DNA from: Candidatus Poribacteria bacterium
GTDB taxonomy: Bacteria > Poribacteria > WGA-4E > WGA-3G
NCBI GenBank assembly: GCA_965197475.1
Contig: CBDANF010000002.1
Location: 704,001 to 768,000, forward strand
Reading direction: 5' to 3'
Length of the DNA: 64,000 nt
The position numbers and the translations under genes were made by a program. Below are positions 1 through 64,000 of this stretch, in pieces; position 1 is the first letter of the stretch, and every line of letters starts with the position of its first letter. The notes beneath the pieces are model-generated. The model was not told the origin of the DNA. It saw only the letters and a program-made list of their open reading frames with translations, and searched no databases.

Positions 1-1
1 T

Positions 2-2014
2 GTGGCAGAACTCATTGATACAGATACCGAGTACGAAGTTGCCATAGAGGTTGCGCTCGCCAGTCGTATACAGAATGTCGTCACCGAAACCGCTGAAGAT
101 GTCGTTGCCGGAATCAACTTTCTGAAGAAACACCGCGCGGGCATAGTTACGTTTCTACCACTTGACACCTTAAGACGTAGGACATTCTCTGATGACGCGC
201 TCCTTGATAAACCAGGGGTTATCGGTATTGCTGAAGAATTGGTGGATTACGATTATACATACGAAATTGCTGTTCAACATCTGTTGGGCAATACGCTCGT
301 CATCGAAAATTTGGATGCTGCAATCGCTCTGACGCGCCGATTCCGACCAAACGCTCGATTGGTCACCTTAGAAGGAGAACTACTCAATACTTTGGGAGAT
401 ATCACTGGAGGGCATACTGGTCAAAAGAAGAGTGGACTTCTCAACCGTGCACGTGAACTTGATGTGTTAAAAACCAAGATCGGAGAATTAACCCAAATTG
501 TCAATCAGAAGGATGAAAAACGCAAATTATACGCCTCAAAAATTGCTGAAACTCAACAAACTCGACAAAAACTTATCGCGCAATTGCAAGACAAACAGAT
601 TGCAAAGGCCGCAATAACAAAAGATATTGAGCAAGCGGACCAAAACATTACTCGTCTTGAAGCACAACTTGCTGAAGTTGAAACGCGAAACAAAGAGTTT
701 CAACAAACCGTTGATCTTTCACTTGAAGCGCAGCAGACACTTGACACAGAGATTGAGGAACTCACCAAAAAACGCAACCAAACAGAACGGCGAATTCAAA
801 GGGTGTCTGAACAGATTGAGAGTGAAAATCGTAAACGTGAGGAGTCCGTTGCGGAATGTCAGGAGATGGAGATCTTTCTGGCTGAACAACGACAAAAATT
901 GGCAGGTTTTATAACCGAACTCGAATCGTTTGATAAACAACAAACTCAAATAGAGCAGAATATTGAAGGGCAACAAGCGATTATAGATTCTGATGAGCAG
1001 ACTAAACACGATATCGCTGAGCAAATTGTCAACGCACAACGTGAATTCCTACGGGTTGAGGGAGATCGAGCTGAAGCGGAAGCAAAATTTGAGGAACTCA
1101 CTGAAGAACGGGAAACACTCGTGGAGGAGATTGAATCTGTTCAGAAAGAGAGGCGCGGAACCCGAAGGCAGTTTGAGAAACAGAATCGCCGCCGACATCA
1201 ACTTGAAGTGAAAACTACCCAGTTTGAGATGCGGTTAAAATCCATCTCTGCCCGTATCTTTGATAAATATCAAGTGTCAATCGATGAAATTCCTAAACCG
1301 ATGGTTCAAAATGAAGTTTCCGAAAACGAGACGCAATCTACTGCTCCCGCCACTTCAGAACTAAACGAAATTGACTTGATGGACAATATTGAAAAGTTGA
1401 AGGCAGAACTTTCGGCAATGGGAGCAGTCAATCTCAAGGCGATTGAAACACATAAAGAGCACAAGAAACGTTTGGATTTCCAAGTTGCTCAACGTGATGA
1501 TATTGAGCAGTCAATACAATCCATGCATCAAGCAATTCAGAAAATCAATGAAACCTCACGGGATGTGTTCCTAAAAACATTTGAGAAAGTTAAGATCAAT
1601 TTCCAAGAGGTTTTTGCCCAACTCTTTGGTGGCGGTGAAACAGAATTGCGGTTGACCGACGAATCGAATATCCTTGAATCTGGTGTTGAGATTATCGCTC
1701 GTCCACCGGGGAAACGCCCACAAAGCATTACGCAACTTTCTGGGGGTGAACGTTCCCTTGTCGCAATCGGATTACTGTTTGCTGTCTTCAAAATTAAGCC
1801 GAGTCCCTTCTGTGTGCTTGATGAAGTGGATGCTGCGCTTGACGAAGCAAATGTGCTACGTTTCACAAATCTCATTCGTGCCTATTCGCATAACACACAG
1901 TTCGTGATTATCACACATAACAAGCGCACCATGGAGATCGCTGATGTGATGTACGGTGTGACGATGGAACAAGCCGGTATGTCAAAAATTGTCTCAGCCA
2001 AGTTTGCAGCATAG
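2..2014 (+). CDS. smc: Chromosome segregation protein SMC, C-terminal part (5' truncated by window edge)
   Basis: Hinge (GIVTFLPLD, VTLEGE), long coiled coil, ABC signature LSGGE, Walker B/D-loop CVLDEVDAALD, ITHNK. Confidence 0.97.
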   Translation: MAELIDTDTEYEVAIEVALASRIQNVVTETAEDVVAGINFLKKHRAGIVTFLPLDTLRRRTFSDDALLDKPGVIGIAEELVDYDYTYEIAVQHLLGNTLVIENLDAAIALTRRFRPNARLVTLEGELLNTLGDITGGHTGQKKSGLLNRARELDVLKTKIGELTQIVNQKDEKRKLYASKIAETQQTRQKLIAQLQDKQIAKAAITKDIEQADQNITRLEAQLAEVETRNKEFQQTVDLSLEAQQTLDTEIEELTKKRNQTERRIQRVSEQIESENRKREESVAECQEMEIFLAEQRQKLAGFITELESFDKQQTQIEQNIEGQQAIIDSDEQTKHDIAEQIVNAQREFLRVEGDRAEAEAKFEELTEERETLVEEIESVQKERRGTRRQFEKQNRRRHQLEVKTTQFEMRLKSISARIFDKYQVSIDEIPKPMVQNEVSENETQSTAPATSELNEIDLMDNIEKLKAELSAMGAVNLKAIETHKEHKKRLDFQVAQRDDIEQSIQSMHQAIQKINETSRDVFLKTFEKVKINFQEVFAQLFGGGETELRLTDESNILESGVEIIARPPGKRPQSITQLSGGERSLVAIGLLFAVFKIKPSPFCVLDEVDAALDEANVLRFTNLIRAYSHNTQFVIITHNKRTMEIADVMYGVTMEQAGMSKIVSAKFAA

Positions 2015-2053
2015 ATTGTGCTTCTATCTAACCGTTCCACACAATACCAAATA

Positions 2054-3022
2054 ATGCCCCAGTTCAATCGTTCTCACCTTAAAATCCTGCCGCTTTCTGA
2101 ACGCCAACACAAAATGACTGTGGCGGACATCTATGCATTAGATGCCGAAACCCCGCCTTATGAAAATGAACGACTCAACATCGTTGCTGAACGAATTGTC
2201 CAGGCCTATAAAAACAGTAAACAGGTTATTTGGATGATGGGCGCACATGTGATGCGTCGCGGTAATTCCCGCTTTATCATTGATTTAATGGAGCGAGGTG
2301 TAATAACACATATTGCGACTAACGGCGCATGCGCTATCCACGATTTTGAATTGGCACACATCGGCGCAACGCTTGAAGATGTTGAGATTTACATACGGGA
2401 TGGTAAGTTTGGCAACTGGGAGGAAACGGGACGCTATCTGAACGAAGCTATCGTTCGAGGCTACCGAGACAAAATTGGTTTTGGAGAGGCAGTCGGTAGG
2501 TTAATTCAGGAAGGAGAAACGGATATCTCTTTTCCGCACCGTGATGTGAGTTTCTTTGCGGCAGCATCCCGATTAGGCGTGCCAATTACTGTTCACAAAG
2601 GCATCGGTTACGATATAACCGACCAGCATCCCACTGCAGATTATGCCGCAATTGGCTGGACAACAGGGGAGGACTTTCTCCGTTTTGTTCACACTGTTTC
2701 ACTACTGGAAGGTGGCGTTTTTCTGAACTTAGGTTCTGCCGTTATGGGACCGGAAGTTTACCTCAAAAGCCTATCTATGGCGCGGAACATTGCAGCACAA
2801 CGCGGAGAGGAAATCCGTCATTTTACCCCCGCTAATTTCGATCTGATCGATTTTTCAGATTTTCAGGAGGAGGGAAAACCCACCGATGCACATTATTATC
2901 ACCGTCCCAAAAAGACGATTCTCATTCGTACTGTTAAGGATGGTGGAGAGAGTTATCATATCTCAGGTGATTTTTCTGTTACTGTCCCGCAATTGTATCG
3001 GTTGATAACTACATCCGGATAA
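2054..3022 (+). CDS. Deoxyhypusine-synthase-like NAD-binding hypothetical protein
   Basis: MMGAHV, IATNGACAIHDFE, TVH.GIG.DI and NLGSAVMGPEVYLK resemble DHS-like proteins; ATG at 2054 preferred over GTG at 2018. Confidence 0.6.
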   Translation: MPQFNRSHLKILPLSERQHKMTVADIYALDAETPPYENERLNIVAERIVQAYKNSKQVIWMMGAHVMRRGNSRFIIDLMERGVITHIATNGACAIHDFELAHIGATLEDVEIYIRDGKFGNWEETGRYLNEAIVRGYRDKIGFGEAVGRLIQEGETDISFPHRDVSFFAAASRLGVPITVHKGIGYDITDQHPTADYAAIGWTTGEDFLRFVHTVSLLEGGVFLNLGSAVMGPEVYLKSLSMARNIAAQRGEEIRHFTPANFDLIDFSDFQEEGKPTDAHYYHRPKKTILIRTVKDGGESYHISGDFSVTVPQLYRLITTSG

Positions 3023-3196
3023 AGTTATAGAAAAACAGAAGTGTCTATTGGAATCCGTTTATTAAGCTGGTGGAAGGTCTATTGAACCGATAAAAGATGT
3101 ACAGGCTCAGCCTGGTTCCGACATACGCGGATCGACATCGCGGGTTCAAAGAACAAACGCCCGCACCATAAGCGTCAATTTAGTGCCATATATGCT

Positions 3197-3255
3197 TGTG
3201 GGAGGCGTTTTTAACGCCGATAACAAATCGGGCGGACAAGGGTTTCCCTCCCACA
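3197..3255. repeat. REP doublet (REPIN-like), GTGG type
   Basis: TGTGGGAGG...CCTCCCACA inverted ends; inner GGCGTTTTTAACGCC hairpin; CCGAT-aacaa-ATCGG centre. Confidence 0.6.
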
Positions 3256-3260
3256 GTGTC

Positions 3261-3287
3261 GGTAGGTGCGGTTAGGAAAACGAACCA
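3261..3287 (+). repeat. GTAG-type REP-like sequence
   Basis: GGTAGGTGCGGTTAGGAAAACGAACC; related copy at 35418-35445. Confidence 0.5.
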
Positions 3288-3318
3288 CTATATTGGAATC
3301 AAGTTAATTTGGTATTAG

Positions 3319-3483
3319 ACACCTGCTCAGGCAGCAGCGATCCGAGCTGAACAAGCGCAAGCAAGAGATGATCGGAAGCCATTGCGAGGCAGCACGCAGA
3401 GGAAGAAATTGCCCAACAACGAGAGGAAATTGAGCGGTTGCGGACTTTAACTACGACATCCCAGATGGATTCTCAAGAGTAGT
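3319..3483 (+). pseudogene. Remnant coiled-coil tail, probably of a Uma2-family protein
   Basis: TPAQAAAIRAEQAQAR, then a frameshift, then EAIARQHAEEEIAQQREEIERLR...stop; no start codon; abuts a TTGGTATTA IS630-type end. Confidence 0.45.
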
Positions 3484-3516
3484 GCCACTTCTGCCAAACA
3501 GAAACTTGTCGAAAAA

Positions 3517-4224
3517 TTATTTTCGGACATTAAGCAGCTCAGGCAATTCAGAGAGCCTCCGAATAGTTTCACCCCATCTGTCAACGTGCGGCTCTTCTCG
3601 ATCGATCAGTATTGGACGAATCCCTACCCCTTGTGCCCCAATAATATCTGCTTCATAAGTATCGCCTACGTGCACAGTTTCTTCTGCCGAAACCCCAACT
3701 GCTTCTAACGTGTACTCGAATATATGTGGATCAGGTTTCGCTGATCTGACACGGGTATCATGTGAGGCGACAATTATGTCGAAATAGTGGGCAATACCGA
3801 GCCGCTCGGCGAGTGGATCCAATGGTGTATCCCAATTTGAGACAATCGCTAACTTATATCCATCATCACGCAAACGTTGGAGCGTTGGGATAACGTCGTC
3901 GTAGAGCGTGGCAACATTGGCAGCAAAGAGCGAGTGTCCAGCTTGCAACAATTCCCATGCCATCTGTTCTGCATGTTCCTGAACACCGAGTTGTCGGACA
4001 AATTCGTAGTAACTATCTACAATTTTTTGCATTGTGTCAAGCAGAGAGTGTGTAGTAGGGTCCGAATCTGACGCATCCGCAAACAGATTCTCTACTGCTG
4101 CTGCATAATGTTCCCAGTTAATTTCAAATTGGTACCGATCTGCAATTTTTTGGAGACTATCTTCAAGCGGCAGTCCCCAAACACATAAAGTTCTATAAAA
4201 ATCAAAGAATACTGCTTTTATCAT
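3517..4224 (-). CDS. HAD-IA family hydrolase
   Basis: FFDFYRTL motif I, IVSNWD, KPDPHIF, HVGDTYEADI. Confidence 0.9.
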   Translation of the reverse strand: MIKAVFFDFYRTLCVWGLPLEDSLQKIADRYQFEINWEHYAAAVENLFADASDSDPTTHSLLDTMQKIVDSYYEFVRQLGVQEHAEQMAWELLQAGHSLFAANVATLYDDVIPTLQRLRDDGYKLAIVSNWDTPLDPLAERLGIAHYFDIIVASHDTRVRSAKPDPHIFEYTLEAVGVSAEETVHVGDTYEADIIGAQGVGIRPILIDREEPHVDRWGETIRRLSELPELLNVRK

Positions 4225-4238
4225 TTTGAATGCTTGTC

Positions 4239-4973
4239 CTATTTGTAACGCGTAGGATCAGAAATACCTGTGTCTTCAAAACCTTTTTTGCGGAGTAAGC
4301 AACTATCGCATCTACCACATGCTCGCGCATCCATATCAGGATCATAACAACTAAGTGTAAGGCTATAGTCAACGCTAAGTGCTGTCCCAATTTGGATTAT
4401 CTCTGCTTTTGTTTTATCAATAAGTGGAGTACAGATTGTGAGTTTTGTCTTACCTTCAACACCTGCTTGCGTTGCGAGGTTTGCCATCTTTTGATAGGCT
4501 TGTATATATTCGGGACGGCAATCTGGATATCCGCTGTAGTCAATAGCATTTACGCCAATAAAAATGGTATCGGCGGTGAGCACCTCGGCCCATGCAAGTG
4601 CAAAGGAGAGAAAGATGGTGTTCCGAGCAGGGACATAAGTAATCGGTATGCTACCACCCACTTCAGTTTCTGATCTACCTTTGGGTACCTCAATGTCTGC
4701 TGTCAAGGCTGATGCACCGAACATACGTAGGTCAATGTCAATAATGGTATGCTGCTTTGCACCTAATGACTTTGCGATGTTTTTTGCACATTTTAGTTCC
4801 ACCCTATTCCGCTGACCATACCGAAAACTCATCACATAGGTATCATAACCCTCGTCGCGTGCGATTGCTAAGGTAGTGGTTGAATCTAAGCCTCCGCTCA
4901 GTAGGACGACTGCTTTTGGTGTTTCTTGAGAATCACTGAGACGCACTGTATTTTTTGGCAATTCTTTTCTCAA
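4239..4973 (-). CDS. queC: 7-cyano-7-deazaguanine synthase
   Basis: [24 protein letters not shown]-terminal SCY...CGRCDSC. Confidence 0.96.
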
Positions 4974-5021
4974 TTATATGAATGGGACGGCATTGAGCCG
5001 TCCCTACAAAGATTTCGCGTG

Positions 5022-5548
5022 TTATTCGCTTTCAAACTCAAGTTTAGCAAAACGTAGAAAGATTCCGCCTCCCGGCCTACCAAGAGGACCGTTGATAGCC
5101 AAACATGCGATGACATGTTTAGCACCCGGTTCAGCACTATCGGATACAACCACGCGTTGCGGCGCATTGAAACCTGAAGCAGCACCACGACCCGACTCAC
5201 CGAAAGCCAAGTCAATTTCGCCATTGACCCAAACTTCACCGTAGTCATCAATACAAGTGTGAAACCACACTTTTGAACCAGCAACGGACTTCCCATCTAC
5301 TTCTTCTGGAATAGTGACAGTAATCCGATACCAACCGAAGCAGAGACCTGTTAAGACGATTTCTTGAATATTTTCACAAATTCCCAACCGGAATCGTCAT
5401 AATCGGCATTACGCGCTGGCGATTCTGGCATCTGATCAACTAAACCGCCGTTTGGCTCACCGGGGACGAGTCCCGCGGCAAAACGCCATTGGGCATTTGT
5501 GAGTTCAAGATGTTCAGCATTTTCTAAATCAAGTTCAGCAATAATCAT
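5022..5548 (-). pseudogene. Hypothetical jelly-roll (GH2 sugar-binding-like) protein, one frameshift near 5385
   Basis: ORFs 5351-5584 and 5022-5387 join as DYDDSGWE/ICENI...GWYRITVTIPE...IDDYGEVWVNG if one A is restored; ATG at 5548 overlaps the MFS stop (ATGA). Confidence 0.65.
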
Positions 5549-6783
5549 AGGTGTTCCTTCCTTAGTTTTGATTGAGTGTGCCAAAGTTTATAGGCTATAC
5601 TTGTTGAACAAATCAGGAAAAATCCTGCGACAATAAATGGTACATAAACTGAAATGTTAATTAAAAATCCACTTGCGACAAAACCGAGAAGAAACCCGGT
5701 GCTCCAAGCTAAATGTGTTATGCCAACACCATGTCCCTTCTCATCGGGGTTAGTGAATTCATTGATGAACCGTGGGATAGTAGTTGAGAGCGCCCATGCA
5801 GCACCTGCACCGAGTATCCCGAAGATTTCCAGACCAATTAACGAGTTATGAAAAAATGCCAATCCAAAAGCGAGAATTGTAACGACTGCATTTGCGACTA
5901 AAGCCGGAATTCGATGACCTACTCCATCACAAATCCTTCCAGTAATAAATTGGCATGTAAAAGCAAACATTAGACTAACAGCACCGTAATAACCTGTAAC
6001 TTTATCCCCCGCAATCCGAGAAATAAGGATCGGCATAAGCAGGCTTACTGATCCCCAATAGTAGGTTGGAAAAACGCGTAAACCGATTAACATCCGTATT
6101 TCAGGTCTGCGACATAAGTTTAAGTACTTCCCGGCGTTTAGGGTTGATTTCCAAATTTCTTCCTGCTTCTGTTGAATGTTGCCAACATATTGTTTAAGAC
6201 GAGGTAGAAAGAAACATGCACTAACAAACAGTAAACCGGACAGAAATACCGCGCTAGTTCCAAAAATGTTATAGTTGATACGACTGATAATCTCGCCTTT
6301 GTCATTGAGCCGACCAATAACCTCGCCAGCGATGGCACTACCGATTGCATTTCCGACAGTGCTACTAATAAAGTACATTCCTGTTGCGAAACCTAAACGA
6401 TTCGGTGGCACAGCACTAATGAGATATGATTGTCCTCCCGCGGTTTTGAATCCGGATGCGATGCCTTCATAGCAGAGAATACCCCATATCAACCACGGTA
6501 TTTGTGTCGTAAATAGGCTTCCTATTACTACCGCACCGGTCATACCGATAAGTAGCGTTAGTTTTCGTCCGAATCGATCACTAAGCGTCCCACCGATGAG
6601 TGCTGTTATTCCACCGAGTCCGATTGGTATTGCACGTAACAACGCAGCGAATAGTGCGTTTTTTTCTAAAACTGATTCGGCGTATACCGGAAAGAATAGG
6701 TGCACTGGTCCAGTAATCAAACCGATCACAAACACGATGAGACAGAGAGAAATAAATCCTTGAGTCCACATCAGATCACGCAA
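5545..6783 (-). CDS. MFS transporter
   Basis: About 12 hydrophobic segments; motif A GGTLSDRFGRK. Confidence 0.9.
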   Translation of the reverse strand: MRDLMWTQGFISLCLIVFVIGLITGPVHLFFPVYAESVLEKNALFAALLRAIPIGLGGITALIGGTLSDRFGRKLTLLIGMTGAVVIGSLFTTQIPWLIWGILCYEGIASGFKTAGGQSYLISAVPPNRLGFATGMYFISSTVGNAIGSAIAGEVIGRLNDKGEIISRINYNIFGTSAVFLSGLLFVSACFFLPRLKQYVGNIQQKQEEIWKSTLNAGKYLNLCRRPEIRMLIGLRVFPTYYWGSVSLLMPILISRIAGDKVTGYYGAVSLMFAFTCQFITGRICDGVGHRIPALVANAVVTILAFGLAFFHNSLIGLEIFGILGAGAAWALSTTIPRFINEFTNPDEKGHGVGITHLAWSTGFLLGFVASGFLINISVYVPFIVAGFFLICSTSIAYKLWHTQSKLRKEHL

Positions 6784-6835
6784 GGAACATGGTCATAGTA
6801 GAAATCCTGTCTATCCATTGATATGGGTTGGCAGT

Positions 6836-8464
6836 TTATTGGCTCAATCGTATCAGACTTTCTGTAATATTCGGTGCAGCGGTGCCGAGTCCACAAGCAC
6901 TTGTCGCTTTCATCACTGTCCCGATTTCCGCAATCAGTTCTTTTGATTTCGGGTGCAGCGGTTCAGACAACAATTCCGTGAGTCGATGTGTTCCGATACG
7001 ACACGGGAAACATTTTCCACAAGATTCTTCAGCGAAAAATTCCATTGCGTTGCGCGCCACGTCAAGCATATCTCGTGTGTTATCAAACACCATGATACCA
7101 GCTGCACCGAGCATCGCGCCCACTTTTTGGAAACTTGGCTCATCAATAGTGATATCTAATTCGCTTTCACCGATAAATCCACCTGATAACCCTGCCGATG
7201 TAATCGCTTGAATTGAACGTCCTTCTTCCGGTCCGTCTGCCCATTCATAAAGTAGTGTCTTTAGTGGAAGTCCGAACGGCACCTCATAATTCCCAGGCTT
7301 TTGTATATCTCCAGAGAGGCTAATGATTTTTGTGCCTGCCAGATTTTTATCATAACTCAAATTTTTATACCATTCGGCACCGTGTCGAAGAATCTGCGAA
7401 GCGGCGGCGAGTGTCTCCACGTTATTTACCACAGTAGGTAAGTTTTCAAAGCCGTGTGTCACAGGGTAGGGCGGTCGGTTTCTTGGAAAGGGATGTTTTC
7501 CTTCCAAACTGTTCAACAACGAACCTTCTTCGCCACAGACATAAGCACCAGCACCGCGCCGAATATAGATATGAAAATTAAATTGTTCTCCGAGGATAGC
7601 ATCACCAATCAATCCTTCTGCTTCTGCTTCAGCGAGTGCGTGTTCAAGTGTTTTTAAGGTTTCTGGATATTCATATCGGAGATAGATAAAGCCTCGCGTC
7701 GCGCCAGTTGCATAAGAGGCGAGTGTCATCCCTTCAATTACCGCATGCGGCGCGTAATCAAGAATAACCCGATCCTTGAAACAGCCCGGTTCGCCTTCAT
7801 CCGCATTGCAGACAATCGTTTTCGGTTCACCGGGAGCATTCAGAACCGATTCCCACTTCATACCTGTGGGAAATCCTGCGCCACCTCTACCAGCAAGTTG
7901 ACTCTCTTTGAGTGTATCAATAACTTCTTCGGGTGTAAGGGACGTTACCGCGTGTTTTAATGCTTCATATCCACCAGCACGTTGATAACCAGCAAGCGTC
8001 CTGCGGTTCGGTTCGCGGATCTCTGCAAAGATACATTCTTCGCCATCCCCCGGATATGGGGGCGGTAAAGGGGTAGGTTGAACAGAAAGCGTGTCCGCTT
8101 GTTTTCCTGTGAGGACTTTATGCCCTTTTAGAACAGGGATACAATCGTCGCATCTTCCAGCACACGGCATTGCGGTAGCACCTTCGTTTCTTAGTGCCTC
8201 AAAAATTTCTAATCCGCCTTGCAAACGACAAACTGGACCGGTACAGACACGCGGTACGTTCTGTCCTGGTGCTTCAAGCGCAAAGTGGTGATAAAAAGTT
8301 AAGGTGCCGAAAAGTTCTGCGAGTGGAATTCGAAGTCCGACTGCAATGTCGCGGAGAGCTGCCTCCGATATAAACCCGTCCCTATCATGGAACGCGTGTA
8401 GTATACCGAGTAATGGCGCAGGTGCATCACGCCATTTTGCAATCAGTTGTACGTTTGTTGGCAT
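6836..8464 (-). CDS. NuoE-NuoF-like fused NAD(H)-binding flavoprotein (diaphorase module)
   Basis: N-terminal 2Fe-2S Cys pattern (VCTGPVC...CAGRC); GRGGAGFPTG, NADEGEPG, GAYVCGEE, ESCGKCFPC...CGLG. Confidence 0.88.
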   Translation of the reverse strand: MPTNVQLIAKWRDAPAPLLGILHAFHDRDGFISEAALRDIAVGLRIPLAELFGTLTFYHHFALEAPGQNVPRVCTGPVCRLQGGLEIFEALRNEGATAMPCAGRCDDCIPVLKGHKVLTGKQADTLSVQPTPLPPPYPGDGEECIFAEIREPNRRTLAGYQRAGGYEALKHAVTSLTPEEVIDTLKESQLAGRGGAGFPTGMKWESVLNAPGEPKTIVCNADEGEPGCFKDRVILDYAPHAVIEGMTLASYATGATRGFIYLRYEYPETLKTLEHALAEAEAEGLIGDAILGEQFNFHIYIRRGAGAYVCGEEGSLLNSLEGKHPFPRNRPPYPVTHGFENLPTVVNNVETLAAASQILRHGAEWYKNLSYDKNLAGTKIISLSGDIQKPGNYEVPFGLPLKTLLYEWADGPEEGRSIQAITSAGLSGGFIGESELDITIDEPSFQKVGAMLGAAGIMVFDNTRDMLDVARNAMEFFAEESCGKCFPCRIGTHRLTELLSEPLHPKSKELIAEIGTVMKATSACGLGTAAPNITESLIRLSQ

Positions 8465-8527
8465 CTATCTCTCCACTGTTATTAACGTCTCTTATAGAAA
8501 ACCTACTGAAAACCGTGTTTGCTAATT

Positions 8528-8556
8528 AGGGTATCAGATTTTCAGGATATGGTCAA
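8528..8556 (-). promoter_or_regulatory. Putative sigma70 promoter for the nuoEF-like operon
   Basis: Minus strand TTGACC-17 bp-TACCCT with TG extension. Confidence 0.4.
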
Positions 8557-8587
8557 CGTTTTTGTTTCTGATATTCCCGAAAAACAA

Positions 8588-8617
8588 TTGACTTCCCATT
8601 ATAATATCTGATATACT
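8588..8617 (+). promoter_or_regulatory. Putative sigma70 promoter for the WD40 gene
   Basis: TTGACT-18 bp-TATACT with TG extension. Confidence 0.5.
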
Positions 8618-8762
8618 TGCAGAAACGGAACCAATAAATTGCTGAACCCAAATTTGTCCTTCACACGACGCATTAATTACTCAGGAGATGACACGATGCA
8701 ATCTAAAATACACTCAGCCCAGCAATCGTCTATTCCAATTCTAAATATTAAACCTACGGAAA

Positions 8763-9674
8763 GTGTACAAGATGAATAACGTTGAATTGTTCAAAAACTG
8801 CACCCAATCCGAACTGCCACGGAGTTTTAAGGAAAGACTCAATAAAAAGCAAGTAACCGAGATTACGTTTTCGCCGAACGGTTCTCAACTTGCCGCGGGC
8901 GGTGACGAACGAATCTGGGTATATGATTTGGACAGCGGCGCACAACTCGCCATGCTTTCAGGACATACTGACCGCATCCGTGCATTAGCATTCGCACCAG
9001 ACAATCGCACCCTCGCCAGTGCAAGTGAGGACAGTACCCTCCGGCTTTGGGACACAGATTCCGCAAACGAAATAGCAATACTCGCAGGAGAATCTTCAAG
9101 TTTAGTGAGTGCGTTAGCATCATCTCCAGACGGAGTACCACTGACCGCGTGGAATGAAGAAACCGCGCGTCTGTTAAGCGGTTCAACTGCTGACCCAGCC
9201 AGAATTAGAGCGTTAACATTTTCATCGGATGGAAAAATCCTCATCAGTGGTGGTGCTGATGGCAAGATTCGCGTGTGGGAATTGGAAACTGGGCGGCAGT
9301 TGTCCTCATTTTCCGCGCATGATGGGTTAGTTTTGGCATTGGCATTCTCACCTGACGGCAAACTGCTCGCCAGTGGTGGATCAGATGCCACAGTGCGGTT
9401 ATGGGAACTGGAAAACAAACATCTTCTTTCAACCTTCACTGCGCATTCAGATTCAGTAAATGCTTTAGCGTTTTCTCTTGATGGTGAAATACTTGCGAGT
9501 GGCGGGAGAGATCCAGAAATCCGGTTGTGGAACGTGAATGCCAGGGGGCTAATGTCCACCATACCAGCACCAGAAGGCTTTATGTGGGAATTAGCATTCT
9601 GGGAAAGCAACCAAACCAATGGACAGCAGCTTGTCAGTGTAAGCAGGGATGGTCTGCTTTTTGTGAGGGAATGA
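8763..9674 (+). CDS. WD40 repeat protein
   Basis: Repeated GH/AH...LAFSPDG..LASGG.D.T(V/L)RLW units. An AGGAG-preceded ATG at 8696 is out of frame, so the start is uncertain or frameshifted. Confidence 0.9.
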   Translation: MYKMNNVELFKNCTQSELPRSFKERLNKKQVTEITFSPNGSQLAAGGDERIWVYDLDSGAQLAMLSGHTDRIRALAFAPDNRTLASASEDSTLRLWDTDSANEIAILAGESSSLVSALASSPDGVPLTAWNEETARLLSGSTADPARIRALTFSSDGKILISGGADGKIRVWELETGRQLSSFSAHDGLVLALAFSPDGKLLASGGSDATVRLWELENKHLLSTFTAHSDSVNALAFSLDGEILASGGRDPEIRLWNVNARGLMSTIPAPEGFMWELAFWESNQTNGQQLVSVSRDGLLFVRE

Positions 9675-9753
9675 TATAAACTTAACCCCTTCCCAGATTT
9701 TTTGACGAAGATATTATCAGGAATAATCTTTTTAATGCCCATTGTGAAATTCT

Positions 9754-11445
9754 ATGAAAAACGTTTCTTTTAGTCGGTCTTCTGCTGATAAAATAGTGAG
9801 AACCGACTTAATCTTGTGCTTGTCATCGCGGACTTCCCTCCAAAAATTTTTCCTAACAATTCTTATTTTCACAATATTTTTTCTATCTGTTCCAGCAAAA
9901 GCCGATTCACAGAAAAAAGGCGGCACGTTAATTTTTGGACGCGGTGGCGACTCTATCGGGTTAGATCCGGCATTTGAAGTAGATGGAGAATCTTTCAAAG
10001 TCTGCGACAATATCTACGACACTCTCGTTCACTATAAAGATGGCACGATTGAACTTGAACCGGGTCTTGCTACAAGATGGGAGAGTTCAGAGGACGGTTT
10101 GAAATGGACGTTCTACCTTCGGCAAGGTGTCACTTTTCATGACGGAACTCCTTTCAATGCAGAAGCAGTTCTTTTTTCCTTTAACAGACAGCACGATAAG
10201 GCACACCCATTTTATAACGTTGGCGGCAGCTATACTTACTGGGTGGCAACTGGTTTAGCAGAAATTGTTGATAAAATTATCGCTGTTGACGAGTTTACCG
10301 TCCAATTTCGCCTTAAAACTGTTTATGCTCCCTTTATCTACACAATTGCTATAGCCCCTTTTTCTATTGTCAGCCCAACAGCAGTTCAAAAGTGGGGTGA
10401 TGCGTATTCCAACAATCCCGTTGGCACCGGTCCTTTCAAGTTTGTTCAGTGGGATAGGAAGGATAAAGTCGTGCTTGAAGCAAACGATGACTATTGGGGA
10501 GGCCGACCCGTGTTAGATCGCGTCATTTTCCGTTATATTCCCGACAACTCAGTTCGTCTCGTTAAACTTCAGCAAGGGAGCCTCCATGCTATGGAGTATC
10601 CAAATCCGGACGATCTGCAGCAAATTTTGGATGATGAAACTCTTGAATTGCTCTCGCAACCCGGCATGAATATTGGTTATTTAGCGATGAACATGGACAA
10701 ACCACCGTTTGATAACCTTAAAGTGAGACTCGCAGTAAACCATGCAGTAAACAAATCAGCGATCATTGATCATTTATATCAGGGGCTCGGCATTCCTGCG
10801 AAAAATCCCATTCCACCAACGCTTTGGAGTTATGACGACACAATTGAGGATTACGCCTACGATCCAGAATTAGCAAAACAACTTCTGGCTGAGGCAGGAT
10901 ATCCCAACGGATTTGAAACGACACTCTGGGCCCTACCGATTCCTGGTTCTACCATTCCTGACGGGCGGGCACTTGCAGAAGTACTCCAATCTGAACTCCG
11001 AAATATTGGGATTGAAACAAAGATAGTTACCTATGACTGGGGCACCTATCTTGAGAAGATAAAAAATGGGGAACACGATATCGCAATGTTGGGATGGAGT
11101 GCTGACCTCGGCGATCCAGATAATTTCTTCTACTTTCTTTTGAGTAAATCGTCTGCAGAGAAGCCAGCGGGAAATATAGCATTTTATCGTAGTGATGCGA
11201 TGCAAGATGTTTTAGAACAAGCAAGAGCAACCTCAAATAAAGAAAAACGAATCTCACTTTATAAAGAAGCACAGCGGATTTTTCACAAAGACGTACCGTG
11301 GTTGCCATTAGTACACGCGCAACAAGTTTTAGTTATTAACAAGAAGGTTAAAAATCTCAAACTCCATCCATTGGATTGGAAATACCTCCGCAAAGTTTGG
11401 ATCAAAAATAGCAGAGAAAACATTAATTCTTATACTAATCAATAA
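9754..11445 (+). CDS. ABC transporter peptide-binding protein (DppA/OppA, family 5)
   Basis: LDP, PGLATRWE, LRQGVTFHDG, PVGTGPF, KVRLAVNHA, LAEAGYPNG; the true start may lie downstream. Confidence 0.93.
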   Translation: MKNVSFSRSSADKIVRTDLILCLSSRTSLQKFFLTILIFTIFFLSVPAKADSQKKGGTLIFGRGGDSIGLDPAFEVDGESFKVCDNIYDTLVHYKDGTIELEPGLATRWESSEDGLKWTFYLRQGVTFHDGTPFNAEAVLFSFNRQHDKAHPFYNVGGSYTYWVATGLAEIVDKIIAVDEFTVQFRLKTVYAPFIYTIAIAPFSIVSPTAVQKWGDAYSNNPVGTGPFKFVQWDRKDKVVLEANDDYWGGRPVLDRVIFRYIPDNSVRLVKLQQGSLHAMEYPNPDDLQQILDDETLELLSQPGMNIGYLAMNMDKPPFDNLKVRLAVNHAVNKSAIIDHLYQGLGIPAKNPIPPTLWSYDDTIEDYAYDPELAKQLLAEAGYPNGFETTLWALPIPGSTIPDGRALAEVLQSELRNIGIETKIVTYDWGTYLEKIKNGEHDIAMLGWSADLGDPDNFFYFLLSKSSAEKPAGNIAFYRSDAMQDVLEQARATSNKEKRISLYKEAQRIFHKDVPWLPLVHAQQVLVINKKVKNLKLHPLDWKYLRKVWIKNSRENINSYTNQ

Positions 11446-11552
11446 ACCTAAGACTATTATTCCTGCTTTTGATGATACAGTCATCGCGCGATTCAATCTC
11501 AATGCTAAAATAGAGACACTTAATTTCCTCAGCTACCGTCCTCTATATCGTG

Positions 11553-13581
11553 CTAAACTACTCTGCAATCCACCGAAACAGACAATTCGTGTGTTCCACT
11601 CCCAAAAACAACCCCCTTGAGCGGGGTTACGTCTGAGTAATCTCTCCCCCAAGCAACCGTAATACCATTTCTGAATAATTATATTCCATTTGCGACTTTC
11701 GTGAAATATTTAAAATTTGTAATTTGAGCAATAGCTGCCTTCGTATACTTTCTCAAGATTTGTGTGATTTTGTCCTGCATTTCCTCTATTGACCCCAATG
11801 TGTGCTGAAACAATTTGGCTTTGATGTCTTGCCAGAGTCTTTCGATCGGGTTCAACTCTGGACTATAAGGGGGTAGAAAAATCAAGGCGATATTGTCAGG
11901 AAGTTGTAGCGATTTCGCCTGATGAAAACGACCATTATCAAGCACAAGGACATTTAGCGTCTTTGGAAAAGTCTTTGCTAACTCATCAATGCATACTTGG
12001 AAACAGACACCATTGAGCCAGGGCATTTCAAGGAAGAAACTTTCTCCTGTTATCGGTTCCACAGCACCGTATAGATAAAGGCTCTGGTAAGTGTGATCAA
12101 CATTGGCAATCGGTTTAACACCGCGTAAAGTGGGACGCCGAGACGACACAGGCAAAAGACCACACCTTGACTCGTCTTGGCAAAAAAGTCGGACGCTTTG
12201 AAAAGAAGATGCCTTCTCCGAAATCACCTCCTCAACTTTGGTAGCGAAGTTAGCAACGAACGCATCACACGCTACATCGTTTTTTTATGACTTTTGCGAG
12301 GCACTTTGAGTTTCGCATTCCATTTATACCGAACTAACGCATGAACTGTTTTATAGTGCATTTTGACACCGAAGGTTTCTTCAATATAATCTGTTATCTG
12401 TTGATAACTGGAAAAACCTTCTGGTTTTTGAAGTTCCGCTCGCAGCAGCTCTTGTTGTTCTTTGGATAACCGAGGGGGACGCCCGGGAAATAATCACGAT
12501 CCAAAAGCGCATCAAGTCCTTCAGTCTCATAAGTCGCTATCCAGTGTCCAATCGTTTTTCGGCTGACACCTAACCTCTCAGCGACTTGCTTGCGAGTTAT
12601 TGCTTGACCACTACGAAATAGGTAAAGGGCTGTCAATCTTTGCTTTTGATAACCTACTGATGTCTCTCTCAACAGGCTTTTCAACTCTGAAACACTTTCT
12701 GTAATCTCTGGAGGCTTTATGTGCATTGGTATCAATCCTATGATTTGTATAATTGGAAAAAGTATAGCAGAAATTGAAAACTTTTAAAAGGATAAATATA
12801 TACAAGAAATGGTATAATATGCCGGTCAGATGGAATTTGGTTATTGGTCGGATCAAAATCGATCCAACCGATGTCTGGCAGATAAACTGAAACCCACGCA
12901 TGAGAAGCACCTGTACCGACTAACTGTTCTTGGTCAGACTGTGCTACCGTTTCAATGTACCCGCTGACGTAACGCGCCGCTAATCCCATTGCGCGTAGAC
13001 AGCCAATTCCGAGATGTGCGAAGTCCTGACACACCCCGGCGATGTTTTATCACATCTGCCAAAGGTGTAGCAACCGTAGTAAAATCTGGGTCGTAGACAA
13101 AATCGTTGTAAAGACGCATGATTAAATCTTCTACCGCTTCAAGCAGAGAACGTCCTTGAGTGAACGAACGGTCTGCATAAGAACGAAGTTCGGGCATTTC
13201 ATGGACCATTGGAGAGTTAAGAATATACTGCCGCATCTCCAAAATATCAGCGTCCCGATCAGTATGTAGCTGTTCCCTAACAACTTCCCATGCGATGCTT
13301 TCAGCAAAATCCTGATGCGTTTCCCTATCATTGACTTCCACATGGCTTGTAACCGTAACGTTTAGATCTTGGTGTGGGCGTTGAATGGTGAAATAGCAAA
13401 CAGTATTTCCGAAGAAATCCTTTCGTTCACGGTAGCCTGTCGGTTCGGGATCAACAGTAAATTCACTTTGCGTGCAGGCTTGTCGTTCAAAACTTCGTGG
13501 AGTCAGTCGTGCTTCGTTATGACAGAGGTTGACAAGGCTGTTATAACTGTACTGAGTGTTGTGGGTAATCTTATAGTTCAT
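11553..13581 (-). pseudogene. Transglutaminase-family protein, frameshifted near 13030 and interrupted by IS630
   Basis: GVCQDFAH, ARYVSGY, ASHAW, FDPTN; the frame resumes after the IS as (RHI)TVAWGRDYSDVTPLKG...SVDCRVV, stop at 11553. Confidence 0.92.
11662..12814 (-). mobile_element. IS630-family insertion sequence (transposase split into ORFs)
   Basis: TIRs (A)TACCATTTCT/AGAAATGGTA; TA duplicated at 11660-61 and 12815-16; HTH ORF plus DDE ORF (QDESR, LDNG, LPPYSPELNPIE); A7 run near 12280; extra indel near 12480. Confidence 0.95.
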
Positions 13582-13612
13582 TGTTGTCGCAAAAATCTAT
13601 GAAGGGTCTGTT

Positions 13613-16266
13613 TTAACCAACTGTTGAGGTCCCTGATACATGACTAAAATAGGTTTGCGTGAGAACATCGGATATTTCTATCAATATCTGTGCAAGCCGA
13701 ACCAAGAATTTTTCTAATCCTTGGCGTTGTGTCGTTTGTTCAAACCTTTGTGCAAGCTGAAGTGTGTTGGATAGTTGCAACTGCGTCAAAGTTTCCAAGA
13801 TTAATTGTTCCTCCTCGCTAAGTCGGTAACCAACCTTTTCCCGTGGCAGATCGCGAATCTGCTCCTGGAGTCGTTTTAATTGATAGACCAACGAGCGCGG
13901 GTTGCTTTCGTCCAGAAGCAGCATCTCAAGTGCAGTTGGAAGGTGTAATGCTGATCGATAACGACTCCGATAGGTAATCAAGCTTTCTGCAGCCGCAAGT
14001 ATAGATTCAAGTAGCAGATGTTCAATCCATTCTCCTTGCACTGCGACCAGACTTGACCGACACAGCACAATGAGGAGCAGTGCCCGTTCAATGCGACGTC
14101 CCATATCAAGGCTAACCCAGCGAATCGTTTGTGTCATACTTTCCGCGTTGAGCCCACTCAGTGCTGCAAGAAAAATCATCAGCTGGTCAAGTTCCGTTTG
14201 AATATGTTGTAACGTGCGTTCATCAGATTCATTTGGGGTGAATTGTGATTGTAAATCCTCATCCTTGGAGATATTATTTTCAAGCGCGTTACACAAGTTT
14301 TCAATGCTGTTCATTACACGCCATGTATCTGTAGACCAACGATCACGGACAGCATAAGCAGCACTCACCAATGATTGAAGTGTTGACACGAGACTGCCGC
14401 TATTTTTTGTGTCAAGCATGATGGAAAGCAGTTCGCTTTCTAACCCTTGTCCGCCTTTACTAACAAATCCCGGATGAGATGACGTTAAACCGGTCAATGA
14501 TGGAGCATACTATAGAGATAAGCGAATTCCGATACGTTTCTTGATTCTTCCCCGTGTGTTTCTGTGAAAACCACTGACGGAAGAGGTTGTCCTAAAGGCA
14601 AAGCTTCCAACCCCATCTTAATTTTGTCCAATGTTATCCGAAGGAGGCGAGCGTGTCCCTCTGCGCGTTCCGCATAGCGACCCACCCAGAACAGATTTTC
14701 AGCGGACCGACTTGATAACCCCTGCGAATCTTCAGAAATAATGGATCCACTTTTCGGATGCTGCCACAAACTGATATGCGGCTCCGGTTCAGGTGCTAAA
14801 ATCCATGTATCTTTACTAACACCACCGTCTTGGATTGAGACTGTCAGTTCACCGACCTCACCTTCACAGCGCGTGAGTCCACCCGGCATCACGGCGTATC
14901 CACTCTTTTCCGCAAATAAGAAGCCTCGAAGAATCGCACGGCGCGGTTCAAGTTTCCCATCAATCAGCGAAGGCGTTGTGGAAAAGTGAATAACCTCTTG
15001 CCCAACATAGAGATATGGTTTGGCATTAATCTGAGCGCGGAGTGTATCAAGTTCTGTGGTACTTAGTTCCGATCCAAATAAGGGTTTCCCGCCAAGTGGA
15101 CGATGAATCGGTTTGACAACCAACTTTTTGAGGTTTTCCAGCACATAGTCTCGGTGTTTCGTGTGTCCGCACCACCACGTCGCGACAGAGGGGAGGCGTA
15201 AATCTTCACCGATTAACCGTTTGGCAATTTTCGGTAAAAACGGCATTAAGGCAGGATTTTCCAAAACGCTACTTCCAGGCGGATTTACGACAACTACATT
15301 GCCCTGACGGATTGCCTCTAACAGTCCTGCCACGCCGAAACGAGAGTCCTGCCGTAGTTCCAATGGATCACAGAAAATGTCGTCTACACGCCGCAAAATG
15401 ATGTCTACGGGTTGTAGTCCATCAAGCGATTTTAGCCACACACGTCCATCTAACACTGTCAGGTCATCGCCTTGAACAAGCGTGTAACCGAGATAACTCG
15501 CCAAATAAGCGTGTTCAAAGTAGGTTTCATTGTAAGGACCGGGTGTCAACACAACGACATGCGGGTTGTCTTTCAGGCGCGGTGCAAACTCTGCTATGCT
15601 GTTTTGCATTGCCCGAAAGAAGAAAGAGAGACGATGAACACCAACTTCACCAAAGAGGTGCGGCAATGTACGCGCCAAAACAGTGCGGTTTTCAAGTGCG
15701 TATCCAGCTCCTGACGGTGCCTGAGTCTGATCGCTCAGCACCTTTATGTTTCCGCTGGAATCTTTAGCTAAATCCGCCGCGTACATTAGCAGCAGATTTT
15801 CATCCGGCGGCACTAACGCGTTACAGGGACGCAAAAACCCAGCGTGTGCATAGACAACTTCCGGGGGAATCAATCCGTCTTTGATTAGCCTTTTCTCGCC
15901 ATACAGGTCCTTCAAAACCAGATTTAAGAGTTCAGCGCGTTGCGTAAGCCCTGCCGAGATGGATTCCCAGTCCGAGTTTGAAATAATCAACGGAATAGGG
16001 TCTAATTCCCAAGGACGTTGTCCATGCTTTTCACCATGAACAACGTAGGTGACACCGTTTTCACGAAGCAGGCGTACTGCCTCCTTATGCCGAGCAGCCA
16101 TATCTTCAAGACCGAGCGTATTCAGTGCTTGAATAAAAGGCTGCCAGTGCGGGTTTATCTGTCCAGAACTGTCAAGCATTTCATCAATCCGTTCAGTGTC
16201 TGCAAATGTTGTAGTGGTATAGTTATCGTCAACGATATCTGAGTTTGTTTTGTCTGTGCGTTGCAT
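13613..16266 (-). pseudogene. Circularly permuted type 2 ATP-grasp fused to alpha-E domain, frameshifted at about 14495
   Basis: QAPSGAGYALENR, YFEHAYLA, ILRRVDD, MPGGLTR, SKDTW; alpha-E WVGRYAERAE and GRRIER; restoring one T (CAT TTG) fuses the two ORFs. Confidence 0.88.
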
Positions 16267-16379
16267 TCTTCAAGCGATGCCTTCTTATGAAGTAAAATTT
16301 TGATAGTTGACAATTCTCACTCAGTTGTGATGTGGGTGATTTTCATATAAAAGCTGAGTTTCAAATTTCGCTATCCTTT

Positions 16380-17849
16380 TTAATTTCTGGTTATAACCGA
16401 ATCTTTTAAAATCTTTAGCCAATCTGATTTGTTTAATTCTCCAGGTCTATCCACCTCGTCGTTATAGAAATACACCATTTCGCTCATGTCAAGAGTAAGT
16501 GCTTTTGACAAGTTTTGCTATAAAATCAACACTGACAGCTTTTAGATTCATGACGAACTCACAGATTGCGACGTAACCGGCGAGGAACTTTTTATGAACG
16601 CCACGAAAGGGACGAAGGAAGTTTCGCAGCGTCGTCCAGGCACCTTCAATCGTCCTTGTATGGATCTCGTAAAGACCATCACCGTCTGCGTCTCTTGCCC
16701 ACTCGCCATCCTTATGGAGAACAATCTCACGGGCGCGCTGAATACGGTTATAGCCACGCCAACCATCCGTATACACCGTTGAAGTCGGCAACGTCCACTG
16801 ATGAACGTGTGTTGAAAGCGTCGCAGAATCGGTGTGCCGCACAACACGTAATCTCAGGAGACCGCTTTCGCGACCTTTCGTCCCAACAATAGGCGGACGA
16901 TCATTGTCATAAGTCCCATGTCCCCTGCGTTTATTGCCACGCCGACGCGGCGGATCCGAAGCATCAACGTGCTTATCGCCTTTTTCACCGGCGTTTTGAA
17001 ACATCTCATCTGTTTCGACTTCAGCATCAGGTAAAGCAGCTTCGGGTTGTATCTGCTCTGCCGAAGTTTGGAGTTTACGTCTTATAGAAAGAACGGTTTG
17101 ACGACTTAGACCCAGTTCACACCCGAGTTGTGCACTTGAAACACCTTGACAGACACCGCGCAAAAGCAGAACGACCTGTGAGGGACGAAACTGCGTGCCA
17201 GCAAAGACCGTCCCGGTATAGAGGTTGTAGATGCTCTCACAGTGTTTGCAGCGATACACTTGTAGACCACTTGTTTCAGTCGGACGGAACTTGCGTGCCT
17301 CCGCCACGCTCGCTTGGCATTTTGGGCAACACAGCCCTTGAGGGTGGAAATGATCCAACACCCACGCTTGAGTTTTTTCTTCATCCAGGAGAGATTGTAT
17401 TGGAAAGTCCATAGGTAACACGCTAACATAACTTTGAAAAAATAGCACTTACTTTTTACATGAGCCCACCATTTTATTTTGGACGTGCCTTAAGAAAGGG
17501 ATTTTTTGGATAGTATCCTTTAGCTGCCGGTCACACGTGTGAAAGGTGACATTAGAACAGTTTGCATAATATAGATATTCGAAATCCCTCATGATTTCTC
17601 GTTTATAACTTCCTTTTGATTTTGTAATATGTAGTATCATTGTCAACTGCAATGCAAGGATATAGTAAGCATAAGAAGCAAAGTACTTTAAATTCTTGAG
17701 GGTAGTTTCTTCCCATCTTTTGAAAATTTGAGTTTTTTCTTCTGCTTTGACATGAAAGCATTCGCACGCAAAATCCAACCATTCCTTATTCCGGATATAG
17801 GTACGTTGATCTTCTTTTAGGTGTCTATCTTCTTCTCTTATCGGCTTAT
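16380..17849 (-). pseudogene. AT-rich gene remnant (possible PIN-like C-terminus) interrupted by IS1595 and cut by a MITE
   Basis: Frame QNKMV/YFYNDEVD...ITRN* is continuous across the IS; open upstream to the MITE at 17852; DFEYLYY...FHTCDRQL. Confidence 0.6.
16481..17466 (-). mobile_element. IS1595-family insertion sequence (transposase 16489-17412)
   Basis: TIRs GCTCATGTCAAGAGTAAGTGCT / AGCACTTACTTTTTACATGAGC; 8-bp TSD CACCATTT at 16473-80 and 17467-74; Zn ribbon CPKC..CKHC, ETDE, YTDG, TIEG. Confidence 0.95.
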
Positions 17850-17851
17850 TA

Positions 17852-17975
17852 TACCAATTCTGATAAATAAAATGCCATTACGGAGATTTTATGAGATTTC
17901 GAATGTAAGAGGCGCGTGAATTGCGCGACTACAAAAGCGTTTTGTTAATGAAAAGCCATCATTCAGAAATGGTAT
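17852..17975 (+). mobile_element. IS630-derived MITE, copy 1, with internal REP-like hairpin
   Basis: TACCAATTCTGA...TCAGAAATGGTAT flanked by TA; near-identical to 48796-48938. Confidence 0.85.
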
Positions 17976-18016
17976 TACATTCAATGTTGATTTTAGATCG
18001 TTTCTATAGGGAGAGG

Positions 18017-18037
18017 GTAGCGACCGGGAGATCGCTC
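18017..18037 (+). repeat. GTAG-type REP-like hairpin
   Basis: GTAGCGACCGGGAGATCGCTC. Confidence 0.45.
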
Positions 18038-18076
18038 AGTCAGGGACGAGATAGAATTTTAAAAACGTTAAAATTA

Positions 18077-18105
18077 ACGCCAAATGCAATGAATGCATTT
18101 GGCGT
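18077..18105 (-). terminator. 12-bp stem-loop downstream of the Gfo gene
   Basis: ACGCCAAATGCA-atgaa-TGCATTTGGCGT followed by a T-rich tract on the minus strand. Confidence 0.55.
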
Positions 18106-18130
18106 ATGAAATTTCGTATTAAAATCTGTT

Positions 18131-19111
18131 TTAGGCGAATGCGTCTTCTTCTACATCTGCGAGAAAAACACGTGCATTATCCTGCAAGGCAGATCGGTGT
18201 ACTGCAGCCTCAAATAGCAGTTCATTCCATGCAGCATTTCCATCTGCAGGAAATGGTTGATCCGCTTGCATTGCTTTAATTACACCGTCAGCCATTCTTT
18301 TGAAAGACTCTGGCATTTCCGGTTTACCAGGTTCGTTTTCCCAGCGTTCCTCAACTTCTGAGTTATTTGCTTTACGGCGTAAGTAAGAACCGTCTAAACC
18401 CCGTGCTTCAGCATAAGATTTGTCGCCAAGCACCTTGATTCGAAGCGGATGGTCGTCGTAACCCCACAGATTTGTGCCGCTCAATGAACCGATTACTCCG
18501 TTTGGCCAACCGATATGAATTAAACGTGCCCAACCGCCAGATGCATTCGGATCACCTACAACACTCACCCACTCTGGTCTTCCCACCGTCCATAGAATAA
18601 GATCAATGATATGTGGCCAGCAGTTAAAATGTGCTCGTGCATGCACCATGCGAATCTCGCCTAATGTTCCTCCCGCAACATCGTCATGGAGCTTTCTGAA
18701 ATGATGCATAAACCTATAATTAAAGTCAATGCCGAATTTGAGACCAGAGTCTCGCCAAGTTGCAATAGCAGGCGCAGCAATCTTGAGATCTTCTTCTCGT
18801 ACGCGAGCCTGTCCTTCTAATCCACAGAGCGGTTTTTCTGTAAAAACGTTCCGACCACCTTCAAGCAGTTCCCGTAACGGTGGGATACGACGTGTTTCAT
18901 TGACAATTAGGAGGACGAGTTCAGCATCACAGTTGGCTAACAACTCTTCAATTGATAAATACCCTGCAACCCCGAAGTGTTCTTTTGCTTTTTCAAGGAG
19001 TCCGGGATCCATTTCGCAAACAGCGACAACCTCCGCGTCTGGATGGTTGTGGAAGTTACCTCCATGCATCATACCCATCTCTCTGCCGCTGATAAGTGCA
19101 CATTTAGTCAT
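18131..19111 (-). CDS. Gfo/Idh/MocA oxidoreductase
   Basis: VVAVCE, TEKPL, NYRF, HIIDL; atypical Rossmann loop ISGREMG. Confidence 0.85.
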   Translation of the reverse strand: MTKCALISGREMGMMHGGNFHNHPDAEVVAVCEMDPGLLEKAKEHFGVAGYLSIEELLANCDAELVLLIVNETRRIPPLRELLEGGRNVFTEKPLCGLEGQARVREEDLKIAAPAIATWRDSGLKFGIDFNYRFMHHFRKLHDDVAGGTLGEIRMVHARAHFNCWPHIIDLILWTVGRPEWVSVVGDPNASGGWARLIHIGWPNGVIGSLSGTNLWGYDDHPLRIKVLGDKSYAEARGLDGSYLRRKANNSEVEERWENEPGKPEMPESFKRMADGVIKAMQADQPFPADGNAAWNELLFEAAVHRSALQDNARVFLADVEEDAFA

Positions 19112-19296
19112 AACTTAATCCTTTCCATTTTTATTCAGAAGTGTCGTAATGAGATTCCTCGAATTGAGGAAACACCGCTGAGGTCTCATTCTGTATGATC
19201 TCACCATATACTTGTTGGTTTTCTTTTAAAGTAGAGACGAGGCTTCCTCAACAAAGTTCTACATGATTATATGGAAACCAATTTTGTCCAGTTTAA

Positions 19297-19544
19297 CAAT
19301 ACCTTCGCCAAAAAATACTTGAATAAATAGAGCGATTGTCCTTAAGTTATAACAACTAAACATAACTTAGAAAGGACAATCCCTCATGCCTGAAATTATA
19401 GCACTGTTTACTGTTTTTATTCCACATTTATCCGTAACGACGACCCATCAGTTATCCCAAGTTGTCCTCACACTGCTTGCCATGATAGGGCGGATAACAA
19501 TGTTAATATATCTCACAGGACTTAACAAGTTTGTAGCTATGTAG
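19297..19544 (+). mobile_element. Truncated IS left end with transposase N-terminal stub (19386-19544)
   Basis: CAATACCTTCGCCAAA end; hairpin 19334-19381 covers the RBS; MPEIIALF...LLAMIGRITML resembles the start of an IS4/IS701-like transposase. Confidence 0.55.
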
Positions 19545-19551
19545 GGAAATA

Positions 19552-21006
19552 CTACGCGCCAGGATAGAGTCTTCCGAAATATGGTGAGAATCCTGCCGGT
19601 CCGGGGAACCCATCATAGAATCGACAATCGGTTGGGAATGACCCCTCGCCACCACTTCGCAACCACGCCATTAACGCGGGATCAATGCCACGGCGTGCAA
19701 TCTCATCAACAGCAGCAGCGTGTAGTTTCGCAACGATATCCTGATGTTGATCTTGGACATGTTCTAACGTTCCAAGTTTGGTAAGTTTCGAGTTTTCAGG
19801 TTTCGCGGCAACCTCTAAGTTCCATTCTTGGTCAAAAGCGGTAAAGAGGATAGTATTTTCTCTTTGTGATGCTTGCTTCCACCTTTCAACGCTGCCACCA
19901 GATAATGCGACCTCTCTTTCGCCTGATTTACCTTCACGCGCGGGTGTTAAAAAGTCGTGTCCTTCAATACCTTCAGGGTAATCTTCACCAAGAATACTAA
20001 AAATAGTCGGGAAGAAATCTTGGGGTTGGACGATCACGTTACTACGTCCTGTATCCCCTTCTGGTAGACGGACAAAGAGCGGGACATGTCCCACCTGTTC
20101 ACGGACAGGTTGTCCTTTACCGAACGAACCGCGTTCCCCGACATTCGTGCCGTGGTCACCAGTTAGAATAACAGCAGTATTCTTATCAAGCCCAGTAGAT
20201 TCAAGCGCGTCCACGAATTGACCGAAGCAGTGGTCCATCCATGTCAACTTCGCGGCATATTGGTCTTTGATATGTTGCTTCGCCGCATCAGAGAGACTTG
20301 CTTTGTTCCTACCGCCGAGACTTCGCGGGTCAATATTTCCATCATAGCCAGGTCGTTTGTCATATTTTTTCATGAATTCGGGTGGGGAATCCCACGGTTC
20401 ATGTGGATCAAAGCAGTCCACCCAGAGAAAGAAATTCTCTCGTTTTGCGTTATCTTTCAGGAATTGCGCGGCGGTGTTAAAGAGTTTTGCACAGTTCCAA
20501 TCTTCAAGTTTTTTGCGATTTCGGTTGGCACGCGCATAACTCCGGAGCATATTTGATTGAAATGCATTATCGTCAAGACAATCAAAAAGTGTTTCTTTAA
20601 CCCAATTGTCGGGCATAGGTACAGTATCCATAATCCAGTCACGGTCTACTTCAGCACCGCGAACGAATGTCCAGGCGTGAAAGGGCCAGTCGAAGTTATG
20701 CCCCCCGTTGACAAGATGTGGCGTGTCGTGAATAAGTTGCGTCGCGTAACCTCGCTGTGCAAGCGTTCGAGGTAACGTTTGTCGTTCATGTCGCAGCGGT
20801 TTCCACGGATGGAATGGCGCACCATATTGACCCGTGATAACATCAGTCCGGTAAGGAATAGTCGGGAAACTCGCACAGAAAGCACGATCAAATGCCCATG
20901 CTTTAGATGCAAACCGATCAATGTTGGGTGTTTCTATCCAATCATTGCCGTTTGCACCGATATAATCATAACGTAGTGTGTCAATAACAATGTAAGCTAA
21001 GTTCAT
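19552..21006 (-). CDS. Sulfatase-like hydrolase (alkaline phosphatase superfamily), TxPxR variant
   Basis: IVIDTLRYD, TPNIDRF, PTIPYRTDVITG, FDPHEPW, GDHG, HVPLFV. Confidence 0.88.
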   Translation of the reverse strand: MNLAYIVIDTLRYDYIGANGNDWIETPNIDRFASKAWAFDRAFCASFPTIPYRTDVITGQYGAPFHPWKPLRHERQTLPRTLAQRGYATQLIHDTPHLVNGGHNFDWPFHAWTFVRGAEVDRDWIMDTVPMPDNWVKETLFDCLDDNAFQSNMLRSYARANRNRKKLEDWNCAKLFNTAAQFLKDNAKRENFFLWVDCFDPHEPWDSPPEFMKKYDKRPGYDGNIDPRSLGGRNKASLSDAAKQHIKDQYAAKLTWMDHCFGQFVDALESTGLDKNTAVILTGDHGTNVGERGSFGKGQPVREQVGHVPLFVRLPEGDTGRSNVIVQPQDFFPTIFSILGEDYPEGIEGHDFLTPAREGKSGEREVALSGGSVERWKQASQRENTILFTAFDQEWNLEVAAKPENSKLTKLGTLEHVQDQHQDIVAKLHAAAVDEIARRGIDPALMAWLRSGGEGSFPTDCRFYDGFPGPAGFSPYFGRLYPGA

Positions 21007-21055
21007 ATAATTTCTCCGTTGGTTATAGCACAAAGGTTGTGCCTATTACTTTGCA

Positions 21056-21802
21056 TTACCACTTTGGAATTGCACCGAGCAGTAACTTTTGCTGCGGCGT
21101 GCCTTCGTCGCGCAGTCGTGTGACGCGAGGCCCGTTAAAAGGTTCGCGAGATTTCATCCAAGCGTTTTGGTAACACATAAGACAGACGCGTCGACGTTCT
21201 GAAGAAGTGTTAGCAGCACCGCGGTGCCACGTCCACCCATCAAACATAACTGCTTGTCCTGGGGAAACTAATACGCGTTTTTCGTCAGGAAGTTGAATAG
21301 GGCTTGGCGGTGGACGGAACGGTGCTCTGTGGCTACCGGGCTGCACAACTGTCGGTCCCGTTTCATCAGTAACTTCATCAAGATAGTAGCCGCAGTTAAT
21401 TTGCGCGGGCAGACTGCCGTAAGGTGTGCCAAATGGGTCAACCGGCCAGGGACCATCACGATGCCAGTTTTGGTCAGGCGTTCCCGGTTCAGTAATGCGG
21501 GCGGTTGCACTGTGAAGCTGCACACATGTCCCCAATATCGCTTCCATCCGTTTCATCACAGGCGGATTGTCAAGCAAAAAAGCAAACCTATCGTCCTCTT
21601 CAAGCAGTTCACCGATAAATTGGTCTTTATTGTGTCGTTCGTAACTCTCATCAAGCGCGTTGCGTAACGACACAATCTGTTCAGGTGTTGCAGCATCATT
21701 GACAATAAGGTAACCCCATTTTAGGAAAAAATTGACTTCTTGTTGTAATTCGTAGTCAAGTTCAACATTGAGCGTAGGGGGTACTACAGGAACTTCAGCC
21801 AT
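21056..21802 (-). CDS. PhyH-family Fe(II)/2OG dioxygenase
   Basis: WHRD, PGSH, WHRGAAN, RR. Confidence 0.9.
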   Translation of the reverse strand: MAEVPVVPPTLNVELDYELQQEVNFFLKWGYLIVNDAATPEQIVSLRNALDESYERHNKDQFIGELLEEDDRFAFLLDNPPVMKRMEAILGTCVQLHSATARITEPGTPDQNWHRDGPWPVDPFGTPYGSLPAQINCGYYLDEVTDETGPTVVQPGSHRAPFRPPPSPIQLPDEKRVLVSPGQAVMFDGWTWHRGAANTSSERRRVCLMCYQNAWMKSREPFNGPRVTRLRDEGTPQQKLLLGAIPKW

Positions 21803-21805
21803 CGT

Positions 21806-22630
21806 CTACACCTCCTTTATTGCAGTACGGTCGGCGGTAGCCCATTCTTCCCATCTTTTCTCGTCTGGACTGAGGAAGCCAGAATTGCATCGCGGTTGCA
21901 ACTGTTCGTCAACGCCCAGGAGTCGCATCAGCTGATGATTGTTTGCTTCTTTTGCTTCTGCAAGCAGTTTTTGTGTATGTGGACCGGAATGGTGGTCAGT
22001 ATGTTTGAGCCAAGTCAAGTTGTAGTAGATACTGAAAAAATAGCGCATCTGTCCAGAGGTATTCGGTGTGCCGGAATGGACGAGACCGTTATGCGTGATG
22101 ACGACATCCCCAGCCTTCATGTGAATAATCACTTCATCGGGATGCAGTTTCCCGCGGTCAGCATCCTCTATGGTCAGCGGTTTTCGGTGTGAACCGACAA
22201 TGACGCGAAGAGGTCCAAACTCGTCTGTCAAATCTTGCAGATATGAGATAGCGTTGATCGCGTTCGGACGATGATATGCATCCGTAAAAGGGACATGCGC
22301 CCACCGATCCCGATGCCACCCTGACACTCTCCCCTCAGCTTTTTCCGGTTCAATTGAGGCAAACGCGGCAAGCGTAAGGTTGTCTAATTGTACAAAGGGT
22401 CCCATCACCTTTTCTATGAAGTCAAGGATAGTCGGATGTGAGACGGCGGGCCACATCAGTTCAGGAGCCAATTCAATCGTGTTTGCGAACCAAGTTTGTC
22501 CGTTGTGTGCTGCTGAGAGTTGTTGATGCTTCTCTTTCCAGCACTGCATTTGTGTTTCGTCAAAAACTTTCTCGAAGATTGTGAAGCCCTCAGATTTATA
22601 GGCTTCCAGTCGTTGTTCTATTGTGGGCAT
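21806..22630 (-). CDS. PhyH-family Fe(II)/2OG dioxygenase
   Basis: WHRD, GPLRVIVGSH, AGDVV, VHSG..N.S...R. Confidence 0.9.
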   Translation of the reverse strand: MPTIEQRLEAYKSEGFTIFEKVFDETQMQCWKEKHQQLSAAHNGQTWFANTIELAPELMWPAVSHPTILDFIEKVMGPFVQLDNLTLAAFASIEPEKAEGRVSGWHRDRWAHVPFTDAYHRPNAINAISYLQDLTDEFGPLRVIVGSHRKPLTIEDADRGKLHPDEVIIHMKAGDVVITHNGLVHSGTPNTSGQMRYFFSIYYNLTWLKHTDHHSGPHTQKLLAEAKEANNHQLMRLLGVDEQLQPRCNSGFLSPDEKRWEEWATADRTAIKEV

Positions 22631-22671
22631 TGTTGTGTTCCTATTGAGTAGATGAGGCACAATTTTTGTAC

Positions 22672-23619
22672 CTACTTCTTTTCACTTAAAATATCCGCTG
22701 CGAGTTGCATGGTTTTTACTGCTTCGTCCAAGTTGGCTGCGGGGAGTGAAACGGGAGTATCGGATTTAACGCAATCAAGGAAATACCTATTTTGCTCAAC
22801 GGTGCCACCACTGCCAGGATCGGTGAGTTTGTGCTGCGTGCCATCGCAGAAGACGGTTCCCTGAGACACCCCCTCAAGATATGCTGAAATGTCTCTGCCG
22901 TGAATCTCGTAACGTTCAAGACGTGCGTCTGTAGTGTAGTTTGCAATGAGTTGTGCAACACAGCCATTGTCAAAGAGAATCAATGCGGCGTGAACATCCT
23001 TGTAATCCGAAATTGTCCGTTGGACTACACTATAAACCTCATGGACATCTGCTTCTGCAATTGCGCGGAGTGTATCCAGAGCGTGGATAGGTGTTTCCAG
23101 AAACATGTTATCCATCAGATGTTTGGGGAATTTGCCCGATTGCGCCAAACGGGTGATACTCTTGTGGAATTCGCCGACCAGTTGAGTAACATGCCCGCGT
23201 GCTTTTACCAGTTGCTTAGCTTGCATAATAATCGGATGGAAACGGCGGTTCCAACCCACCATGGCTTTCGCACCGGTTTTCTTAGCGGTATCTCGCAAGG
23301 CAGTGGTTTCTGTAACATTCATCCCCGGCGGTTTTTCGAGTAGTGTATTGACCCCTCGTTCTAAACAGGGAGCTGCTACTTCTCCGTTAAGATGTGCAGG
23401 AGTAGCGACGAAAATCGCATCAAGGGTTTCATTGTCGAGCAATGCTTCAATCGTTTTATAACGTTTTGAGACGTTGAACGTATCACCAGCGTTGTTTCGT
23501 GCGCCCTCCACCGGATCACAGATCGCAACAAGGTCGGTATCCTTAAATTGAGAGAGGATTTTCATGTGACCACGTCCACGACCTCCACATCCGATAACTG
23601 CGACTCGTAGATTTGCCAT
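22672..23619 (-). CDS. Gfo/Idh/MocA oxidoreductase
   Basis: IGCGGRG, LEKPP, NRRFHP, HALD. Confidence 0.92.
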   Translation of the reverse strand: MANLRVAVIGCGGRGRGHMKILSQFKDTDLVAICDPVEGARNNAGDTFNVSKRYKTIEALLDNETLDAIFVATPAHLNGEVAAPCLERGVNTLLEKPPGMNVTETTALRDTAKKTGAKAMVGWNRRFHPIIMQAKQLVKARGHVTQLVGEFHKSITRLAQSGKFPKHLMDNMFLETPIHALDTLRAIAEADVHEVYSVVQRTISDYKDVHAALILFDNGCVAQLIANYTTDARLERYEIHGRDISAYLEGVSQGTVFCDGTQHKLTDPGSGGTVEQNRYFLDCVKSDTPVSLPAANLDEAVKTMQLAADILSEKK

Positions 23620-23630
23620 AATATACTCCG

Positions 23631-24419
23631 CTAATGTCTAATGTGTGGTGCTTCCATCACTTCGCGTTGTTCCGGGGACATATCTTCAATATAGTCTGGA
23701 TATTCAATACGATGTGCACCTGCACTATATGCTTGAAAACCAGGACTGAATTTATAGAGCAGCGCACGTCGTTGATGTGAGGCTTTCCACGGGAGGGCAC
23801 CGTGTGTTAAGGTTTCAGTGAAGATAACAGCATCGCCTGCCTTGGCATTGACTTCAAGCACCAAGTTTTGGTGTTTTTCGTAACGTTTCATGCTACTTGG
23901 ACATGGGAGGTTCGCCTTATGACTACCGGGAATAATCGCGAGACCGCCATCACCAGGGCCTTCATCGGCAAGCATATACTCAACGACGGTAAGTCCGGTA
24001 TAGATTCGTCCATATTTAAAGAAATAAGCTTCGGAAAAATTTGGTCGTTCAATTCCACCGCCGTGTAATGTGCCGCCTTCGGTGCCGTTCTCCATAGCAA
24101 TTAAACCTGGTCCGTGATCAAGTCTATATTTTTTGCCTAAGACTTCCTCTAAATGAGGTTTTACGTTTGGATGTACTAATAAAGTACGAAAAGGTTCACA
24201 CCAAGGTTTTTCCCATGCCAACATTCCGCCCATATCCATGCGATGTGCTGTTCCGGCAAGTGCTTCTGCACCACCTGCTAATGAGTTCTCGCGTTCTCTA
24301 AGCTGTTCTATGTGGTAGTCAATAGCTGCGTTGCACTGTGCAACCTCTTCGGAAGTGAGTGCATTTTCGACTATGATATATCCTGTCAAATCAAATAGGT
24401 ATTTTTGTTCTTCGTTCAT
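23631..24419 (-). CDS. PhyH-family Fe(II)/2OG enzyme with HxG motif
   Basis: LHGGG in place of HxD; IPGSHK, AGDAVIF, THG, RR. Confidence 0.88.
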   Translation of the reverse strand: MNEEQKYLFDLTGYIIVENALTSEEVAQCNAAIDYHIEQLRERENSLAGGAEALAGTAHRMDMGGMLAWEKPWCEPFRTLLVHPNVKPHLEEVLGKKYRLDHGPGLIAMENGTEGGTLHGGGIERPNFSEAYFFKYGRIYTGLTVVEYMLADEGPGDGGLAIIPGSHKANLPCPSSMKRYEKHQNLVLEVNAKAGDAVIFTETLTHGALPWKASHQRRALLYKFSPGFQAYSAGAHRIEYPDYIEDMSPEQREVMEAPHIRH

Positions 24420-24475
24420 AAGTAATTTCTCCAGCGTTGATGACGGTTGAAGTATTTGGGTTTTCAACGTTTTGC

Positions 24476-24504
24476 ATATTAGCAATGTCCAAAAAGTGTG
24501 TCAA
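24476..24504 (-). promoter_or_regulatory. Putative sigma70 promoter for the PhyH cluster
   Basis: Minus strand TTGACA-17 bp-TAATAT with TG extension. Confidence 0.6.
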
Positions 24505-24536
24505 GGAAAAAGATAATACACCTACATGAAAAAGTC

Positions 24537-24565
24537 TTGTAATTTACTTATTATATGTGTATAAT
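24537..24565 (+). promoter_or_regulatory. Putative sigma70 promoter for the glnD-like gene
   Basis: TTGTAA-17 bp-TATAAT preceded by TGTG. Confidence 0.55.
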
Positions 24566-24640
24566 GCATTTAACCGATAAATGTTCAACCTCACAGACGT
24601 TTTCCTACAACTACTTTTAACCAGAAAACATCTTTAATCA

Positions 24641-27349
24641 ATGTCTATACAGATCGAAAACCGACTCACACAATACGTTCCAAACCTAAATATTTCTCAA
24701 CAAGTGTTGCAAAATCAGTTAGCCACTTTCATTCAATCAGAGCGCGAACAACTCAAAGCGCATATCATGGATGGAGAGAGCGGGTTTTCTGTGTGTTCTA
24801 TGCACACGCAGATATGGGATGCTGTAATCCAGAAAGTTTACGAAGTCGCTTCATATCAGATTCAGTCTGAATATACGAAACAGGTTGAAGAACTACTCAA
24901 GATTCCCGGTGTTGATTCCAGTGAATTGCTCTCCGAAATTCCGGACGAATGGTCTCCTGATGTTGCGCTTTATGGCGTAGGGAGTTATGGTAGAAATGAA
25001 CTCTGCTACTATTCAGATGTAGACGTTGTGTATACCTCCTCCGTTGACCTTGAGGAGGTATATGACGAGGGCACTCTGGAACTTATCCGTTGGTTTTACG
25101 ACTTTTTTGACAGTCTTCATTCGGTGATTTCTGGGTTTGAGTTTAGTTTTATATACCGTCCAATGGCAGATATCGCAAAGTGGAATTATCAGGATATGAC
25201 TGCATTAATCGATATGCGATTCATTACTGGTGACGCTACACTGACAGAAAAATTCCGAAAAGCCGTGCATTCAGAAAAATCAGATATTTCGCTTGTATTG
25301 GACCTGCTACAATCAAAGGCAGATTCCTTCAAAGCCTCCGAAGATACCATCTATCTGAATCAACCCGATATAAAAACTGGACGTGGAGGATTACGGACGC
25401 TTCAGTATGCACTCTGGATGTGTGGACTTCCTGAGTTTACGTCGATCCTTGAACTTTATGAACGTTATAATGACGAACAGTTGATGCCTTCTCTTGATTT
25501 TATGTTCAAGGTGCGAAATTTGCTTCACGTTTTAGCGGATGGACCGCACGATTCGCTCTCCTATCATCCTGAACAAGGGGACACACTTCAGTCACAAATT
25601 GCTTCTGCACTCGGTTATTCAGATAAAACCGGTGAATGCCGTTACGATTTTATGGCGGACTACTATAACAAAGCTAAGTATTTGCACTTTAAGGCGGAAT
25701 TATTGATTCGGAAGTTTCTTGCAAACGGCATACCGGTTTCCGATGTACTCGGTGTGAGAACAGATGTCCTATATTGCATTGATAATAATTTTGGGGAACT
25801 TGATACGGATGAACTCTATAAACTTTTCACATATTTTCAACAGTACGATTTTGAGATTGATCCTTCATTGGCTACCTTTATCTTTGCCTATGTTGATGCA
25901 TTTGATTGGGAACGTTTCAAACAAAGAGTCGCTGAACTCATCAACACGCCGGGTAATGTTGAAAAGACTTTAACACGACTGCACCGACTCGGTATATTGT
26001 CTCAACTCGGAGAGGGCGGAGAACGATTTGAAAAAGCGATGATGACACGAAGCGAACGCAGCCTTGACCCATATACTGTGGGTAAACACACACTCGTAGC
26101 GATAGGACACCTTGATGAGATTCGTCGAACTGAATCAAGCAGTCCGTTTGGTGGGGCGCGCCTTAGTCAACCGATGACACCCTCTCCAAACTCTGAGTTA
26201 GAGGAGTTAAACACTGCTTTTCGCTCGCTTTCCGATCCAGCACCGCTCTACATGGCACTATTTCTCCATGATATTGATAAACCTGATCCGACTCATCCGC
26301 AGACGGGCGCAGAAAAAGCGAAACGTATTACACCTGAATTTGGGTTTAATCAACAACAAACTGATGATATATGTTTTCTGATCCGGGAGCATCTTACAAT
26401 GATTACATTGGCACGTTATCATCAATGGGATGAGGGCACTATCTCAGAGTTTTGCGAAAAGGTTAATTCTCTTGAACGTTTAACTACGCTTTATCTGCTG
26501 ACCTATTGCGATTCGAAAGCGAACGGTTCCCAAAACTTTAGCAATCTGGTAAAACATAATCTGAAAAGGTTATACGAGGTTGTGCGGGTACGTTTCGTGG
26601 GTCCAGAGGAATCGCAGTGGGGTGTTTACGCGCCGCCCGAAGAGTTTCAGCAATTTCTCCATCAGATGCCTGTCATTTATCGTATAGGTATTGCGCCTGA
26701 AGAGATCTTGATGCATATCAAAATGATCGCACAAGCGGAGGCTACACCATCAGATAATCCGAATGCAACGGCAAGTGCGGCTATTCTCCAATTTGTTGAT
26801 AAACCTGGGTTTACGGAACTGCATCTTTGTAGCCATAGCCATATCGGGAAGTTGCACACGGTGAGCGGTCTGTTTTTTGCAAATAATATTGATGTTAGCG
26901 ATGCACGCGTCTACACGAAACAGGATACAAACGTTGAATTGGAAATTTACCGACTGGTACATCAGCCTCCCCATCATAGTGGAGAATCGCTGCCGCTTGA
27001 CGAAGATTTAAAACGGGATTTGGATTTTGACATCCGAAGCTTAATGGCGAGAAAGGTAACGCTTGAACAGATTTTTGAGAAGCACTACGTAGACCCTACA
27101 GGTATATGGCGGGTAGATGATGTCACTGTAGAGACAGCGAGAAATTATACAGAAATCGTAGTAACAGGTGAGGAGAAGGTCGGTTTTCTCCACTATTTCA
27201 GCGGGATTTTAGCGAAATTGGAGTTAAACGTGGAGATGTGCAAATGTTCCGGCTTGGGAGGACAGGCGATTGACAGGTTTTATGTACAACCTGTCGCAGA
27301 CCCCCAAAAAGTGCGTGATCAAATTTTAGCGGAGTTGCCAACTGAATAG
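24641..27349 (+). CDS. glnD: [Protein-PII] uridylyltransferase-like protein (NTase, HD, ACT-like domains)
   Basis: GSYGRNEL..YSDVD, PDIKTGRGGLR, YTV..HTL, LHDI.K, LLTYCD, C-terminal ACT-like region ending AIDRFYV. Confidence 0.8.
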   Translation: MSIQIENRLTQYVPNLNISQQVLQNQLATFIQSEREQLKAHIMDGESGFSVCSMHTQIWDAVIQKVYEVASYQIQSEYTKQVEELLKIPGVDSSELLSEIPDEWSPDVALYGVGSYGRNELCYYSDVDVVYTSSVDLEEVYDEGTLELIRWFYDFFDSLHSVISGFEFSFIYRPMADIAKWNYQDMTALIDMRFITGDATLTEKFRKAVHSEKSDISLVLDLLQSKADSFKASEDTIYLNQPDIKTGRGGLRTLQYALWMCGLPEFTSILELYERYNDEQLMPSLDFMFKVRNLLHVLADGPHDSLSYHPEQGDTLQSQIASALGYSDKTGECRYDFMADYYNKAKYLHFKAELLIRKFLANGIPVSDVLGVRTDVLYCIDNNFGELDTDELYKLFTYFQQYDFEIDPSLATFIFAYVDAFDWERFKQRVAELINTPGNVEKTLTRLHRLGILSQLGEGGERFEKAMMTRSERSLDPYTVGKHTLVAIGHLDEIRRTESSSPFGGARLSQPMTPSPNSELEELNTAFRSLSDPAPLYMALFLHDIDKPDPTHPQTGAEKAKRITPEFGFNQQQTDDICFLIREHLTMITLARYHQWDEGTISEFCEKVNSLERLTTLYLLTYCDSKANGSQNFSNLVKHNLKRLYEVVRVRFVGPEESQWGVYAPPEEFQQFLHQMPVIYRIGIAPEEILMHIKMIAQAEATPSDNPNATASAAILQFVDKPGFTELHLCSHSHIGKLHTVSGLFFANNIDVSDARVYTKQDTNVELEIYRLVHQPPHHSGESLPLDEDLKRDLDFDIRSLMARKVTLEQIFEKHYVDPTGIWRVDDVTVETARNYTEIVVTGEEKVGFLHYFSGILAKLELNVEMCKCSGLGGQAIDRFYVQPVADPQKVRDQILAELPTE

Positions 27350-27352
27350 ATC

Positions 27353-27491
27353 AGGACTTACGCAATATGATGTGCACGACAAAATATGATGTGCACGACA
27401 AATTGATACAGATCGCTCTAAAGAACGCGCGATAAATTGTGCTACTACAAAAACTGCAAATGCCTGAAAACAAGCAAAATGCGCAAGTCCT
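27353..27491. mobile_element. MITE with AGGACTTACGCA TIRs, a 19-bp tandem duplication and a REP-like hairpin
   Basis: AGGACTTACGCA (27353-64) / TGCGCAAGTCCT (27480-91); AATATGATGTGCACGACAA twice (27364-27401). Confidence 0.7.
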
Positions 27492-27546
27492 ATAGAGTTT
27501 AATTACACATCAAAAAACAAACAGATTAAACCAATGCGGCGATAAA

Positions 27547-28226
27547 ATGAATGAAAAACAAGTAGTAAATGCTGTTGCTGATTATTTGAAAGAATATAAA
27601 TCAGTTCAGTTTATACACAGTTTGAAAAATCAATTCAGATTGGGCACTACCGATGCAGAGCAGACGTTGTGGTTTATACGCAAAAATTTCCTCAAAAACT
27701 GGTTGCCATCGTGGAATGTAAAAAAGAAGGTAGCCTGGGTAAATCAAAAACAGGTATAGATCAATTGCAGTCTTATCTTTGTGCTTCGGATACATCTTTA
27801 GGAATATTCGCTAATAGCTTAAATCCCGCTGATTGGATATATATGGAAAATCTTGGAAACAATATATTTGTTAAGATAACTCAGGATCAGTTTATTATAT
27901 CCGTAAAAACAGAAATTGAGACGCATAAGGATCTCCAACAACGTATTTCTGACAAATTAGAGAAATTAATATTACAAAAGGCCACTGAAAACCTAAAAAA
28001 TACGGCTATTCAACAACGTATACAACAACTAACTAATGATTATATAGAACAGGAAGCAAGGAAGAATGTGACGCCAGGCAAAATAGTATCAGCTACTATC
28101 AATATGTCTGCAGAACGAATTAAACAATTGGAAGCTGAAATATCTAAGTTAAAAAGATATAAAACCTGGGGTTGGATTTTAGCAGTTCTATTTTTATTTT
28201 TTTTACTGGCGATGTTCTATAATTAA
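27547..28226 (+). pseudogene. HsdR_N-like PD-(D/E)xK domain + coiled coil + C-terminal TM helix, frameshift near 27620
   Basis: Second frame FEKSIQIG...RADVVV...AIVECK...GIDQLQSYL...GIFAN; C-terminus WGWILAVLFLFFLLAMF. Confidence 0.65.
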
Positions 28227-28295
28227 ACTTGTCGTTCCAACTCAGCAATCTCCTCATGAATTTATAGTGCGTATGTGCCATAGAAGAAAAAAGAA

Positions 28296-29057
28296 ATGAA
28301 AAAACGAGTACTTATCACAGGTGCAGCCGGTACGGTAGGTTCAACCCTCTGGCAAGCATGGGAAAAGCAGGATTTATATACATTAACCCTGATGGATATC
28401 AAACCAATTGAGGGATCGGTGTCCCGCGTGGAACAAGCTGATATTCGGGATTACACTGCGATGCACGAGTTGTGTCAAGGACAAGATGTCTTGGTGCATC
28501 TTGGGTATCTCCGCCAAAAATCGCCAAGTAAGGTTCCGGGTGAAGTCAACGACATCGGTGCTTCAATGGCTCTGTTTGAGGCTGCACGAGAGAGTGGAAT
28601 ACAAAAGATCGTATACGCAAGCACAAATCATGCATCTGGGTGGAATGAGCGAATTAGTTCGCCGCCAAGATTTTCCACAGGTGATCAGTTCAGGCCTGAT
28701 GGTTGGTATGGTGCAATGAAAGGGATGGCAGAAATTGCTGGACGATATCTCGTTGATGCACACAATATGCGATTTATCAGCATCCGAATCGGAAGTTATA
28801 ACGCTACTTATGAACCGAGCGGAATTCGACACTGTAGCACACTTCTAACACCACGCGATTGCGTGCAACTGTTCAGTTTGGCTGTAGATTACGATGGACC
28901 TGTCAAATATCTAATAACTTACGGTCGCTCAGCAAATTCAGATGGATACCAGCAGAGTTACCTTGATATTAGTGGCGCGGTTGAAGTGTTAGGGTATGAA
29001 CCACAAGACAATTTGATTAAGACACACCTATACAAATTTTTGAAAAGTGAGTTATGA
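28296..29057 (+). CDS. NAD-dependent epimerase/dehydrogenase (uronate dehydrogenase-like)
   Basis: TGAAGTVG, YASTNHA, YGAMK, IRIGS. Confidence 0.85.
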   Translation: MKKRVLITGAAGTVGSTLWQAWEKQDLYTLTLMDIKPIEGSVSRVEQADIRDYTAMHELCQGQDVLVHLGYLRQKSPSKVPGEVNDIGASMALFEAARESGIQKIVYASTNHASGWNERISSPPRFSTGDQFRPDGWYGAMKGMAEIAGRYLVDAHNMRFISIRIGSYNATYEPSGIRHCSTLLTPRDCVQLFSLAVDYDGPVKYLITYGRSANSDGYQQSYLDISGAVEVLGYEPQDNLIKTHLYKFLKSEL

Positions 29058-29752
29058 ATGCAGAACCTCGTTACAACGACATCTACTATGAATGCACAAC
29101 TTTCCAATCTCAGATAATTGATGTTGTGCGGGGTAATGCTGTCTCGTTAAATGAACTGCCTTCCCCGATTGATTGGAATATGCTCTTTGGTAATACACAA
29201 CCGGTAGAGGTTGAGATCGGATTCGGCAAGGGGCGGTTTTTATTGGAAGCATCAAAGCAGTTTCCGCAGGTAAACTACATCGGTGTTGAGCGTGCACAAA
29301 AATATGTAGCACTCACACGTGAAAGGTTTGAGAAATACGGACGGCATTTCTCGGTAGATAAAAATTCGGGAAAATTCCAGAACGTACGCCTCGTGTGGAC
29401 AGATGCAAATTACTTTATAACACGGTATGTACCAGAGGAATCAGTACAAGCTTATCATATCTATTTCCCAGACCCGTGGCCAAAAGCACGGCAGCAGAAA
29501 CGGAGAATCTTTCGGAATAAGGATTTCCTTACCGCAATTACGCGAACGCTTACGTTAGATGGTGGTAAGTTGTCCGTTGCAACAGATTATGCAGAATATT
29601 TCAGTGAGATTCAAGAAAGACTCTCGGAGTTGAAAGAACTAAAACCTGTTCCGCTGATTTCAAGTGGCTATCAACATATCACCACCAATTTTGAAACGAA
29701 ATATCGTTTAGAAGGCAGGAAAATCTATCGCGCTGTTTATGAGAAGATGTAA
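29054..29752 (+). CDS. trmB: tRNA (guanine-N7)-methyltransferase
   Basis: EIGFGKG, YIGVE, YFPDPWPK, ATD, TNFE.KY. Confidence 0.93.
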   Translation: MNAEPRYNDIYYECTTFQSQIIDVVRGNAVSLNELPSPIDWNMLFGNTQPVEVEIGFGKGRFLLEASKQFPQVNYIGVERAQKYVALTRERFEKYGRHFSVDKNSGKFQNVRLVWTDANYFITRYVPEESVQAYHIYFPDPWPKARQQKRRIFRNKDFLTAITRTLTLDGGKLSVATDYAEYFSEIQERLSELKELKPVPLISSGYQHITTNFETKYRLEGRKIYRAVYEKM

Positions 29753-29767
29753 TTTTTGGAGTAAATT

Positions 29768-30343
29768 GTGGCAACTGTACTTGCAGAAATCCTACTAACC
29801 CCTGAAGAATATTTGGTTATGGAGCGGGAAGCGGCTTTCAAAAGCGAATATCGCGACGGACAAATAGTTGCAATGCCTGGTGCCAGTCGCCAACATAATC
29901 TTATCACGGTTAATTTATCCAGCGGACTTCACATACAGTTGTTGGAACGAGGGTGTGAAGTTTATGTCAATGATATGCGGGTAAAAGTTAGTAATACGGG
30001 TTTATACACATATCCAGATGTTGTCGTTGTCTGTGATGAACCCCGTTTTGAGGATAATCACTTTGATACACTTCTCAATCCAACTGTACTCGTAGAAGTG
30101 CTTTCTCCGTCAACAGAAAATTATGATCGCAATGACAAATTTCTGTCTTATCAGACCCTTGAATCTTTGCAGGAATATATCCTTGTTTCACAAAATGGTG
30201 TGCATGTAGAACAGTATATCCGTCAAGATGGGAAGTGGATATTGAGAGAATTCCGTTCACTTGATGATGTGCTTCAAATCGCATCAATAGAATGTGAGTT
30301 GGCATTACGAGCAATCTATGCTAAGGTCAAATTTTTGAGGTAG
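29768..30343 (+). CDS. Uma2-family endonuclease
   Basis: EYRDG, YPDVVVVC, VEVLSPST, EYILVSQ. Confidence 0.93.
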   Translation: MATVLAEILLTPEEYLVMEREAAFKSEYRDGQIVAMPGASRQHNLITVNLSSGLHIQLLERGCEVYVNDMRVKVSNTGLYTYPDVVVVCDEPRFEDNHFDTLLNPTVLVEVLSPSTENYDRNDKFLSYQTLESLQEYILVSQNGVHVEQYIRQDGKWILREFRSLDDVLQIASIECELALRAIYAKVKFLR

Positions 30344-30348
30344 CGGAA

Positions 30349-32220
30349 ATGAAAGAAAACCAGTCAAAAATGTGGCAATCTCTCCCGGGTGCGCCGGGGG
30401 TTTATCTGATGAAAGCTTCCGACGGTTCTCCTATCTACATTGGTAAGGCAGTCAACCTGCGGAATCGCGTTCGCTCCTATTTTCAACAGGGTGGACTCAC
30501 TGACAACCCGCTGACTGCACAGATGATGCGGTATGTAACAGAGGTTGATTATATTGTTACGACCACTGAGATCGAAGCTCTCATTCTGGAAAATAATCTG
30601 ATTAAGGCACATCAACCAAGATATAATGTTAAACTAAAGGATGACAAACGCTACCCATTTCTGAGAGTAACAACGAATGAGCCATTTCCACGGATAATGA
30701 TTACGCGCAAAACAGACAGTGACGGGACACGCTACTTCGGTCCTTTTGTGCGAGTTCGTTCCACACGACAGGTACTTAAACAGTTAACCAAGTTGTTTCC
30801 GATTCGCACCTGTACGCTGCCGCTTACAGAAACAGGTAACAAATACCGCGCATGTCTTGATTATCACATCGGACGGTGCCCCGCACCATGCGCTAATAAA
30901 ATAAGTGTGCAGGATTATAAAAAGATAGTTCGTAAGGTGTGTCAGTTTTTGGGCGGAAATACAGCTGCTGTCGTAAAAGAACTACAGCAGCAGATGCAAG
31001 CAGCAGCGAAATCCTTAGATTTTGAAACTGCAGCGAAATATAGAGATATGCTTAAAGATGTTCAACAAGCTGTTACCACACAACAGAGCCTTGACAATGT
31101 TTCAACAGTAGATGAGGATGTTATCGGTATTGCAACGGCTTTTCAGCATGGCGTGCAAAGCCGACTTGGAGATATTGCCTGTGTTCAAGTGCTGCATATT
31201 CGCGATGGTAAGCTGCTTGACCGTGAACACTATTATCTGAATGACGTACATCCTGAATTAATACCGACTGCACTAAGCGCATTTGTTTCTCAACACTATC
31301 AGAATGCTGTCTTGGTCCCAAAAACGATTGTTTTGCCGATGCCGATTGAATCGGTGGAATTGATTGAAAAATGGCTTAGTGAGAAACGGGGCAACCATGT
31401 ATCTTTGCACGTGCCGAGGGCAGGAAGACTCAGGCGGTTGCAAACTTTGGCAACAAAAAATGCTGAAGTGCTATTGATACAGCGGGAACAAAGTGTGGTT
31501 TATAGTAGCGATGTGGATCCAGCACTGGTTGAACTTCAGGAACTCCTTGGGATAAATCATCCGCTCAGACGGATTGAGGCGTATGATATTTCGAATCTTG
31601 GAGATAGGTATGCCGTTGGATCTATGGTAGTTTTGGAAGATGGGAAACCCGCTTCAAGTGAATACCGACAGTTTCGGATCCGCGACGTTATTGGGCAGAA
31701 CGATTACGGTATGATGCAAGAGGTTATTACACGTCGGTTTCGCCGCGTTGAGGCAGGAGATAAAAAATTTAGCAAATTACCAGATTTAATACTGATTGAT
31801 GGTGGGAAGGGACAATTGGGTGCTGCGCAAGCTGCGCTTCAACCTTTCGCTGAAGTAGATTTAGACCCTGTTCCGACTCAGATTCCAATTATTGCGTTAG
31901 CAAAACGGATTGAGGAGATTTTCGTTCCGGGAAATCCGGATCCGATTTTGTTACGGGAAGATAATCCTACATTGCACATGATTCAGCGGTTGCGGGATGA
32001 GGCGCATCGGTTTGCGATTACTTATCACCGAAAACTCAGACAGAAAGCACTGAGTGCGTCTGTGCTTGATGAGATTCCTAACATCGGTCCGAAACGAAAA
32101 CAGGCGCTGCTCCAGCAATTTGGTTCGGTTGATGCAATTCGGCAGGCGAGTTTAGATGAACTTCTTTCTGTGAAAGGAATTCCTCGAAACGTTGCCGAGA
32201 ATATCCGAAAACATCTCTAA
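30349..32220 (+). CDS. uvrC: Excinuclease ABC subunit C
   Basis: GIY-YIG (GVY...IYIGKA), UVR domain, YDISN, IDGGKGQL, RDEAHRFA, HhH. Confidence 0.97.
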   Translation: MKENQSKMWQSLPGAPGVYLMKASDGSPIYIGKAVNLRNRVRSYFQQGGLTDNPLTAQMMRYVTEVDYIVTTTEIEALILENNLIKAHQPRYNVKLKDDKRYPFLRVTTNEPFPRIMITRKTDSDGTRYFGPFVRVRSTRQVLKQLTKLFPIRTCTLPLTETGNKYRACLDYHIGRCPAPCANKISVQDYKKIVRKVCQFLGGNTAAVVKELQQQMQAAAKSLDFETAAKYRDMLKDVQQAVTTQQSLDNVSTVDEDVIGIATAFQHGVQSRLGDIACVQVLHIRDGKLLDREHYYLNDVHPELIPTALSAFVSQHYQNAVLVPKTIVLPMPIESVELIEKWLSEKRGNHVSLHVPRAGRLRRLQTLATKNAEVLLIQREQSVVYSSDVDPALVELQELLGINHPLRRIEAYDISNLGDRYAVGSMVVLEDGKPASSEYRQFRIRDVIGQNDYGMMQEVITRRFRRVEAGDKKFSKLPDLILIDGGKGQLGAAQAALQPFAEVDLDPVPTQIPIIALAKRIEEIFVPGNPDPILLREDNPTLHMIQRLRDEAHRFAITYHRKLRQKALSASVLDEIPNIGPKRKQALLQQFGSVDAIRQASLDELLSVKGIPRNVAENIRKHL

Positions 32221-32401
32221 AAATTACTTTCTAACCTAATCTGTTCTAATTTGATAGGGCTGCCCCAATTTGTGCTTTTTAATTATGTATCTGCCCCTTA
32301 TCGTGCAACTGTGCCGAATGCTTAAGTGAGTTTTCTTATAGTCAAGGTATTTCTGTCTTGGCATATTATTTGCGTATCTATTATTAGATTGTCTATTCCG
32401 A

Positions 32402-32450
32402 GTGTAGGTTGGGTTGAAGTACGTGAAACCCATAGGTGTCAATTTAAGAT
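32402..32450 (+). repeat. REP-like and repeat debris downstream of uvrC
   Basis: GTAGGTTGGGTTGAAGTACGTGAAACCCA followed by TAGGTGTCAATTTAAG; a similar TAAGCGTCAATTTAG lies near 3170. Confidence 0.4.
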
Positions 32451-32715
32451 AATGAATCCGTTTTTTGTAAATATATATAGTCCCAGCAAGGGACAGGTGT
32501 ATCCTGTCTTGATGAAGGGACAGATAGGTGTGATTGTCCACCTATCGCACTGCTGGTGCTGCCGACAATCTTGGAAATCTAGAAATTCTGAAAATCCTGG
32601 TTCAGACAAGAAAACTTCACATTACCTAATCACAAGTTGATTGAGAATAAATTCGTTTATTTATGCTACTTCTCAATCAACTCTGATAGATTACCTAAGT
32701 ACAAAGAGAGTAAAA

Positions 32716-35337
32716 ATGCGAGAAAGAAACATCAAAATCATCGGTATTTTGCTTATTCTGTTGAGTGTTGCTTTTTTACACGTGAAACTCTATCGTTTTG
32801 CTGCGATGACGAAAGATGGTGAATTGCAGATTTTGGTATGTTTAGGCCGTGTAATTAACATAGATACGAGTGAAGAAGCCGATCAAATTCTGTCCTTCCG
32901 TATCATTTCCGGTCAGTTTCGTGGGGAAACGGTACAAGTCAATAATATATGGATCGGGCGCGCCTTCGGTGACCGCGTTTTGAGCAAGGGTGATGTGTTA
33001 TTTCTGGAAATTCAGATCCGTAATCCGATGCAACCGAAAATTAACTCTGTCTCAATGCGAGAGTACTTCCGAACCCCATTTCTGCTTTATTTGGCAGGCG
33101 CGTTAGGCGTGCTGATGATCCTTGTTGCTGGCATGAAAGGCGTACGGGCAATACTGACGTTGTTTGTTACTGCCCTCTCTGTCCTTTACATCCTGGTTCC
33201 ATTAACTGTTAGTGGATACAACCCGATTGCAGTAGCTCTGCTGATTGCTGCGCTACTTACATTTTCAACCTTCTTTCTCATTACAGGATTTAGTTTCAAA
33301 GTCGTTTCGGGTGTACTTGGAACGCTCGGCGGTTTAACTGCCGTCGGTATCCTGTCTATCCTCAGTCAACGTCTGATGGTGCTGACTGGATTAGCACAAG
33401 AGTTCGGTTTTCTGGAACTCGGCATTGCATTATGGCGCACCCCTGGGGCACATGATTGGAATTTCACAGGTATCCTGTCCGCGGGTATCATTTTAGGTGC
33501 AGTTGGCGCGATGATGGATGTAAGCATGTCTATCTCATCCAGCGTTCATGAAGTCAAGCAGGTGAATCCGAACATAAGTGTGCGACAATCGATCCGTGCA
33601 GGATTGAATGTTGGGCGTGATATTATGGGTACGATGGCAGATACACTTATCTTCGCCTATCTCGGCGCGCACATGATGACGATGTTGCTCCCTCGTGTCA
33701 ATTTTCCTGAGGCAGGCGTGCTATATCCGTTTCTTCGCTTGGTAAACGAAGAAGCAACAGCGGTAGCGATTATTCAAGCTGTTGTTGGAACAATTGGGTT
33801 GGTTCTTACCGTCCCTATTGCAGCGACAGTAGCAGGTTTCCTTACAAAATACACTAAAGTCCGCAGATCGGAGATTCACGAAAATCTACCTACAGAGGAG
33901 GAGTTAGAAGAATTATTTGGTAGTGAAACAACACATAGTGGATATCGCATTTTTTCCAGTCGAGTTGCGGTGCCAATCGCGATGCTTCTAGTGCTGTTCG
34001 GCACCACATTTGTTTACTATCGTACGCGTGGACTTTCTGCGACGATCTCAGAAGCGCGTGACGAACAGGGAGAACTCATTACAAAATCGGAGTATGCAAA
34101 GGCGAAAATCATCCGATTACTTGAATCAAGCGGGAATTTTCTGTTTACAATTGACGGATCTAACACAACCGATTTGGACAAAGAGATTGTTCCCTCTGCT
34201 TTGCGGGAGGTGTTCGCTAACAACAAAATCTCTTTATCCGATGATGTCTCTGTTTCCATTAAACCGTGGAAAGATAGTCGATGGTTGATTTCCGATGCAG
34301 GGCATGAACTGACTTTTAGCGTTCGAGCCGCTCAAGATGGGACGGACAACTTAAATGTGTATGATTCTGAAACCGAACATCATGTGTTTGAGGTTGAGAT
34401 GCTGAGCGGCATGTATAAAGGGAAACATTTGGTGTTAAGGAATATAGTAAATCACAGTATGCCATTGTTGAGTATCCCAGCAAAACCGGGCGATATTATA
34501 CTCTGCAAGGTTGGTGGAGATGCTGAGCAAATTAGTCTTTTAAACCTTGTACAAGAATACGCACGCGACAGATATCTTGTCTGGTTTGTCGGGGGAATGT
34601 TTCTGCTTATCATTCTTGTTGGACGGATTGAAGGTATCCGTACCGTATGTGCAATGCTGATTTCTGGCGCAGTCATATACTTCTTCATGCTACCGCTAAT
34701 ATCACAAGGGGTGAATGCGGTGTTTGTCGTAACGCTAACATCGGGGGTAGTCGCGTTTGTATCTTTAGTATTTGTTATTGGTCCAAGCAGAAAAACATTT
34801 TCTGCTGTGCTAGGGACGATGGGAGGGATCCTCGTAGCAGGATTGATAGTCCTATTTGCACAAAAGCAGCTACATTTTACCGGTTTAGAGAACGCAATTT
34901 CTGCAGATATTGTTGAGGCAACGCGTACCCCACCTTTCGATTTTGTGCAAATTCTGTTAGCGGGGATGTTGATGGGGGTATTAGGTGTAGCGGTTGACGG
35001 CGCAATCGAGGTGGCATCAAGTATGGAGGAGATTCGACGTGCAAATCCGAACATGCCAACATGGAGATTAATCGCTTCAGGTCTGAATGTCGGGACTGAT
35101 ATCCTCGGCACAATGGTCAATACTTTAGTATTTGCTTATCTCGGTGCGGAGTTGCTATTGGTTATCACTGTTACTACGTCAAATCTTGAATTTTTCACAT
35201 CGCCGCCAGTACAGTTGTTGAGCATCGGTGTGGTGTCTGCGGAGATTGTGCGGTTACTTGCAGGGACACTCGGTTTGGTATTAGCGATTCCGATTACTGC
35301 GGTAATTTGCGCATTCTGGAATCCAAAAAAATTATAG
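32716..35337 (+). CDS. Tandem-duplicated YibE/F-family membrane protein
   Basis: Two copies of GA.MD/GVAVD...ISSSV/VASSM...GLNVG.DI.GTM.(D/N)TL.FAYLG...GTIGLVL..PI. Confidence 0.9.
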   Translation: MRERNIKIIGILLILLSVAFLHVKLYRFAAMTKDGELQILVCLGRVINIDTSEEADQILSFRIISGQFRGETVQVNNIWIGRAFGDRVLSKGDVLFLEIQIRNPMQPKINSVSMREYFRTPFLLYLAGALGVLMILVAGMKGVRAILTLFVTALSVLYILVPLTVSGYNPIAVALLIAALLTFSTFFLITGFSFKVVSGVLGTLGGLTAVGILSILSQRLMVLTGLAQEFGFLELGIALWRTPGAHDWNFTGILSAGIILGAVGAMMDVSMSISSSVHEVKQVNPNISVRQSIRAGLNVGRDIMGTMADTLIFAYLGAHMMTMLLPRVNFPEAGVLYPFLRLVNEEATAVAIIQAVVGTIGLVLTVPIAATVAGFLTKYTKVRRSEIHENLPTEEELEELFGSETTHSGYRIFSSRVAVPIAMLLVLFGTTFVYYRTRGLSATISEARDEQGELITKSEYAKAKIIRLLESSGNFLFTIDGSNTTDLDKEIVPSALREVFANNKISLSDDVSVSIKPWKDSRWLISDAGHELTFSVRAAQDGTDNLNVYDSETEHHVFEVEMLSGMYKGKHLVLRNIVNHSMPLLSIPAKPGDIILCKVGGDAEQISLLNLVQEYARDRYLVWFVGGMFLLIILVGRIEGIRTVCAMLISGAVIYFFMLPLISQGVNAVFVVTLTSGVVAFVSLVFVIGPSRKTFSAVLGTMGGILVAGLIVLFAQKQLHFTGLENAISADIVEATRTPPFDFVQILLAGMLMGVLGVAVDGAIEVASSMEEIRRANPNMPTWRLIASGLNVGTDILGTMVNTLVFAYLGAELLLVITVTTSNLEFFTSPPVQLLSIGVVSAEIVRLLAGTLGLVLAIPITAVICAFWNPKKL

Positions 35338-35417
35338 ACTAATGTGAGTTCGATCTATGATAAATTTTGAACATAATTCACCATTTCAGCGGACTTATCC
35401 ACAAAAAACCACACACT

Positions 35418-35445
35418 GGTAGATGCGGTTTCCTAACCGCTCCTA
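35418..35445 (+). repeat. GTAG-type REP-like hairpin between convergent genes
   Basis: GGTAGATGCGGTTTCCTAACCGCTCCTA; related to 3261-3287. Confidence 0.5.
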
Positions 35446-35584
35446 TTATTGAATTCATGTTAGACTAAAACTAATAGTGGAAGGTTTGACAGCAAAGGAA
35501 GAATCATCTTCCGACAAGTAGTTCGTGATATTTTCAAATACTTCTTTTGGACAGCTCCTAATAGCTGAAAATAGCTGAAAGCCA

Positions 35585-36745
35585 TTAGCCTCTATACAGA
35601 GTCCGCATCTGTTGAATCACCTTCGGTAATTTGGCAATTACTGCGTCAATTTCTTCTTCGGTGGTGTTTCTTCCGAGTGAAAACCGCACTGTACCTTGTG
35701 CTAATCTGGGTGGTAAACCGAGAGCAGCAAGCACATGCGAAGGTTCCATAGACCCTGAAGTACACGCTGAACCCGTTGATACACAGATTCCCTCCATATC
35801 TAATCGTAAGATAAGGCTTTCACCTTCTACAGACTCAAAAGAAACGTTAAGCGTCCCAGGCGCGCAGTATTCCGGATGTCCATTGTAGTGCAACCGATCG
35901 ACGTGTGCATCAAGTCCTTCTCGGAGTCGGCGAGTTAATTTATCCAGATGTTCAGCATAGGCATCCCGTTCTTGTTTAGCAAGTTCCGATGCAACGCCAA
36001 GTCCGACAATAGCGGGTACGTTTTCGGACCCTGCGCGTCTATTACGTTCATGTGAGCCGCCATGCACGAGGTTTGCCAATCGGGTGCCTCGCCGAATGTA
36101 TAGGACACCAATGCCTTTTGGGGCATATACTTTGTGACCCGAAAGCGATAACAGATTCACGCCGAGTTCCTGCACGTTAATATCCAATTTGCCGATTGAC
36201 TGCACAGCATCGGTATGCACAAGGATTTCATGTTCCTGTGCAACCTGACAGATTTCTTCAAGCGGTTGGATAGTGCCATTTTCGTTATTGACATGCATGA
36301 TGGATATCAAAATTGTTGTCTTACGGATAGCGGAACGGAGTTGTTCAATTTGGATACGTCCGAATCGATCTACCGGTAGATACGTCACCTCAAAACCGCG
36401 TTGCTCCAGATATTGGCAGGTATGCAACACAGCGTGATGTTCTACAGACGAGGTGATGATATGATTCCCTTCACCCCGACTCTTTTGCAGCTCGGTTAGC
36501 CCTTTGATGGCGTGGTTATCAGCTTCCGTTCCACTTCCGGTGAATACGATTTCACTTGGACTTTTTGCACCGATGAGTTCTGCGACCTGTTCACGAGCAG
36601 TATCAATTGCGTTGCGTGCTTCACGTCCATAAGCGTGAATGCTGGACCCGTTACCGAATGCCTCAATCAGGAAAGGCATCATTGCGTCTCGAACTTCCGG
36701 GCGAAGTGGGGTTGTGGAATTGTAATCAAGATAGATTCGTTGCAT
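35585..36745 (-). CDS. iscS: Cysteine desulfurase (IscS/NifS)
   Basis: YLDYNSTT, HTDAVQ, SGHK (PLP lysine), STGSACTSG. Confidence 0.93.
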   Translation of the reverse strand: MQRIYLDYNSTTPLRPEVRDAMMPFLIEAFGNGSSIHAYGREARNAIDTAREQVAELIGAKSPSEIVFTGSGTEADNHAIKGLTELQKSRGEGNHIITSSVEHHAVLHTCQYLEQRGFEVTYLPVDRFGRIQIEQLRSAIRKTTILISIMHVNNENGTIQPLEEICQVAQEHEILVHTDAVQSIGKLDINVQELGVNLLSLSGHKVYAPKGIGVLYIRRGTRLANLVHGGSHERNRRAGSENVPAIVGLGVASELAKQERDAYAEHLDKLTRRLREGLDAHVDRLHYNGHPEYCAPGTLNVSFESVEGESLILRLDMEGICVSTGSACTSGSMEPSHVLAALGLPPRLAQGTVRFSLGRNTTEEEIDAVIAKLPKVIQQMRTLYRG

Positions 36746-36843
36746 GCGATGTATCCGTTAGATTCAAGCTATACGAAGTTAACTTTCTAAAAATTCCATG
36801 CCATCTTACCGCTGTGCTTCTATGGTATTTCTCAGTTGTTACA

Positions 36844-37637
36844 TTAGTCAATATGAAACACCTTTCCGCCGACACCTTTGACGATCACGTTATATTCACC
36901 AGCTGCGAACTCTCCAATAGAAACCTAATTTTGATATTTTGTTAACCCAGGTGTATCGAATCTGATATCTTCATATCTTATTAGTGGACAGTGAACACTA
37001 CCAAGAATTTCACCTGCTATCTGTATGTAGATGGTATTACCTTCTTGCTTCTGATGTGTTTCGAGGAATGGTATACACGCTTCCCAAAAGTATCCTTCAA
37101 CATTAACTGTCACTTGAGCAGGTCTGCTTTCTGAGATCAATATCTCACAGTTTTCAATATCTCATCATCTTCAACACGAAATTTCTCATTGATTCCCCTG
37201 CCAATTACTTCATACTCGCCGTCAGCGAACGATGATAACGCCCCGAGAGAAACTTGTCCTTCAGCTTGAGTTACAGCAGCCCCACAGATAAGACCTCCGC
37301 CAGCCTTAGAAGTGCCTATAGTACCCCAGATAAAGATGATATTTCCATTTCGTTTTTGATGTATTTCGTCAATAAAAATACAAGTGTTACTGTGGGATCC
37401 GGTCATAAATGTAACCATAATTTCAGTCGGTTTGTTATCTGAAATTGAAATATCAACATCGTAAAAAGATATGTCTGCAAAATCCCAATCATCAGGATTA
37501 ATCCTGTCATCAGGTGGTATTTTATCGTCTTTGATAGGCACATCCATAATTCCCAAGCCATCCCTTGAACAACCAACGAAACATACAATGCTTGTGATTA
37601 ACAGGGTAATTATCATAAATAAAAACAACTTTCGCAT
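36844..37637 (-). pseudogene. Two-domain lipoprotein with a frameshift (about 37150) and an in-frame TAG (36925)
   Basis: Lipobox FVGC; domain 1 EGQVSLG..FADGEYEVI matches domain 2 QN*VSIGEFAAGEYNVI; final stop at 36844. Confidence 0.65.
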
Positions 37638-37704
37638 AAGTTTTCATCTCCTTCTATTTTCAGATTCCATATAGGTTCTATTATTGTAAAATCCAGAATA
37701 CAGA

Positions 37705-39057
37705 TTACTCGTATGTCCGGTAATTGAGAAAGGTAATCTGATTCGAAGAAATCTTAACATCTCTAACAGATTCACTACGGCTGCTTTGTCCGCTTGAATT
37801 TAAAAAGGATAGTTTAAGTGTATGTGTGCCAGCAGGTAACGGCATCCGCACCATAAAAATCTGATTTGGCAGTGTTTGCCATGAACGGGTGTCCGCGCTC
37901 TCTGTAACCACCCCCGCAAGATTGACAATTGCCCCCAAAACTTTACTTTCCTTGTTGGCTTTACGGAATGTTAAATATTTCAACAGGGCGCGCGCTAATG
38001 TTCGAATGAGAGTTACAGTGTGTTCAGCTTCAAGGGTTTCAATCGCCATTATTTCTATGTCCTCTATTAACACACCCTGGGCTATTTCTTCTCCCACTGA
38101 AACCTGAATGCCTTTGAAATAGGGGCGTTTGGAACGGATTGTTGGCATTGCGACGTGTAAGAGATATTCAAGTTTTATCTCTTCTACAACCAATCCTTCA
38201 CGTGTTCTAATAGTACGAGCAAACGTTATAGTGTCTTTGTCATCATCTTCACCAAATTTATCGGTTTTGAGGATTGGAAACGTCAAAGTTTGCTCTCCCC
38301 TTCTTGGAACATAACCACTTTCATAAAAGAGGATCAACTCGCCATAGTTTTCAGGCAGTGCAGGCGGTTCGCCATACTGATTACGATAACGCTCATAATC
38401 ATCAGAAAAATTTAGTTCGCGTGATAGTCGCACAAGGGAATGACCTACATCATCAGGCACAGACACACCTGTTATCTCAGCAGCATTTTTATAGTATTCT
38501 TCTGCTTGCTTGTAAGAGATTAAGGCATCATTCAGCTCACCTGCTGCCTCAAACACCGTGCCGCAGAAGTGTGCAAGAAACCCTGTTCCAAAAAAATTAT
38601 ACTCCTTCTCTTCACCTTTGAAATACTGAATTAGACTCGTAGCACGGCGGCATTCTACCAATGCATCGTCTAACTTATTCAGATAGATATAGTTCAGGGC
38701 ATGGTAATAGTGACTTAAAAGTCGTTCATACCGAGTGCCAGCATAAGGACGGAGTTGATCAGAGGTAACAAGTGAAAAAGCCTCTTTTGAAACACTTTTG
38801 GTATAACGATCCTCAGCTAAATTTCCCGCTAAGTCAAATGCTTTGCTGCTTTCTGTAAATAGGTTAGAATAATGGGCAGTCAATCCTAATTCATATTGAT
38901 GCGGGATATCCGGCTTTTTCGGTGCGTTTTTCTTAAGGTAGTTGTAGGCATTTTCAGGTTTGCCAGTTTTCATGCCAATTTCGACTTTGTCGAAATTATA
39001 ACCAGCACACCCTATCATCAAAGGAATAATGAGTAGAAACGGAAGTATTTTAGTCAT
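37705..39057 (-). CDS. COG3014-like TPR lipoprotein
   Basis: Lipobox MIGC; Y.G..YER, DDALVE.R, ADTRSWQTLP; sits next to lpoB as usual. Confidence 0.75.
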   Translation of the reverse strand: MTKILPFLLIIPLMIGCAGYNFDKVEIGMKTGKPENAYNYLKKNAPKKPDIPHQYELGLTAHYSNLFTESSKAFDLAGNLAEDRYTKSVSKEAFSLVTSDQLRPYAGTRYERLLSHYYHALNYIYLNKLDDALVECRRATSLIQYFKGEEKEYNFFGTGFLAHFCGTVFEAAGELNDALISYKQAEEYYKNAAEITGVSVPDDVGHSLVRLSRELNFSDDYERYRNQYGEPPALPENYGELILFYESGYVPRRGEQTLTFPILKTDKFGEDDDKDTITFARTIRTREGLVVEEIKLEYLLHVAMPTIRSKRPYFKGIQVSVGEEIAQGVLIEDIEIMAIETLEAEHTVTLIRTLARALLKYLTFRKANKESKVLGAIVNLAGVVTESADTRSWQTLPNQIFMVRMPLPAGTHTLKLSFLNSSGQSSRSESVRDVKISSNQITFLNYRTYE

Positions 39058-39079
39058 TGGTATTACAAATTTTGAAATA

Positions 39080-39109
39080 TATTGGGCGGGAATTGTAACC
39101 CGCCCAATA
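39080..39109. terminator. 11-bp GC-rich stem-loop between lpoB and the lipoprotein gene
   Basis: TATTGGGCGGG-8 nt-CCCGCCCAATA. Confidence 0.55.
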
Positions 39110-39139
39110 CTTCAACATAAGAATGTGTTTGAATTGGGA

Positions 39140-39745
39140 CTACATTTTTAATTTTTTACGCCCAATATACTTTTTAATATCGTGCTGGCCAATCCAGATT
39201 TTCTCGTTGCTTTCAATGTTAGTTAGCGTGAGATCTGTCTGATAGGAGACGACCTGTTCTCCTTCCTTGCGATCTTTGATGGTATTGATTTCGCCGGTCA
39301 TCATGTAATCGGCACCGAGTTCGCGTCCCATCCGTTTGATGGTTTCAATTGCAGCGTGTTCACTCTGATCGGCACGTTCTTCCCGAATTTCTCCGCGCTC
39401 GCTTTTACTTGAGACAGTACGGACTTTCCCAGAATTGATAAATGCCCGTTCAATATCCCCAATGAACGTTTGCGTAGCAATATGCTCCATAGTCTTATTA
39501 CGGATGCCGCCTACAATAACGACAGGTTTCTTCGAGTCTGCCTTAGCCATGTGATCGATAATCCAGACATGGCCTAAACAGTCTGAAATCATCGTTTCAG
39601 CGACCATGCGAGAATCTGCATCGTTCCATCCACCCGAGAGGTCAATTGTAGTATCACTATCAATGCGGCTAACCTGTGTAGTAGGACCACATCCGATAAA
39701 AACGATTACTCCGATGAGTAGTAAGCATGACAATATTTTGTACAT
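39140..39745 (-). CDS. lpoB: Penicillin-binding protein activator LpoB family lipoprotein
   Basis: Lipobox FIGC; DLSG.WND.D, RNKT.EHI, GADY...G.I. Confidence 0.8.
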   Translation of the reverse strand: MYKILSCLLLIGVIVFIGCGPTTQVSRIDSDTTIDLSGGWNDADSRMVAETMISDCLGHVWIIDHMAKADSKKPVVIVGGIRNKTMEHIATQTFIGDIERAFINSGKVRTVSSKSERGEIREERADQSEHAAIETIKRMGRELGADYMMTGEINTIKDRKEGEQVVSYQTDLTLTNIESNEKIWIGQHDIKKYIGRKKLKM

Positions 39746-39834
39746 TTGATTTGCTCCTTTTTACTGTTTTACAAGTGGCAGGTAAATGACCTACTCCTAC
39801 GGCAGGCGGTAAACCTACGTCAACAAGTGATATG

Positions 39835-41622
39835 TTAGAAATCTAAGTCAACTTCACAACTAATTCTGTCAACGAAACTATCAAGAGGCATCGCTCCGAT
39901 ATCGCCTTCATCGCGGCTTCGGACGCTGACAGTTCGGTTATTTTGTTCGCGCTCACCAATAATTAACATATACGGAACCCGTTGAAGACGGGCTTGGCGT
40001 ATTTTCGCTCCAATTTTGTCATCACTATTATCTAACACAACACGACAATTTTTCTGTAATAGTATCTGCTCAATTTCTTTGGCGTAATCCACAAAGCGTT
40101 GGCTAATAGTCATCACAACGCATTGTACAGGGGAAAGCCATGTCGGAAAAGCACCCGCATAATGCTCAATTAGCATTGCAATAAACCGTTCAAAACTGCC
40201 ACAAATTGCACGATGGATTACCACAGGTCTCTTTTCAGATCCGTCTGGTGCAATATAAATTAATTCAAACCGTTCAGGTAACTGAAAATCGAGTTGGACT
40301 GTGGCGCATTGTACATCTCGGTTGAGTGAATCCCGAACTTGAAAATCAAGTTTTGGCCCGTAAAATGCGGCTTCACCTGGGTCAACAACGTATTCAATTT
40401 CGTTATTCTTCAACACAGATTCAAGAATATCCTCAGCACGATTCCAGACATCAACATCCCCCATAAACTTATCGGGGTTGCGCGTGCTAAAATCACATCG
40501 GAACGGTAACTCAAAACTACCGTAGATACGTTGGAAAAGTCCAAGGATACGTTCATATTCATCAGCGATCTGGTCTTCAGTAACGAAGTTGTGTGCATCG
40601 TCTTGACACAATTGACGCACACGTGACAAACCGCTCAGGGTCCCTGTTGCTTCATTTCGATGTAACACACCTTGATCATGTAGACGGTATGGCAAATCAC
40701 GATAACTGTGGCGTGTGCTTTTATAAATTAGCATGTGCGCGGGACAATTCATCGGTTTGAGAGCACTCGTTGGTTCGCCTTCTTCATTTTCGATCAGAAA
40801 CATATCATCTTTGAAATGTTCCCAATGGCCCGAAGTTTTCCAGAGACTGCTGTCATAGATGAGCGGTGTGCGCACCTCTTGGTAGCCTTCACTGATATAA
40901 AGTTTTCTAACCTTTTCGGATAAAAGGTTATAAATGAGTGCACCTTTGGGAAGCCAAAACACACTACCTGGTGATTCGGGATGCATCTGAAAGAGTTCCA
41001 ATTCGCGTCCCAATTTTCGGTGGTCGCGCTTGGCAGCCTCTTCACGTTGCGTCAAATATGTTTTGAGATCCTCTTTTGTTTCCCACGCGGTGCCATATAT
41101 CCTCTGTAGTTGTTCGCGATTGCTATCACCACGCCAGTATGCACCTGAGACGCGGAGCAACTTGAAATATCTGCATTCACCTGTTTTTTCAATGTGTGGT
41201 CCCTTACACAGATCAGTGAAATCCCCATTGTGATAGATAGAGACACCTTCGTCAGCAACGCCTTCATCAGATGCACTGACTTCTCGGTCAGAAATTCCCT
41301 CTATTAATTCAAGTTTAAATTTTTGGTTGCGTTCAGCAAACCATTCACGTGCTTCTTTATATGTCCATGTTTCCTGCAGAAAAGGCACATTTGCTTTAAT
41401 CATCGCCTTCATGTGCTTTTCGATTTCAGGAAAATCGTCCGGTGTAATTGGACGGGGGACCTCCATATCATAATAGAATTCGTTCTCTATTGGAGGACCG
41501 ATCGCAAGTTTGACAGTGTGTTCACCATCAGGAAACAACTTTTGAACGGCGTACGCCATGATATGGGCAGTAGAGTGGCGAAGCCGTTCTAAATAGTCTT
41601 CGGGTTGATTGGATTCATGCAT
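39835..41622 (-). CDS. thrS: Threonine--tRNA ligase (no N-terminal TGS domain)
   Basis: RHSTAH, DLCKGPH, RDHRKLG, KPMNCP, AFYGPK, HRA..GS.ERF. Confidence 0.97.
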   Translation of the reverse strand: MHESNQPEDYLERLRHSTAHIMAYAVQKLFPDGEHTVKLAIGPPIENEFYYDMEVPRPITPDDFPEIEKHMKAMIKANVPFLQETWTYKEAREWFAERNQKFKLELIEGISDREVSASDEGVADEGVSIYHNGDFTDLCKGPHIEKTGECRYFKLLRVSGAYWRGDSNREQLQRIYGTAWETKEDLKTYLTQREEAAKRDHRKLGRELELFQMHPESPGSVFWLPKGALIYNLLSEKVRKLYISEGYQEVRTPLIYDSSLWKTSGHWEHFKDDMFLIENEEGEPTSALKPMNCPAHMLIYKSTRHSYRDLPYRLHDQGVLHRNEATGTLSGLSRVRQLCQDDAHNFVTEDQIADEYERILGLFQRIYGSFELPFRCDFSTRNPDKFMGDVDVWNRAEDILESVLKNNEIEYVVDPGEAAFYGPKLDFQVRDSLNRDVQCATVQLDFQLPERFELIYIAPDGSEKRPVVIHRAICGSFERFIAMLIEHYAGAFPTWLSPVQCVVMTISQRFVDYAKEIEQILLQKNCRVVLDNSDDKIGAKIRQARLQRVPYMLIIGEREQNNRTVSVRSRDEGDIGAMPLDSFVDRISCEVDLDF

Positions 41623-41731
41623 TGGGATTATTCTCAAATTCTACAATGAAAAGTCAATCTATAATTGACCAAATTATTTAAACGTAACGATTTTTCGTTA
41701 CGTTTAGGTTACATTAAAGCCTTAATTTATG

Positions 41732-42833
41732 TGAGGGTGTTTCATAAATCATTTTTTATTGAAATACAGTTTTGATATGAGTTACATTTCGGGTGGGTCT
41801 CTCCCACCGGACATTCATCAACATAGCGAGTTGTAGAAGCATCACCCTGAGTCCTAAAAAAGTGGATACGTAAGCCAGACTGCTGATAGGTAAAGGTTTA
41901 TGCTGCCCCGTCGTTGCCAAGAGTTTGCTAAGTAAATCAAAAGTCGGTTCAATAGTTGTTTTCCGTGCCTCTTTCCCCTCGTTGAATAAAGCAACCGCCA
42001 TGGCATCCATAGGTCCCAAAACCGCTTGTGCCTGTTCAACGCAGGTGTCGGGTGTTATGAGCATCATCTTCTCCCTCGCAAAAGCGACGCTGCGTCTTTA
42101 TCTCTATAACCAGCATCAGCGATAAGACACGTAATCCCTTTTGCGACGATGCGGCTTTGCTTTTTATCAAGCACCTTGCGTTCATTGACATTTGCGGGCA
42201 ATACCTCAAACATCACAGGAAATTCGTCTCGGATGGGTATATGGATCCCATATCCATATACCCATCCGTGATAGCCACTTTTAGACCAATGTGCGGTTTT
42301 ATCAACATTACGGAGGCCTTTGGGAATATGGTTTTTCGCACGATGTTTCTTGTGCCAGACAGGCCCTGTGGCTTTGAACAAACTCTTGTCTTCATAGGCG
42401 ATGGTGTGTGAAAAACCATAGCCGTTTGCGACTGTCCACTCCGCAATGAACTCGCAAAACTCGGTAAGCAGCGGACACAATGCTTTATATCTGCGTGCCA
42501 GTGTCGGTGCAATAGACAAAACGGAAGACGCAGTGTCTTAAGCATTATCGGATGCGTGCCCAACCAGCAGTGCTGTGCGCGTATCGTGTTGATCTGCTTC
42601 AGCGTCATCATCGCATAAAAGACAAGGAGCGAAGCATCTGCATAGGTTTTCGGTCTCCCTCTGCTGATAACGGTTTCTTTTGTTTTAGCAAACTCATCAA
42701 GCAAAAAAATAAAAATGTGATATACTCTTTCATGTCAGGATAATACATGGAATACTCATTCAATGGTTTAGATTTTTATTAGAAGGATACTCACTTCCTG
42801 ACACATCGCAACTTTATTTATGAAACACCCTCA
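41732..42833 (-). mobile_element. IS element, DDE_Tnp_1 type (IS5/IS982-like), transposase with several frameshifts
   Basis: 18-bp perfect TIR TGAGGGTGTTTCATAAAT / ATTTATGAAACACCCTCA; GRPKTY, EDKSLF, GWVYGY, IADAGY, TIEP.F across three frames; no clear TSD. Confidence 0.85.
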
Positions 42834-43038
42834 TCTTATTATCTCATTAAATATGTGTAATTTCAAGGGAAATCTTTATTGGTTCTAAATCGTAATTAAA
42901 GTAAATCAACGCCAAATGCACACATGGTAGGCTGCCAAATCAACGTCAAATACGTGTATGGCATTCGGCGGGCTTATAAAACCCTCACACAAGAGTACTT
43001 CGCGGCAATTGAATGATTCTGATTTTTTGTAAAAAGTA

Positions 43039-43068
43039 TTGACACAAACTATTGAAATCTGATATTAT
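43039..43068 (+). promoter_or_regulatory. Putative sigma70 promoter, probably giving a leaderless NUDIX mRNA
   Basis: TTGACA-18 bp-TATTAT with TG extension; GTG start 8 nt downstream; no SD sequence. Confidence 0.6.
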
Positions 43069-43076
43069 AGTTTTAA

Positions 43077-43505
43077 GTGTATTGTTACGATTATCCACGC
43101 CCCTCAGTTACTGTTGATATTGTGCTCTTGACAGATACGTTCCCGCGTTCACAAGTCTTGTTAATCCGACGTAAGAACCCTCCTTTCAAGGACCTGTGGG
43201 CACTACCGGGCGGGTTCCTGGAGATGGATGAAACACTTGAAGAAAGCGCATTACGTGAGTTATACGAAGAGACGAATATATCAGGAGTCAATCTGACACA
43301 AGTAGGCACTTTTGGACATCCTGAGCGTGATCCGCGCGGACGCGTTATCACCGTCGCCTACGTTGGAATCATTAAATCGGAACAAGTGGAAGTTACTGCA
43401 GGTTCCGATGCGTCTGAAGTTGCGTGGTTTTCAACATTAGACTTGCCACAACTCGCCTTTGACCATAGCGAAATCATTCAAAAGGCTTTAGAAGGATTAA
43501 AATGA
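43077..43505 (+). CDS. NUDIX hydrolase (ADP-ribose pyrophosphatase-like)
   Basis: WALPGGF...ET.EESALRELYEET Nudix box; RDPRG, GSDA, LAFDH. Confidence 0.93.
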   Translation: MYCYDYPRPSVTVDIVLLTDTFPRSQVLLIRRKNPPFKDLWALPGGFLEMDETLEESALRELYEETNISGVNLTQVGTFGHPERDPRGRVITVAYVGIIKSEQVEVTAGSDASEVAWFSTLDLPQLAFDHSEIIQKALEGLK

Positions 43506-43834
43506 AACATTTCGGTTTAACATTGAACCTGAAAGACGATCCGCAAATTATTAAATAGTATAAGGCTTACCATCGGGATGCTTGGCCAGAGACATTGGCT
43601 GGTCTAAAAGCAGTCGGTATTACGAAGATAAATATATACCTGTTAGGTCGGCGTTTATTTATGGCAATGGAGACCGTTGATACGTTTGACATTGAACGCG
43701 ATTTTCCGCGTTACCTTGAAGAACATCCGAAATGCAGCGAGTGGGATGAATTAATGCGAACTTTTCAGGAACCGGTTGAAGAGGCACAGGCAGATGAATG
43801 GTGGGCACAGATGGAACCCGTGTTTGAGCTATAA
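43502..43834 (+). pseudogene. L-rhamnose mutarotase-family protein with an in-frame TAG at 43556
   Basis: MKHFGLTLNLKDDPQIIK*YKAYHRDAWPE...RLFM...W..LM...WAQMEPVF. Confidence 0.8.
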
Positions 43835-43925
43835 ATCGGCCAAAAGCGTGAACATGTGAGGTGTCCACAATCTTGTTTGTGTGATTTGTTGTGCCATTTC
43901 TGGGTAACAAAAGGTTGAAAAAACA

Positions 43926-44846
43926 ATGACTATAGTTTACGACTTCATTGCATTCAGCGGTAGGATTTCAGAAAATAGTTGGAGTCTCGGTATGAAAGCG
44001 ATTCAGGGCGAAGTGCCGCTGGATATCGTCATACCGAATATGCGGACATCATCAAATTCCGACGATGACGATATCATCGGGGTTTTAACGAAAGAAGGCA
44101 TATCCAGAGAAAGCTCCGATGTGATGGAACTCTACCGGTATCTCCGGCAGCTGAATCCGAAATCAAATCAGGCATTCGGATACAATGAGGTTGCGATCCG
44201 GAATATCCATACTCACCTGAATTCTCTGAAGGTCAATGATGAACTCCACGTCCAAATTACTTATTCCGAACGTAAAGAGAATTATGTTCCGTCTACATAT
44301 AATATCAAATTGTTAGGTACCTTCCCGATTTCACCTATGGATTTCCTGTCTCCAGAACCTGATATGCCTGAGAACACTGTTACAGATACCACTGAAGATG
44401 ATGTACAGGATATTCCTATACAAGATGAAAAAAATGTAATTCCCAAAGATTTCCCTCGTCCGGATTCAGAGATACCGGTTTATAAAACGACAAATACCCT
44501 TGAGAAATTAATCGTTTTTACACGAACGCTGCAGTCTGAATTGAAGGAAACTCAGAAAAATCTTGTGTTAATGACAGAAAAAGTGAAATTATTGGAAGAG
44601 GAGCGACAGCACTACCGAGAACAAGAACACTTGCTTCAGAACATTCTTGAACAGATCAATCAGTTAGAAAGTTTTAACAGTCGACTAAACTCTCTTGAAG
44701 GTGATCGCTATCAACTTGATAAACTACAACACACCTTAACAACTTTTTTCAAAACCTCGAATCGGCAGATACAAGCAATGCTTAAAGAGGTAAGTGATGA
44801 AACGGATGAAATTGATCCTGATTTATCAATACCTCGCTTAAAATAG
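43926..44846 (+). CDS. Hypothetical protein with acidic linker and C-terminal coiled coil
   Basis: 306-aa ORF; heptad-rich C-terminal third; no recognised motif. Confidence 0.7.
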   Translation: MTIVYDFIAFSGRISENSWSLGMKAIQGEVPLDIVIPNMRTSSNSDDDDIIGVLTKEGISRESSDVMELYRYLRQLNPKSNQAFGYNEVAIRNIHTHLNSLKVNDELHVQITYSERKENYVPSTYNIKLLGTFPISPMDFLSPEPDMPENTVTDTTEDDVQDIPIQDEKNVIPKDFPRPDSEIPVYKTTNTLEKLIVFTRTLQSELKETQKNLVLMTEKVKLLEEERQHYREQEHLLQNILEQINQLESFNSRLNSLEGDRYQLDKLQHTLTTFFKTSNRQIQAMLKEVSDETDEIDPDLSIPRLK

Positions 44847-44875
44847 AACCGACATACGGAAAGGACAACCATTTC

Positions 44876-45676
44876 ATGATGAAAATTGGCACGATGTCTT
44901 TGAATGTTAAGGGCGCAACAGCAAGCGATTTTGCGCAAATCGTACACGATCTCGGTTTTGATGTGATTGAGCTGCATTACAGAGCGTTTGAATCCACCGA
45001 TGTAAATTATTTACGGGAACTGAAGATGAATCTGATGAAAAAAGGTTTACCGTTAGGTTATATCGGTATCAGCAATAACTTTGGCAAACCTGTTGCTGAA
45101 CACCCTGAACAGATTGCGCTGATTAAGAAATGGATTGACGTTGCTGCTTTTATGAGTTGCCCGATAGTGCGAGTTTTTGCTGCTTATGTGCCTGCAGATT
45201 GTGAAGATGAGGAGACATTGTGGCCTCCGATGATTGAGGGTTTCAAAGAGGTTGCTGAATACGGGTATGAATCGGGGATTCTCGTGGGGTTGCAGAATCA
45301 CAATCACAATAACGTTACACGCGATGGCGATGCCGTTTTACGTGCCTTGAATGAAACCGACCATCCCTATTTTACACATATTTTGGATACGGGACAGTAC
45401 GCAGGTTCGCCTGGGGCAAGTGGACATCGCGGTTCGTCACATCCGGATTACGACTGCTATGCCAGTATTGAACAGACTGCCCCCCATGCTGTTTATGTCC
45501 GAACCAAGTTTTATGAGATTGATAGCGGTGTTGAGGAATGGTTGGATTATCCGCGGGTTTTGGACATTTTGCGAGGTGTTGGCTACAACGGCTGTCTTTC
45601 AGTTGTTTATGAAGGTCAATCCGATCCGATTGAATCGATGCGTAAGGCGAGAAGTTATCTGGAATCCTTACTGTAA
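44876..45676 (+). CDS. Sugar phosphate isomerase/epimerase (xylose isomerase-like TIM barrel)
   Basis: GFDVIEL, VRVF, LQNH, LDTG, GYNG.LSVVYEG. Confidence 0.85.
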   Translation: MMKIGTMSLNVKGATASDFAQIVHDLGFDVIELHYRAFESTDVNYLRELKMNLMKKGLPLGYIGISNNFGKPVAEHPEQIALIKKWIDVAAFMSCPIVRVFAAYVPADCEDEETLWPPMIEGFKEVAEYGYESGILVGLQNHNHNNVTRDGDAVLRALNETDHPYFTHILDTGQYAGSPGASGHRGSSHPDYDCYASIEQTAPHAVYVRTKFYEIDSGVEEWLDYPRVLDILRGVGYNGCLSVVYEGQSDPIESMRKARSYLESLL

Positions 45677-45699
45677 ATCCCTAAATCGTAGAGGGCAAG

Positions 45700-46803
45700 A
45701 TGAAAACACGCGCTGCTGTTATGTATGAACATAATCAACCTGTGGTTGTTGAAGAATTGGAATTAGAAGAGCCAAAAGCGAATGAAGTTCTCGTCCGTAC
45801 TGCTGCAAGTGGCGTGTGTCATTCTGATCTATCTGTTGTCACTGGAACTATCTACTACGATGCGGCTGTTGTCCTTGGGCATGAGGGTGCTGGTGTTATT
45901 GAGCATGTTGGAAGCGATGTGACAGACTTTCGTGTGGATGACCATGTAATTCTGTCCTTCGTCACATATTGTGGTGATTGCAGGATGTGTCAGATGGAAA
46001 AAGTCTGTCTGTGCGAAAGTTATAATGTGCCGCGCGGGTTTCAATTAGATGGCACTTATCGTCTATATAACAAATCCGGTGAAGGCATCCTACAGATGGC
46101 GCGGATTGCAACGATGTCAGAATATATGGTCGTACCGCAACAAAACCTCGTCAAAATAGATGACCACTATTCGTTAGAGCAAGCTGCGCTTGTGGGATGT
46201 GGTGTGACAACAGGTGTTGGCGCAGTTCTCAACACAGCGAAGGTGGAACCCGGTAGTTCAGTAGCGGTAATTGGAACCGGCGGTGTAGGTTTGAACGCCA
46301 TTCAAGGTGCTGTTCTTGCACAAGCGGAAAAGATTATCGCCGTTGATATTGCTGCGAAAAAACTTGACTTTGCCAAACGTTTTGGTGCTACGGATGTCGT
46401 GAACGCCACGGATGATGATCCGGTTGAAGCAGTTCGTGGGTTGACGGATGGTCGTGGTGTAGATTACGCATTTGAGGTCATCGGAAATCCGCAAACTATC
46501 GTCCAAGCATATCGTATGATGCGAGCTGCGGGTACTGCTGTTATTGTCGGCATGGCACATCATCAAAAAGAATTCAGCATTCCAGCGCAGCACTTCGTTG
46601 CAACTGAAAGGCGGATCATCGGTTCGTTTTACGGTTCATGTCAACCACGGGTGGATATGCCGAAACTTCTCAATCTGTATACAGAAGGGAAGTTAAAATT
46701 AGATGAACTGATTACAAAACACTATCGGCTTGATCAGATTAATGAGGCATTTGCGGATATGGAAGCCGGTGAAAACGCCCGTGGAGTAATTGTTTTTAAC
46801 TAA
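45700..46803 (+). CDS. Zn-dependent alcohol dehydrogenase
   Basis: GVCHSD, GHEGAG, CGDCRMC...C, GCGV.TG, G.GGVG. Confidence 0.93.
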   Translation: MKTRAAVMYEHNQPVVVEELELEEPKANEVLVRTAASGVCHSDLSVVTGTIYYDAAVVLGHEGAGVIEHVGSDVTDFRVDDHVILSFVTYCGDCRMCQMEKVCLCESYNVPRGFQLDGTYRLYNKSGEGILQMARIATMSEYMVVPQQNLVKIDDHYSLEQAALVGCGVTTGVGAVLNTAKVEPGSSVAVIGTGGVGLNAIQGAVLAQAEKIIAVDIAAKKLDFAKRFGATDVVNATDDDPVEAVRGLTDGRGVDYAFEVIGNPQTIVQAYRMMRAAGTAVIVGMAHHQKEFSIPAQHFVATERRIIGSFYGSCQPRVDMPKLLNLYTEGKLKLDELITKHYRLDQINEAFADMEAGENARGVIVFN

Positions 46804-46880
46804 CGTATTTCTCTCAATCGTTTATAGTACCGCAATTCATTGTGCCTCTTCCAGCTTAACGGGCATCTGATACCTGAAAT

Positions 46881-47660
46881 ATGAAATCCATCCATACCGC
46901 TGTCCGCGACCAATTTAGCCAACATGCTGAGTATTACGCGCAGAGCAGTGCACATGCTAAAGGGGATACCCTTGAGATTATCCTTAACTTTGCGGATCCA
47001 AAAGGGACGGAAAAAGTGCTGGATATCGCGACAGGTACAGGTTTTACAGCGTTCGCACTTGCTCCAAAAGTAGCACATGTTGTGGCTACTGATTTAACAC
47101 CGGAGATGGTCGCCAAAGCATCCGAACTTGCCCAGGAACAAACGATAGAGAATATCGCGTTTTCTGTTGCCGCTGCAGAATCTCTACCGTTTGTTACTGC
47201 GTCGTTAGATTTAGTGACCTGTCGACTTGCCCCTCACCATTTTCAAAATGTCCCAAAATTCTTGTCTGAGGCCCATCGGGTTCTACGAATAGATGGATTT
47301 TTTTGTCTCGTCGATTCCGTTTCCCCTGAATCAGAAAAGTTAATAGCATGGCAGAACCGCGTAGAGAAATTACGCGACGATTCTCATGTATTTGGATATC
47401 CGCCATCTCAGTGGGATACGATGATTGCGAATGCCGGTTTTGAGATTGAGAAAACAGCACATGTGCGAAATGCACAAATGTCGTTTTTGTGGTGGGTACG
47501 TCCACAGAAAAACCCGCCAGAAGTGGTTAGAGAAATCCGTGATGCGTTTGCTGAACTTTCACCTGATGATGCAAAAAAGCATTATACAGTTAAACCCGCG
47601 GGTAATGATCTCTATTTTTCGTGGCCGATGTACGCGGTTAAAGCAAAACGGAGGCAATAA
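46881..47660 (+). CDS. Class I SAM-dependent methyltransferase
   Basis: VLDIATGTG, AESLPF, CRLAPHHF. Confidence 0.9.
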   Translation: MKSIHTAVRDQFSQHAEYYAQSSAHAKGDTLEIILNFADPKGTEKVLDIATGTGFTAFALAPKVAHVVATDLTPEMVAKASELAQEQTIENIAFSVAAAESLPFVTASLDLVTCRLAPHHFQNVPKFLSEAHRVLRIDGFFCLVDSVSPESEKLIAWQNRVEKLRDDSHVFGYPPSQWDTMIANAGFEIEKTAHVRNAQMSFLWWVRPQKNPPEVVREIRDAFAELSPDDAKKHYTVKPAGNDLYFSWPMYAVKAKRRQ

Positions 47661-47662
47661 AA

Positions 47663-48568
47663 ATGGTATCTCAAAAAAGAATCCCTACTTATGACACATC
47701 AGTTAAAGTGAATATAGCGAAAATAGTTAAATTTCTTCTAGTGCTTTGCATGGTACTCACGTTGTTCGTCGGTTGCCAAACGCCCAACCCCGACGGTGAA
47801 ACGGACATGGTTTTGATTCCAGCAGGCGAATTTGACATGGGAAATAATGATATTGACCATTCTGATGGTCCATACGGTCCTCAGAAAGACGAAAGTCCGA
47901 TACACACCGTCTATGTGGACGCATTCTATATAGACAAATACGAAGTAACAAATGCTGACTTTAAAAAGTTCCTTGATGCTAATCCGGAGTGGCAAAAAGG
48001 AAACGTTGAATTTCAATACAATGACTCGTACCTGTACGAGTGGGATGGGAATACTTATCCGAGTCGTAAAGATCACCATCCTGTTAATGTAGATTGGCAT
48101 GCGGCAATGGCTTATGCAAAATGGGTCGGGAAGCGTTTGCCAACAGAAGCAGAATGGGAGAAGGCGGCACGCGGTGGATTAAAAAATAAACTCTACCCAT
48201 GGGGGGATTCAAGGCCTACCACCAATCAGGCAAATTACGAGGTGAATCCTTCATCTGTCTCTGTTGGATCGTATCATCCCAACGACTATGGCTTGTATGA
48301 TATGGCGGGTAACGTATGGGAGTGGTGTCTTGATGAGTATCAAGCCGATTTTTATAAGGATTCACCTGATCATAACCCGATTGCAGGGGCAGACAGCATT
48401 ACGTACATACTAAATAACTATAAAGGCGTTAAAAGTCCTCGTGTGTTGCGTGGTGGTAGGTAGGTCTTCGGAGCTGATCAAATAAGGGTTTCTAAACGCT
48501 ATTCGCATCCTCCAGAAAAATGCCGCCCCTCTTTCGGTTTTCGTTGTGTGAAGCCGGTGAAACGTTAG
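47663..48568 (+). pseudogene. FGE-sulfatase (SUMF1) domain lipoprotein with an in-frame TAG at 48461
   Basis: IPAGEF.MG, YEVTN, RLPTEAEWEKAARGG, DMAGNVWEW; VLRGGR* then the frame continues to the conserved GFRC, stop at 48568. Confidence 0.85.
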
Positions 48569-48726
48569 TCTTTACCTATTATAAAGAAATCTCCGTGATG
48601 AATTGCTTGTTGAATCGCTTGTTTCCAGGGCGTTCCAGGGTTTAAATTATCCCAATCCACCCAAACAGTGACGTCATTTGAGGTAAGGGCATTAATGGGA
48701 TAAATCGGTTTTACAAGGTTTTTCTC
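48565..48726 (-). pseudogene. TIR-domain gene fragment
   Basis: ALTSNDVTVWVDWDNLNPGTPWKQAIQQAIHHGDFFI resembles the TIR betaB-alphaB-betaC segment; no start codon. Confidence 0.6.
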
Positions 48727-48739
48727 CTACAAATAGAAG

Positions 48740-48777
48740 CGCGGTGAATTAGTGATTACAAACTGCTATTCACCGCG
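48740..48777. terminator. Inverted repeat between convergent genes
   Basis: CGCGGTGAAT...ATTCACCGCG. Confidence 0.4.
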
Positions 48778-48795
48778 TAATAATTAATGAAAATA

Positions 48796-48938
48796 ATACC
48801 AATTCTGATAAATAAAGTGCCATTACGGAGATTTTATGAGATTTTGAAGTTCATCCTATGTTGAATGTCCGAGGCGCAATGAATTGCGCGACTACAAACG
48901 CGTTTTTGTTAATGAGAAGTTATTATTCAGAAATGGTA
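48796..48938 (+). mobile_element. IS630-derived MITE, copy 2, with internal REP-like hairpin
   Basis: ATACCAATTCTGA...TTATTCAGAAATGGTA flanked by TA; right end matches the IS630 end at 11662 over 18 bp. Confidence 0.85.
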
Positions 48939-48942
48939 TAAC

Positions 48943-51723
48943 TTAGAAAGTTTGCGTCAAACGTGCGATTGCTAACCTGCCAATTTCCGGAGTTCCGACA
49001 AATTGCTGATGTTTGTAATCCATCAGATTTTGGACAGTCACCGAAAGACGTGGCTTGGGACCGAGTGGAATATCATAGCCAGTGCTTAGATCAACCGTAT
49101 AGTACGATTCGACTTCGCCAACATAAACACCGGATCGGACAGGAAAGCCTTGCACATAACGCGCGCGGAGTCCGACTCCTAATCCAAGCCCCGTGTTAAT
49201 ATATTGAACATTCGCACCGTACTTGTTCTTAGGTGCATTTAGGGCAATGTCACCGATTCCATCAACGTTCTCAAAGAGGTCTTTGCTGACAAACGAATAA
49301 TTTGCGCCGAGACTCCAACTCGGATTGAGAAAAAAGGTGAAATTCAGGTCTAATCCGTTGAGCGAAATGTCGCCGTAGTTGCGATAGGTCAACATGACTG
49401 CATTTGGGTCTGTCGCCTGTTCGGGTGTCACCGTGCCAAACGGAATGTAAGCGGCACCGTTATTTGCGGTCCCTGCTACGAACAACGTAACCAATTCATC
49501 AATAGGTGAACCGTTCCCATTTCCACCTTGAGTGGGTGCATCAAACGCCATTAGTGCTTGCCCAAGTATTGCATTTTGAGGATCGGCTAATGCTGCCCCG
49601 ATCTGTTGGCCGAGGGAAGCTCTCAACGTTGTCGCATCAAGGAACACATTGGGGGTTTCTACGAACAATGGACCGATGAAATTGTTAATTCTTGAATGGT
49701 AGACATCAACAGAAAAAGCTAACTGTTTCAGAAAAATCCCTTTGTAACCGACCTCATAAGTCTGCGTGATGGTCGGCTCAAGTGCGTCAACATCATTCAC
49801 ATCTTCAACGTCAATGAAGCTTGCTGTCTGTGGATCAAGCGACTGTAAGACATTTTTCACACCTGCTACCTGTTGAGGGATGAGGTTTTCAAAACCTTCG
49901 GATAGAGATGTGATTATTGGTTCTGGAAATTGTTGTGCGGCTAAACCTGCTTCGAGTCGCGGCTTCAACTCACTCATGACAGCAGTGCGCGCTACGTTCC
50001 ACATAACGTTGGTGAAAGTAGGACTATCAAGCGGGATGAAATTATCACCTGAGGGTGAGAAGGGTGAACGAAATTCTGGGAGTCCATTGGTACTTCTCTT
50101 GAAGGTGAATCCTGTTTCTGAAGGGACACCTTGTGCCCGAATGTCAATTCCTACTTTAAACGGGTTTTCTGTTGACAGTATATCAAGAAACAGGTTTGAA
50201 GTTCCGGGGGTATTGAAAGCACGGTTATAGGTTGCCCTCAGGTTATGGTCATCATTTGGTTGCAACGCAAGTGCAACTCTCGGTGAAAGCACAATATCGT
50301 TGAGATGGTTGTGATTATCCGCTCTACCGGCAGCAATTAACTTGAGCTGCGGCAAGATATTGGTTTCCGACTGCAAATAAACACCTACTTCGTTGATACT
50401 GTCTTTATCTTCATTGACACCATTAATCGTGCCACCAGTATCGGGGCGGGTAAGCAACACATCCAATCCGTAAGTAAAACGTTGCACATCCCCAATGCCA
50501 TAACTGTGTTGAATCTGACCTACATATAGGTTGGAATTATCGACAGTTGGCAGCCCTGTTCGGAGCACATAAGTATCGCCAGCATCACTCCGATTCAGAA
50601 AGGCTTGTGCAAACAGGTCCTTATAAATGAAACGAGCTTGGGCATAACCGTAAGTCCAGTTTTTAGCTTGTCCCGCACCGATTCCTGTTAGTTCAATCCC
50701 GGAGGCTTGTGTTAAACCACTGGCGAGAATCACAGATGTTTCGTCACTTGGACTATAATCGACTCGAAATTCGCCCCTTGCGTGTGAGGTGTCAAATAAA
50801 GGCTCCAGTTCGCCTTCAATGTCCTCTTTCGCACGTCCCTCTTCCCAATCATGTCCTCGGGTATAATTCGCTGTCAATTTGTAGCCAATCGTGTCATTGA
50901 TGACACCTGCATGCCGCAGCGAACCGATGAGAAGACTCCGTTCACCGCCGCCAATGCTAACAGTTGTGCCTTGAGAAGTAAACGGAGAGCGGGTGAGGAT
51001 GTGCATTACACCGTTGGCACTGTTTGGACCATACAACGCTGCACCAGGACCAGATACGACTTCAATCTGCTCAATGTCCTCGCTTATGGTAGGAATGAGT
51101 GTGTAAGCATTGACACGCAGCGAAGGAACACTTGCGATCCGATTGTCCACAAGCGACAGAAGGTTCCCTGAAAACACGTTGTTAAAACCGCGCACGACAA
51201 CATACGAGGTGCTGATCCCAGAAGTCACAACATCCACTGCACGTAACGACTTTAAGTGCTCCGTGATACTCAACGAGACTCGGTCTTTGATCTCAGAATC
51301 ATCAAGAAGGGCAACCGATGCTGGTGCCTCAAGGACTTTTTCCTTACGACGTGATGCCGTAACAGAAACCTTTTCAAGTTCAATAACTTCGGAAGCGAGT
51401 GAAATTTCTACCGATTTGGTTTCATCTGCAGCAAGCGCAACATCCGTCATTACCTTTTCAGCGTACTCTTGAGAAGATACGGTAATTGTGTAGACACCCG
51501 CAGCTAAATCAACTAATGTAAGTGCGCCATTCACATCGCTTACACCTTTAGCAACATCGCCGGTTTTAGGTGTAGTGGTGATAGAGACATTGTTCAGTTT
51601 TTTTCCTGTTTGGGCATCTATCACCGTAATGTTCAAGGTAGCAGCTTGCACTGATACTGTAGCGACTCCCAAGATAACGCATAAGGCGAACACCGTTAGA
51701 TTAACTAAGCTCAATTGTTTCAT
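48943..51723 (-). CDS. TonB-dependent receptor with N-terminal carboxypeptidase-regulatory-like domain
   Basis: Signal peptide; VTASR, IEV..GP.AALYG.N...GV plug motif; terminal Phe; AAGGAG RBS before 51723. Confidence 0.93.
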   Translation of the reverse strand: MKQLSLVNLTVFALCVILGVATVSVQAATLNITVIDAQTGKKLNNVSITTTPKTGDVAKGVSDVNGALTLVDLAAGVYTITVSSQEYAEKVMTDVALAADETKSVEISLASEVIELEKVSVTASRRKEKVLEAPASVALLDDSEIKDRVSLSITEHLKSLRAVDVVTSGISTSYVVVRGFNNVFSGNLLSLVDNRIASVPSLRVNAYTLIPTISEDIEQIEVVSGPGAALYGPNSANGVMHILTRSPFTSQGTTVSIGGGERSLLIGSLRHAGVINDTIGYKLTANYTRGHDWEEGRAKEDIEGELEPLFDTSHARGEFRVDYSPSDETSVILASGLTQASGIELTGIGAGQAKNWTYGYAQARFIYKDLFAQAFLNRSDAGDTYVLRTGLPTVDNSNLYVGQIQHSYGIGDVQRFTYGLDVLLTRPDTGGTINGVNEDKDSINEVGVYLQSETNILPQLKLIAAGRADNHNHLNDIVLSPRVALALQPNDDHNLRATYNRAFNTPGTSNLFLDILSTENPFKVGIDIRAQGVPSETGFTFKRSTNGLPEFRSPFSPSGDNFIPLDSPTFTNVMWNVARTAVMSELKPRLEAGLAAQQFPEPIITSLSEGFENLIPQQVAGVKNVLQSLDPQTASFIDVEDVNDVDALEPTITQTYEVGYKGIFLKQLAFSVDVYHSRINNFIGPLFVETPNVFLDATTLRASLGQQIGAALADPQNAILGQALMAFDAPTQGGNGNGSPIDELVTLFVAGTANNGAAYIPFGTVTPEQATDPNAVMLTYRNYGDISLNGLDLNFTFFLNPSWSLGANYSFVSKDLFENVDGIGDIALNAPKNKYGANVQYINTGLGLGVGLRARYVQGFPVRSGVYVGEVESYYTVDLSTGYDIPLGPKPRLSVTVQNLMDYKHQQFVGTPEIGRLAIARLTQTF

Positions 51724-51963
51724 TACATTCAACTCCTTTATTGAGAAATATTGATGGTTGCCGTTTAATAAGCAACATATCAAAAACCAATATCAACGTT
51801 GGGATAGTTCACGAATCGTTTGTGTCAAAAGTGGTTTGCTAAAGATCAAAGCCCCCCCACGATTTATGACAGTGCTTAAGTATTACAAATCTCAAAAGAA
51901 AAATCAAACTTTTTCTGATAAACCAAATTTTGCTTGCGTATACACAGCAAATTCCTTTGCGAC

Positions 51964-52923
51964 CTACCTTGATAGAAATTGTTCAATCTCCGAATGGTTT
52001 GGTAGGGCAGGAATTACGCCGACCTTCTGAGTTGCGAATGCTCCCGCAGCATTCGCATACCGCATAATAGTATCAAGTTGATCTTTTTCAAGCGATGCGA
52101 GGTCATCAATATGCTTCATCAGTTGTGTGAGCATGGCAGCAACGAACGCATCACCTGCGCCAAGCGTATCCACCACCTCAACAGCAAAACCATCGACATA
52201 CCCTTCAGCAGTACCGTTTGTGTAATAACACCCTTGCTCCCCTAATGTGACAACAAGCAACTTCACGCCGAGTCCGAGAATGCGCTCAACGCCTTGCTTC
52301 AATTCAACATCGCCTGTAACAAACTCCCACTCTTCTTCTGAAATTTTGACAACGTCTGCATAAGGCATCACTTCCCATATCCAGTGCTTGGCATCGTCAG
52401 GGTTGTCCCAGAGCATCAACCGCAAATTAGGATCGTAGGAGATAAACGCATCAGCGAACTTTGCGCATTGAATCGCTTTGAGTGTTGCTTCACGGGTCGG
52501 TGAATGACTGAGGCTAACAGAACCGTAATGAAACAGTTCCGCCGATTGGATATAGTCTGTGTCAATCTCATCGGGTGAAAGTTGGATGTCGGCACCCGGA
52601 TGTCGATAGAAGGTAATATCTTTTCTGCCATCGGAGCGGATAGCGACGAAGGCTAATGTGGTACGAGAGGTTTCCCCTGCAATGAGATACGCTGTGTCAA
52701 CACTGTTCTGTTGAAGCGTTTCAGTCAGGAAATCACCAAACGGATCTGCGCCGACCTTGCCGATGAACCCGGCATCTACGCCGAGTTTGGCTAATCCAAC
52801 GGCAACGTTAGCAGGTGCACCACCTGGGGCTTTAACGAATCCTGGAGCTTCGGCAAGGGTTACATCAGGCGTTGTAGATACAAAATCGATGAGAAGTTCA
52901 CCGATACATAAAGCTTTTGGCAT
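51964..52923 (-). CDS. PfkB-family carbohydrate kinase (fructokinase-like)
   Basis: GGAPANVA, YDPNLR, DTLGAGDAF. Confidence 0.93.
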   Translation of the reverse strand: MPKALCIGELLIDFVSTTPDVTLAEAPGFVKAPGGAPANVAVGLAKLGVDAGFIGKVGADPFGDFLTETLQQNSVDTAYLIAGETSRTTLAFVAIRSDGRKDITFYRHPGADIQLSPDEIDTDYIQSAELFHYGSVSLSHSPTREATLKAIQCAKFADAFISYDPNLRLMLWDNPDDAKHWIWEVMPYADVVKISEEEWEFVTGDVELKQGVERILGLGVKLLVVTLGEQGCYYTNGTAEGYVDGFAVEVVDTLGAGDAFVAAMLTQLMKHIDDLASLEKDQLDTIMRYANAAGAFATQKVGVIPALPNHSEIEQFLSR

Positions 52924-53011
52924 AAGGGTTTATTCCTCTAAAATGTGGACATAAGGTTTACGCGTATTTAAAGGTTGATATATCTGTCCCATAGACTATA
53001 TTCATGTTAGC

Positions 53012-54907
53012 TTACCTCGGTGGGACATCCCACAAAAGCACAGTTCCATCCGTGCTGGCACTTGCGATTGTGCGCCCATCCGGACTGAAGGAGACTTCGT
53101 TGACGACAGAACTATGCCCTATGAAATTCCATACTGGTTCACTTACTGAGACATTCCATACAGTCACAGTTCCATCCCTATTTGCACTCGCAACTACGTG
53201 TCCATCGGGACTAAAACAGACGTTTTCCACCCAACCGCCAGTTTCACCCTTTAGTTCTTTTCGGAGGCCGAACAATGAAATTGGGAGCAAACGCACCCCG
53301 TTGTGACCACCGGATACGATTTGTCTGCCATTTGGTGCAAAACTCACACCATTCCCGAGATTGTCTGCGATGATTCTTGAACGTTTACCAGTAGCAGCAT
53401 TCCATAATTGTATCTTGTTCGTATCAGTTACGATTTTCCGACCATCCGGTGAAAAACGCACGGTGTTAACAATTTTTTCATGAGGTAGTGTTATTAGGTG
53501 TTCGCCAGTGGCAGCATTCCACAAACGTACCGTAGTGTCCCAACCACCACTCGCGATTTTTCGACCATCTGGTGAGAAATGAACGCTCAGGACAATTCCT
53601 GTATGCCCTTCAAGAGTTCTCAAGGGTTTACCCGTAGGGATATCCCACAAAAGCACCGTCTTGTCTTCACTACCACATGCAATTGTTTTACCATCTGGCG
53701 AAAAACAGACGCTTCTGATCGTGGAGATATTCCCTCCAAAGGATTTTAAATGTTCCCCAGTAATAGCATCCCATAAATGGACAACCCTTTCTTCGCCTCC
53801 AGTAGCGATTTTCAGTCCATCTGGAGAAAATTGAACACTGCTAACTCTACCGGTATGTCCTGTCAGTGTCTTACGAAGTTCCCCTGTAGCGACATCCCAA
53901 AAATACACTTCGTTTTCGCTTGCACTCGCCAACGTTTTCCCATCCGGTGAAAAACGGATGTTTTTGATATTATTACTGGATTCTTCAATAGATTTTAGAA
54001 GTTCTCCCGAAGCAACATCCCAAAAACGCATCTCGTAGTAACCCACGCTTGCTAATGTTTTGCCATCTGGTGAAAAACTAACGCCTTCGACCGAAGATCT
54101 ATGGGCATTTAGTATATTCAACTGTTTACCGGTAGCAACATCCCAAAAACGCGCTGTAGCGTCTTTACTTGAACTCACAAGTGTTTTGCCATCTGGTGAA
54201 AAACTAATGCTGGTGACATTGCCCGTATGCCCTTTAAGTATATATAAAGTGGCACCTGAGAGAACATCCCACAAATATATCGTGCCACCCTCTTTATAAT
54301 TTTCGCTTTCGGTTGCAGTGGCGAGCGTGCGACCATCTGGCGAAAACCGGATGCTACTAACAGAGTTGGTGTGTCTTGTTGACCTCTTTAGAAGTTCCCC
54401 TGTAGCGGTACTCCACAAACGCAAATGTCCATCATGACCTCCCGTTGCAAGTATTGTTCCATCCGGTGAGAAACTAATAGCGGCAACCCATAAAGTATGT
54501 CCCTTAAGTGTTTGTAAGAATTTTCCATTGGTAACGTCCCATAAACGAACTGAACCTTTATGAACACCGGTTGCAACTCTTGTCCCATCCGGTGAAAGAC
54601 TCCCACTCCAAACAAAATCCTTATTGTTCGTAAATAGTGCCAATTCCTCAAGCGTCTCGGTATCGTAAAGCCAAGTCCCTATGGAACTGGTAACCGCAAA
54701 CTGCTTTCCATCTGCTGAATATTCAATTCCATATATCCAACCTTTGCCAAGACGTGCTTTGGCACCCTCAGGTAAACTGAGTTGTGTAGACGGTGTATAA
54801 TTAGTATCTAAAGCTTCTGGCAAACGTGTGTTCTGCTGACAAGCAATGCTGCCAGCAAGGATCAGGAAACCGACAATTAAAACGATTTTCTTTGTACGTG
54901 TGAACAT
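53012..54907 (-). CDS. WD40 repeat lipoprotein (about 12 repeats)
   Basis: Lipobox SIAC; LPEGAKARLGKG lead-in; many GHT..V.S..FSPDG..IA...D....LWD units. Confidence 0.93.
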   Translation of the reverse strand: MFTRTKKIVLIVGFLILAGSIACQQNTRLPEALDTNYTPSTQLSLPEGAKARLGKGWIYGIEYSADGKQFAVTSSIGTWLYDTETLEELALFTNNKDFVWSGSLSPDGTRVATGVHKGSVRLWDVTNGKFLQTLKGHTLWVAAISFSPDGTILATGGHDGHLRLWSTATGELLKRSTRHTNSVSSIRFSPDGRTLATATESENYKEGGTIYLWDVLSGATLYILKGHTGNVTSISFSPDGKTLVSSSKDATARFWDVATGKQLNILNAHRSSVEGVSFSPDGKTLASVGYYEMRFWDVASGELLKSIEESSNNIKNIRFSPDGKTLASASENEVYFWDVATGELRKTLTGHTGRVSSVQFSPDGLKIATGGEERVVHLWDAITGEHLKSFGGNISTIRSVCFSPDGKTIACGSEDKTVLLWDIPTGKPLRTLEGHTGIVLSVHFSPDGRKIASGGWDTTVRLWNAATGEHLITLPHEKIVNTVRFSPDGRKIVTDTNKIQLWNAATGKRSRIIADNLGNGVSFAPNGRQIVSGGHNGVRLLPISLFGLRKELKGETGGWVENVCFSPDGHVVASANRDGTVTVWNVSVSEPVWNFIGHSSVVNEVSFSPDGRTIASASTDGTVLLWDVPPR

Positions 54908-54934
54908 AGTAAACCTCTTATGTTGATGGACACT

Positions 54935-55935
54935 GAAGTCATATTGAGTAAAACATAAGGATGTGGTAGAATAGGGAAAGAAAAGGATATAGTTTATGTC
55001 CCTTTTTTCACTGGACATCCACATTTACTTTATGAAAGGTTTTATTATGGCAGACGAAACTCAAAAGGTTCCGAGATACAAAGGTATTCCCAAGCAGGTT
55101 TCCCGCAAGGATTTTAATCGTTATATCTTGCCCCATCTAAAGAAACGAGTGAAAGGGCCAAAGCCCAAACTCTCCTTCTATAAGATATTCAACTATATCC
55201 TCTATGTTTTGCATACTGGCATTCAATGGGAGCGGCTCCGCACACGGCGTTCTGAACTCCATTGGTCTAATGTCTATAAATGGCATAATAGATGGTCAAA
55301 AGACGGCTCTTATCAGAAACTTTTTGAAGCGTCTATCATACATCTGCTTGATACCGATCAACTTGACACCTCTCAACTTCATGGTGATGGGTCAAATACC
55401 GTCGTAAAAAAAGGGGCAATGGCATCGGTTATTCGGGACACAAACATCAGAAAGGTGAAAAAGAACTGACCATCACCGACAATCAAGGGTTCATCGTCAG
55501 TCCGATAACCACTAAACCGGTCAATCACCATGGGACAACGATTTTGCCCGAAGCATTCGCAGATTTTATCACCTTTACCCATCGCATTGGGATGGATCTC
55601 AGCGCATCTGCGCTAACGCTGGATTCCGGTTTTGATTCCAAAGAGAATCATAAGATTATCAAAGAACACGGACTTATCCCAGTGATCTATCCGAACCGAC
55701 GGAATGCCAAAGAACCTATTGTCATCGCTCGCAAGTTCCGGTGGTTTAGCAAAGATATGGACAAAAACCGATATAAAGTAGAGCGAACTTTCGGTTGGCA
55801 AGGGACTTATCGGAAACTCGCTCTTAGCTACGATAAACTTAAAGAAACCCGTTTAGGTTTTCGTTATTTAGCATATTCAATGATAAACTTTCGGGGGACT
55901 TTCAACGATGCTTAGCTCGTACTCGCTATGAGTTC
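54935..55935 (+). mobile_element. IS5-family IS; transposase 55047-55915 via a -1 frameshift at A7G4
   Basis: Imperfect TIRs GAAGTCATATTGAGTA / TACTCGCTATGAGTTC; 3-bp ACT on both flanks; LHTGIQW, HGDG, LDSGFD, RYKVERTF.W. Confidence 0.9.
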
Positions 55936-56021
55936 ACTGTAATCTCATACTTTTCAGCAAGGTTTCGGAGGTCCTGACCTACAATTGTTGATAATTTCTG
56001 AATTGCTTCTTGTCTTTCCAT
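55936..56021 (-). pseudogene. 5' stub of a probable MutH/Sau3AI-family restriction endonuclease
   Basis: RBS plus MERQEAIQKLSTIVGQDLRNLAEKYEITV directly after the MTase stop; ends at the IS5 junction. Confidence 0.55.
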
Positions 56022-56023
56022 GG

Positions 56024-57046
56024 CTATTCCTTATCACCAATTGTTTTTGTGTCATCCTTAAATAACCTATTGGATAACTCATCAATCCGCATTTGCGCAA
56101 TTTGGTTATATGTTTCGTCCTTCTCAATCATTATCCATCTCCTGTTATGTTGCTCTGAAACGACTGCTGTCGTTCCAGCTCCTGAGAATGGGTCAAGGAT
56201 GAGATCGCCTTTATCTGTTCCTGCTAATATAATGCGATTGACGACTGCTACAGGTTTTTGAGAAGGATGTTTACCATGCTTGCGTTCCGATGGTTTGGTC
56301 AGCGGAATTTCCCACATGTTTCGCATCTGCTTACCATGGTTCATCGCCTTCATAGTTTCATAATTGAATGTCCAATTTTTGGCTTTCTTGCTTTCATTGT
56401 TGACAGCCCAAATGATAAATTCGGTAGACTCGGTAAACATTCGGCAGGTAATGTTAGGTTGCGCATTAGGTTTATACCAAACAATTTGAGAGATAATCCG
56501 CCTGTCAAAAAAGTTTTGAAGTATGAAACCAATTGTAAAGATGCAGTGAAAAGACCCAAAAATGAATAAATTTCCGTTCGTCTTCAGCACTCTCAAGACT
56601 TCTCGGATCCAATTAACCGTGAACTGGAAATAGTCGTCCTTTGAAAAAATATCCCACTGTTCCTGCATTGTGACATGGGAACTAAATGCCCAGCCCAATC
56701 CTTTCTTTTTCGACATATTAAACGGCGGATCAGTGGCACAACAATCAAAGACTCCATCAGGGAAAGTAGAAAGAATTTTTAAGCAGTCGCCTGATACAAT
56801 TTGATTAACAGGAAGGTTGTCGGTTGTTCCTCCTAAAAGTGTTGGTGAATATTCTATATTTTCAGAGGAAGGATCGTGAATTTCACTCTCCGCAATAGCG
56901 GGTGATATTTTTGTTTTTTTCAGTGGGTGAGTTCCTGTTGAAAGATACTCAATCAATTGTGCCTTCTTTAACGAAGAGTACCCTTTCAATCCGCGTTTTT
57001 TGAGTTCTTTTCTCAGCTCTATGTTTCGCATTTGATGGAAATTCAT
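56024..57046 (-). CDS. Beta-class N6/N4 DNA methyltransferase (DpnA-like) with N-terminal Rho_N/SAP-like domain
   Basis: TDPPFN before DPFSGAGTT; PNITCR.FT.STE.IIWA, GKQM..W, KHPSQKP; N-terminus ELRKELKKRGLKGYSSLKKAQLI. Confidence 0.9.
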   Translation of the reverse strand: MNFHQMRNIELRKELKKRGLKGYSSLKKAQLIEYLSTGTHPLKKTKISPAIAESEIHDPSSENIEYSPTLLGGTTDNLPVNQIVSGDCLKILSTFPDGVFDCCATDPPFNMSKKKGLGWAFSSHVTMQEQWDIFSKDDYFQFTVNWIREVLRVLKTNGNLFIFGSFHCIFTIGFILQNFFDRRIISQIVWYKPNAQPNITCRMFTESTEFIIWAVNNESKKAKNWTFNYETMKAMNHGKQMRNMWEIPLTKPSERKHGKHPSQKPVAVVNRIILAGTDKGDLILDPFSGAGTTAVVSEQHNRRWIMIEKDETYNQIAQMRIDELSNRLFKDDTKTIGDKE

Positions 57047-57094
57047 CTGTTTAATTTTATCCTTTTAAATGTTTCGTGTCTCTAAAAGTTGATC

Positions 57095-57295
57095 TCAGAC
57101 TGCACAAGCAGCGTACTTCATTGCCTCTTGGACATCAGCAATCTCCAATTCTGGATACATCTCAATAATATCATCAATTGACTTATCGCTGGCTAACAAC
57201 TTGAGAATCACACTTACTGTGATTCGGGTGCCTCGAACCACAGGTTGCCCAAGACAAATCTTAGGATTAATCTGGATCCGATCTAATTTTTCCAT
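57095..57295 (-). CDS. DUF433-domain (antitoxin-like) protein
   Basis: RIQINPKIC.GQP.VRGTRI.V...YPEL...DV..A..YA; GGAGG RBS. Confidence 0.9.
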   Translation of the reverse strand: MEKLDRIQINPKICLGQPVVRGTRITVSVILKLLASDKSIDDIIEMYPELEIADVQEAMKYAACAV

Positions 57296-57306
57296 TTCTA
57301 CCTCCA

Positions 57307-58332
57307 CTAAACTGATATTTGAACAACCTCTCCCGTTTCAATACTACGACTAATCGCCTCCAAAACGCGCATGTTCTGATACGCATCTTCAAGACTTGAG
57401 TGAGGTTGTGTGCCTGCTTGCAACGATTGTGCCCAATGCCGCATCTCTTCAAGATAACCCGGTCTGCCGATACCATGGTATGCAGTATTGAGATCCCACG
57501 TTTCTGCAGGCGTATCGGCATAGCCACCGCCACCGCCACTGCCAAGCCATGTCGGGGCACGGTAACGGCGCAACTTGCGTGTTTCAAACACCTGAATTGC
57601 CTGATTGTTCGTGCCTTTGATGAAAACCATCGCTTCCAAGACCGGACCGGTGCCAAGTGTCATCGTGCCGATGCCACCGTTTTCGTAACGTAGGTTCACG
57701 GACATTGAAACGGTGGCTGATGCAGAATCAATCTTGCCCATCGCAAAGACTTCACTGACCTGGCCCATAAAGAACCGCATGCAATCTGTAGGATGAATGA
57801 CTTGGTCAAGCATGAAGGGCCAAGCAAATGGTGATCCTGCCTGATTAAGCCGAGGACCTGGGGCAAGATAACGTGTATGGTATTGACACGTTGTTCCAAA
57901 ATCATCTTCATCAATCAACCTTTTGGCGATCTGATGCGCGGGCGCATGTCGCCACATTGTGCCGACCATACCCGTTTTGCCTGTTTCAACAGACGCATCA
58001 ACAAGCATCTTTGCACCTTCAGCGGTAGTCGCAGGTGGTTTTTCGGTATAGATATGATAACCCTGTTGCAGACATGCAATGCCTATATCGCGATGTAGTT
58101 TGTCCTCAGGTCTGCCTACTACTGCGACTGCGTAAAGGTCTTCATTTTTGAACATCTCATTGTAGTCGGTGTAGTGGCGTAGCGCGCCAAATCTCCGAGC
58201 GTTTGACTTCGCCTTTTCTTCCACGAGGTCACACGTAGCAACAAATTCAAACTCAGGGATCATCGGGATACACTGTTGCAACTGCGATGACATCCCGCCA
58301 CAACCTATAAAAGCTATTCTAATTTTGTCCAT
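57307..58332 (-). CDS. Gfo/Idh/MocA oxidoreductase
   Basis: IGCGG, TEKPP, HPTD. Confidence 0.9.
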   Translation of the reverse strand: MDKIRIAFIGCGGMSSQLQQCIPMIPEFEFVATCDLVEEKAKSNARRFGALRHYTDYNEMFKNEDLYAVAVVGRPEDKLHRDIGIACLQQGYHIYTEKPPATTAEGAKMLVDASVETGKTGMVGTMWRHAPAHQIAKRLIDEDDFGTTCQYHTRYLAPGPRLNQAGSPFAWPFMLDQVIHPTDCMRFFMGQVSEVFAMGKIDSASATVSMSVNLRYENGGIGTMTLGTGPVLEAMVFIKGTNNQAIQVFETRKLRRYRAPTWLGSGGGGGYADTPAETWDLNTAYHGIGRPGYLEEMRHWAQSLQAGTQPHSSLEDAYQNMRVLEAISRSIETGEVVQISV

Positions 58333-58379
58333 AAATTATTCGACTCCAATTATAGCAAAACTTGTAATTTCTTGGGCAT

Positions 58380-60983
58380 TTACAATTGTAATGCTTCATC
58401 AAGAGCTTCACGGAATTGATTTTGGTTTTTTTCCTGATAAAACGGCAAACCGATAATGCGATAGTTCTTATCCTCTATTATGAGTTCAGTTTTACGCTCG
58501 GTATCAATCTCCTTTAGAAAATCTTCTTTCCATCTGTCAAAGTCTTCAATGTGCTCACCTTTAGGTTCAATAAAAAGTTGATAACTCAGTGTTTCACCGT
58601 TTTCTTTGCCCAAAATGAGGACAAAGTCGGGTTGGAAGGCACGACCGTCAAAGAAGTTATAGATGTAAAAATGTCTCTCGTTACGGATGAGATAAACGTC
58701 ATCGTAAGTTTCTTGTAGTTCCGCAAGGTGTGTCTGTAGAAATTCCACGAATGCTTTTTCTTCACTGGTGCCGTAGAGTCCATTAAATGCATACCATTTT
58801 GCCGCTTTCGAGAGACGCTCGGCAAGGTGATTCTCATCAGCACGGGTGCTTTTAGCATTGAATTTCAGGATTTTGTTATCAAAAATAGTGTGGATTTGTT
58901 CCCTATAAAAGTGTTTTGTGCCTTCGTGTTCGGTAATTTGTTCACGTAGTTCGGATTCAATTTTTTCTAAAAGATCACAACATGCCCTGAGCTTTTCTGC
59001 TGGATTATCTTCTAAATGAGAACGATCACCCTTGAATTTGATTGACAAGCCTCCCAAAAAGTTATCCGAAGTCCTAAATTCCTGCATGGATTTCAAATGC
59101 GGAAAATATCGCTTTAGAGATGCAAACTTGAAAAACGGATTACGCGCAATAGCCGTTTGGACAATATTCTGTTCAATATCAGTTATCGTTATGTCCCGAC
59201 TATCTTTGTTCTGCGTGGTATAGGTTCGGTCATCCTCTGTCATACCCGTTACGTCGCCAGATCCTTCATAGACGGTATGCTCATGCCATTTCTTTTGGAC
59301 ACTTAGCGACTTTAAGTCTTCAAAAGATTTGACGTCTTTATAGTCTCTCGGTGCCTGTTTATTTACCCATATAACACCGTATTTGTATAAATCGGTTTCC
59401 TTGAATTCTTTTTTTAGCTTCAGTTTGCGAGTTACAACCTGTTCGTCTATTAGACCTTCCTGAATCAATGCTTTTTTGATCTCGGAGATATAGGGCAAAT
59501 CGTTAATGCTGTGATAATGAAATTCTTCCAGTACGCGGAGTTCATGCTCCATGTCTTCATCAAATTTGCGGGTGTACTTATCTTCATGTTCCGGCGGCAG
59601 ACTAAAAGGATAATAACGGGCTCCGCGTCCAATAAGTTGTGCCTCAGCAATTGTGGTTTTTCCAATTTTGTTATGTCCTGTACTGCCGGTATCGTAACAG
59701 CGAACGATGTCAAATAGATTCAACACATCCCACCCCTCACTGAGCATCTGCACAGCGAAGATAGCACGGATAGGATTGTCTTTTTCTTCAAGCCTGTTTA
59801 CCCCCACCTGATACTTCTCTTTCTCTATTTTGGAGTTGACAGCGAGGCAGTATCTCTCATGGAAAGCCCTTTGTAGGCGGTGTGCTAACTGATCGGAGCT
59901 GATTTTACGTTTTTTAAAGAAGCGAAACGCTTGTTTAATAATCGGAACTTCAGACCGCCGAATCTTGTCAATATCTTTTCCTGTGAGTGCGTCAATAAGT
60001 TTATGAAAATCTACTTTGTTTTTCTCGGAATCTGGGATCGTTTTCGCCTTAAACAGAATAACCGGTTTCAGTTGGATTTTGTGTTTCGCTGCAACAGACT
60101 CCTTGTAATAACTGAGAATAAGTGCCTGTAAATTGCGATTCTTCAGACTGAAACTTGATCTCACTATTTCTATGTCTTTTGAATATTTGTCATTCCGAAA
60201 TTGGACTAAATCATAGCGGTAGATGATCTTATTCCTATACTTATCCGCTATTGCAGGCGTTTTGTCATCAAAAGTAGCGGTAAATTCCAGCAACAGATTA
60301 TCACTGTTTGCGTTAAATATATTTTCAACGGTGTTTTCCCATGTTGGTTTTCCTACCGGATTCGGATTTTCTCCCATTAAGTCCAATTGCAACTGCGCCC
60401 GCGTAGAGACATTCATGTGGTGTGCTTCATCAGACAAGAGAACAATTTTCTTTTTCTTAAAATCGTCAAAAGTTAAGGCGTTCTCTTTTTCTGTTGTCAA
60501 ATCGCTGTGTAACTTCTGAATTGTAGTGAATCGGATGTTAATGTGGTTCTCGTTGACCCCTTCAAAATTTTCCACCTCCGTCACCTTAACCTGATCACCT
60601 TTGTAGTAGATAGTATTATTGAAAAGGTATTTTGAAGATCCTGGGTTGAAGAAATTGTCTTTTGTTTTCTCAATGATATTGTCTGCATTAACGAAGAATA
60701 GGAAATTACGGTATCCGTGTTCATAGAGATAAAGAATCAAACCTGCCATAATAAGCGTCTTACCGCTGCCTGTTGCCATATTGAAAAGCAGATGCAAGGG
60801 ATTTCTCTTACCGGGAAAACCATTGTTTAAGCAGTGGATAAATCTTGCAAATGCCTCTATTTGATAGGGACGAAGTTCATAAGCAGGACTCAAATTTTGC
60901 GTAATGCTTTCCGGCATTTCAGGTTTGGGAACTCCGAACTCGAAAGCATTTGTAAGTCGTTCATATAGAAATTGTTCAGGCAT
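58380..60983 (-). CDS. res: Type III restriction enzyme Res subunit
   Basis: MATGSGKT, DEAHH, FTAT, QLIGRGARY, C-terminal PDF...IEPKG nuclease motif. Confidence 0.92.
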   Translation of the reverse strand: MPEQFLYERLTNAFEFGVPKPEMPESITQNLSPAYELRPYQIEAFARFIHCLNNGFPGKRNPLHLLFNMATGSGKTLIMAGLILYLYEHGYRNFLFFVNADNIIEKTKDNFFNPGSSKYLFNNTIYYKGDQVKVTEVENFEGVNENHINIRFTTIQKLHSDLTTEKENALTFDDFKKKKIVLLSDEAHHMNVSTRAQLQLDLMGENPNPVGKPTWENTVENIFNANSDNLLLEFTATFDDKTPAIADKYRNKIIYRYDLVQFRNDKYSKDIEIVRSSFSLKNRNLQALILSYYKESVAAKHKIQLKPVILFKAKTIPDSEKNKVDFHKLIDALTGKDIDKIRRSEVPIIKQAFRFFKKRKISSDQLAHRLQRAFHERYCLAVNSKIEKEKYQVGVNRLEEKDNPIRAIFAVQMLSEGWDVLNLFDIVRCYDTGSTGHNKIGKTTIAEAQLIGRGARYYPFSLPPEHEDKYTRKFDEDMEHELRVLEEFHYHSINDLPYISEIKKALIQEGLIDEQVVTRKLKLKKEFKETDLYKYGVIWVNKQAPRDYKDVKSFEDLKSLSVQKKWHEHTVYEGSGDVTGMTEDDRTYTTQNKDSRDITITDIEQNIVQTAIARNPFFKFASLKRYFPHLKSMQEFRTSDNFLGGLSIKFKGDRSHLEDNPAEKLRACCDLLEKIESELREQITEHEGTKHFYREQIHTIFDNKILKFNAKSTRADENHLAERLSKAAKWYAFNGLYGTSEEKAFVEFLQTHLAELQETYDDVYLIRNERHFYIYNFFDGRAFQPDFVLILGKENGETLSYQLFIEPKGEHIEDFDRWKEDFLKEIDTERKTELIIEDKNYRIIGLPFYQEKNQNQFREALDEALQL

Positions 60984-61006
60984 CGTTATCTCCTTCAAAA
61001 AACATC

Positions 61007-62272
61007 TTATTCAACACCTTCTTCCTCGCCAACAACAGAATCTGCATCCTCTATTTCCGAATTATTCTTTTGGTTTTCGTTAGGTGGGGTAGACAGATAA
61101 AAATAAATTTGATCAAGGATCAAAAGTGCCTGTAATGCCTTCTCTGCAGAATATCCCTTTTCTAATGCCTCACCATGACCAACGCTGTGACGCGATAAAT
61201 CGTCGGTGACATTTGCAAGGTCAAAGTTCTTAAAGAAACTATTTTCAAGATACATTAGAAATTCGTTGGGCAATAATAGTGAATGTTCATCATCAACGTT
61301 ACATTTTGCAACCTCTAAGAGATGTTCAAGCGGTTTCTTAATTTTGTATGCCCCTTCTTTGTGATCTGCACGATACAAAGAACGCATAATACCCTCAATT
61401 TCCGGATAGAGATTCTTAACGCAACTTATGTAGTCGCTTTTGGTTCCACCAAGGAATGCGTCAAGACCGGGTTTCAAAAGTTCACGTTTGTCCTGAAAAA
61501 AGGGATTTTCCCACCACTTGTCAGTAATTGTTTTTACGCGTTGTTCGTTGAAACTATCAAGCAGCGTTTTTACCTCATCATCGTAAGCAAATTTATCATT
61601 TTTATATGTTTCAAATAATGTTTTATACTCATTACCTAAAATTTCTACAAAAGGAAACCATCCATCCGCAACCATTTTCTTAAAAATAGGTTCTGATTCC
61701 AGACTTTGATAGACATATTGAAATGCTAAATATCTATAGAGTTGTCCTAACTGCGTTTGCATTTGGACAATATTGGATACCTCAAGTTCCACTTCTTCAA
61801 ATTCTGATGAACCAATCTCCTTTTGCACTAAATTAGGATTACGCACGAAGTTAAAATAGAGCCCGAATTTCCAACCTACTTTTAGGCAACAGATAACCTT
61901 ATCAGATTCTTGTATGTCTATGCCCGGAAACCTTAATTCAATAATATCTGCAATATCATTATCTGAAATCAGTTCATTTTCTTTTAGAGTCCGCTTGGAT
62001 CTACATTTTATCTCCATCGGAAAATCATTAAGATAAATATCTGCACTCAAGTCACGATGAATGAGTATCAGAAAGTTATAAATCGAATTGACACCTATTT
62101 TGTAGTCCGTGGGATAAAAAAAGAGTTTTGATATTTCCTCAATGTATTTGTAAAACATAGGCTGATCTGAAGTCAGACGAGAAACACTCAAAGCCCAAAA
62201 ATAGTGATCCTTAGGTACATTGCAAACCGTAAAACCAGTAATATCTGAAACGTTACCTACGTATAAACGCAT
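61007..62272 (-). CDS. Hypothetical protein with C-terminal HEPN-like RxxxxH motif
   Basis: 421 aa; AAGGAG RBS; LYPEIEGIMR...SRHSVGHG...ALQALLILDQI. Confidence 0.75.
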   Translation of the reverse strand: MRLYVGNVSDITGFTVCNVPKDHYFWALSVSRLTSDQPMFYKYIEEISKLFFYPTDYKIGVNSIYNFLILIHRDLSADIYLNDFPMEIKCRSKRTLKENELISDNDIADIIELRFPGIDIQESDKVICCLKVGWKFGLYFNFVRNPNLVQKEIGSSEFEEVELEVSNIVQMQTQLGQLYRYLAFQYVYQSLESEPIFKKMVADGWFPFVEILGNEYKTLFETYKNDKFAYDDEVKTLLDSFNEQRVKTITDKWWENPFFQDKRELLKPGLDAFLGGTKSDYISCVKNLYPEIEGIMRSLYRADHKEGAYKIKKPLEHLLEVAKCNVDDEHSLLLPNEFLMYLENSFFKNFDLANVTDDLSRHSVGHGEALEKGYSAEKALQALLILDQIYFYLSTPPNENQKNNSEIEDADSVVGEEEGVE

Positions 62273-62325
62273 GATATTTATTGAACTCCTTTCTTAATCT
62301 GATTTTAATTTCCGTGACTTATGTT

Positions 62326-63999
62326 CTAGACTTTTTTGTAAAATTCCCGATTCAGTTCTCTATCTTCCTCACTGACCACAAACGTCTCGTCCGCTATTTC
62401 AGAGAGGTGGACATACAATTGGTTCTTATCCAGCAGCTCTGCTAACAGTTGCTTCTGTTTCTCAACATCATTGATAGCGATAAAGTGTTCTTCTGCTTCC
62501 ATCGGTTCTTGAGGTTTGACATACCAATTCAGAACGGAATCTCTTGACATATCACGCCAAATACCTAAGAGTTCTTCACTTGATTCTGCTGATTGGATTC
62601 GTTCCATAAAAACTTCGTTGTAAGGCATTAGTTCGCATGAGACAAAATTTCCGCTCAGAAGACCTTCTTGTGCGATCACCTTCTCAAGCCGTTCCTTGCA
62701 AACTGTTATATGTTCCTCTAATTGTTCAATAAGTATAAACTGACGTTTACCCCCATCCTGTTTGTTCAGTTCTGATATGGCATGTCCTGTTGTGCCTGAA
62801 CCAGCGAAGAAATCAAGGATAATGTCTCCAGGATCCGTTGTAATTTTCACGATGTCTATGATTGTATGCAATGATTTTGGATATGAAAAAGATTTCTTCC
62901 CAAGTATTTTTTCTAAAAGTCTTGTTCCATGTTGTGTTGCGTTATATTTGTTGTCAGTCCAGGTAGTTTTCGGACGCTCGCCTTTGTAATCAGTTATCCT
63001 CCGCTTAAAAAAGATTTGGATGTGTCCATCTTTATGTTTTTTGGCAACAATTTCGTTATTATCTATTTTCTTTTGTAAAGTTGCAGGAGAGTTTGACCAA
63101 ACCCATTCTATACCGTTTTGTATTGGAAGGACATCATGGTAGTTTTCCTCCTCTGTCAAAAAAATCTGCTGCAAGTCTTTAGAAACATAAATCGAATAAA
63201 ATTGCTTGGGTCTGTCCTCTCGCCGCGCGTTTCTCGTTTCACCCGTTCGCATTAAATTTTCTAACTTGTATCGTGAAATTTCATCTTTTTTATTGTAAGT
63301 TTTCTCTGTTTCTTCGGACATCTCAAAAAAGTTTATCTTTGCAAGTTCCTTATTTTTGGCATAAACCACCATGAATTCGTTTGTTGTCGCAAAAAAATTG
63401 TTATTTGTCTTGCCTGCCGGATGATGAACGATAGTCAAAACCGAAATACGGTTCTCTCTCCCAAAAACTTCATCGGCTAAAGTTCCCAAGTATAAGAGCT
63501 CATAGTTATCTATGGAAATTGCAATAAACCCATCATCTCTCAAGAATTGCTTTGCTACATCCAACCTATTCTTCATAAAAGTGAGCCAACTTGAATGATT
63601 GAAAGTATTGTTATAGGTGAAAATGTTTGCCTCTCCACCTGTATTATACGGTGGATCAATATAAATCAGTTTGACCTGCCCGCGGAACTGCTGTTTGAGG
63701 GTGTGGAGTGCAATGAGGTTGTTACCTTTGATGATAAGGTTCTCACGAATAACACCGTTCTCATCGCGTTCAATTTCTGTTACGTCCTGTTCACCGTTAG
63801 CAGTATGGCGTTTCCAGTTGGTAAGCACCTTTGGATCAAACATTCGATTGATTTCATCTTGTGCAAGGATTTCATTGAAGAAAATCTCTTTGCGTTTTTC
63901 TTCTTCTTTTGTCTGTCCGCCTTCAAGCACGCAATCTTTGTAGGGCCAAACGAGTGCAACTTCGTCTCGTTCAGGGAGAAATTTATTGCCAATGTTCAA
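62326..63999 (-). CDS. mod: Type III R-M Mod subunit (m6A methyltransferase), 5' truncated by window edge
   Basis: IIKGNNL, LIYIDPPYNTG, HSSWLTFM, FSYPKS, DFFAGSGTTGHA. Confidence 0.92.
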   Translation of the reverse strand: MNIGNKFLPERDEVALVWPYKDCVLEGGQTKEEEKRKEIFFNEILAQDEINRMFDPKVLTNWKRHTANGEQDVTEIERDENGVIRENLIIKGNNLIALHTLKQQFRGQVKLIYIDPPYNTGGEANIFTYNNTFNHSSWLTFMKNRLDVAKQFLRDDGFIAISIDNYELLYLGTLADEVFGRENRISVLTIVHHPAGKTNNNFFATTNEFMVVYAKNKELAKINFFEMSEETEKTYNKKDEISRYKLENLMRTGETRNARREDRPKQFYSIYVSKDLQQIFLTEEENYHDVLPIQNGIEWVWSNSPATLQKKIDNNEIVAKKHKDGHIQIFFKRRITDYKGERPKTTWTDNKYNATQHGTRLLEKILGKKSFSYPKSLHTIIDIVKITTDPGDIILDFFAGSGTTGHAISELNKQDGGKRQFILIEQLEEHITVCKERLEKVIAQEGLLSGNFVSCELMPYNEVFMERIQSAESSEELLGIWRDMSRDSVLNWYVKPQEPMEAEEHFIAINDVEKQKQLLAELLDKNQLYVHLSEIADETFVVSEEDRELNREFYKKV

Positions 64000-64000
64000 T

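Follow-up and report, generated by a model that had tools for sequence, protein, structure and literature searches.

Csm6 and Csx1 are CARF-HEPN proteins in which a dimeric N-terminal sensor is followed by a C-terminal HEPN RNase. Other HEPN RNases are connected with restriction-modification (R-M): PrrC is encoded inside the EcoprrI operon, and RloC is controlled independently of R-M through its own N-terminal domain. According to sections of two preprints, PrrC occurs, with hardly an exception, inside type I R-M loci (bioRxiv 2024.01.29.577857) and ronA is invariably linked to hsdMS (bioRxiv 2023.04.06.535777). Portions of Anantharaman et al. 2013 (PMC3710099) describe the AbiJ-NTD/HEPN, MAE_18760 and HEPN/Toprim-NTD1 proteins, which fuse an unnamed alpha+beta N-terminal domain to a HEPN domain with intact Rx4-6H; for architectures of the AbiJ-NTD/HEPN type they add that the N-terminal domain is shared with TOPRIM-type domains and that some copies lie in R-M operons, and propose a sensor with a suicide RNase. 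Two further precedents concern gene arrangement. HEC-08 (DUF3644 HEPN) is, in sections of Payne et al. (bioRxiv 2024.01.29.577857), one HEPN gene inside a larger system, read in the same direction as its host genes, at a slot common to other defence genes. In the relevant part of Furuta et al. 2010 (PMC2853133), genes were inserted without an integrase, with direct repeats that measure tens to hundreds of bases.

The locus studied here lies in a window (the whole stretch of DNA analysed) of 64,000 nucleotides from a Candidatus Poribacteria bacterium, where a 421-aa ORF sits between mod and res of a type III R-M operon (Table 1). The host operon has a beta-class Mod and an SF2 helicase-nuclease Res, with catalytic motifs in both. 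Re-measurement agreed with the preliminary description on the common orientation of the three genes, the gaps of 53 and 23 bp and the ribosome-binding sites, which lie 13 nt upstream of the ORF start and 6 nt upstream of res. The ORF had also been called AT-richer than housekeeping genes, and its GC content is indeed 0.359, against 0.492 for the neighbouring gfo and 0.436 for the window; since mod (0.390) and res (0.396) are likewise below the window, AT-richness belongs to the entire operon and is strongest in the ORF. A promoter and terminator scan was uninformative (8 sites against 16.7 in shuffles, and 2 against 6.1).

Table 1. Features of the type III operon and its embedded gene (window positions; res is counted from its ATG, the mechanical ORF beginning at TTG, 60998)
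Feature	Position	Strand	Evidence or remark
mod, type III DNA methyltransferase	62326..63999	-	5′ end outside window; DPPY and FxGxG motifs; PADLOC MTase_III E 4e-121
Conserved mod 3′ end, first direct-repeat copy bounding the cassette	62328..62429	-	
Shine-Dalgarno-like AGGAG of the 421-aa ORF	62286..62290	-	read from sequence; kept in most closest loci
421-aa NTD-HEPN protein, unnamed family	61007..62272	-	ATG start
N-terminal domain (NTD), alpha/beta, about residues 1-186; putative sensor, predicted homodimer interface	61715..62272	-	fused to TOPRIM-type domain in L069/L068
HEPN domain, residues 255-396 (E293 at 61394-61396)	61085..61510	-	aligns with many solved HEPN domains at Z 5.8-6.8
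R361-H362-x-x-x-H366, predicted RNase catalytic motif	61175..61192	-	conservation in homologues
Degenerate second copy of mod 3′ end; last ~18 codons of the ORF (low-confidence acidic tail), running past the stop into the spacer	60997..61061	-	nhmmer
Shine-Dalgarno-like AAGGAG of res	60990..60995	-	read from sequence
res, type III restriction helicase-nuclease	58380..60983	-	Walker A, DEAH and PD..ExK motifs; PADLOC REase_III E 4e-144

The preliminary description proposed a C-terminal HEPN domain, and the motifs that it named, GWKFGLYFNF, EIEGIMR and RHSVGH (361-366), are all found in the ORF. In an alignment of 138 homologues with identity down to 25% (A1), R361 is retained in 134, H366 in 136 and the upstream E293 in 128 (Asp in seven), and the Rx4H motif exceeds chance. 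The core is under purifying selection (dN/dS 0.13-0.29 in 14 homologue pairs; the value for L011 chiefly reflects the period preceding its loss of R-M). In the AF2 model (pLDDT 92), residues 255-396 align with HI0074 1jog (Z 6.8, rmsd 2.8, 110 aligned), 1wwp (Z 6.8, rmsd 3.1, 109 aligned), 2hsb (Z 6.8, rmsd 3.6, 117 aligned) and the HEPN toxin 7ae2 (Z 6.7, rmsd 3.6, 120 aligned), and further with the HEPN domains of sacsin (Z 6.6), AbiA (6.2) and Csm6 (5.8). More than 10 solved HEPN domains align at Z 5.1-6.8 and rmsd 2.8-4.3 A over 109-126 residues, and HEPN-type entries dominate the top of the list, the best single row being Roquin (Z 7.0). These scores are moderate, Z 6-7 for a helical bundle being a range that the comparison tool itself rates common; we nevertheless assign a HEPN-like fold to the model because the matches are consistent across HEPN entries and are accompanied by the motif. 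A Foldseek search of the PDB, which the preliminary description had put forward as a check, gave no match at E 0.001 with either the full model or the NTD, and a PDB sequence search with alignment A1 gave three matches, every one with E >0.3. By analogy with described HEPN RNases, which are metal-independent, the domain would cleave RNA through a composite active site.

The N-terminal part had been singled out as a separate, unrecognised domain acting as a sensor, a view that gained ground. Compared with 48,161 solved chains, the NTD reached a best Z of 4.3 (roadblock-, longin- and profilin-like sheets, rmsd 4-6 A), which neither allows an assignment nor proves a new fold. A named-cluster atlas search with the NTD returned nothing usable, and the 56 matches of a search for NTD-sized proteins (89-329 aa) are all unnamed or 'hypothetical'. 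Two actinomycetes (L069, L068) have the NTD joined to a TOPRIM-type domain; in L069 the NTD relationship has an hhalign probability of 99.9, and residues 169-392 match the PADLOC RT-Toprim profile (E 1e-15). The NTD therefore behaves as expected of a swappable sensor. HTH domains are fused in some homologues (HTH_17 in L027, a CapH-like HTH in P0255).

A homodimer model scored 0.57, with 0.00 for the best control; 20 of 30 solved pairs attain the mark, as does 1 of 23 single chains. Contact agreement between runs was at least 92% and pLDDT at least 82. All confident contacts are NTD-NTD and none HEPN-HEPN, and the predicted interface includes the invariant or near-invariant S35, F40, W134, K135 and F136, so modelled dimerisation is through the NTD. 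This arrangement would be like that of Csm6/Csx1, but the NTD has no CARF/Rossmann match and the scanned neighbours show no CRISPR linkage.

The family comprises 626 proteins at 90% clustering and 824 at 50%, and is spread patchily over many bacterial phyla and archaea. The 421-aa protein has no match in the Pfam, PADLOC, NCBIfam and PHROG profile libraries (in PADLOC-DB 2.0, the 2023 library, no family at E up to 1), and 50,697 phage records gave none. It is not PrrC or RloC, as had been stated: it lacks the ABC-ATPase, with no Walker A or LSGG pattern and no Pfam, NCBIfam or PADLOC match, and has instead the beta-rich NTD of ~186 aa. There is also no sign of a tRNA-Lys target. Pfam was run on 35 homologues (A2) and on 117 (A4, the best 25 of 30 families, each with three members at most); among the matches listed, the only HEPN families were RiboL-PSP-HEPN (one, E 0.003) and ApeA-HEPN (one, E 0.011), both below the cut-off. 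Neither set matched a Pfam NTD model of AbiJ-NTD, MAE_18760 or HEPN/Toprim-NTD1 among the matches listed, and judged by these profile matches the family may be separate from those architectures. The nearest named cluster in a language-model search, as a lead only, is the C6orf70/DUF4209 HEPN family (score 0.82; DUF4209 on 19% of members), which part of PMC3710099 lists in R-M-related operons; its N-terminal domain differs, and the DUF4209 HMM matched 0 of 35 and 0 of 117 homologues among the matches listed. We found no description of the NTD-HEPN family in literature on HEPN and type III R-M, R-M guards, embedded genes, Poribacteria defence, or HEPN/TOPRIM NTDs, although preprint supplements may list it; HEPN and TOPRIM are absent from the main text of a paper on modularity (bioRxiv 2025.09.30.679545), whose supplements may also do so.

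From its position, the ORF had been read as a guard of the type III system in the manner of PrrC. The HEPN protein would bind Mod or Res, be silenced by it and be released upon inhibition of the type III enzyme by a phage anti-restriction protein, possibly as an adaptation specific to Poribacteria. Part of PMC3710099 proposes that HEPN proteins guard R-M in at least 16 clades, and a section of bioRxiv 2023.04.06.535777 counts type III systems among the targets of Ocr. Nine of the 14 loci in one Poribacteria clade, and the window, have the gene directly behind mod, and it lies between mod and res in seven. Atribacter (L034) adds an independent type III link, R-M of types I, II and IIG and DpnI occur at four more loci outside the clade, and one locus (L013) has lost mod and res and carries a truncated gene with the catalytic Arg changed. 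Against this, true guards such as PrrC and ronA are tightly linked to their systems, whereas type III genes adjoin only 10 of 67 loci of this family, nine of those 10 within the one clade; outside it they are found at 1 of 53 loci, any R-M within 2-3 genes at 5 of 53, and none at the other 48. All three plasmid loci opened are without R-M annotation. The gene is intact where mod and res are reduced to short remnants (L011) and where an IS5-type transposase interrupts mod (L056). This independence of R-M is in cis, as seen from the gene neighbourhoods; in L007, L011, L014 and L056, R-M systems elsewhere in the genome may exert control in trans. Sequence identities show that HEPN alleles also move between different Res proteins: the window protein is 77% identical to that of L006 (Res 59%) and 70% to that of L004 (Res 88%), and L003 and L008 share 84% in Res and 63% in HEPN, although the two identities still correlate over nine type III loci (Spearman 0.62; the pairs are not independent). 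No longer fused form of the protein was found among 4,598 candidates, which is weak evidence in the same direction as the allele swapping. The guard reading is thus weakly supported, and we think it improbable.

The slot itself is marked by a repeat of mod sequence. By nhmmer, the mod 3′ end recurs in degenerate form across the end of the ORF (E 4.7e-8; the best among three shuffles had E 0.096), and similarity to mod resumes beyond the ORF stop codon following a 2-nt gap. We considered whether, at the protein level, the acidic tail imitates the C-terminus of Mod and so docks on Res, and rejected this: the similarity passes the stop codon, 16 of the 32 closest homologues (those with the C-terminus read) have no such tail, and the dN/dS of the tail is 0.2-4, with only ~50 sites per pair. 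The tail also lacks the conserved aromatic residues of Mod, which together with its patchy presence again speaks against a guard. In related loci the same repeat bounds other, unrelated defence cassettes (an unnamed 208/220-aa and 986-aa pair; a Dsr1-like protein), and we therefore regard the mod-res interval as a repeat-bounded cassette slot. It resembles the slot of HEC-08, but the hosts given in the sections of Payne et al. (bioRxiv 2024.01.29.577857) are Hma, BREX, DISARM and type I R-M, with no type III system among them, and no PADLOC 2.0 model fits the 421-aa protein. Unlike the insertions in the part of Furuta et al. 2010 (PMC2853133) noted above, where R-M genes are the insert, here the conserved 3′ end of mod is the duplicated target and is reused for varied cargo.

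The gene appears to be an independent passenger, carried in an exchangeable slot, and not a bodyguard devoted to restriction. The reading that we favour, and hold to be reasonably likely, is a stand-alone single-gene HEPN RNase with its own sensor, probably of the abortive-infection type, co-transcribed with R-M as a second layer. The protein would consist of an N-terminal sensor and dimerisation domain, a helical linker and a HEPN endoribonuclease, and at rest would probably be an NTD-held dimer with the RNase off. A phage-derived cue at the NTD, which is our guess at the trigger, would bring two HEPN domains to build a shared Rx4H site, and the RNA then cut might be host tRNA, rRNA or mRNA, or phage RNA, the choice among them being a guess. 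Cutting would stop translation and, by analogy with described HEPN effectors, abort the infection. In one Poribacteria lineage, insertion of the gene immediately downstream of mod would have duplicated the mod 3′ end, and the gene would later have travelled and been co-transcribed with type III operons, as a second layer independent of them.

An association with defence loci, which had been suggested as a check, was found as a modest bias. Outside Poribacteria, with genes classified by hand and many contigs ending near the gene, defence genes make up 17 of 214 near genes and 3 of 121 genes >4.5 kb off (one-sided Fisher p 0.03, or 0.07 with one NYN gene counted), and defence-positive loci 12 of 53 near and 3 of 40 far (p 0.04). 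We call the bias only modest because 41 of the 53 loci have no recognised defence gene within 2-3 genes, many of them lying among housekeeping genes. Of the plasmid copies, one has Shedu and Swt1-HEPN genes around it and another has AbiEii nearby; lexA is near one plasmid copy.

HEPN genes in R-M operons are a known theme, and the arrangement by itself will not surprise a specialist. What is added is a set of several hundred bacterial and archaeal proteins nameless in four profile libraries, with an NTD that has no solved relative. If the NTD is a phage sensor, it would be a new trigger-detection module in a compact and easily tested single-gene system. The mod 3′-end repeat flags the mod-res interval as a cargo slot and so gives a simple rule for mining candidate defence genes, with the caution that 'embedded in R-M' alone does not mean 'guards R-M'. 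A bolder version, tentative and in our judgement doubtful, is that the NTD represents a so far undescribed fold for sensing phage, with a conserved two-fold interface that recognises a phage protein or a small signal and switches on interchangeable HEPN RNase or TOPRIM domains, and that the Poribacteria mod 3′ end is a reusable recombination anchor building integrase-free arrays of defence cassettes in type III operons, the effector backing up restriction.

The housekeeping surroundings of the mostly solo copies outside Poribacteria, the HTH fusions and the nearby lexA would also suit an RNase responsive to stress or DNA damage (RloC-like logic or RNA quality control), not chiefly anti-phage and hitch-hiking in its R-M seat. 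We consider this unlikely: a patchy spread over phyla with no conserved neighbour outside Poribacteria is typical of conflict systems, and so are copies on plasmids and in prophages, an NTD that is also joined to another nuclease-type domain, and recurrent arrival next to defence genes. A non-catalytic or selfish passenger, either a HEPN-fold RNA- or nucleotide-binder or an addiction-type toxin, maintained through linkage and without a part in defence, would account for the broken or motif-less copies (L013, L038, L046, L048, L055) but is very unlikely given no recurrent antitoxin neighbour in the loci scanned, purifying selection, and R and H retained in 97-99% of the 138 diverse homologues.

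Among predicted viral structures the NTD had a single match, A0A8S5NQ38 (136 aa, E 7.4e-5).

The 421-aa ORF between mod and res belongs to a family, here NTD-HEPN, that is real and conserved and has no name. Its product has no match in Pfam, PADLOC, NCBIfam or PHROGs, and we found no description in the literature covered, which for preprints was the main text. It is no member of PrrC or RloC, as the preliminary description stated, nor could it be placed in any named family. Homologues numbered 626 with 90% clustering and 824 with 50% clustering; the named closest relatives are all Candidatus Poribacteria. Together with the alignment of homologue locus L004 to the window (84.5% over 5.5 kb), this makes a poribacterial origin of the window very likely. 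The protein core is under purifying selection (dN/dS 0.13-0.29, 14 pairs). The AlphaFold2 model (pLDDT 92, pTM 0.88) has a beta-rich N-terminal domain (NTD, ~1-186), a helical linker carrying DGWFPF with an invariant WF, and a helical C-terminal domain; confidence is low in the tail, from ~400 onwards. Foldseek with the full model gave no match. By exhaustive structural alignment, residues 255-396 superpose on one solved HEPN domain after another: HI0074 (Z 6.8, rmsd 2.8, 110 residues), 1wwp, AF0298, HEPN-MNT toxins, sacsin, AbiA and Csm6; AbiV and RnlA scored lower. The best-scoring row was Roquin (Z 7.0), and for a bundle of helices the HEPN matches have moderate Z values. The HEPN assignment proposed earlier is kept because the HEPN matches are consistent and the RxxxxH motif is present, with R361 in 134/138, H366 in 136/138 and E293 in 128/138 alignment rows (members down to 25% identity).

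The NTD, modelled by itself (pLDDT 91), is beta-rich and matches no solved structure (best Z 4.3), in line with its earlier listing as unrecognised. In a viral structure library it matched A0A8S5NQ38, an uncharacterised 136-aa Siphoviridae protein (Foldseek E 7.4e-5, 21% identity) that might be either a captured fragment or a decoy made by the phage against the sensor. Two actinomycetes carry NTD-TOPRIM-type fusions. In Phytohabitans (L069) the same NTD (hhalign probability 99.9) precedes a TOPRIM-type region that RT-Toprim retron models match with their C-terminal part (E 1e-15); Krasilnikovia (L068) has DUF4062, the NTD and a shorter TOPRIM-like region, its C-terminus being shortened. One NTD serving both HEPN and TOPRIM effectors follows a pattern known from the sensor domains of Abi-like proteins (PMC3710099). 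A homodimer through an NTD-NTD interface is predicted: the two-copy model scored 0.57 (best control 0.00), above a mark reached by 20/30 solved pairs and 1/23 single chains, with contact agreement of at least 92% and pLDDT of at least 82 across runs. The confident interface in this model contains the most conserved NTD residues (S35, F40, W134, K135, F136); no HEPN-HEPN contact was confident.

One scan of species-representative genomes yielded 70 homologue loci (L001-L070), of which 67 were counted, leaving out L070 (36-aa match) and treating L068 and L069 (NTD only) apart. A rapid maximum-likelihood tree with 65 rows (L046, L048 and L055 also left out) groups 14 loci, 13 of them named Poribacteria, with the window in a single clade (support 100). 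Full-length mod and/or res lie beside the HEPN gene at nine of the 14, the gene standing between them at seven and in the order res-mod-gene at two; L005, L007 and L014 have no mod/res at the locus and adjoin an HNH gene, PDC-S31 and a Hma system. Outside the clade, type III genes occur only at Atribacter L034 (mod-res-gene-ApeA), 1/53, and four further loci have type I, II, IIG or DpnI genes. The type III link therefore goes back in essence to a single origin, with one further independent case. The mod-res of L034 is unrelated, and two different HEPN genes follow it in tandem.

The defence-locus association sought for the homologues is modest: a defence-type gene (R-M, Abi, TA, DarTG, TIR, PIN or HEPN) lies within 2-3 genes at 12/53 non-clade loci versus 3/40 loci for genes >4.5 kb away. 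R-M genes of any type lie beside the gene at 5/53. By gene the counts are 17/214 near and 3/121 far (one-sided Fisher p 0.03-0.07), with classes hand-assigned, the nearest 2-3 genes per side covered and many contigs ending early. Homologues also occur on eight plasmid records; of the three examined, the first has Shedu and Swt1-HEPN genes around it, the second is near AbiEii and the third near lexA, and none of the three had R-M annotation. In this locus and plasmid survey, the family shows a modest preference for defence and mobile settings.

Re-reading bore out the described operon: three co-oriented genes, gaps of 53 bp (mod/ORF) and 23 bp (ORF/res), and one Shine-Dalgarno-like site ahead of the ORF and another ahead of res. 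Mod and Res give strong type III model matches and keep their catalytic motifs. The middle gene is indeed AT-richer (GC 0.359, window 0.436), the lowest in an operon that is AT-rich throughout.

Features in the window and at related loci (coordinates are those of each)
Locus	Feature	Position	Strand	Remark
Window	mod	62326-63999	-	5′ end cut by window edge
Window	421-aa ORF	61007-62272	-	
Window	second copy of mod 3′ end	60997-61061		profile of ten mod 3′ ends, E 4.7e-8
Window	res	58380-60983	-	
Window	GFO oxidoreductase	57307-58332	-	downstream of res
Window	orphan DNA methyltransferase	56024-57046	-	CcrM-like N6/N4, SAP/Rho-N-like N-terminus
Window	IS4/IS5-family transposase	54996-55915	+	two frames (DUF4096, DDE); 2.5 kb downstream of res
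L004	region with D12 (Dam-like) methyltransferase	11966-14252		methyltransferase unrelated; position of window orphan
L001	208/220-aa + 986-aa pair	10379-13937		repeat-bounded slot
L010	208/220-aa + 986-aa pair	9464-13058		repeat-bounded slot
L008	208/220-aa + 986-aa pair	9219-12845		repeat-bounded slot
L008	two tandem mod genes around TPR gene	1505-7934		second mod in 553- and 94-aa frames
L034	mod-res, NTD-HEPN gene, ApeA	608-5734		
L068	DUF4062-NTD-TOPRIM-like	7086-8852		
L069	NTD-TOPRIM-type	7980-9179		

Most likely the gene rides as cargo in a slot within the type III R-M operons of Poribacteria. The second mod-3′-end copy (DNA profile; best match in three shuffled sets E 0.096) is also present at this position in L001-L004 and L011, and further copies precede or follow other cargo in L001 (E 6.5e-25), L010 (E 2.5e-19, 0.012) and L013; in 976,519 bases searched, every match lay within the Poribacteria clade. 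The acidic tail of the ORF, similar to the Mod C-terminus, reads from sequence as an insertion scar and not a docking peptide, because the similarity continues beyond the stop codon after a 2-nt gap and the tail is absent from 16/32 closest homologues with a readable C-terminus. A repeat beside the inserted gene is like the insertions with long target duplication described in PMC2853133; unlike those cases, the target is the end of the R-M gene itself. In other genomes this interval is occupied by DUF3800, a Dsr1-like protein, DUF4268, an IrrE/DUF4411 pair, or the 208/220-aa and 986-aa pair. This last pair is a candidate defence system that has no Pfam or PADLOC match, and its 986-aa member is a relative of a 1208-aa protein that weakly matches Dsr1. 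The two different methyltransferases suggest a second exchangeable slot downstream of res/GFO.

The NTD-HEPN protein most likely acts as a stand-alone RNase of abortive infection and carries a sensor of its own, working in the manner of AbiJ-type and RloC-type effectors, a reading we hold with moderate confidence. The PrrC-like guard of type III R-M first proposed is possible at low probability, and less likely than the stand-alone RNase. Known guards are tightly tied to their partners, PrrC being embedded almost exclusively in type I systems and ronA constantly linked to hsdMS (bioRxiv 2024.01.29.577857 and 2023.04.06.535777), and the NTD-HEPN family lacks such linkage. As judged at the locus only, the HEPN gene is intact at two loci with damaged R-M genes: L011 retains just the two ends of mod and the first 87 codons of res, and L056 has its mod interrupted by an IS5-type transposase. 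In the core group, the relatedness of HEPN alleles does not follow that of Res: Res and HEPN identities are 88% and 70% for window/L004, 59% and 77% for window/L006, and 84% and 63% for L003/L008. Overall the two identities still correlate positively (0.62, pairs non-independent), and L013, with a mod-end remnant, has lost mod/res together with HEPN gene integrity (truncated, catalytic Arg gone). For these reasons, and as the R-M survey was locus-only, a guard role restricted to one lineage is a possible reading.

A single site before glyQS (L010, L013, L056) appears in different stages of turnover: an MNT-HEPN toxin-antitoxin pair, res-mod followed by the HEPN gene (L010, L056), the IS-split mod (L056), and, in L013, res/mod gone, IS3 present and the HEPN gene broken.
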